Origin: Nitrospirota bacterium
GTDB taxonomy: Bacteria > Nitrospirota > UBA9217
Length of the DNA stretch: 29,596 nt
Direction of reading: 5' to 3'
Assembly (NCBI GenBank): GCA_029858565.1
Contig: JAOUEV010000046.1
Location: 1-29,596 of the forward strand
Shown here: positions 1 through 29,596 of the stretch, one piece after another
How the letters are laid out: every line of letters begins with the position of its first letter
Position numbering within the stretch: position 1 is the first letter of the stretch
Position numbers and translations under genes: made by a program
The notes under the pieces: model-generated
The model's database searches: none
Told to the model about the DNA's origin: nothing
What the model saw: only the letters and a program-made list of their open reading frames with translations

Positions 1-6
1 CCCTAA

Positions 7-2085
7 GCCTGTCAGTGGTGCTATCTGGGCGCGATCCGAAAACTGAGCGAGGAAGAGGTTGGTTCGCTCACGGCGACGATGTGCCGGGGGAGCGAACTTG
101 GAATTCTGAAGATTGATGACGAGGATTCGCAGAAACCATGGGAAACAGCCGTCGTCGCATTGTCGCCGTCGGATTTTCCGGAAGCAATCGAAATAACCGA
201 AGCGAACATGTTGTATGTTCCCAAAGCGGGGATGTCGCAGAGGGCGCTGAACAGGCTCAAACGGCTGGCTGCCTTCAAAAACCCGGAGTTCTTCAGGGCG
301 CAGGCGATGCGGTTGCCGACCTTTGGCAAACCGAGGGTCATCTGCTGCGCCGATGAGACGGCGGAATATCTCTGTTTGCCGAGAGGATGCAGGGAAGAAC
401 TGGAATCGTTCCTGGCCGAACATCAAGTTGTTGTCACGGTGCGGGATAAGACCGATTTCGGCAGAAAGATCAACGTGGAATTCAAGGGGGTTCTGCGGGG
501 TGAACAATCGCGGGCACTGGAAAAAATGCTTGCCCACGAAACCGGCGTTCTTTCCGGGACAACGGCCTTTGGAAAGACCGTTGTCGCGATCAAGCTTATC
601 GCTGAAAGAAAGGTCAACACGCTGATCATCGTGAACCGGGCCGGTCTGATCGGCCAATGGCGAAAGAGATTGCAGGAGTTCCTTGTCATCAATGAAGCAG
701 GGCAGGAGACGATAAAAAAGGGAAGAGGGCGAAAGAGGGAGAAGAGCATCATCGGGCAATTGGGCCAGGGAAAGGCGGCGCTGAACGGCGTCATCGATAT
801 TGCCCTGATGCAATCGCTCTGCAGAATGGGCGAAGTCAAGGAGTGCGTGAAGGATTACGGCATGGTCATTGTCGATGAATGTCACCATGTCGCGGCTTTC
901 AGTTTCGAGGCGATCCTGAAAGCCGCAAACGCCGGATACGTATATGGTTTGACCGCCACGCCGGAGAGGAAAGACGGCCACCATCCGGTCATATTCATGC
1001 AGTGCGGGCCGGTGCGATTCCGCGACGATGCCAGGAAGCAGGCGGAACAAAGACCGTTCGAGCATTTCGTGGTGCCCAGGTTCACGCAGTTCCGTCCGCC
1101 GCTCGATCAGGAGGAGAAAGAACCGTCCATCCAGGCGCTCTATGCCGAACTCACTGTCAATGAATTCCGGAATCAGTTGATTGTCGACGATATCACAGCG
1201 AGCCACGAGCAGGGAAGAAACAACCTCGTGTTGACGGAACGGACGGCTCATGTGGATTATCTTGCGGGAAAGCTGAAGGAAAAAATACCGGACGTGCACG
1301 CTCTGGTCGGAAGCATGGGGGCGAAAGAGACAGGCGAGGTCCTCAGCCGAATTGCTTCTGTTCCCGCGGACCGTCCGCTGACGCTCATCGCCACCGGGAG
1401 GTACATCGGCGAGGGTTTTGACGAACCGCGCCTGGACACGCTTTTCCTGACCATGCCGATATCATGGAAAGGGACGCTGCAACAGTATGCAGGCCGGTTG
1501 CATCGGCTGTTCGATAGCAAGAAAGAGGCCCGGATCTATGATTACGTGGACGTTCACGTCCGAATGCTGGAAAAGATGTATCAGCGGCGTCTCAACGGGT
1601 ATGCCGCAATAGGCTATAAGATAAAAGCCGGAGTGGTCGAAACGGATTCGACCGACATTATCTTTGACAAGGGAAGTTTCCTGCCGGTGTTCACCAGTGA
1701 TATCTCCGCGGGGAAACGGGAGATCGTCATCGTAAGCCCCTTCGTCACCCGGAGGCGCGCCCTCCGGATGTTGCCGCTGCTCGAAGCAGCGGCGAAAAAC
1801 GGAGTGAGAATGATAGTCGTGACCCGCCGTCCCGAGGATTTCAAGGAAAAGGACGCCGCCGCTTTGCGGGAAACCCTGAAGTCGTTCGAGGACGCCGGCG
1901 TGCGCCTGGTATTCCGCTCGAACATTCACCAGAAGTTCGCCGTGATCGACCAGAGGCTTGTCTGGTACGGCAGCATCAATCTATTGAGCTACGGCGACGC
2001 GGAAGAAAGCATTATGCGCCTGGAAAGTCCCACTATTGCGAACGAATTGATTAAAATCACGGAGCGGACCGCCGGGAGTCGTTAA
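7..2085 (+). CDS. SF2 DEAD/DEAH-box (ResIII-like) helicase with C-terminal PLD-like nuclease domain; N-terminus probably missing at the window edge
   Basis: Walker A-like GTTAFGKT, motif II DECHH, motif III GLTAT, GEGFDEPRLD and QYAGRLHR; C-terminal HQKFAVID...GSIN (HxK PLD motif). The frame is open from base 7, upstream of the ORF-track Met at 79. Confidence 0.85.
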   Translation, partial: ACQWCYLGAIRKLSEEEVGSLTATMCRGSELGILKIDDEDSQKPWETAVVALSPSDFPEAIEITEANMLYVPKAGMSQRALNRLKRLAAFKNPEFFRAQAMRLPTFGKPRVICCADETAEYLCLPRGCREELESFLAEHQVVVTVRDKTDFGRKINVEFKGVLRGEQSRALEKMLAHETGVLSGTTAFGKTVVAIKLIAERKVNTLIIVNRAGLIGQWRKRLQEFLVINEAGQETIKKGRGRKREKSIIGQLGQGKAALNGVIDIALMQSLCRMGEVKECVKDYGMVIVDECHHVAAFSFEAILKAANAGYVYGLTATPERKDGHHPVIFMQCGPVRFRDDARKQAEQRPFEHFVVPRFTQFRPPLDQEEKEPSIQALYAELTVNEFRNQLIVDDITASHEQGRNNLVLTERTAHVDYLAGKLKEKIPDVHALVGSMGAKETGEVLSRIASVPADRPLTLIATGRYIGEGFDEPRLDTLFLTMPISWKGTLQQYAGRLHRLFDSKKEARIYDYVDVHVRMLEKMYQRRLNGYAAIGYKIKAGVVETDSTDIIFDKGSFLPVFTSDISAGKREIVIVSPFVTRRRALRMLPLLEAAAKNGVRMIVVTRRPEDFKEKDAAALRETLKSFEDAGVRLVFRSNIHQKFAVIDQRLVWYGSINLLSYGDAEESIMRLESPTIANELIKITERTAGSR

Positions 2086-2358
2086 CGGAGGAACAGGTCT
2101 CAACGGAGAGGAAATGATCAGCACTGCCTGTTTTCCATTAGACTGCTCGTGCTTGCTCCGTCATTGTGGCATCAGCAGGAGCTTACAAAATGATGATCTG
2201 GACAGGGGTTGCGGACCTGGAGGAGGTGGATGGTATGAAGTTCGTGTGCAAGCGATTCTCGAAAACAGCTATTCGGATATAATCAGGGGTTGGTAAGAAG
2301 CGGTTTGTTATGGTAATTTCGAAAAAATAAAAAAAATGAATTTTCTGTTAAAAAAGTA

Positions 2359-2387
2359 TTGACAGGTGAGGGGGCTTCCTGTATATT
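2359..2387 (+). promoter_or_regulatory. rrn promoter P1 (sigma70-type)
   Basis: TTGACA (2359)-17 bp-TATATT (2382), preceded by A/T tracts (UP-element-like) and followed by a GC-rich discriminator. Confidence 0.75.
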
Positions 2388-2489
2388 GCGCCCTCGTTCG
2401 TAGGAAAGCCTCGGGAAAAACCTCGATGTTTGAATACCCAACGAGCAGTTACTAGCATAAATAATTCTTTCACAACTCAATAAAAGTTC

Positions 2490-2518
2490 TTGACAAAAGT
2501 AGTGCGAGTCGCTAATAT
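2490..2518 (+). promoter_or_regulatory. rrn promoter P2 (sigma70-type)
   Basis: TTGACA (2490)-17 bp-TAATAT (2513). Confidence 0.65.
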
Positions 2519-2538
2519 TGCTATTCTGCGACACACAC

Positions 2539-2564
2539 ATGGTCTTTGAAAACTAAATAGGTGC
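2539..2564 (+). promoter_or_regulatory. boxA-like antiterminator and 5' arm of the 16S processing stem
   Basis: atggtctttgaaaactaaataggtgc pairs with gcacctatttagttttgaaggaccat at about 4302-4327. A second boxA-like ggtctttgacaact lies at about 4689, before the 23S. Confidence 0.7.
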
Positions 2565-2666
2565 TAATTCCAAACAGCTTTTTTAAAGCTTTTGGGGTCG
2601 GCGGGTTTTGAGTAGTTTTACCTGTCAAATTACCTTATAAGGTAACTTTGAATTATGGATCAGATT

Positions 2667-4235
<1,569 letters not shown>

Positions 4236-4402
4236 GACCTAGACGATGCATCATCTCCGGATGAGGTATCTGTCTCACATCCTGGTCGGTCCCGCCGACT
4301 CGCACCTATTTAGTTTTGAAGGACCATGAGCAATGCTCAGGGCTATAGGCATGGGCTCGGAGCTTTACCCCCGGGAAAAGTCCTGAGTCTGATAATCAGA
4401 AC

Positions 4403-4479
<77 letters not shown>

Positions 4480-4484
4480 AATCA

Positions 4485-4552
4485 AATGCGGAATGGATGA
4501 ATGCGGAGTGCGGAAGGAAATTCCGAATTCCATATTCCGAGTTCCTAAATTT
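4485..4552. repeat. Degenerate heptamer-repeat hairpin (ARTGCGG-like / TTCCGAA-like) in the tRNA-Ile/tRNA-Ala spacer
   Basis: aatgcggaatggatgaatgcggagtgcggaa, short loop, then ttccgaattccatattccgagttcctaaattt. The unit resembles the repeats in gspI/gspJ. Confidence 0.6.
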
Positions 4553-4557
4553 AAAAT

Positions 4558-4633
4558 GGGGCTGTAGCTCAGCTGGGAGAGCACCTGCTTTGCAAGCAGG
4601 GGGTCAGCGGTTCGATCCCGCTCAGCTCCACCA
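4558..4633 (+). tRNA. tRNA-Ala(TGC)
   Basis: GGGGCTG acceptor stem, anticodon TGC, GGTTCGA T-loop, encoded CCA. Confidence 0.98.
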
Positions 4634-4772
4634 GAATTCATAATTTTGATTCACAAGATTTCGGACACGCAGGTATGCGCTCCGATCTGGTCTTTGACAA
4701 CTGAATAAGCAAGGGTACAAGAAAAGCTGAGGCAACTCAAGAAACGCCGGATCTGCCAGAGGCAGATTCGGT

Positions 4773-7771
<2,999 letters not shown>

Positions 7772-7854
7772 ACTATTTATTATCTGCTTCTGGCAGATTC
7801 GGCTTTTCGGAATATCCTTGCTTATTCGTTGTCATCGTATTTTTGTCATAAGGT

Positions 7855-7972
<118 letters not shown>

Positions 7973-7980
7973 TATTTTAT

Positions 7981-8018
7981 AAGCCCGTCAGCTTTTGCTG
8001 GCGGGCTTTCTTTTTTTT
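7981..8018 (+). terminator. Rho-independent terminator of the rrn operon
   Basis: aagcccgtcagc-tttt-gctggcgggctt followed by a T-run. Confidence 0.9.
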
Positions 8019-8102
8019 GTACTGATAACCATATCCGTATATACATATGCGTTGAAGCACGGTATAATGGAAAAAACCTGTTTGTACTGAAAGGAGCTGC
8101 CA

Positions 8103-8288
8103 GTGGCGAAACCGAATTTCAGCTTCCAAAAACGACAGAAGGAACTGGCCCGACAGAAGAAGAAAGAAGAGAAGAAACAACGAAAGATGGAAAAGTCGCC
8201 ATCAGCTCCCGAGGACGGTCAGGAAGCAGCGACGGAAGGATCCCAGGGGGAGCATGCCCCTGCAGAAATGGAGCAGGGCAAAGAGTAG
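8103..8288 (+). CDS. Small Lys/Arg-rich hypothetical protein (MAKPNFSFQKRQKE...)
   Basis: AAAGGAG RBS before GTG and a TATAAT at about 8063. Basic coiled-coil-like N-terminus with an acidic tail. Confidence 0.75.
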   Translation: MAKPNFSFQKRQKELARQKKKEEKKQRKMEKSPSAPEDGQEAATEGSQGEHAPAEMEQGKE

Positions 8289-8324
8289 CGATAGGCCGGC
8301 AATACTTCATGAGAATAATAACGC

Positions 8325-8421
8325 TTGACTTACTCCCACGGGAGTGCGATTATATAACAAGAAGTTTCGGAAGTTATTTGCTCGCAAAACCGCAAAGACT
8401 TTTCGTCCTTGCGGTTTTTTT
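8325..8421 (+). promoter_or_regulatory. csp promoter and 5' leader with terminator-like hairpin
   Basis: TTGACT-17-GATTAT; hairpin aaaaccgcaaagac / gtccttgcggtttt followed by a T-run. Confidence 0.6.
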
Positions 8422-8469
8422 GTTGGCCCTTTCGTCATCTTCAAATTCACGAAGAAGGAGGAAATCATC

Positions 8470-8670
8470 ATGATCACAGGTACCGTGAAATGGTTCAATG
8501 ATGCCAAGGGATTTGGCTTCATTAGCCGTGAAGGTGGCGCAGACGTGTTTGTTCACTTCGGCGACATCCAGGACAGCGGATTCAAGAGCCTGGCCGAAGG
8601 CCAGCAGGTGCAGTTCGAGATAGTCGAATCGCCCAAGGGCCCCAAGGCCGCTAACGTTGTAAAGCTCTAG
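8470..8670 (+). CDS. cspA: Cold-shock protein (CspA family), 66 aa
   Basis: GTVKWFN, RNP1 KGFGFI, RNP2 VFVHF. AAGGAGG RBS places the start at 8470. Confidence 0.96.
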
Positions 8671-8691
8671 GCTTTATACGTAGTTCACCCT

Positions 8692-8726
8692 AAGCAGGTT
8701 TCGGATTTTCCGGAGCCTGCTTTTTT
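8692..8726 (+). terminator. Rho-independent terminator after csp
   Basis: aagcaggtttcgga-ttt-tccggagcctgctt plus T-run. Confidence 0.8.
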
Positions 8727-8861
8727 ATTGTTCTCATGCCGGAAATAATCGATTGTGGAAAAACGGAGGCTGATGCGAATCCCTATTGCTAAGGAAAATC
8801 GTTGTAAAACTATATTATGATAGTGGCGTGGCAGTACGTGATTTCGCTCGATGCGAGGGCT

Positions 8862-9239
8862 TCAGGAACGATACTCAATGTTGACGCGGTACGCGAGAAC
8901 AGCATGGCCTGGATCCAATGAGTGGCGTGTTCCGTGGCAGGGAATGCGGCCTGTTCCCGAGGTTTTACGGCCTTTGACAAGCCCGTTGATGACCGGAGTA
9001 AGATCGAATCCGCCTTCAGCGCAACCGTCTCGAAGGCAGTTCATATGAAGCAGCGCATAGCTTGAGGGGGAAAAGTTTATCGTGCGTTCCATGAGGATGG
9101 GATCAACGGTCCGCTGGTAATAGGTCAACTTGCAGGCGATATTCGATACGCCGGGGAAGCGATCAGAGATCAAACCTGCCGCGAGCATGATGTTCTTCTT
9201 CTGTTCCTGCTTTTCACGATAGCTGGGTTTGTAGCTCAT
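8862..9239 (-). CDS. Hypothetical protein, 125 aa, possible Cys/His metal-binding motif
   Basis: GGAG RBS before ATG at 9239 (MSYKPSY...). Contains CLRDGC...IPCHG. Confidence 0.75.
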   Translation of the reverse strand: MSYKPSYREKQEQKKNIMLAAGLISDRFPGVSNIACKLTYYQRTVDPILMERTINFSPSSYALLHMNCLRDGCAEGGFDLTPVINGLVKGRKTSGTGRIPCHGTRHSLDPGHAVLAYRVNIEYRS

Positions 9240-9264
9240 AGACGATTCTCCAGGGAAAAAGGTG

Positions 9265-9363
9265 AACAAAAATGCCGCAAAAGACGCAGGTCTTTGCGGC
9301 ACGGCCTGTGCGATTTTCCAACTTCGCAAGATACATAGTCGTACTTTTAAAGCCGAAAAGCAA
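9265..9363 (-). promoter_or_regulatory. Promoter and terminator-like leader homologous to the csp leader
   Basis: On the minus strand: TTGCTT-17-GACTAT, then tgccgcaaagac / gtcttttgcggca followed by tttttgtt. Confidence 0.6.
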
Positions 9364-9718
9364 GAGCTTATTTCCCGGCCTAATTGCGAGAGACATTCTG
9401 TTTGGTCATGATATTATGAACCGGGCATGGTTTTCTCTTATACAAGCCCTCGGTGTTGAATGAGCATATTCACCTAAAGAACGCACCATCCAGATGATGA
9501 CCAATTTCGTGCAAAAAGTGCGCACGAATGTTTTGAATGCAACAACACGTCACTGATTGGCCATGCGCCCAGAGAGTATGACTGCGATAGATTGTCGTAT
9601 ATTGGTTCGTATAGACCATGTGGTCCATTCCAGAACGCTGATGGTCGTGTCGCGAGCCCGACTTCACATAGACTGCTAATGTAGAACTTCTTGCTCTTGT
9701 GGCACTTGATAAAATTCA

Positions 9719-9747
9719 TTGAAAAAGGGTTGTGATTGTTCCATAAT
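9719..9747 (+). promoter_or_regulatory. Putative sigma70 promoter of the radical SAM-mltA unit
   Basis: TTGAAA-17 bp-CATAAT. Confidence 0.5.
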
Positions 9748-9848
9748 GCCGAAGAAGGTATTTCGGCACAATTGCTGACGATCCGAGATGTACCGGCGGA
9801 TCTGCCTGTTAATCCGATCCAAAGTAATAAGCCACATCAGGAGATCCT

Positions 9849-11141
9849 TTGAAAATAGTGAAGAAAATAACCACCGCATCCAAACCGCGCGCTGATGTTC
9901 CGCGGCTTCTTGTGGCAGACCAAAAAGGTGATATATATGACGATCCCCGGTATCTCGCCAGCGGCATGGCGGGAGGGGATTTTGTTCAACTGAAGGCGTC
10001 CGATCTTATTCCGCTGCCTGTTGGCAGTCAGTTCTACTTCATTTCCAAGGGATTGCCGGTCGGATTCTCCAAAACGGGCGGTCCTGTTGTGCTCGATGGA
10101 GTCTATCCGGTCGCAGCGTTCCTGCCTCCTGGATACACGCGCACCTATTTTCCAGCCTATGAAGAAGTGCAGCCTGATCCGATTCTGCCGCTCTGGTCCT
10201 ACACCGCGGTCGCCTGGTACAAGGGGACGTTCCACGCCGCGGCTGTCCGGGTTGCCTGGATGAAGAAGGCCGATCCCAAACTGCACGATGATAATGTGAT
10301 CGGGCCGATCGTGACAGAGAAGCTCAAGCAGTTCCCGAAGAACCGGCTGCTCAAACACCTATCGAAATGCGCAATGTTCTACCATTGCTTTGCCGCGAAG
10401 AACATATTTGTTGGCCGATGGGAAGCCCCGCTTCCAACGTCGCCATCCTGCAATGCCCGGTGCATCGGGTGTCTCTCGCTCCAGGAAGGCGAGTGCTGTG
10501 CGTCCCAGGACCGGATCACTTTCGTTCCCACGCCACACGAGATCGCCGAGGCCGCGATCCCTCATCTCAAAACAGCCGAAGACCCCATTGTGAGCTTTGG
10601 CCAGGGATGCGAGGGCGAACCGTTGGTTCAATCAAGAACGCTGGTAAAGGCGGTGGCCATGATGCGCGACGCCACGTCGCGGGGCGTCATTAATCTGAAT
10701 ACCAACGGATTTTCATCGGACCGCATCAGAGCCATGCGGGATGCGGGGCTGGACAGCATCCGGATAAGTTTGAACTCCTGCGACCGGGAACGCTACAATC
10801 AATATTATCGCCCCCGGGGCTACAGGTTCGAAGATATGATGGAATCGGTCTCGGTTGCAAAGAAGATCGGTCTGTTTACGAGTCTTAACTACATCATTTT
10901 CCCGGGATATACTGACCGGCAGGATGAGGTTGACAAGTTGTTCAAGCTGATCGCAAAGACCAGGGTGGACCTGATCCAGATGCGAAACTTCTCTATCGAC
11001 CCGGCACTGTACATGAGGTCCGTGACCCGGCCGGAAGGCAAGGCCATGGGCGTCAGGAAACTCATCAGCATGTTGAAAAAAGAATTCCCGAAACTGAAGA
11101 TCGGATATTTCAACCTTCCGAAGAAAGACATGAAAAAATAG
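9849..11141 (+). CDS. Radical SAM protein
   Basis: CxxxCxxC (CNARCIGC), GQGCEGEP, NTNG motifs; AGGAG RBS before TTG. Confidence 0.9.
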   Translation: MKIVKKITTASKPRADVPRLLVADQKGDIYDDPRYLASGMAGGDFVQLKASDLIPLPVGSQFYFISKGLPVGFSKTGGPVVLDGVYPVAAFLPPGYTRTYFPAYEEVQPDPILPLWSYTAVAWYKGTFHAAAVRVAWMKKADPKLHDDNVIGPIVTEKLKQFPKNRLLKHLSKCAMFYHCFAAKNIFVGRWEAPLPTSPSCNARCIGCLSLQEGECCASQDRITFVPTPHEIAEAAIPHLKTAEDPIVSFGQGCEGEPLVQSRTLVKAVAMMRDATSRGVINLNTNGFSSDRIRAMRDAGLDSIRISLNSCDRERYNQYYRPRGYRFEDMMESVSVAKKIGLFTSLNYIIFPGYTDRQDEVDKLFKLIAKTRVDLIQMRNFSIDPALYMRSVTRPEGKAMGVRKLISMLKKEFPKLKIGYFNLPKKDMKK

Positions 11142-11214
11142 ATGCCCATTTTCGCACGGAGACGCAGAGGCGCGGTGAATGGCTATAGACAAGACCGCAC
11201 AGCATCCTGCAGAT

Positions 11215-12426
11215 ATGTATAAAATACTATTCAGCATATTGTCATGTGTCGTGTTTCTTCTGACGTCCTGCGCCAAACCGCCGGTGACCAAGCCGGAGTT
11301 TGCCCTGGAGCAGGTATCCTGGTGGCGCGCCGGGCTCAAGGCCGATGACCTGGAGTTCCAGGGCCTGGCCGAGGCGGCACGTCAGAGCATGGAGTACTAT
11401 AAGAGACTTCCCGCTGACTCGTCATTTGTTTTCGGGCCGATACGTGTTACCGCCGGAGATATGGTTGTGACGCTCCAGAATCTTCTGCTGATCGTCGAGA
11501 ACACATCGCTGACGCCCGAGCTAAAGGTCGAACAGATCAAGAACGGCTTCGACATCTATCGCTCCGTTGGATCGAATGGCAGGGGAAAGGTCTTGTTCAC
11601 CGGGTATTATGAGCCGGTGCTTTCCTGCAGACGGACCGCCGATGATACGTATAAATTCCCGCTCTACAAGCGGCCCGACGACATACTTGAGATCGACTTA
11701 TCGCAGTTTGGCGAGAACTTCGGCAAGGACCGCATCTTCGGCAGGCTGAACGGGAAGAAGGTAATCCCCTACTTCAGCCGTCAGGAGATCGATCAGCAGA
11801 AACAGCTTGCAGGGAAGGGGCTGGAGGTCTTGTGGTGCGCTGATCTTGTTGACATCTACACGGTCCAGGTACAGGGATCGGGCAAGGCGGACCTGGGAAA
11901 CGGCGAGATCGTCGGCATTCTCTATGACGGTCAGAACGGCAGGCCTTATCGCGGAATCGGCAGATATCTGATCGATAGCGGAGCGATCCCGAAGGAGAAG
12001 ATGTCCATGCCGGCGATCCGCGATTACCTGAAAGCAAATCCCGAGAAGCTTTTCGATATATTGCACCAAAATCCGAGCTACGTGTTCTTCAAGGTCGAGA
12101 ACAAGCTGGCTGTGGGCAATATCAATGTACCGCTCACCGCACGGCGATCCATTGCGACTGATTACCGTCTTTTCCCGAAAGGCGCGCTGGCGCTGATCAG
12201 GACGGAGAAGCCGGTCATCGCCGAGGACGGAACGGTCAAGGAGTGGAACGCGTTCACCCGCTTTGTGATGAACCAGGATACCGGCGGAGCGATCCGGGGG
12301 GCGGGGAGGGTGGACCTGTTCTGGGGCCAGGGCAAGGAAGCGGAATTGTCAGCGGGGTATATGCAGCAGGAAGGGAAACTCTATTTCCTTCTCCGGAAAA
12401 AGGAAGAGAGAAACGATTCTTGGTAA
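11215..12426 (+). CDS. mltA: Membrane-bound lytic murein transglycosylase A family lipoprotein
   Basis: Lipoprotein signal (LLTSC), FTGYYEP, QVQGSG, NPSYVFF, and 3D domain QDTGGAIRGAGRVDLFWG. Start is 11215 or 11179. Confidence 0.92.
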   Translation: MYKILFSILSCVVFLLTSCAKPPVTKPEFALEQVSWWRAGLKADDLEFQGLAEAARQSMEYYKRLPADSSFVFGPIRVTAGDMVVTLQNLLLIVENTSLTPELKVEQIKNGFDIYRSVGSNGRGKVLFTGYYEPVLSCRRTADDTYKFPLYKRPDDILEIDLSQFGENFGKDRIFGRLNGKKVIPYFSRQEIDQQKQLAGKGLEVLWCADLVDIYTVQVQGSGKADLGNGEIVGILYDGQNGRPYRGIGRYLIDSGAIPKEKMSMPAIRDYLKANPEKLFDILHQNPSYVFFKVENKLAVGNINVPLTARRSIATDYRLFPKGALALIRTEKPVIAEDGTVKEWNAFTRFVMNQDTGGAIRGAGRVDLFWGQGKEAELSAGYMQQEGKLYFLLRKKEERNDSW

Positions 12427-12635
12427 ATGCAGAGATATCAGAGCACACAGAGGATAGAAGAAGTTTTTTCTTGGATATCGAAGAAATCCCGCTCATGGAA
12501 TAGAGAAGTTCCACCAACCAGTCAAACGAAGCGCACGCTCAGCTGCACCGCAGGTAATTGGCATTTTCTCCTCAGCTAAGTTCGTGCCGGACTTTCGTTT
12601 CTCTGTGCGATTGCCGTGCCCTCTGCCGTAGAAGC

Positions 12636-15600
12636 CTACCCGCCAATGATGCTCCGGTATAACCTCCTCGTCCTCTCATCAGGTTCGATATCCAGTTCCT
12701 TCCGAAGCGCAAGCTGGCACCGTTCGTAGGTCCGGACTGCTTTGCCACGAAGGCCATTGGCAACAGCATGTGTCATGAGCCAGCGGCAAGCTTTCTCATT
12801 ACACTGGTCAGCATCGAATAATCGCACCTGGTAGGCCATCGCGGTCTGGAGGTCCTGCTCGTTGTCTGCGATATCCGCTGCCTGTTCGAGCATTCTGAGA
12901 TAGGTCGTCCGCAGATCGTCACGAAGCAGAAGGGTCCAGTCCTCATACCTGTCTTCGGGCAGGAGGTCTCCCTGGTAGATCGCGAGCGCATGATCATAGA
13001 GCCGGAGAGAACGTGCATTATCTTTACCGTTCCGGCAACGGAAAGCCTCGTCTGCTGCGCTCCGGAAAGCATCTATATCCGTCCAGACCAGCGCACGGTC
13101 CAGGGACAGGTGTTCAGCATCGAAACGGACGCAGGAGCTTTGCGGCCCTGATGTCGAACCATTGTCGAGCGTCTTTCGAACACGATGGAGAAGGCTGCTG
13201 AGCACCGGGGCGTATCGTGCAGGGTCGCCGTTCGGCCAGATTGTTTCGATAACAATATCGCGGGAGAGCGGCTTTCCGTTGCCCGTGGCGAGCAACTTGA
13301 CAAGCTTTTTCGCCTGCCTGCCTTTCCATTCGCGTTCCCTGATCGCTTCGCCATTCCGCTCAATGCGAAATCCACCGAGGCAATGGATCCTGAGCAGCGG
13401 CGCTGCCGCCGGACGGCTGCGGTCAAGGAGCGCGGCACAATAGCCGGCGCAGATCCCGTTCATCACGGCTTCCTGCGCAAGGTCATGCAGTTCTCTCGGA
13501 GCAAGAGGAGCATAATAGGTGAAACCCCGCTCCTCGCCGATCGAGAAGCCCAGTTGTAAATGGCGATGAGCCTGCGCGGTCTTGTTCCTCATCAGATACA
13601 GGCTTGCGAGGATGAGGTGTCCGTTCGCCTCCTGCTGGGCCGCGCCGCTCTGGCGCAGCATGCGTATCGCTGTTTGCAGCTCTAGCTCCGCGCGTGCGAT
13701 TTCCCCCTGCTCCCGGAGGATTGCGCCGTCAGCAATGAGATAGATCGCGTGAAAGAGCCTGCTGTTCCCCCGCACCCCCGGAGCAAGAGCATGGTCCGAG
13801 AGCTTCTTGGCGCGGTCGAGCTTCCGCTGAAACAGACAGGCTAAGGCGAGAAAGTGCGATGCCGACAGGTTGAAGAACGCCTTGGCCGAAACCTCGCCCC
13901 GCTGCCGGCATTCATCGAGCAGTTTTTCCGCTCCGCGGTAATCTCCCTGGGCTATCTTGAGCCATCCATAGATATCGAGCAGCAGCAGGTCTATGGACTC
14001 GATGCGGTATTCCGTGGCGATCCGCCGTCCGGCATCAAGGGATTCCTGCGCAGCGCTAAAGTCGCCGACGAAGAGGCTGGTCATGGCCTGTACCAGAAAG
14101 AGCGCAGCTTCACCGCCCGGCTCATCAGTAGCCGCCTTTTGTGCTTCAAATCCTGCTGCGACCGTATCGTGTGCCAGTTGGAAATCGCCGTGATAGAGTG
14201 CGCAGGGCGTGAGATAGATGGCGCAGGAAATGAGCGAAAAATGATCACCTGTTGACCGGAACAGGTCTGTGGCCTTGCGCAGCGCATCGATCCCCTGGTG
14301 CAGTTTGCCCGTAAAGAACCAAGCAGTGCCAAGGGCAAGCAGGAGGGTCGCGCGTGCCTCTGGGGATGCGCGTTCCTGCTTCCGGAGGATCCTCTGCGCC
14401 TGGACTACAGCGCGCTCCATGCGCTGGAAGTCGCCGCCGCTGTGGAACGCAGCCTCAATGACCCCGCCGAGCGACAGCATCTGGCCGGCACTGTTCTTCT
14501 CCCGGCGGAAACCGGCCAGGGCCAGGTCGTAGAGCGAGAGCGCCTGCTTGGGATCGCTGAAGCGGCATTCCACGGCGCGGGCGAAAAGGAGCCAGGGCCG
14601 TTTTTGCAAGTGGAACGGAAGAAGATCTATCATCTGGAGCAGCGTTCTGATCTGACCGCGCGCGATGAGGTTCCTCCACGATCGTTCGAGAACATTTGCG
14701 GCTTTTGCATGCTGGTCCGATGCGATGAAAAGGCCTGCCGCCCGTACCGGATCGCCGTTCCGAACGAAGTAAGCAGCTGCGGCGCCGTATGCCCGTCTGA
14801 GATCCGATGCGCCTGCACTCGATGCGAACCGTGCCGCGAGGAACTCCCGGAATAACGCGTGGTAGCGAATAGCATCTCCTTCCTTGTTCGCGTCGATGAA
14901 CAGGTTGCGACGCGCAAGTTCGGCGAGCATCTCCGATACAGAACTCCGTCCCGGGGCGGCTTTCGCGGGCAGTCCCGTCAGGATGCACGCCAGCGGCACC
15001 GGGACCGCTTCGGCAAGAGAGGTACGGAGAAGGAACGCCTGCAGGCCCGGGGCAAGATGAGAGAAGACCTCATTGGCAAGGTAGTCGAATACCTGGTCCC
15101 GGAATCCGCGCTGGAGATCTTCAGGAATTGCGTCGTTCCGCTGATCTCCTTTGGTCATGAGATATTCATGTAAAAGCACCAGTCCGACTGCCCAGCCTTC
15201 GGTCATCCTGCATATGTCCGCTGCCCGGGGCCGGGACAGGTGTGTTCCGAACACCGAGCCGAACAACTCGATCACCTCGTTGTCGGTGAACCGCAGGTCC
15301 GCTGCGGACAGTTCCCCGACCGCGCGCTTCGACCGCAGACTGGCGAGAGCCATCTCCGGTTTTGTGCGGGAAAGGACCATGATGCGCACACCGGGCGGAG
15401 AAGTCTCTATGAGCTGGGACAGAAGTTCCGCTGTAGCGGGAGAATCAGCGAGAACATGATAGTTGTCGAAAACGATCACGCCGGGAGGAATGTCCCGAAA
15501 AAGCCTGCCGATCCACTGTGAGATGACCAGAGATGGATCGCTGGCACGGTAGCGGTCCCGGGGAATGACCGGCACGATCGGCACCTGGTTGGGAAAGATG

Positions 15601-15848
15601 CGGTGGAGCGCTTCAGCGAAGCGTGATAGGAAGAATGCGGGGTCCCCATCCTCGTTATCCAGGGTGTACCACACCGCCGGATCGGCCAGGGACCGCACAT
15701 GGTCGGCAGCAAGGGTACTCTTTCCCTGTCCTGCAGGGGCTTGGATGATCACCACTTTCTTGTCGCTCCAGGACGTAAGCTTTCCGAGCAGGCGCTCCCG
15801 CTCAAGGACCAGCGAAGATCGCGAAGGAATGAACTTTTGCGTGATCAT
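12636..15848 (-). CDS. MalT-like STAND NTPase transcriptional regulator with TPR region and C-terminal wHTH/BTAD (SARP-type) domain
   Basis: APAGQGKST Walker A, VFDNYH Walker B, TEGWAVGL, RYHALFREFL; C-terminal CLGGFRI...WTDIDAF...YQGDLL...ELDIEP. AGGAGG RBS favours a start at 15848. Confidence 0.9.
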   Translation of the reverse strand: MITQKFIPSRSSLVLERERLLGKLTSWSDKKVVIIQAPAGQGKSTLAADHVRSLADPAVWYTLDNEDGDPAFFLSRFAEALHRIFPNQVPIVPVIPRDRYRASDPSLVISQWIGRLFRDIPPGVIVFDNYHVLADSPATAELLSQLIETSPPGVRIMVLSRTKPEMALASLRSKRAVGELSAADLRFTDNEVIELFGSVFGTHLSRPRAADICRMTEGWAVGLVLLHEYLMTKGDQRNDAIPEDLQRGFRDQVFDYLANEVFSHLAPGLQAFLLRTSLAEAVPVPLACILTGLPAKAAPGRSSVSEMLAELARRNLFIDANKEGDAIRYHALFREFLAARFASSAGASDLRRAYGAAAAYFVRNGDPVRAAGLFIASDQHAKAANVLERSWRNLIARGQIRTLLQMIDLLPFHLQKRPWLLFARAVECRFSDPKQALSLYDLALAGFRREKNSAGQMLSLGGVIEAAFHSGGDFQRMERAVVQAQRILRKQERASPEARATLLLALGTAWFFTGKLHQGIDALRKATDLFRSTGDHFSLISCAIYLTPCALYHGDFQLAHDTVAAGFEAQKAATDEPGGEAALFLVQAMTSLFVGDFSAAQESLDAGRRIATEYRIESIDLLLLDIYGWLKIAQGDYRGAEKLLDECRQRGEVSAKAFFNLSASHFLALACLFQRKLDRAKKLSDHALAPGVRGNSRLFHAIYLIADGAILREQGEIARAELELQTAIRMLRQSGAAQQEANGHLILASLYLMRNKTAQAHRHLQLGFSIGEERGFTYYAPLAPRELHDLAQEAVMNGICAGYCAALLDRSRPAAAPLLRIHCLGGFRIERNGEAIREREWKGRQAKKLVKLLATGNGKPLSRDIVIETIWPNGDPARYAPVLSSLLHRVRKTLDNGSTSGPQSSCVRFDAEHLSLDRALVWTDIDAFRSAADEAFRCRNGKDNARSLRLYDHALAIYQGDLLPEDRYEDWTLLLRDDLRTTYLRMLEQAADIADNEQDLQTAMAYQVRLFDADQCNEKACRWLMTHAVANGLRGKAVRTYERCQLALRKELDIEPDERTRRLYRSIIGG

Positions 15849-16021
15849 AATGCAGGACCTCCTCATAGCGTGCGGGACGTTGTACGGGGACCCGATGATT
15901 ATACGTAATTCGAAAAAAGAGGGGAACTACCCGTTCGGGTAGTTCTGAAAGAACCTGCCGGGCCTTTCCCGGCAGCAGTGCCGGGATCACGATACCCCGG
16001 ACCACATCCCACGCGGATTTG

Positions 16022-16050
16022 TTGAAAAAAGCAATCACATCCTCTATAAT
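16022..16050 (+). promoter_or_regulatory. sigma70 promoter, probably giving a leaderless mRNA
   Basis: TTGAAA-17-TATAAT ending 6 nt before ATG 16057. Confidence 0.65.
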
Positions 16051-16056
16051 GGCGCC

Positions 16057-16251
16057 ATGCCCTATAAGGTTGTTGAGACAAGTACGGTCACTGACGAGGC
16101 GATCGAGCGCATTGTGAACGAATGGACCGCAAATGGATACTCCTTCTGGAGCATCCATTTTGTAACCAATGAATCGTCGCGCAGACCGGCGATGGCGTTC
16201 ATCTTTTTTCTGGATGACGGCGACCAGAAGCGCTCCGGGAGCGGCGACTGA
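16057..16251 (+). CDS. Small DUF4177-like protein
   Basis: YKVVE...IERIVNEWTANGY pattern; lies 3 nt upstream of the K+ channel gene. Confidence 0.7.
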   Translation: MPYKVVETSTVTDEAIERIVNEWTANGYSFWSIHFVTNESSRRPAMAFIFFLDDGDQKRSGSGD

Positions 16252-16254
16252 TCC

Positions 16255-17286
16255 ATGCACCTCATCAGGCAACTCAAGGTATCCATCGCCGCGTTGGCGG
16301 TCCTCGTTGCGCTCGGGACCGGCGGCTACATGGTCATCGAAGGCTGGCGGGTGCTCGACGCCTTTTACATGACCATCATCACGATTGCGACAGTTGGGTA
16401 CCGGGAGGTACACGAACTGAGCGACCGCGGGATGGTCTTCACGACGCTGCTGATCGTTTTCGGCGTGAGCGTCCTTTGGTACACCATCGGAAAGTTCGCC
16501 CAGATCATGTTCGAGGGGCAACTGGAAAGCTTCATCGGGAGGAAGAAGGTGGAAAAGCAGATCGAATCCCTGAAGGACCACTATATCATCTGTGGGTATG
16601 GCAGGATCGGGGCGCTCATCTGCAAGGAGTTCTCGGCCCGGCCGGTTCCCTTTGTTGTGGTAGAGAGCAATCCATCGGTGCTTGAAAAGCTTGAACACGA
16701 TGGGTATCTGTTCATCCGGGGCAGCGCAACCGAGGACGAGTCCCTGCTGAAGGCGGGCATCAAGCGCGCAAAAGGTTTGATCGCCGTGGTGACATCGGAT
16801 ACCGAGAACGTGTACATCACCCTGACAGCGCGGGGGCTGAACCCGGAGCTTTTTATCCTGGCGCGGGCCGGGGAAGAGGGGTCGGAGGTCAAGCTCAAAC
16901 GAGCGGGTGCGAACAAGGTCATTTCCCCCTACCACATCGGCGGGAGCCGAATGGCCCAGGCGATCCTGCGGCCGAACGTCGTGGATTTCATCGAGATCGC
17001 GACCGCGCGGGAGCATCTGGACCTGCAGATAGAGGAGATCTGCATATCCGATACGTCATCGTTCGTCGGAGAGAACCTGGTGAGTTCGGGTTTTCGCAAA
17101 CAGACCGGCGTGATCATCGTGGGTATCAAGAAGGCAACGGGAAAGATGGTGTTCAATCCGGACTCCCATACCCGCATTGACGGAAGGGATACGCTCATCG
17201 TGCTGGGAGAGCCGTCAGCGATCATGAAGCTTGAACAGATGGTTGGTGTACAACGGATGCATGGGGGACAGCGTCCCGACGCCTGA
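16255..17286 (+). CDS. Potassium channel protein (2-TM pore plus TrkA-N/TrkA-C RCK domains)
   Basis: TIATVGYRE selectivity filter and ICGYGRIG Rossmann motif. Confidence 0.92.
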   Translation: MHLIRQLKVSIAALAVLVALGTGGYMVIEGWRVLDAFYMTIITIATVGYREVHELSDRGMVFTTLLIVFGVSVLWYTIGKFAQIMFEGQLESFIGRKKVEKQIESLKDHYIICGYGRIGALICKEFSARPVPFVVVESNPSVLEKLEHDGYLFIRGSATEDESLLKAGIKRAKGLIAVVTSDTENVYITLTARGLNPELFILARAGEEGSEVKLKRAGANKVISPYHIGGSRMAQAILRPNVVDFIEIATAREHLDLQIEEICISDTSSFVGENLVSSGFRKQTGVIIVGIKKATGKMVFNPDSHTRIDGRDTLIVLGEPSAIMKLEQMVGVQRMHGGQRPDA

Positions 17287-17386
17287 TCCTGCCTCCCTGC
17301 TCCAAGACCGCGCAGCCTCCCCGTTCAGGTGTCATCGACAGGGCGGAAAAACTCCTGTCTTTCCAGAAGGTTCCGAGCCAAAACAA

Positions 17387-17415
17387 TTGACAACCCTATG
17401 CCGGGAGAGTATAAT
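17387..17415 (+). promoter_or_regulatory. Consensus sigma70 promoter of the gsp operon
   Basis: TTGACA-17 bp-TATAAT, 31 nt before the gspC start. Confidence 0.8.
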
Positions 17416-17446
17416 CCTCAAGAACCAAGAATAGGGTGGTGAGGTT

Positions 17447-18277
17447 GTGAAAGAGTCATCCACGATCCATACAGTGTTCCTTGTAGCCCTTCTGACCGTC
17501 TCGGCCTATCTCCTCGCGGATACGGTGGATGCCATGATCGGCAGAAGCCTTGATGCCGCGCCGAAGTATTCTGGCTCGATCACGCAGGAGCGCGCTGGAG
17601 TAGAACCTCGGCGGGCCCTTGCCGATTACTCCTCCATCCTTGACCGCGGGCTGTTCGGCGAGGGCAAGGCGCCCGTGAACGGCTCCGCGGCCGGTCCTGT
17701 TTCCAACTATACGCTCATCGGCACAGTCGAAGGATCGGTCTTTGCCGGCGCGGTGCTGCAGGAGGGGACCGGTCCGCAGACCTTCTACCGATTGCGCGAG
17801 AAACTTCCCGACGGATCGCAGATCATCAAGGTGTCCCGCGACCGCGTTACGCTCAAGCGGAGCGACGGGTCCACGCAGGAACTCCAGATCATCGATGACA
17901 CCAAGATCGTGAATGTGGCAAGCAGACCGGCCGCCGTCGGTGTTCGCAGGATGGGGGAAGGCAAATTCATGGTCGATGAACGGGAGATCGCATCGAGCAC
18001 GGAGAATTTGAACAAGCTGCTTACTCAGGCGCGTGCGATGCCCTTTATCGATGGCGGGAAGACCGTGGGATTCCGCATCAGCGAGATCGTGCCGGGCAGC
18101 CTCTATGAGAAGATCGGTCTCGTGAACGGCGACGTCATCCAGCGGGTCAATTCCCAGGACGTCGATGATCCCGGTAAATTTTTCCAACTGTACCAGGGGC
18201 TCAAGGATGAGAAGAGCATCTCGGTCGATCTGCTTCGCAACGGCCAGCGTCAAACACTGAACTACGACATCCAATGA
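17447..18277 (+). CDS. gspC: Type II secretion protein C (TM, HR and PDZ domains)
   Basis: N-terminal TM, LIGTV HR domain, C-terminal PDZ (GFRISEI...GLVNGDVI); first gene of the operon. Confidence 0.88.
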   Translation: MKESSTIHTVFLVALLTVSAYLLADTVDAMIGRSLDAAPKYSGSITQERAGVEPRRALADYSSILDRGLFGEGKAPVNGSAAGPVSNYTLIGTVEGSVFAGAVLQEGTGPQTFYRLREKLPDGSQIIKVSRDRVTLKRSDGSTQELQIIDDTKIVNVASRPAAVGVRRMGEGKFMVDEREIASSTENLNKLLTQARAMPFIDGGKTVGFRISEIVPGSLYEKIGLVNGDVIQRVNSQDVDDPGKFFQLYQGLKDEKSISVDLLRNGQRQTLNYDIQ

Positions 18278-18292
18278 TCAGGCTGCATATCC

Positions 18293-18369
18293 GGGACGCG
18301 GTGACGCGGCGGCGGGCATGAGAATGTTCCCGCGACCTGAAACGCCCCTTCCCCGCGTCGCACTGTCCC
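18293..18369. repeat. Imperfect inverted repeat built on GACGCGG octamer-period units (gspC-gspD spacer)
   Basis: gggacgcggtgacgcggcggcggg (18293-18316) versus cccttccccgcgtcgcactgtccc (18346-18369). Confidence 0.6.
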
Positions 18370-18391
18370 TGCCCACTCTCGGAGGTTCCGC

Positions 18392-20329
18392 GTGAAAAGA
18401 CTACCAGCCCTGCTGCTCGCGGGGCTCATGAGCGTCGGCATCGGCCATGCCCAGGATACGGCCGTTCCGCCCGCTCCCGACAAGCTGGATGCGCCGGCAA
18501 TCAAGGCCGGTGACGATTACATCACCCTCAATTTCAGCAACATCGACATCGCGGCGCTGGTGAAGGTCATGAGCGAGTATACGCGCAGGAACTTCATCCT
18601 TGACGAGCGCGTGACCGGCAAGGTCACGCTCATGACCCCCACCAAGATATCTTACGACGAGGCCTATCAGGTCTTCCTGTCCGCTCTCGAGATAAAGGGC
18701 TTCACCGCGGTGGAGGACGGGACCATCACCCGCATCATCCCTACGGCAATGGTGAAGCAGAGCGGACTGAAGGTGATGCAGGACGGTTCGATGCACGGCG
18801 AGGGCTACGTTACCAAGCTCATTCGCGTGACCTATGTGAATCCCCAGGACCTGGTCAGGACCCTTTCGCCGCTCATCACCAAGGATGGCACGCTTATCGC
18901 GAATCCCGCCACCAATTCGCTTATCATTACCGACGCCGTATATTCCATCAGAAAGATCGAGAAGCTTATCGAGATCATGGACGTCCCTGCGCCTGCGGGC
19001 AAGGGAAAGATCAACGTCTATTACCTCAAGAACGCCAACGCCGAGGACATCGCCAAGGTGATGCAGGCCCTCGTGTCCCGCCTTCCGGCGCCGGCCGCCG
19101 GGGCCGCGGCCCAGCCCGCGGGACCCGCAACGATCCTCGAGGGCGCGGTCACCATCACCTCGGACAAACTTACCAACTCGCTGATCATCGTCGGATCGCC
19201 AGGGGATTTCGAGACGGTCCGTGATGTGATACAGAAGCTCGACATCCGGCGGCGACAGGTCTATGTGGAGGCGGCCATCATCGAAATGGGGCTTGCCAAA
19301 CAGCGCGAGCTTGGTTTCGAGTTCCGCGCCATGAGCCCGCTGGACAACAGCAGGATCACCGGGGTCGGCGGTACGAACTTCGGCGGCATTGTGCCGGCCA
19401 CGGTCCAGGGCCCGGCCGCATTCGCCAACTTCAACGGCCTGGCCGTGGGTGCGGTAAAGGGGACCTTCACGTTCAAGGGGCAGGAGTTCCTGAACGTGGG
19501 AGCGCTGCTCCGGGCGATCCAGAGCGACAGCGACGTCAATGTGCTCTCGACGCCGAACATTCTCACGAGCGACAATCAGAAGGCCGAGATCATGGTGGGC
19601 CAGAACGTGCCCTTTACCACCGGCCAGACGCAGAACGCCACGACCGGCAGCGGCAGTTTCTTCAATACCGTCGAACGGAAGGACGTGGGCATCAAGCTGG
19701 CGATCACCCCGCAGATATCGTCGGATGACAGCGTGAAGCTGGACATCAACCAGGAGATATCCGACGTGGTCGCGTCGTCCACGGTGAACGCCGGCGGTCT
19801 GATCACCAACAAGCGCTCTGCGATCACGACCGTGGTGGTGAAGGACCGCGAGACCATGGTCATCGGCGGCCTGATCCGGGACAATGTGACCACTGCCGAG
19901 AGCAAGGTGCCGTTCCTGGGTGACATCCCGATCCTCGGATGGCTCTTCAAGTACAAGACCACGCGGATCGAGAAGACGAACCTCATGATCTTCATCACGC
20001 CCTACATCATCAAGAACGAGGAAGATTCCGCGGCGATCACGAAGAAGAAGACCGACGGTCTCGAAGAGTTCCGCAAGGAGCAGCATTTTGAAAAGAAGAA
20101 GATAGAACCGGCGCTCCAGAGCAAGACCACGGTGACCGCTCCGGCGCCCCCGCCGTCGGGCGAACACGCCATTGAAAGCAAACCGACTTCGACGGTATCA
20201 CCTGTGGCGCCTGTTCCTGACCTGTTAGTTCCGTCATCCGCGCCGACAACATCACTACCCGATGCAGGAGCCCCGCCTGTTGCGGAGACCGGCGAAAAGC
20301 CCAAGTTTCCCGCGGAGGGAGGCCGGTGA
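18392..20329 (+). CDS. gspD: Type II secretion secretin D
   Basis: Signal peptide, N domains, QVYVEAAIIE, VGQNVP, and the secretin signature KVPFLGDIPILGWLFK. Confidence 0.95.
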   Translation: MKRLPALLLAGLMSVGIGHAQDTAVPPAPDKLDAPAIKAGDDYITLNFSNIDIAALVKVMSEYTRRNFILDERVTGKVTLMTPTKISYDEAYQVFLSALEIKGFTAVEDGTITRIIPTAMVKQSGLKVMQDGSMHGEGYVTKLIRVTYVNPQDLVRTLSPLITKDGTLIANPATNSLIITDAVYSIRKIEKLIEIMDVPAPAGKGKINVYYLKNANAEDIAKVMQALVSRLPAPAAGAAAQPAGPATILEGAVTITSDKLTNSLIIVGSPGDFETVRDVIQKLDIRRRQVYVEAAIIEMGLAKQRELGFEFRAMSPLDNSRITGVGGTNFGGIVPATVQGPAAFANFNGLAVGAVKGTFTFKGQEFLNVGALLRAIQSDSDVNVLSTPNILTSDNQKAEIMVGQNVPFTTGQTQNATTGSGSFFNTVERKDVGIKLAITPQISSDDSVKLDINQEISDVVASSTVNAGGLITNKRSAITTVVVKDRETMVIGGLIRDNVTTAESKVPFLGDIPILGWLFKYKTTRIEKTNLMIFITPYIIKNEEDSAAITKKKTDGLEEFRKEQHFEKKKIEPALQSKTTVTAPAPPPSGEHAIESKPTSTVSPVAPVPDLLVPSSAPTTSLPDAGAPPVAETGEKPKFPAEGGR

Positions 20330-22014
20330 GACGCCTGCTCGGCGAGATACTCGTTGAGTCCGGACTTGCCGCAGAGCGGCTCAAGAAGGCCCTCGATCTT
20401 CAGAAGAAGCGCGGCGGAAGGATCGGAACGCTGCTCGTCCGCCTGAACTTCGTGACCGAGGCAGAGGTGCTGACCGCTCTGGGCAGTCAGATCGGCCTTC
20501 CCTTTCAGCCCGAGCTTGGCGAGATCGACCGCGAGCTCGCGCTCAACGTTCCCATCACCTACGCGAAAAAGGCCGTGGTCATTCCGCTCAGGCGTGAGAA
20601 CGGTACTGTTGTCGCGGCAACCGCCGAACCGCTGTTGCTCTCCACCATTGACGACCTGCGGGTCCTGCTGGGCGCGGAGGTCTCGCTTGTTCTTGCCCCT
20701 TCGGAGACCATCCTCGACAACCTGAACCGGCTGCACAGCGAGGACCTGAACAAGGCCGAGGACACCGCCCAGGAGATGGAGGAAGAAGACCTTTCCTTCC
20801 TGGCCGCGGAGCTCGAAGAGCCCACGGACCTGCTCGAAGCGACCGATGACGCGCCGATCATCCGGCTGGTGAACTCGCTCCTGTCCCAGGCCATCCGCGA
20901 ACGGGCCAGTGACATCCACATTGAACCCTTTGAAAAAGAGGTCGTGGCCCGGTTCCGCATCGACGGCATCCTGTACAATATCCTGACGATCCAGAAGCGT
21001 TTTCAGGCCAGCATTGCCTCGCGCGTCAAGATCATGTCCGGCCTGAACATCGCCGAGAAGCGGCTTCCCCAGGACGGGGGCATGCGGATCAAGATCGGCG
21101 GCAAGGATGTGGATGTGCGCGTGTCCATCGTGCCCACGGCATTCGGCGAACGCATCGTGCTCCGGCTTCTGTATCGCGAGAGCGCGCTCCTGGCCCTGGA
21201 CAAGATCGGTTTTTCCGGCGACACCCTGGACCGGTTCAATGATCTCATTGAACGGCCCCACGGCATCATCCTGGTCACGGGTCCTACGGGCAGCGGCAAG
21301 ACCACGACCCTGTACGCGTCGCTTTCCAAGATCAATTCGCCGGACAAGAACATCATCACCATCGAAGACCCCATTGAATACCAGCTCAAGGGCATTGGAC
21401 AGATCCAGGTGAATGCCAAGATCAGCCTGACCTTTGCCGCGGGGCTGCGCTCCGTGCTGCGGCAGGACCCTGACGTTATCCTCGTGGGCGAGATCCGGGA
21501 TTCCGAGACCGCGGAGATCGCGATCCAGGCCGCGCTTACCGGCCACCTGGTCTTTTCCACGCTCCACACGAACGACGCTGCCGGCGCAGTGACGCGGCTC
21601 CAGGACATGAAGATCGAGCCATTCCTCATCTCGTCATCGGTGCTGGGCATTTTGGCGCAGCGGCTGGTGCGTGTGCTCTGTCCCGAATGCCGGGAGCCCT
21701 ACCAGATGCCTGCCCTGGAGATGACCGAGCTGGAGATCCCGGCGACAGGCGAACATCCGACCGTGTACCGGGCGAAAGGGTGTCCCGCCTGTTTCCAGAC
21801 CGGATACCTGGGGCGCTCGGCGATCTACGAACTGCTTGATATCAATGACGAGGTGCGCCAGCTCATCATGAAGAACGCCGACGCCTCGACCATCAAATCC
21901 TACGTCGTGAAAAAAGGAATGCGGACCCTGCGTCAGGACGGCGCGGATAAGGTGCTCAAGGGAATCACCTCGGTGGACGAAGTCGTGCGGGTGACACAGA
22001 AGGAATCGCAGTAG
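20326..22014 (+). CDS. gspE: Type II secretion ATPase E
   Basis: ASDIHIEP, GPTGSGKTT, TIEDPIEY, LRQDPD, tetra-Cys motif (CPEC/CPAC). Confidence 0.97.
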   Translation: MRRLLGEILVESGLAAERLKKALDLQKKRGGRIGTLLVRLNFVTEAEVLTALGSQIGLPFQPELGEIDRELALNVPITYAKKAVVIPLRRENGTVVAATAEPLLLSTIDDLRVLLGAEVSLVLAPSETILDNLNRLHSEDLNKAEDTAQEMEEEDLSFLAAELEEPTDLLEATDDAPIIRLVNSLLSQAIRERASDIHIEPFEKEVVARFRIDGILYNILTIQKRFQASIASRVKIMSGLNIAEKRLPQDGGMRIKIGGKDVDVRVSIVPTAFGERIVLRLLYRESALLALDKIGFSGDTLDRFNDLIERPHGIILVTGPTGSGKTTTLYASLSKINSPDKNIITIEDPIEYQLKGIGQIQVNAKISLTFAAGLRSVLRQDPDVILVGEIRDSETAEIAIQAALTGHLVFSTLHTNDAAGAVTRLQDMKIEPFLISSSVLGILAQRLVRVLCPECREPYQMPALEMTELEIPATGEHPTVYRAKGCPACFQTGYLGRSAIYELLDINDEVRQLIMKNADASTIKSYVVKKGMRTLRQDGADKVLKGITSVDEVVRVTQKESQ

Positions 22015-22038
22015 GGGCGGGTTTTAAACCCGCCCCTA
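22011..22038. repeat. GTAG-type REP-like palindrome
   Basis: g-taggggcgggttt-t-aaacccgccccta, with 13-bp perfect arms overlapping the gspE TAG stop. Confidence 0.75.
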
Positions 22039-22048
22039 TATTAAACAG

Positions 22049-23266
22049 ATGCCTGTCTACGAATACAAAGGGGTCACCAGCGCCGGCAGGAACGTTTCGG
22101 GCGTGCAGGACGGCGAGGGCCTGAAGGCGGTCCGGGCGAAGCTCAAGAAGGACGGCATCGTGGTCCTGGAGATCCGCGAGGGCGGATCGTCCCGCGCTGC
22201 ACGGAACAGGAATATCAGCTTTGGCGGCGGCCGGGTGAGTCCCGCCGACCTTGCCAACGCCACCCGTCAGCTGGCCACGCTCCTGTCGTCGGGCCTGCCG
22301 CTCATGGATGCCTTGAACGTGCTCGTGGACCAGGAAGAGGGGTCGACGCTCAAGGGATCGCTCTCGTCTGCGCGCGACGCGGTGCGTGAAGGCTCGTCGC
22401 TTGCCGACGCCCTGCGCCAGAGCCCCCGGGTGTTCTCGCCGCTTTATGTGAACATGGTCTCGGCCGGAGAGGTAAGCGGCACGCTCGAGATCACGCTTGC
22501 CCGGCTTGCGGACTTTCTGGAGGAGCAGACGCGCTTCAGGAACAAGCTTGCCGCGGCTCTGGCCTATCCGGCGCTCATGACGCTGATCGGTATCGGCGTG
22601 CTGTTCTTCCTGTTCAGCTTTGTCCTTCCGCGTGTCGTGGGCATGTTCGAGGATATGCGGCAGCAGCTTCCGTTCATTACCCTGGCGCTCCTGGGTGTCG
22701 TGGGTTTTCTGTCTCGTTTTTGGTGGCTCATCCTGCTGCTCGCGGGCGGAGCCGCTTATTATCTTCGCAGGTATTTCAGTACTGCTGCAGGGAAGGAACA
22801 GCTGGACAGCTGGCTGCTCAGGGCGCCGGTCGCGGGCACGCTGATCAGGATGATCTCGGTATCCCGGTTCACGCGCACCCTGGGGACCCTGCTCGAAAGC
22901 GGGGTCCCGGCGCTCACGGCCCTGGACATTGTCCAGAGCGTGATCGGGAACACGATCCTTGCGGACGCGGTCCGAAAGGCGCGCGAGAACGTGCGCGAAG
23001 GCGAATCCATCGCAGACCCGCTCCGCAGGAGCGGTCTCTTTCCGCCGGTGGTGGTCCAGATGGTGGCGGTGGGAGAAAAGAGCGGAGAACTGGAAAAGAT
23101 GCTGCTCAAGGTATCCGATTCCTTTGACCGGACCGTGGAATCGCGCATCGCGGCGCTCATGTCCCTGGTGGAACCCATCATCATCCTTGTGATGGGCTTG
23201 ATCATCGGCACGATCGTGATCGCGATCATGCTGCCGATCCTGCAGATGAGCTCGGGAGTGAGATAA
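22049..23266 (+). CDS. gspF: Type II secretion inner-membrane protein F
   Basis: MPVYEYKG start and two T2SSF repeats (QLATLLSSGLPL...AGEVSGTL; GEKSGEL...EP). Confidence 0.96.
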   Translation: MPVYEYKGVTSAGRNVSGVQDGEGLKAVRAKLKKDGIVVLEIREGGSSRAARNRNISFGGGRVSPADLANATRQLATLLSSGLPLMDALNVLVDQEEGSTLKGSLSSARDAVREGSSLADALRQSPRVFSPLYVNMVSAGEVSGTLEITLARLADFLEEQTRFRNKLAAALAYPALMTLIGIGVLFFLFSFVLPRVVGMFEDMRQQLPFITLALLGVVGFLSRFWWLILLLAGGAAYYLRRYFSTAAGKEQLDSWLLRAPVAGTLIRMISVSRFTRTLGTLLESGVPALTALDIVQSVIGNTILADAVRKARENVREGESIADPLRRSGLFPPVVVQMVAVGEKSGELEKMLLKVSDSFDRTVESRIAALMSLVEPIIILVMGLIIGTIVIAIMLPILQMSSGVR

Positions 23267-23268
23267 AA

Positions 23269-23303
23269 CGTAAGTCGTAAGGGGTAAGTGGTAAGGGGTA
23301 AAA
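23269..23303 (+). repeat. Tandem heptamer repeat SGTAAGK x5 (gspF-gspG spacer)
   Basis: cgtaagt cgtaagg ggtaagt ggtaagg ggtaaaa. Confidence 0.75.
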
Positions 23304-23332
23304 AGTACAATGCAAAAGCAAGGAGACAAAGC

Positions 23333-23767
23333 ATGAAGAACCAGAGAGGCTTTACCCTTATTGAGATCATGGTGGTGGTGATCATCCTCGGACTGCTGGC
23401 AGGTCTGGTCCTGCCGAAGATCCTGGGCAGGGAAGAGGAAGCGCGGATCGGTACGGCCAGGACACAGATCCGGTCGCTCGAGAGCGCCTTGGACGGATTC
23501 AAACTCGACAATGGATTTTATCCCGCGACCGATCAGGGGCTGGACGCGCTGATCAAGAAGCCTGAGTCGGGCCGCGTCCCGGCCAAGTGGCGCGAAGGCG
23601 GTTATCTCAAGCCTGCGCGCATCCCCAAGGACCCCTGGGGCCATGATTATCATTACTTCTCGCCGGGCAATGAGAACCGGGAGTATGAGATCATCTCCTA
23701 CGGCGCTGATGGTGAACAGGGCGGTGAGGGCAAAGGTGCGGATATCGAGAGCTGGAAGATCGAGTAA
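23333..23767 (+). CDS. gspG: Type II secretion major pseudopilin G
   Basis: AGGAG RBS; MKNQRG|FTLIEIMVV, YP.T.QGL.AL, KDPWG, SYGADG motifs. Confidence 0.97.
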   Translation: MKNQRGFTLIEIMVVVIILGLLAGLVLPKILGREEEARIGTARTQIRSLESALDGFKLDNGFYPATDQGLDALIKKPESGRVPAKWREGGYLKPARIPKDPWGHDYHYFSPGNENREYEIISYGADGEQGGEGKGADIESWKIE

Positions 23768-24378
23768 TGCAAAGACAATTTCGGATTTCGGATCGCGGAT
23801 TGCGGATTGAACGCCGAGAGAAAAATCCGAACCGGCTTTCGTCCGTGTTGCCTGCAATCGAGAATCCGCAATTCGCAATCCGAAATAGGAACGGCTTCAC
23901 CCTGGTTGAACTGGGTGTGGTAATTGTCGTGCTCGGGATCATGCTGACCCTGGTGATCCCGTCGCTGAACGAGATCACTGGCTCGAATCTGAAGAAGAGT
24001 GCACGGCATCTTACCGGGACGATCCGGTTCCTGCGGGACGAGGCGGAAGCCAAAAAGAAGATCTTCCGTCTTCGGTTCGATGTGTCGAACGGGCACTACT
24101 GGGCGGAAGCGCCGGTCCTGATCGACGATGATACCGTGGAGTTCAAAAAGATCGATTCGGTGATATCCACCGAGGGAAGTTTGTCCGGCCAGACGGTGAT
24201 GCGCAGCATCCATGTCGGCAGTCACCCCGATGATCCGTTCATCCTGTTCACGCCTGACGGATGGGTTGAGAAGTCCTTCATCTATCTGCAGGACGGGGAC
24301 GGAAAGGACTACACGCTTCTGGTGAAACCGCTCACCGGCGACACGGAACTCCTCGAGGGCCGGGTGGAGGAGAAGTGA
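23767..24378 (+). CDS. gspH: Minor pseudopilin H-like protein with 43-aa repeat-derived leader
   Basis: ATG overlaps the gspG stop (TAATG); G|FTLVEL methylation motif; operon position. Confidence 0.8.
   Translation: MQRQFRISDRGLRIERREKNPNRLSSVLPAIENPQFAIRNRNGFTLVELGVVIVVLGIMLTLVIPSLNEITGSNLKKSARHLTGTIRFLRDEAEAKKKIFRLRFDVSNGHYWAEAPVLIDDDTVEFKKIDSVISTEGSLSGQTVMRSIHVGSHPDDPFILFTPDGWVEKSFIYLQDGDGKDYTLLVKPLTGDTELLEGRVEEK
23778..23886. repeat. Heptamer (ATTKCGG) inverted-repeat hairpin inside the gspH leader
   Basis: Arms 23778-23808 and 23856-23886; 25 of 31 positions are Watson-Crick complementary by manual count. Confidence 0.9.
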
Positions 24379-24842
24379 ATAATAGTGCGGAGTGCGAAGT
24401 GCGGAATGCGGAGTTAAGGTCCAGCAAGAAACAGATCTCGTTTTCATCATTTGTTTTCTCTTCGCACTTCGCACTCCGCACTTCGCACTCGAAGGGCTTT
24501 ACCCTCCTCGAGGTCATGATCGCTGTCGCGATATTATCCCTGGTGATCGTATCGCTGATCGGGCTCAAGAACCGGAGCGTCCAGGATGTGGTGTTCGCCG
24601 AGCATATGACCACGGCAACGCTCCTGGCAAAGCGGGTGATGACCGAGACTCTCCTGGTCAAACCGCTCGTTCCCCTGGAAAAGGACGGTCAGTTCGACGA
24701 CGAGGAGTTCAAGGACTATCTTTGGAAGAAAACCGTCTCCTTAACGCCGATTCCCGACGCCGGCATTTATGAGGTCCGGGTCGCGGTCCTCTGGAAAGAG
24801 GGCGAACGCGAGGAGATGGTCGAACTGGTGAGCTATGAATAG
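24375..24842 (+). CDS. gspI: Minor pseudopilin I with 41-aa repeat-derived leader
   Basis: GGAGGAG RBS; GTG overlaps the gspH stop; G|FTLLEVMIAVAI. Confidence 0.85.
   Translation: MNNSAECEVRNAELRSSKKQISFSSFVFSSHFALRTSHSKGFTLLEVMIAVAILSLVIVSLIGLKNRSVQDVVFAEHMTTATLLAKRVMTETLLVKPLVPLEKDGQFDDEEFKDYLWKKTVSLTPIPDAGIYEVRVAVLWKEGEREEMVELVSYE
24384..24489. repeat. Heptamer (AGTGCGR)x4 inverted-repeat hairpin inside the gspI leader
   Basis: Arms 24384-24413 and 24460-24489 (YCGCACT x4). Confidence 0.92.
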
Positions 24843-25560
24843 AATCAGTGCGGAGTGCGGAGTGCGGAGTGCGGAGTACAAGATCCACGACACACTACGG
24901 TGCACTTTAACTTCGCACGTCGCACTTCGCACTCCGCATTCAAAAGGGTTTACCCTCATCGAGGTGCTGCTTGCCCTGGCGATATTCGCGGGCGTGGCGA
25001 CCGTGCTCTACAGTGTATTCGCGACAACAGGAAGCACTGTCGCACAGGCGGAACAGGTCCGTGATGGAACCGACGCAGCGCGGACCCTGATGTCCCGCAT
25101 CGCGACCGATGTGGCGAACGCTTTTTATTACGCGAAAACGATCGAGCCGACCTTTTTCTATGGCCGTAAAGTGGAAGAGGACGGAGGGGCAGACAGGAAA
25201 ATACGACTGGACAGCCTGTTCCTGACAACGCTCACGAACTGGCGGAGACCCGACACCAGGGAGATGGAGCTCTGGGAGCTGGGATACTATTTCAAGGACC
25301 GGCCTGATGGAAAGGGCCGGGCGCTGGTCCGCAGGGAAAAGCGGGAACTGAGCGCGGATGTGCCACCGCTCGAAGGCGGTGTGGAATACGAGATCACGGA
25401 CCAGATCGCAAGCCTCCGGTTCCGGTATTTCAACGGTTCGGCCTGGATTGATGAGTGGGACAGTAAAAATCAGAACGCCCTTCCCAAGGCGGTTGAGATA
25501 GTGCTGGTCATGGCCGCGGGCGGGGTCTACGCGACCTCTGTGGAGATCGGGATAAAGTAG
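24835..25560 (+). CDS. gspJ: Minor pseudopilin J with 38-aa repeat-derived leader
   Basis: G|FTLIEVLLALAI; C-terminal WIDEWDS...LPKAVEI typical of GspJ. Confidence 0.88.
   Translation: MNRISAECGVRSAEYKIHDTLRCTLTSHVALRTPHSKGFTLIEVLLALAIFAGVATVLYSVFATTGSTVAQAEQVRDGTDAARTLMSRIATDVANAFYYAKTIEPTFFYGRKVEEDGGADRKIRLDSLFLTTLTNWRRPDTREMELWELGYYFKDRPDGKGRALVRREKRELSADVPPLEGGVEYEITDQIASLRFRYFNGSAWIDEWDSKNQNALPKAVEIVLVMAAGGVYATSVEIGIK
24847..24940. repeat. Heptamer (AGTGCGG)x4 inverted-repeat hairpin inside the gspJ leader
   Basis: Arms 24847-24877 and 24910-24940. Confidence 0.92.
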
Positions 25561-26399
25561 TGAGCGGAGCGCGGATGACGACGATGAGGATCGGCGCGGA
25601 AACAGGAACTCTGATTCGAAATGACCGGGGCGTTGCGCTCCTGATCACCCTCCTGGTGACGACATTGCTGCTCGCGCTTGTGTTCGAGTTCGCCTATGGA
25701 ACGAGGGTGAGCCTCCGGGCAGCGGCGAACTTCCGAGACAGTCAGCGGGCCTACTTCCTGGCCCGGTCGGGGGTGAGGATCTTTACAAAGTATAAGGACC
25801 TGAAGGAAATGATCCCCCAGGGTGAATGGGGTGTCGTTCCCGAAGTGAGCCAGGGCGATACGGAAGTGAAGGTCATGTGGGAGGATGAGGCGGGGAAGAT
25901 CGGATTTACCGATGTAAAGTCGAATCCGGTCACGCAGACCGTGTTGCGGTCATTCCTTGAGGACGTCAAGAAGATAGATACCACGGTATTCGACCGGATG
26001 GTCGATCCCGCGAGCACGATCAACTTCACGATCCTGCTGCAGGAGCTCAGGCAGTACATGAGCGATGAGGAGTACGGCAAGGTAGCGAACGCTCTGACCG
26101 TGGGCAAGTGGAGCAACATCAATATCAATACAGCGTCGGCGGACGTGCTCCAAAGCATTGGCATCAGCCAGGGGGCAGTCGATATCATTGTTCAGAACCG
26201 GCAGAGAACCCCCTATACGTCGGTGCCCGGAGAGATCATTGGTGACAACATCAAGATCAACAACGTGAACGCTGTAAACTATTTGACGACGAAATCGAAC
26301 AACATCTATACGGTGCATTGCATCGCCACGGTCGGAGGCTACAGCAAGGAAGCTGTCGCGATCATCGGGTCTCAAATCCCCTATTGGAGGATCTTGTGA
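25560..26399 (+). CDS. gspK: Minor pseudopilin K
   Basis: RG|VALLITL, QRAYFLARSG, DEAGKI, ININTAS. Start uncertain (25560, 25575 or 25584). Confidence 0.88.
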   Translation: MSGARMTTMRIGAETGTLIRNDRGVALLITLLVTTLLLALVFEFAYGTRVSLRAAANFRDSQRAYFLARSGVRIFTKYKDLKEMIPQGEWGVVPEVSQGDTEVKVMWEDEAGKIGFTDVKSNPVTQTVLRSFLEDVKKIDTTVFDRMVDPASTINFTILLQELRQYMSDEEYGKVANALTVGKWSNININTASADVLQSIGISQGAVDIIVQNRQRTPYTSVPGEIIGDNIKINNVNAVNYLTTKSNNIYTVHCIATVGGYSKEAVAIIGSQIPYWRIL

Positions 26400-27715
26400 A
26401 GATCCTGGGACTTTCCCTAGCACGAGGACGGGTCACCGCGACGGTGGTGGAGCGGCAGTTCAGCAAGGCCGAACTGGTGGACACGTTCACCGCTCCTTAC
26501 AGCTCCGACGGGGAATTGGCGGCGCTGCTGCGCGAAAAGGCAAAAGCATGGGCAGGCAGCCGCATCGTATCCGTGATCCCCGGTCACCTCTGCACGCAGC
26601 GCACCGTAACGCTTCCCTTCAGCGACCGGAAGAAGATCGAGAAGGCGCTGCCCTTTGAAGTGGAGGACACGCTTCCATTTGAAATTGACGAGGTGGTGAT
26701 GGACCATCTTGTGCTCGAGGCCGGTAGCGGCAAGGGAGCAGAGACAACGGTCCTCTGCCTGATCGTGCCGAAGACCGTGCTGCGGCAGCATCTGGAACTG
26801 CTGGCTTCCGCGGGGATCGATCCCCAGGCCGTAGTTCCGTCCTTTGCCGGTCTTGCGGCACTTGCCAGGATGATGCCGGCCGATGCCGGTTCACTGCTGT
26901 TCTCGGGCAGTGATGTCTGCTTCAGGTCCAAGGGCGCGATAAAGGCCCTCCGGACCCTCGGGGACTCTTCCACCGGCGGAATTCGTCATGTGCTTCAGTC
27001 CTTTGCCACGGAATTCAAGGAGACCGCTGAAAAGGCGCTGGTACTGGGGACGGACAGCGCCGCGCAGTCCGGCCTGTCGGAGCTCGGGATCACGGTTGAA
27101 CAAGCCGCGCCCGGGCTGGGCGGCAAAAAGGCAACTGATCCGGTGAGCTTGGGCGCGGCATTGTCGGGGGAGGTAAATTTCCGCCAGGGCGAGTTCGCTC
27201 ATCGCAGGATCGACGAGGGTGCGCGCAGGCAGCGGCGGTCGGTCATCATCGCCGCGGCAACGGTTGCAGTCCTCTTGTGCGTCAACATCGGCGTGAAGTA
27301 CTCCATTGTCCAGTCCGGGTACGGCAAGCTGGACCGGGAGATCAAGGACATCTATCGCCAGACCTTTCCCGACGCGAAGTCATCCGCCGATCCCCTGCGC
27401 CAGATGCGCGACAAGGTCGCTGAGGCGAAGAAGCGGATCGGCGTGCTCGGATCGTCCACCTCGGTCCTGGATGTGATGAAGACCGTGACCGACGGCATTC
27501 CCAAGGAGATCCGCGTGGCCTTTCAGGAGTTCAATCTTGACGGCGATCGGCTGAAGCTCCAGGGCGAAGCCCCGTCCTTCGAGGCCGTGGACAAGGTAAA
27601 GGCGGAACTGCAGAAATCGCCGTTCTTCGAGGACGTTTCCGTGCAGGACACGCGCATGGGGGTGGCGAACAAGGTGAAGTTCCGGGTGGATATCAAGGTG
27701 AAGCAGGCGAAATAA
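26396..27715 (+). CDS. gspL: Type II secretion protein L (PilM/PilN-like)
   Basis: GGAGG RBS with GTG overlapping the gspK stop; actin-like N-domain (ILGLSL, LPF...LPFEVEDTLPF), TM, periplasmic PilN-like domain. Confidence 0.88.
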   Translation: MKILGLSLARGRVTATVVERQFSKAELVDTFTAPYSSDGELAALLREKAKAWAGSRIVSVIPGHLCTQRTVTLPFSDRKKIEKALPFEVEDTLPFEIDEVVMDHLVLEAGSGKGAETTVLCLIVPKTVLRQHLELLASAGIDPQAVVPSFAGLAALARMMPADAGSLLFSGSDVCFRSKGAIKALRTLGDSSTGGIRHVLQSFATEFKETAEKALVLGTDSAAQSGLSELGITVEQAAPGLGGKKATDPVSLGAALSGEVNFRQGEFAHRRIDEGARRQRRSVIIAAATVAVLLCVNIGVKYSIVQSGYGKLDREIKDIYRQTFPDAKSSADPLRQMRDKVAEAKKRIGVLGSSTSVLDVMKTVTDGIPKEIRVAFQEFNLDGDRLKLQGEAPSFEAVDKVKAELQKSPFFEDVSVQDTRMGVANKVKFRVDIKVKQAK

Positions 27716-27729
27716 ACGCACAACATTCT

Positions 27730-28155
27730 GAACCACGGATGAACACGGTTAAAAGATGACTGCTGATTCAGAGCTGTTGCATAGAGATCTTACAAAAGAA
27801 ATTATTGAATCTGCATTTAAGGTTCATAACGCCTTGGGATGTGGCTTGCTGGAAAAGGTCTATGGAAATGCCCTTGTTTGGGATTTAGAGCTCAAGAAGA
27901 AAAAAGTAGGTCCACAACAAGAGTTCAGCGTCATGTATCGCGACAAGGAAGTCGGCGTTTATTACGCAGACTTGGTCGTCGATGAAAAGGTTATCGTTGA
28001 GGTCAAATCAGTAGACAAGATCGATGATGTCCATCGCGCACAGTTACTTAATTATCTGAGGATATCCGGCCTGCGTGTTGGCCTGCTGATCAATTTCGCA
28101 AGGCCAAAACTGGAATGCGAGAGATTTGTTGTTTAACCGTGTTCATCCGTGGTTC
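27730..28155. mobile_element. Inverted-repeat-bounded GxxExxY cassette (putative inserted element)
   Basis: Perfect 24-bp IR gaaccacggatgaacacggttaaa (27730-27753) / tttaaccgtgttcatccgtggttc (28132-28155). Interior is visibly more AT-rich than the gsp genes. Mobility is inferred. Confidence 0.6.
27756..28136 (+). CDS. GxxExxY protein (PD-(D/E)XK nuclease superfamily)
   Basis: GLLEKVY motif, YADLVVDEKVIVEVKS, AQLLNYL...GLLINF. Confidence 0.93.
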   Translation: MTADSELLHRDLTKEIIESAFKVHNALGCGLLEKVYGNALVWDLELKKKKVGPQQEFSVMYRDKEVGVYYADLVVDEKVIVEVKSVDKIDDVHRAQLLNYLRISGLRVGLLINFARPKLECERFVV

Positions 28156-28169
28156 CAAATGGAGTTATC

Positions 28170-28670
28170 GTGAAGCTTGAAGAACGAGACAAACGCGCGC
28201 TATTTATCGGCGGACCGATCGCTGCCGCGATCGTGCTGTACCTGTTCGTGCTGTCCCCGTTCCTGGCCGACTTGTCACGGAAGCGCGACCTGATCCCGAA
28301 GAAAGAGCGGGACCTGACGGAGATGAAGAAGCTCCGGGACGACTACAAGGAGCTCCAGAAACAGCTCCAGATTGCGCAGGACGCGGCAGCCAAACGGGGA
28401 CCGCTCCTGACGGAGATCGAGAATATCACCAAACGCGCGAACCTGTCCGGGAAGATCGTTTCGCTGAAACCTCAGGCGGGCACCCAGTCCGAGGGGTTCA
28501 AAGAGAGCGTTGTCGAGATCAAGCTTGACAACATAACGCTCTATGACGTGGTCAACTATGTTTATCTCATGGAAAAGGAACTGCTCCGGGTCCGAAAGCT
28601 CTACTTCAAGCCGCGGTACGACAATCCCAAGCTCCTGAACGCCACTCTGCTGGTCACGAGCGCCGGGTGA
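28170..28670 (+). CDS. gspM: Type II secretion protein M
   Basis: GGAG RBS before GTG; LEERDKR-TM-coiled coil-ferredoxin-like layout; operon position. Confidence 0.82.
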   Translation: MKLEERDKRALFIGGPIAAAIVLYLFVLSPFLADLSRKRDLIPKKERDLTEMKKLRDDYKELQKQLQIAQDAAAKRGPLLTEIENITKRANLSGKIVSLKPQAGTQSEGFKESVVEIKLDNITLYDVVNYVYLMEKELLRVRKLYFKPRYDNPKLLNATLLVTSAG

Positions 28671-28709
28671 TCCCGCTCCGGCCCGAGGTCCCTGCGCGAT
28701 CCTCTGATC

Positions 28710-29540
28710 ATGGTCACTAAAAAGAACATATTTCGCATACTCTCCTTTTCGCTGTACTTTGTTGCAGCGTTCATGGTGTTCCTTGTTCTCCTGTTCCCTT
28801 TTGACCAGGTGAAAAAGCGGATTGAGGCCGAGGTGGGCGCGAAGACTCCGTTCGAGCTTTCGATCGCGCGCATTTCCCCCCGCTTCGCGAACCGCGTCCT
28901 GCTTTCCGATGTGGTGCTGTCGGACAAGACCGGCCGCGTTCTGTTCGAAAGCCCGGGGATCAAGGTGCATCTTTCCCTGCTCGGCTTCCTGCGCGGTCTT
29001 CGCATCGTCAATCTTCAGGGGCCCGCTTACGGCGGTGAGATCTCGCTGCGTTCCGAAGAGGGTTCCAAGCGGCGGTCCTGGTCTGTTGATGCGAGCAACC
29101 TTGATATCGGAACCTACGGGCTCCTCAAGAACCTGGGATTCAAACTATCGGGGACCGTGGGCGGGAACTTCGAAATGGTGAACGATGTCGGGAAAGGGCG
29201 TATCTGGTTCAAGAACCTCGCGAGCCGGGAGCTGAAGGTCAAGGGGTTTCCCGTGCCTGACCTCGATTTCGAGCAGGGCTGGATCGAGGCTGAGGTCAGG
29301 GGCGACCGTTTCATGGTCCGCAAGCTGGAGCTGGACGGGAAGGAATTGAAGATCAGGGTGTCGGGCGATGTGGTGATGCGCGAGCGGGGGACCATGAACC
29401 TCGCGATCAGGCTGAAACCGTCGGAGCGGCTCAGCCGTGAGCAGTCGGGGCTGCTCTCGTTCCTCAAGAACCGCGACGCCGAGGGATTCTACCTGTTCAC
29501 GCTGGGCGGCACGGTAAGCGAACCCTTCCCGCGGTTGTGA
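28710..29540 (+). CDS. gspN: Type II secretion protein N
   Basis: N-terminal TM ending LFPFD, beta-rich periplasmic body, follows gspM. Confidence 0.78.
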   Translation: MVTKKNIFRILSFSLYFVAAFMVFLVLLFPFDQVKKRIEAEVGAKTPFELSIARISPRFANRVLLSDVVLSDKTGRVLFESPGIKVHLSLLGFLRGLRIVNLQGPAYGGEISLRSEEGSKRRSWSVDASNLDIGTYGLLKNLGFKLSGTVGGNFEMVNDVGKGRIWFKNLASRELKVKGFPVPDLDFEQGWIEAEVRGDRFMVRKLELDGKELKIRVSGDVVMRERGTMNLAIRLKPSERLSREQSGLLSFLKNRDAEGFYLFTLGGTVSEPFPRL

Positions 29541-29546
29541 CCGTCC

Positions 29547-29596
29547 GCATCTGACAACGACCGGCTCGGAGCTCAGAACCGGTCGTTGTCAGATGC
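29547..29596. repeat. Perfect 18-bp inverted repeat after gspN (hairpin or possible terminator)
   Basis: gcatctgacaacgaccgg (29547-29564) / ccggtcgttgtcagatgc (29579-29596). It runs to the window end, so no T-tract is visible. Confidence 0.75.

Follow-up and report, generated by a model that had tools for sequence, protein, structure and literature searches.

Why should three consecutive pseudopilin genes each carry, in frame between the start codon and the prepilin peptidase site, a palindromic run of seven-nucleotide repeats? The question is raised by the gspG-K operon segment of a Nitrospirota bacterium, within a window of 29,596 nt (the whole stretch of DNA analysed: contig JAOUEV010000046.1 of assembly GCA_029858565.1, positions 1 to 29,596). 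We describe here the repeats at this locus, their kin across the genome, and the same gene junctions in related genomes, and conclude that they are probably a proliferating repeat tolerated in a cytoplasmic leader that prepilin peptidase removes.

Heptamer hairpins in three pseudopilin leaders

The segment belongs to a type II secretion locus in which T2SSE, T2SSF, T2SSG, T2SSJ, T2SSK and T2SSL/GspL_C all exceed their Pfam cut-offs. On the + strand it contains the major pseudopilin gene gspG (23333..23767; T2SSG at 1e-39, with N_methyl), a minor pseudopilin gene at the gspH position (23767..24378; N_methyl at residues 39-63), gspI (24375..24842; N_methyl at 37-61, with a weak T2SSI match of 17.2 bits that is below the cut-off of 25), gspJ (24835..25560; T2SSJ at 1e-8, N_methyl at 35-56) and gspK (25560..26399), which has no heptamer array. 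The name gspH reflects gene position only, its sole Pfam match being N_methyl. PF07963 (N_methyl) exceeds its cut-off in GspG, GspH, GspI and GspJ, and a motif scan is concordant; each of the four has the G|F-T-L-x-E methylation motif followed by a hydrophobic helix, the arrangement of a class III (prepilin) signal. A profile search identified a prepilin peptidase gene in the genome (PF01478, 60.4 bits, at G000:C20:8622-9008, where G000 is the genome under study).

GspG has a leader of six residues (MKNQRG|FTLIE) and no insert in its coding region. The gspF-gspG spacer, which forms the 5' UTR of gspG, contains a solo GTAAGKG heptamer array (23269..23301, + strand) with stop codons in every forward frame. 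Downstream, the gspH ATG and the gspG TAA have one base in common, the GTG start of gspI overlaps the gspH TGA (GTGA), and gspJ begins with an ATG placed 5 nt ahead of the T of the gspI TAG, giving an overlap of 8 nt. The leaders of these three genes occupy 23767-23895 in gspH (43 aa, with the G(-1) codon at 23893-23895), 24375-24497 in gspI (41 aa) and 24835-24948 in gspJ (38 aa).

Each leader contains a pair of complementary heptamer arrays on the + strand. In gspH the 5' arm (23778..23814; units TTTCGGA, ATCGCGG and ATTGCGG) begins 11 nt past the gspG stop, and the 3' arm (23850..23886; CCGCAAT, TCGCAAT and CCGAAAT) ends 6 nt upstream of the G(-1) codon. The arms in gspI are at 24384..24414 (AGTGCGG, AGTGCGA and AATGCGG) and 24460..24490 (CTTCGCA and CTCCGCA), and those in gspJ at 24847..24882 (four perfect AGTGCGG units) and 24905..24941 (ACTTCGC, ACGTCGC and ACTCCGC). 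Tandem Repeats Finder reports period-7 arrays at 23778-23809 and 23863-23886 (gspH), 24384-24414 and 24460-24489 (gspI), and 24847-24877 and 24910-24938 (gspJ). An inverted-repeat search pairs 23778-23814 with 23850-23886 in gspH (37 nt, 78% complementary, 35 nt between), 24390-24414 with 24466-24490 in gspI (25 nt, 92%, 51 nt between) and 24849-24882 with 24905-24938 in gspJ (34 nt, 82%, 22 nt between). An earlier note, made from the sequence of the window alone, had described a heptamer hairpin between the start codon and the G|FTL site of each gene, leaders that reach 43, 41 and 38 aa where GspG has 6 aa, and an overlap of each start with the preceding stop; the arrays and inverted repeats, the motif scan and the ORF coordinates bear it out on all three points.

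The leader regions have predicted RNA folds of -45.0 (gspH), -54.5 (gspI) and -59.5 (gspJ) kcal/mol. Relative to dinucleotide shuffles the z scores are -2.7, -6.2 and -7.8, so the gspH fold is only modestly beyond chance whereas those of gspI and gspJ are far beyond it. The stems start 10-14 nt after the start codon in all three genes, and stems of -45 to -60 kcal/mol in this position would be expected to have an effect on initiation. The earlier note also held that many arm mismatches are G-U compatible, suggesting selection on the RNA, but this did not stand: the arms of 12 heptamer leader hairpins contain 9 G-U, 7 A-C and 29 other mismatches. In whole-region folds the sense strand is indeed more stable than the antisense strand for 31 of 43 leader regions; however, control regions upstream of gspG have the same sense-strand advantage. 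On these controls, together with the mismatch count confined to the arms, we rejected G-U pairing and strand bias as evidence of selection at the RNA level.

Start codons and reading frame of the inserts

Neither gspI nor gspJ has an in-frame ATG, GTG or TTG downstream of its hairpin. The later in-frame starts of gspH are limited to one GTG and one TTG, and because both sit in the hairpin loop the 3' arm would still be translated from either of them. Among 21 genomes of the same Nitrospirota family, 40 of 57 gspG-H-I-J junctions are widened by at least 60 nt. The coding frame is open in all 40 of these, as against 16 and 12 of the 40 in the other two frames, which indicates that the inserts are translated; gspH, gspI and gspJ would presumably be translated by read-through in the same way. 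True starts beyond the hairpins and frequent frame-broken orthologues were among the findings that the earlier note named as refuting its reading, and neither is seen: the only later starts are those in the gspH loop, and none of the 40 widened junctions is out of frame.

The position of the start codon relative to the preceding stop is kept regardless of the insert in the family genomes. With or without an insert, gspI starts at -1 or -23 (once at -14, twice at +6), gspJ at -5 (or -8/-11) and gspH mostly at +2 to +9. The inserts are placed precisely, with a few N-terminal codons on one side and the last 1-4 codons ahead of G(-1) on the other. Several relatives use the ATG of the first AATGCGG unit as the start codon of gspH.

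We found gspG in 17 of 22 family genomes, in each case with an ATG 6-12 codons before G(-1) and never with an insert in the coding leader. The H, I and J junctions are approximately 70% occupied across many genera, and the unit types differ at the same site; occupancy at this level could also mean that a long or structured leader is selected for. Short leaders nevertheless occur in relatives, with H leaders of 5 aa in G001 and 4 aa in G024, and J leaders of 7-13 aa in G004, G011, G012, G013 and G015. Five genomes from other families lack arrays at these junctions, where their gaps are 1-63 nt long. A strong inverted repeat (score of at least 14) is present in only 17 of 62 leader regions, many having solo arrays and some being empty, and the hairpin itself is therefore not conserved.

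A genome-wide family of heptamer arrays

The arrays are not confined to the secretion genes. A scan of the genome identified 239 period-7 heptamer arrays, compared with 11-17 in three genomes simulated with a second-order Markov model, and the unit family, for which the earlier note had proposed such a search, thus extends well beyond gspH, gspI and gspJ. The commonest unit, A-[T/G/A]-T-[G/T]-C-G-G, is stop-free in all frames on both strands. Five of its positions are 93-96% invariant, and position 2 is T in 185 units, G in 153, A in 85 and C in 6; this position-specific degeneracy points to a recognition constraint or to very fast turnover, and is not a pattern that decaying junk would obviously show. 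A three-unit pattern has 163 matches in G000, as against 7 for a reversed control; within the same family it occurs in 38 of 44 genomes, and in the rest of the phylum only sporadically. Abundance varies approximately 80-fold within a single genus (163 matches in G000, 2 in G001 and 161 in G003).

The arrays are found in both orientations. They occupy intergenic stretches, 5' UTRs, and signal and prepilin leaders, and also lie in frame within enzymes. According to gene calls that are crude (a home-made Markov caller taking the longest ORF), 111 of the 239 fall between genes, 41 run across a gene end and 38 are no more than 200 nt from an ORF start. The intergenic arrays comprise 82 between co-directional, 12 between divergent and 6 between convergent genes, with 11 at contig edges, and those in co-directional spacers lie at a median of 16 nt past the upstream stop. 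In-frame arrays are present within HypF, ValS, CbiD, Mfd, HisF and a transketolase-like gene, as identified by Pfam. At both HypF sites repeat-derived peptides occur in other genera too, and these sites are short in out-groups.

Where arrays form hairpins, the loops are not shared. When those loops of 20 nt or more among 23 hairpins were compared with the genome by BLAST, the only matches elsewhere were one identical pair near contig ends and one weak hit. Because the loops are unique, the hairpins are not copies of one mobile element.

The arrays are, however, far from randomly placed with respect to leaders. They occur in 4 of 14 genes with a prepilin motif and in 25 of 2832 other genes (odds ratio 45, Fisher p = 8e-6). 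Likewise, among the 16 arrays that lie at an N-terminus and have to be translated, 14 belong to signal or prepilin leaders, compared with a baseline of 33% (p = 9e-6), where both the leader count and the split into secreted and cytoplasmic proteins were classified by eye. A random distribution without leader enrichment, which the earlier note had named as evidence against itself, is thus not what is found. Its proposal that a selfish repeat uses prepilin leaders as a safe harbour holds as regards a genome-wide, leader-enriched family, but the arrays also lie in frame inside enzymes and the idea has to be put in a broader form.

Interpretation of the arrays

The reading that we favour treats the gspH, gspI and gspJ hairpins as local representatives of a tandem-heptamer array family that is specific to the lineage and extends through the whole genome, its arrays occurring singly or as inverted pairs about a unique spacer. 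Such arrays would spread or expand throughout the genome and persist only at harmless sites, namely intergenic stretches, 5' UTRs, surface loops of enzymes if in frame, and above all N-terminal leaders that are cut away. In gspH, gspI and gspJ, initiation would take place at the ancestral start codon overlapping the preceding stop, and the ribosome would read through the hairpin to produce a hydrophilic leader of 38-43 aa. The leader would remain in the cytoplasm while the hydrophobic segment enters the membrane, and prepilin peptidase would then cut after G(-1), with the repeat-encoded peptide being discarded. Prepilin leaders are described as cytoplasmic, variable in length and cut on the cytoplasmic side in the excerpts consulted of PMC10191384. 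Purifying selection would account for every surviving insert being in frame and stop-free, and copying between the conserved 5' ends of neighbouring pseudopilin genes probably aids the spread. In G017 the gspI and gspJ inserts, including the loop, are identical at 94 of 103 positions, as against 64 of 104 in the next 100 nt. Counting against this reading are the position-specific degeneracy of the unit, the occupancy of approximately 70% of the H/I/J junctions by differing unit types, and the strong stems close to the start codon; as regards the manner of spread, so are the unique loops and the absence of any array within 2.5 kb of a Y1-transposase match.

The hairpins could instead be functional mRNA elements, either tying minor-pseudopilin translation to the cistron upstream and holding the yield of these proteins below that of GspG, or protecting the upstream message from 3' exonucleases. 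The stability of the stems and their placement just past the start codon are as such a role would have it, as are the lack of a coding-leader insert in gspG when 40 of 57 H/I/J junctions are widened, and the better folding of the sense strand in 31 leader regions. However, the gspG-upstream controls share that advantage, there is no excess of G-U over A-C mismatches (9 against 7), and a strong inverted repeat is present in only 17 of 62 leader regions, with solo arrays or none elsewhere and leaders of 4-13 aa in relatives. Arrays of the same kind also occur in enzymes and in 5' UTRs elsewhere that are unrelated, the + strand beyond the hairpins has no terminator-like site, and Rfam returned only microRNA-precursor matches at 22-34 bits against gathering thresholds of 73-135, which are generic hairpin noise. 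An mRNA-level role therefore seems rather unlikely. We regard it as quite improbable that the arrays are bound by a lineage-specific factor recognising RNA or DNA, or act as pads for ribosome loading, with a regulon that includes the minor pseudopilins and with inverted copies masking the pads. Such sites would fit the near absence of C at unit position 2, by which every unit holds ATG, GTG or TTG, with GGA or GGAG 6-7 nt ahead of the start codon in the next unit; they would also fit the use of a unit ATG as the gspH start in several relatives, and the clustering of arrays by gene starts and stops, with the median of 16 nt past the upstream stop in co-directional spacers. A comparable proposal appears in the excerpts consulted of PMC4679880 for TAACTGA heptamers just 5' of start codons in Beggiatoaceae. 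The occurrence of arrays in both orientations and in frame within enzymes, where a regulatory site is unlikely, speaks against it, as does the 80-fold spread in abundance within one genus. A bolder version, unlikely but suggested by the unit sequence, is that the arrays constitute a family-wide cis-code in which a factor or the ribosome reads the units and so sets the translation of hundreds of genes. Because each A-D-T-K-C-G-G unit carries a start together with GGA or GGAG at Shine-Dalgarno distance from the start in the following unit, every one of the three frames of an array has a start site and none has a stop. Under such a code the units would be kept at orthologous sites such as pilin leaders and enzyme loops across genera and homogenised genome-wide by concerted evolution or a dedicated enzyme, and the inverted arm would mask the array from within, so that the minor pseudopilins would rely strictly on translational coupling.

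Simple-sequence-repeat contingency loci are known in leader-coding regions, for example the pentamers of Neisseria opa. The heptamer arrays share with these loci the phase-variable layout of tandem repeats in the 5' coding end with a unit that is not a multiple of three, such that gain or loss of a 7-nt unit could shift the frame and switch minor pseudopilins on or off. They differ from opa-type loci in that there are no frame-switched alleles among the 40 widened junctions of 21 genomes, and in being short (3-5 imperfect units) and spread over approximately 240 loci that include essential housekeeping enzymes. No 7-nt indel appears among the differences listed for contigs of four metagenomes in this region, a comparison of low power in that contigs conceal rare variants, and we consider phase variation very improbable. 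One 215-nt contig from metagenome run X3 covers the gspJ hairpin without gaps. Depth piles up on the arrays in the four runs because other loci and organisms carry the same repeat, and metagenome contigs break at the arrays. It is more improbable still, to an extreme degree, that RNA-level events, whether processing, excision or ribosomal bypass, take out or skip the hairpins and leave a protein leader as short as normal. Nothing points to this directly, beyond the precise location of the inserts between the first few codons and the last 1-4 before G(-1), and upkeep of an in-frame, stop-free insert would be needless if it were skipped; yet the coding frame runs through all 40 without a stop, compared with 16 and 12 for the other two frames.

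Comparison with known repeats

Rickettsia palindromic elements (RPEs) are dispersed palindromic hairpin repeats that lie in frame at tolerated coding sites and are read as selfish DNA filtered by selection, and their copies have a common conserved sequence of approximately 100-150 bp. The heptamer hairpins are similarly dispersed, palindromic, hairpin-forming and in frame within coding sequence at tolerated sites. Unlike RPEs, they have only the heptamer arms in common, every loop being unique and a conserved full-length consensus being absent; moreover, the arms are themselves tandem repeats, many arrays are solo, and the host lineage is Nitrospirota. An RPE-like or MITE-like common core was sought by BLAST of the loops against the genome, and no shared core was found. 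REP/BIME sequences with their RAYT transposases, and MITEs, are short dispersed intergenic palindromes that form hairpins, and in this the arrays resemble them. The arms look like the terminal inverted repeats of a MITE, but there is no conserved core and we found no partner transposase. None of the 12 Y1_Tnp matches in the genome has an array within 2.5 kb, and the arrays, unlike REP/BIME and MITEs, are also intragenic, so that a REP/BIME origin with RAYT was rejected.

Cyanobacterial STRR repeats are dispersed heptamer direct repeats. Other heptamers have been described as TAACTGA direct repeats in Beggiatoaceae, Cyanobacteria and Bacteroidetes (excerpts of PMC4679880), and as GGGAATC in Xanthomonas and GGGGA(T/C)T in Nostoc (excerpts of PMC4692102). 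As far as those excerpts extend, the Nitrospirota arrays are like all of these in being tandem 7-nt units that are lineage-specific, present at many loci, mostly intergenic and near starts and sometimes in inverted pairs, and their number here is far above chance. TAACTGA, as given there, carries stops, whereas the main Nitrospirota units are stop-free, and the latter can therefore lie in frame in genes and leaders. The same portions of PMC4679880 and PMC4692102 hold no report that we noticed of heptamer enrichment in prepilin or signal leaders, and in the literature searched we met no account of such arrays from Nitrospirota or from prepilin leaders. Palindromes within coding sequence are described for Nematomorpha mitochondrial genes (excerpts of PMC6649704), and tandem repeats creating disordered protein regions for Borg elements (excerpts of PMC9879509). 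On this account both are similar to the arrays in being embedded in coding sequence with the frame kept and new peptide segments added, but they involve other organisms and repeat types, and in the pseudopilin leaders the added peptide would be discarded.

If the proliferating-repeat reading is correct, the arrays represent a second, independent kind of "selfish DNA inside genes" beside the Rickettsia elements, and one built of tandem heptamers, which give the same 7-aa peptide whichever frame is read. The three adjacent pseudopilin leaders would then provide a clean view of a discarded protein segment serving as a sink for repeat DNA, and the orthologue series one of selection holding 40 of 40 inserts in frame. 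There are also consequences for annotation, as automatic start calls and signal-peptide predictors will mishandle such genes, and leaders of 38-73 aa stretch assumptions on class III signal peptides. Genomes of a single genus have different unit types yet carry them at the same sites, and prepilin peptidase and SRP would have to handle leaders that are long and contain cysteine. Palindromes of a non-heptamer kind are present in the same leaders in G007 (H and J) and G021 (J).

The type II secretion operon and its leader hairpins

The genome holding the window as its contig C115 (G000) is 3.92 Mb in 144 contigs with 57% G+C, and the closest GspE loci in public genomes are 82-86% identical, all from Nitrospirota or Nitrospirae MAGs. 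The T2SS operon in the window comprises gspE (20326-22014), gspF (22049-23266), gspG (23333-23767), a gene at the gspH position (23767-24378), gspI (24375-24842), gspJ (24835-25560), gspK (25560-26399), and a gspL-like gene. Tandem Repeats Finder and an inverted-repeat search bear out the heptamer hairpins reported in an earlier note for gspH, gspI and gspJ; in each, an unrelated spacer separates 3.4-4.6 heptamer copies from the complementary heptamers 3′ of them. The predicted folds of the three leader regions are -45.0, -54.5, and -59.5 kcal/mol (z-scores of -2.7, -6.2, and -7.8). The leaders, which run from the start codon to the G(-1) codon, are 43, 41, and 38 aa long, versus MKNQRG in GspG, and are directly followed by the N_methyl prepilin motif (Pfam). 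A search for in-frame ATG, GTG or TTG codons 3′ of the hairpin found none in gspI or gspJ, as the earlier note had held, and the sole later candidates in gspH are one GTG and one TTG, both in the loop. A further short array (AATTCCG, 3.9 copies) lies at 4519-4545 in the window.

Leader inserts among relatives

The orthologous locus was compared in 21 further genomes of the same family and five from other families of the phylum. The position of the start codon relative to the previous stop is unchanged with or without an insert: gspI starts at -1 or -23 (once -14, twice +6), gspJ at -5 (or -8/-11), and gspH mostly at +2 to +9. From previous stop to G(-1) codon the family junctions span 4-208 nt, and those of the five out-groups 1-63 nt. 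Forty of the 57 testable family junctions are expanded by at least 60 nt, and the coding frame is stop-free in all 40, with the other two frames open in 16 and 12, although these counts come from relatives that are not mutually independent. The open frame noted in the window thus extends to its orthologues, and it is not expected by chance because only ~35% would be open by default. These comparisons indicate that selection keeps the inserts readable, which argues that the start actually used is the upstream one and that the inserts are probably translated from it. Short-leader alleles provide a picture of the uninvaded state; these are gspH of G001 (VKSKG) and G024 (MKKG), and gspJ of G004, G011, G012, G013, and G015 (7-13 aa).

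We propose that ribosomes would begin at the coupled start codon, which is the ancestral one, and read on through the array or hairpin, with the hydrophilic repeat-encoded peptide remaining in the cytoplasm, and that the prepilin peptidase encoded in the genome would then take off the repeat-encoded leader. Such a cytoplasmic position is usual for class III leaders, whose length is variable and whose cleavage takes place on the cytoplasmic face (PMC10191384). Because a heptamer array encodes an identical 7-aa repeat whichever frame is read, and the main units are stop-free, fitting the frame is required solely of the loop and of the overall insert length; inserts in which either is frame-incompatible would be purged by selection.

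The heptamer unit at each junction varies from genus to genus, and also among G000, G001, and G003 of a single genus; the gspJ 5′ arm, for instance, has AGTGCGG in G000, ATTTCGG/ATTGCGG in G003, and AGTTCGG in G001. In several relatives the first AATGCGG unit supplies, with its ATG, the gspH start codon. In G017 (L020, contig C60) the gspI and gspJ inserts are identical at 94 of 103 positions, loop included, versus 64 of 104 in the adjacent 100 nt of mature coding sequence, so that a whole insert can copy from leader to leader; this points to a recent copy between the neighbouring leaders, for which the conserved sequences flanking the insert on both sides are the likely route.

A dispersed heptamer repeat

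Three simulated genomes gave 11, 17, and 11 arrays in a period-7 scan, against 239 in G000. One super-family accounts for about half of the latter (121), and its unit has A at position 1 (95%), T, G, A or C at position 2 (185, 153, 85, and 6), T at position 3 (93%), G or T at position 4 (346 and 67), and C, G, G at positions 5-7 (93-96%); other families include GAGACGA, GTAAGGG/GTGAGGG, and GTAGCCR. A three-unit pattern with one mismatch permitted matches 163 times in G000 versus 7 for the reversed control. It occurs in 38 of the 44 family genomes, frequently with 50-300 matches; most of the phylum's other families gave few matches or none. Counts within the genus are far apart (163 in G000, 2 in G001, and 161 in G003), and the gspI and gspJ leaders of G001 still hold other heptamer types. 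Only 23 arrays of G000 form strong hairpins, and because their loops are unique the arrays are not copies of one mobile element.

The longest array observed, ~17 units of GAGACGA/GAGACAA at C102:245-362, is near a contig end and may truly be longer. The Y1 (IS200/IS605-type) transposase domain is matched at 12 places in the genome (for example C138:22351-22680, C88:30680-31009, and C66:2795-3118), none of them with a heptamer array nearby. Several of these matches fall within open frames some 290-340 aa long, which exceeds the typical TnpA length.

Rickettsia palindromic elements are the nearest parallel by behaviour; unlike them, the heptamer hairpins described here have no common full-length consensus. 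Nearest by sequence type are the heptamer repeats dispersed in genomes of Beggiatoaceae, Cyanobacteria, and Xanthomonas, which are reported to be chiefly intergenic (PMC4679880, PMC4692102). In the literature searched, no account describes heptamer arrays either from Nitrospirota or within prepilin leaders.

Positions of arrays relative to genes

By the calls of a crude home-made gene caller that takes the longest ORF, the 239 arrays divide into 111 in intergenic sequence, 41 across a gene end, 38 at most 200 nt from an ORF start, 43 deeper in ORFs, and 6 near ORF ends. The intergenic arrays are mostly in co-directional spacers (82, with 12 divergent, 6 convergent, and 11 at contig edges), where they begin a median of 16 nt past the upstream stop; those of gspH, gspI, and gspJ match this pattern, beginning 11, 6, and 5 nt past the previous stop.

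Classification of 29 ORF starts by eye assigns 11 arrays to 5′ UTRs, where a plausible start follows closely, and finds 16 that are necessarily translated, at least in part. Fourteen of these 16 precede a signal peptide, lipoprotein signal or prepilin motif (p = 9e-6 against a 33% baseline of genes with an N-terminal hydrophobic segment), the exceptions being RsmH-like and CbiG-like genes. Arrays are also present in 4 of 14 prepilin-motif genes versus 25 of 2832 others (odds ratio 45, p = 8e-6), and the genome scan proposed in the earlier note thus does reveal leader enrichment. Long leaders filled with arrays or hairpins recur in a second pilin cluster (C109:8162-10900, L120), whose first two pilins have short leaders, and in a lone pilin-like gene (C14:164105-164821, L121).

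A cobalamin gene cluster on the minus strand of C76 (about 5900-19100) has an unusually high density of arrays, at least 17 in 13 kb, some of which encode the hydrophobic core of CbiM-like and CbiN-like N-terminal signal sequences (TTGTCTC units giving LLVSCHLSLVS).

Arrays inside enzymes

In-frame arrays are also found in G000 within HypF (two sites), ValS, CbiD (three sites), Mfd, HisF, and a transketolase-like gene that contains a whole hairpin in frame (C18:43508-45928, L114; C88:11637-14378, L115; C76:10548-11702, L116; C40:14619-18188, L117; C47:7699-8553, L118; C144:61018-63102, L122). These enzymes have strong Pfam matches stretched by the inserts, whose peptides are roughly 10-30 aa long (SAECGVR or PHSALRT, for example). 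In several other genera, repeat-derived peptides of different unit types fill both HypF sites, which are short in G004 and two out-group genomes. That a single site is occupied again and again is therefore true of the repeat in general and is not peculiar to pilin leaders. The HypF orthologue of one out-group genome (G027, C16:8945-11266, L141) has one in-frame TGA inside the match.

Are the hairpins functional?

The hairpins could act as mRNA elements, or the arrays as factor-binding or ribosome-loading sites. The position-specific constraint on the unit, the high occupancy of the gspH, gspI, and gspJ junctions, and the strong stems beside the start codon count against neutrality of the inserts and leave some probability to such a regulatory or recognition role; we consider the two possibilities, taken together, rather unlikely. 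Of 43 leader regions, 31 do fold better on the sense strand than on the antisense (Wilcoxon p = 4e-4). Regions upstream of gspG have the same advantage, which marks it as compositional. The earlier suggestion that G-U-compatible arm mismatches reflect selection at the RNA level does not hold, as the arms of 12 heptamer hairpins contain 295 Watson-Crick pairs and 9 G-U, 7 A-C, and 29 other pairs, with no sense-strand excess of G-U. The hairpin is not conserved among leaders. An inverted repeat with a score of at least 14 occurs in only 17 of the 62 leader regions, and solo arrays occupy many leaders, including gspI of G016, G021, and G024, gspH and gspI of G019, and gspJ of G024. At the array position, the gspH and gspJ leaders of G007 (L022) have unrelated non-heptamer palindromes, in which a GGGGAGAGG-type core underlies the arms, and the gspJ leader of G021 (L012) has an unrelated 23-nt inverted repeat, likewise not of heptamers. 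No terminator-like site was found on the + strand 3′ of the gspH, gspI or gspJ hairpins, and an Rfam search of the hairpins returned no family at threshold. Metagenome contigs show that arrays are highly repeated in the sampled communities, and one independent metagenome sample has a gspJ hairpin of equal length.
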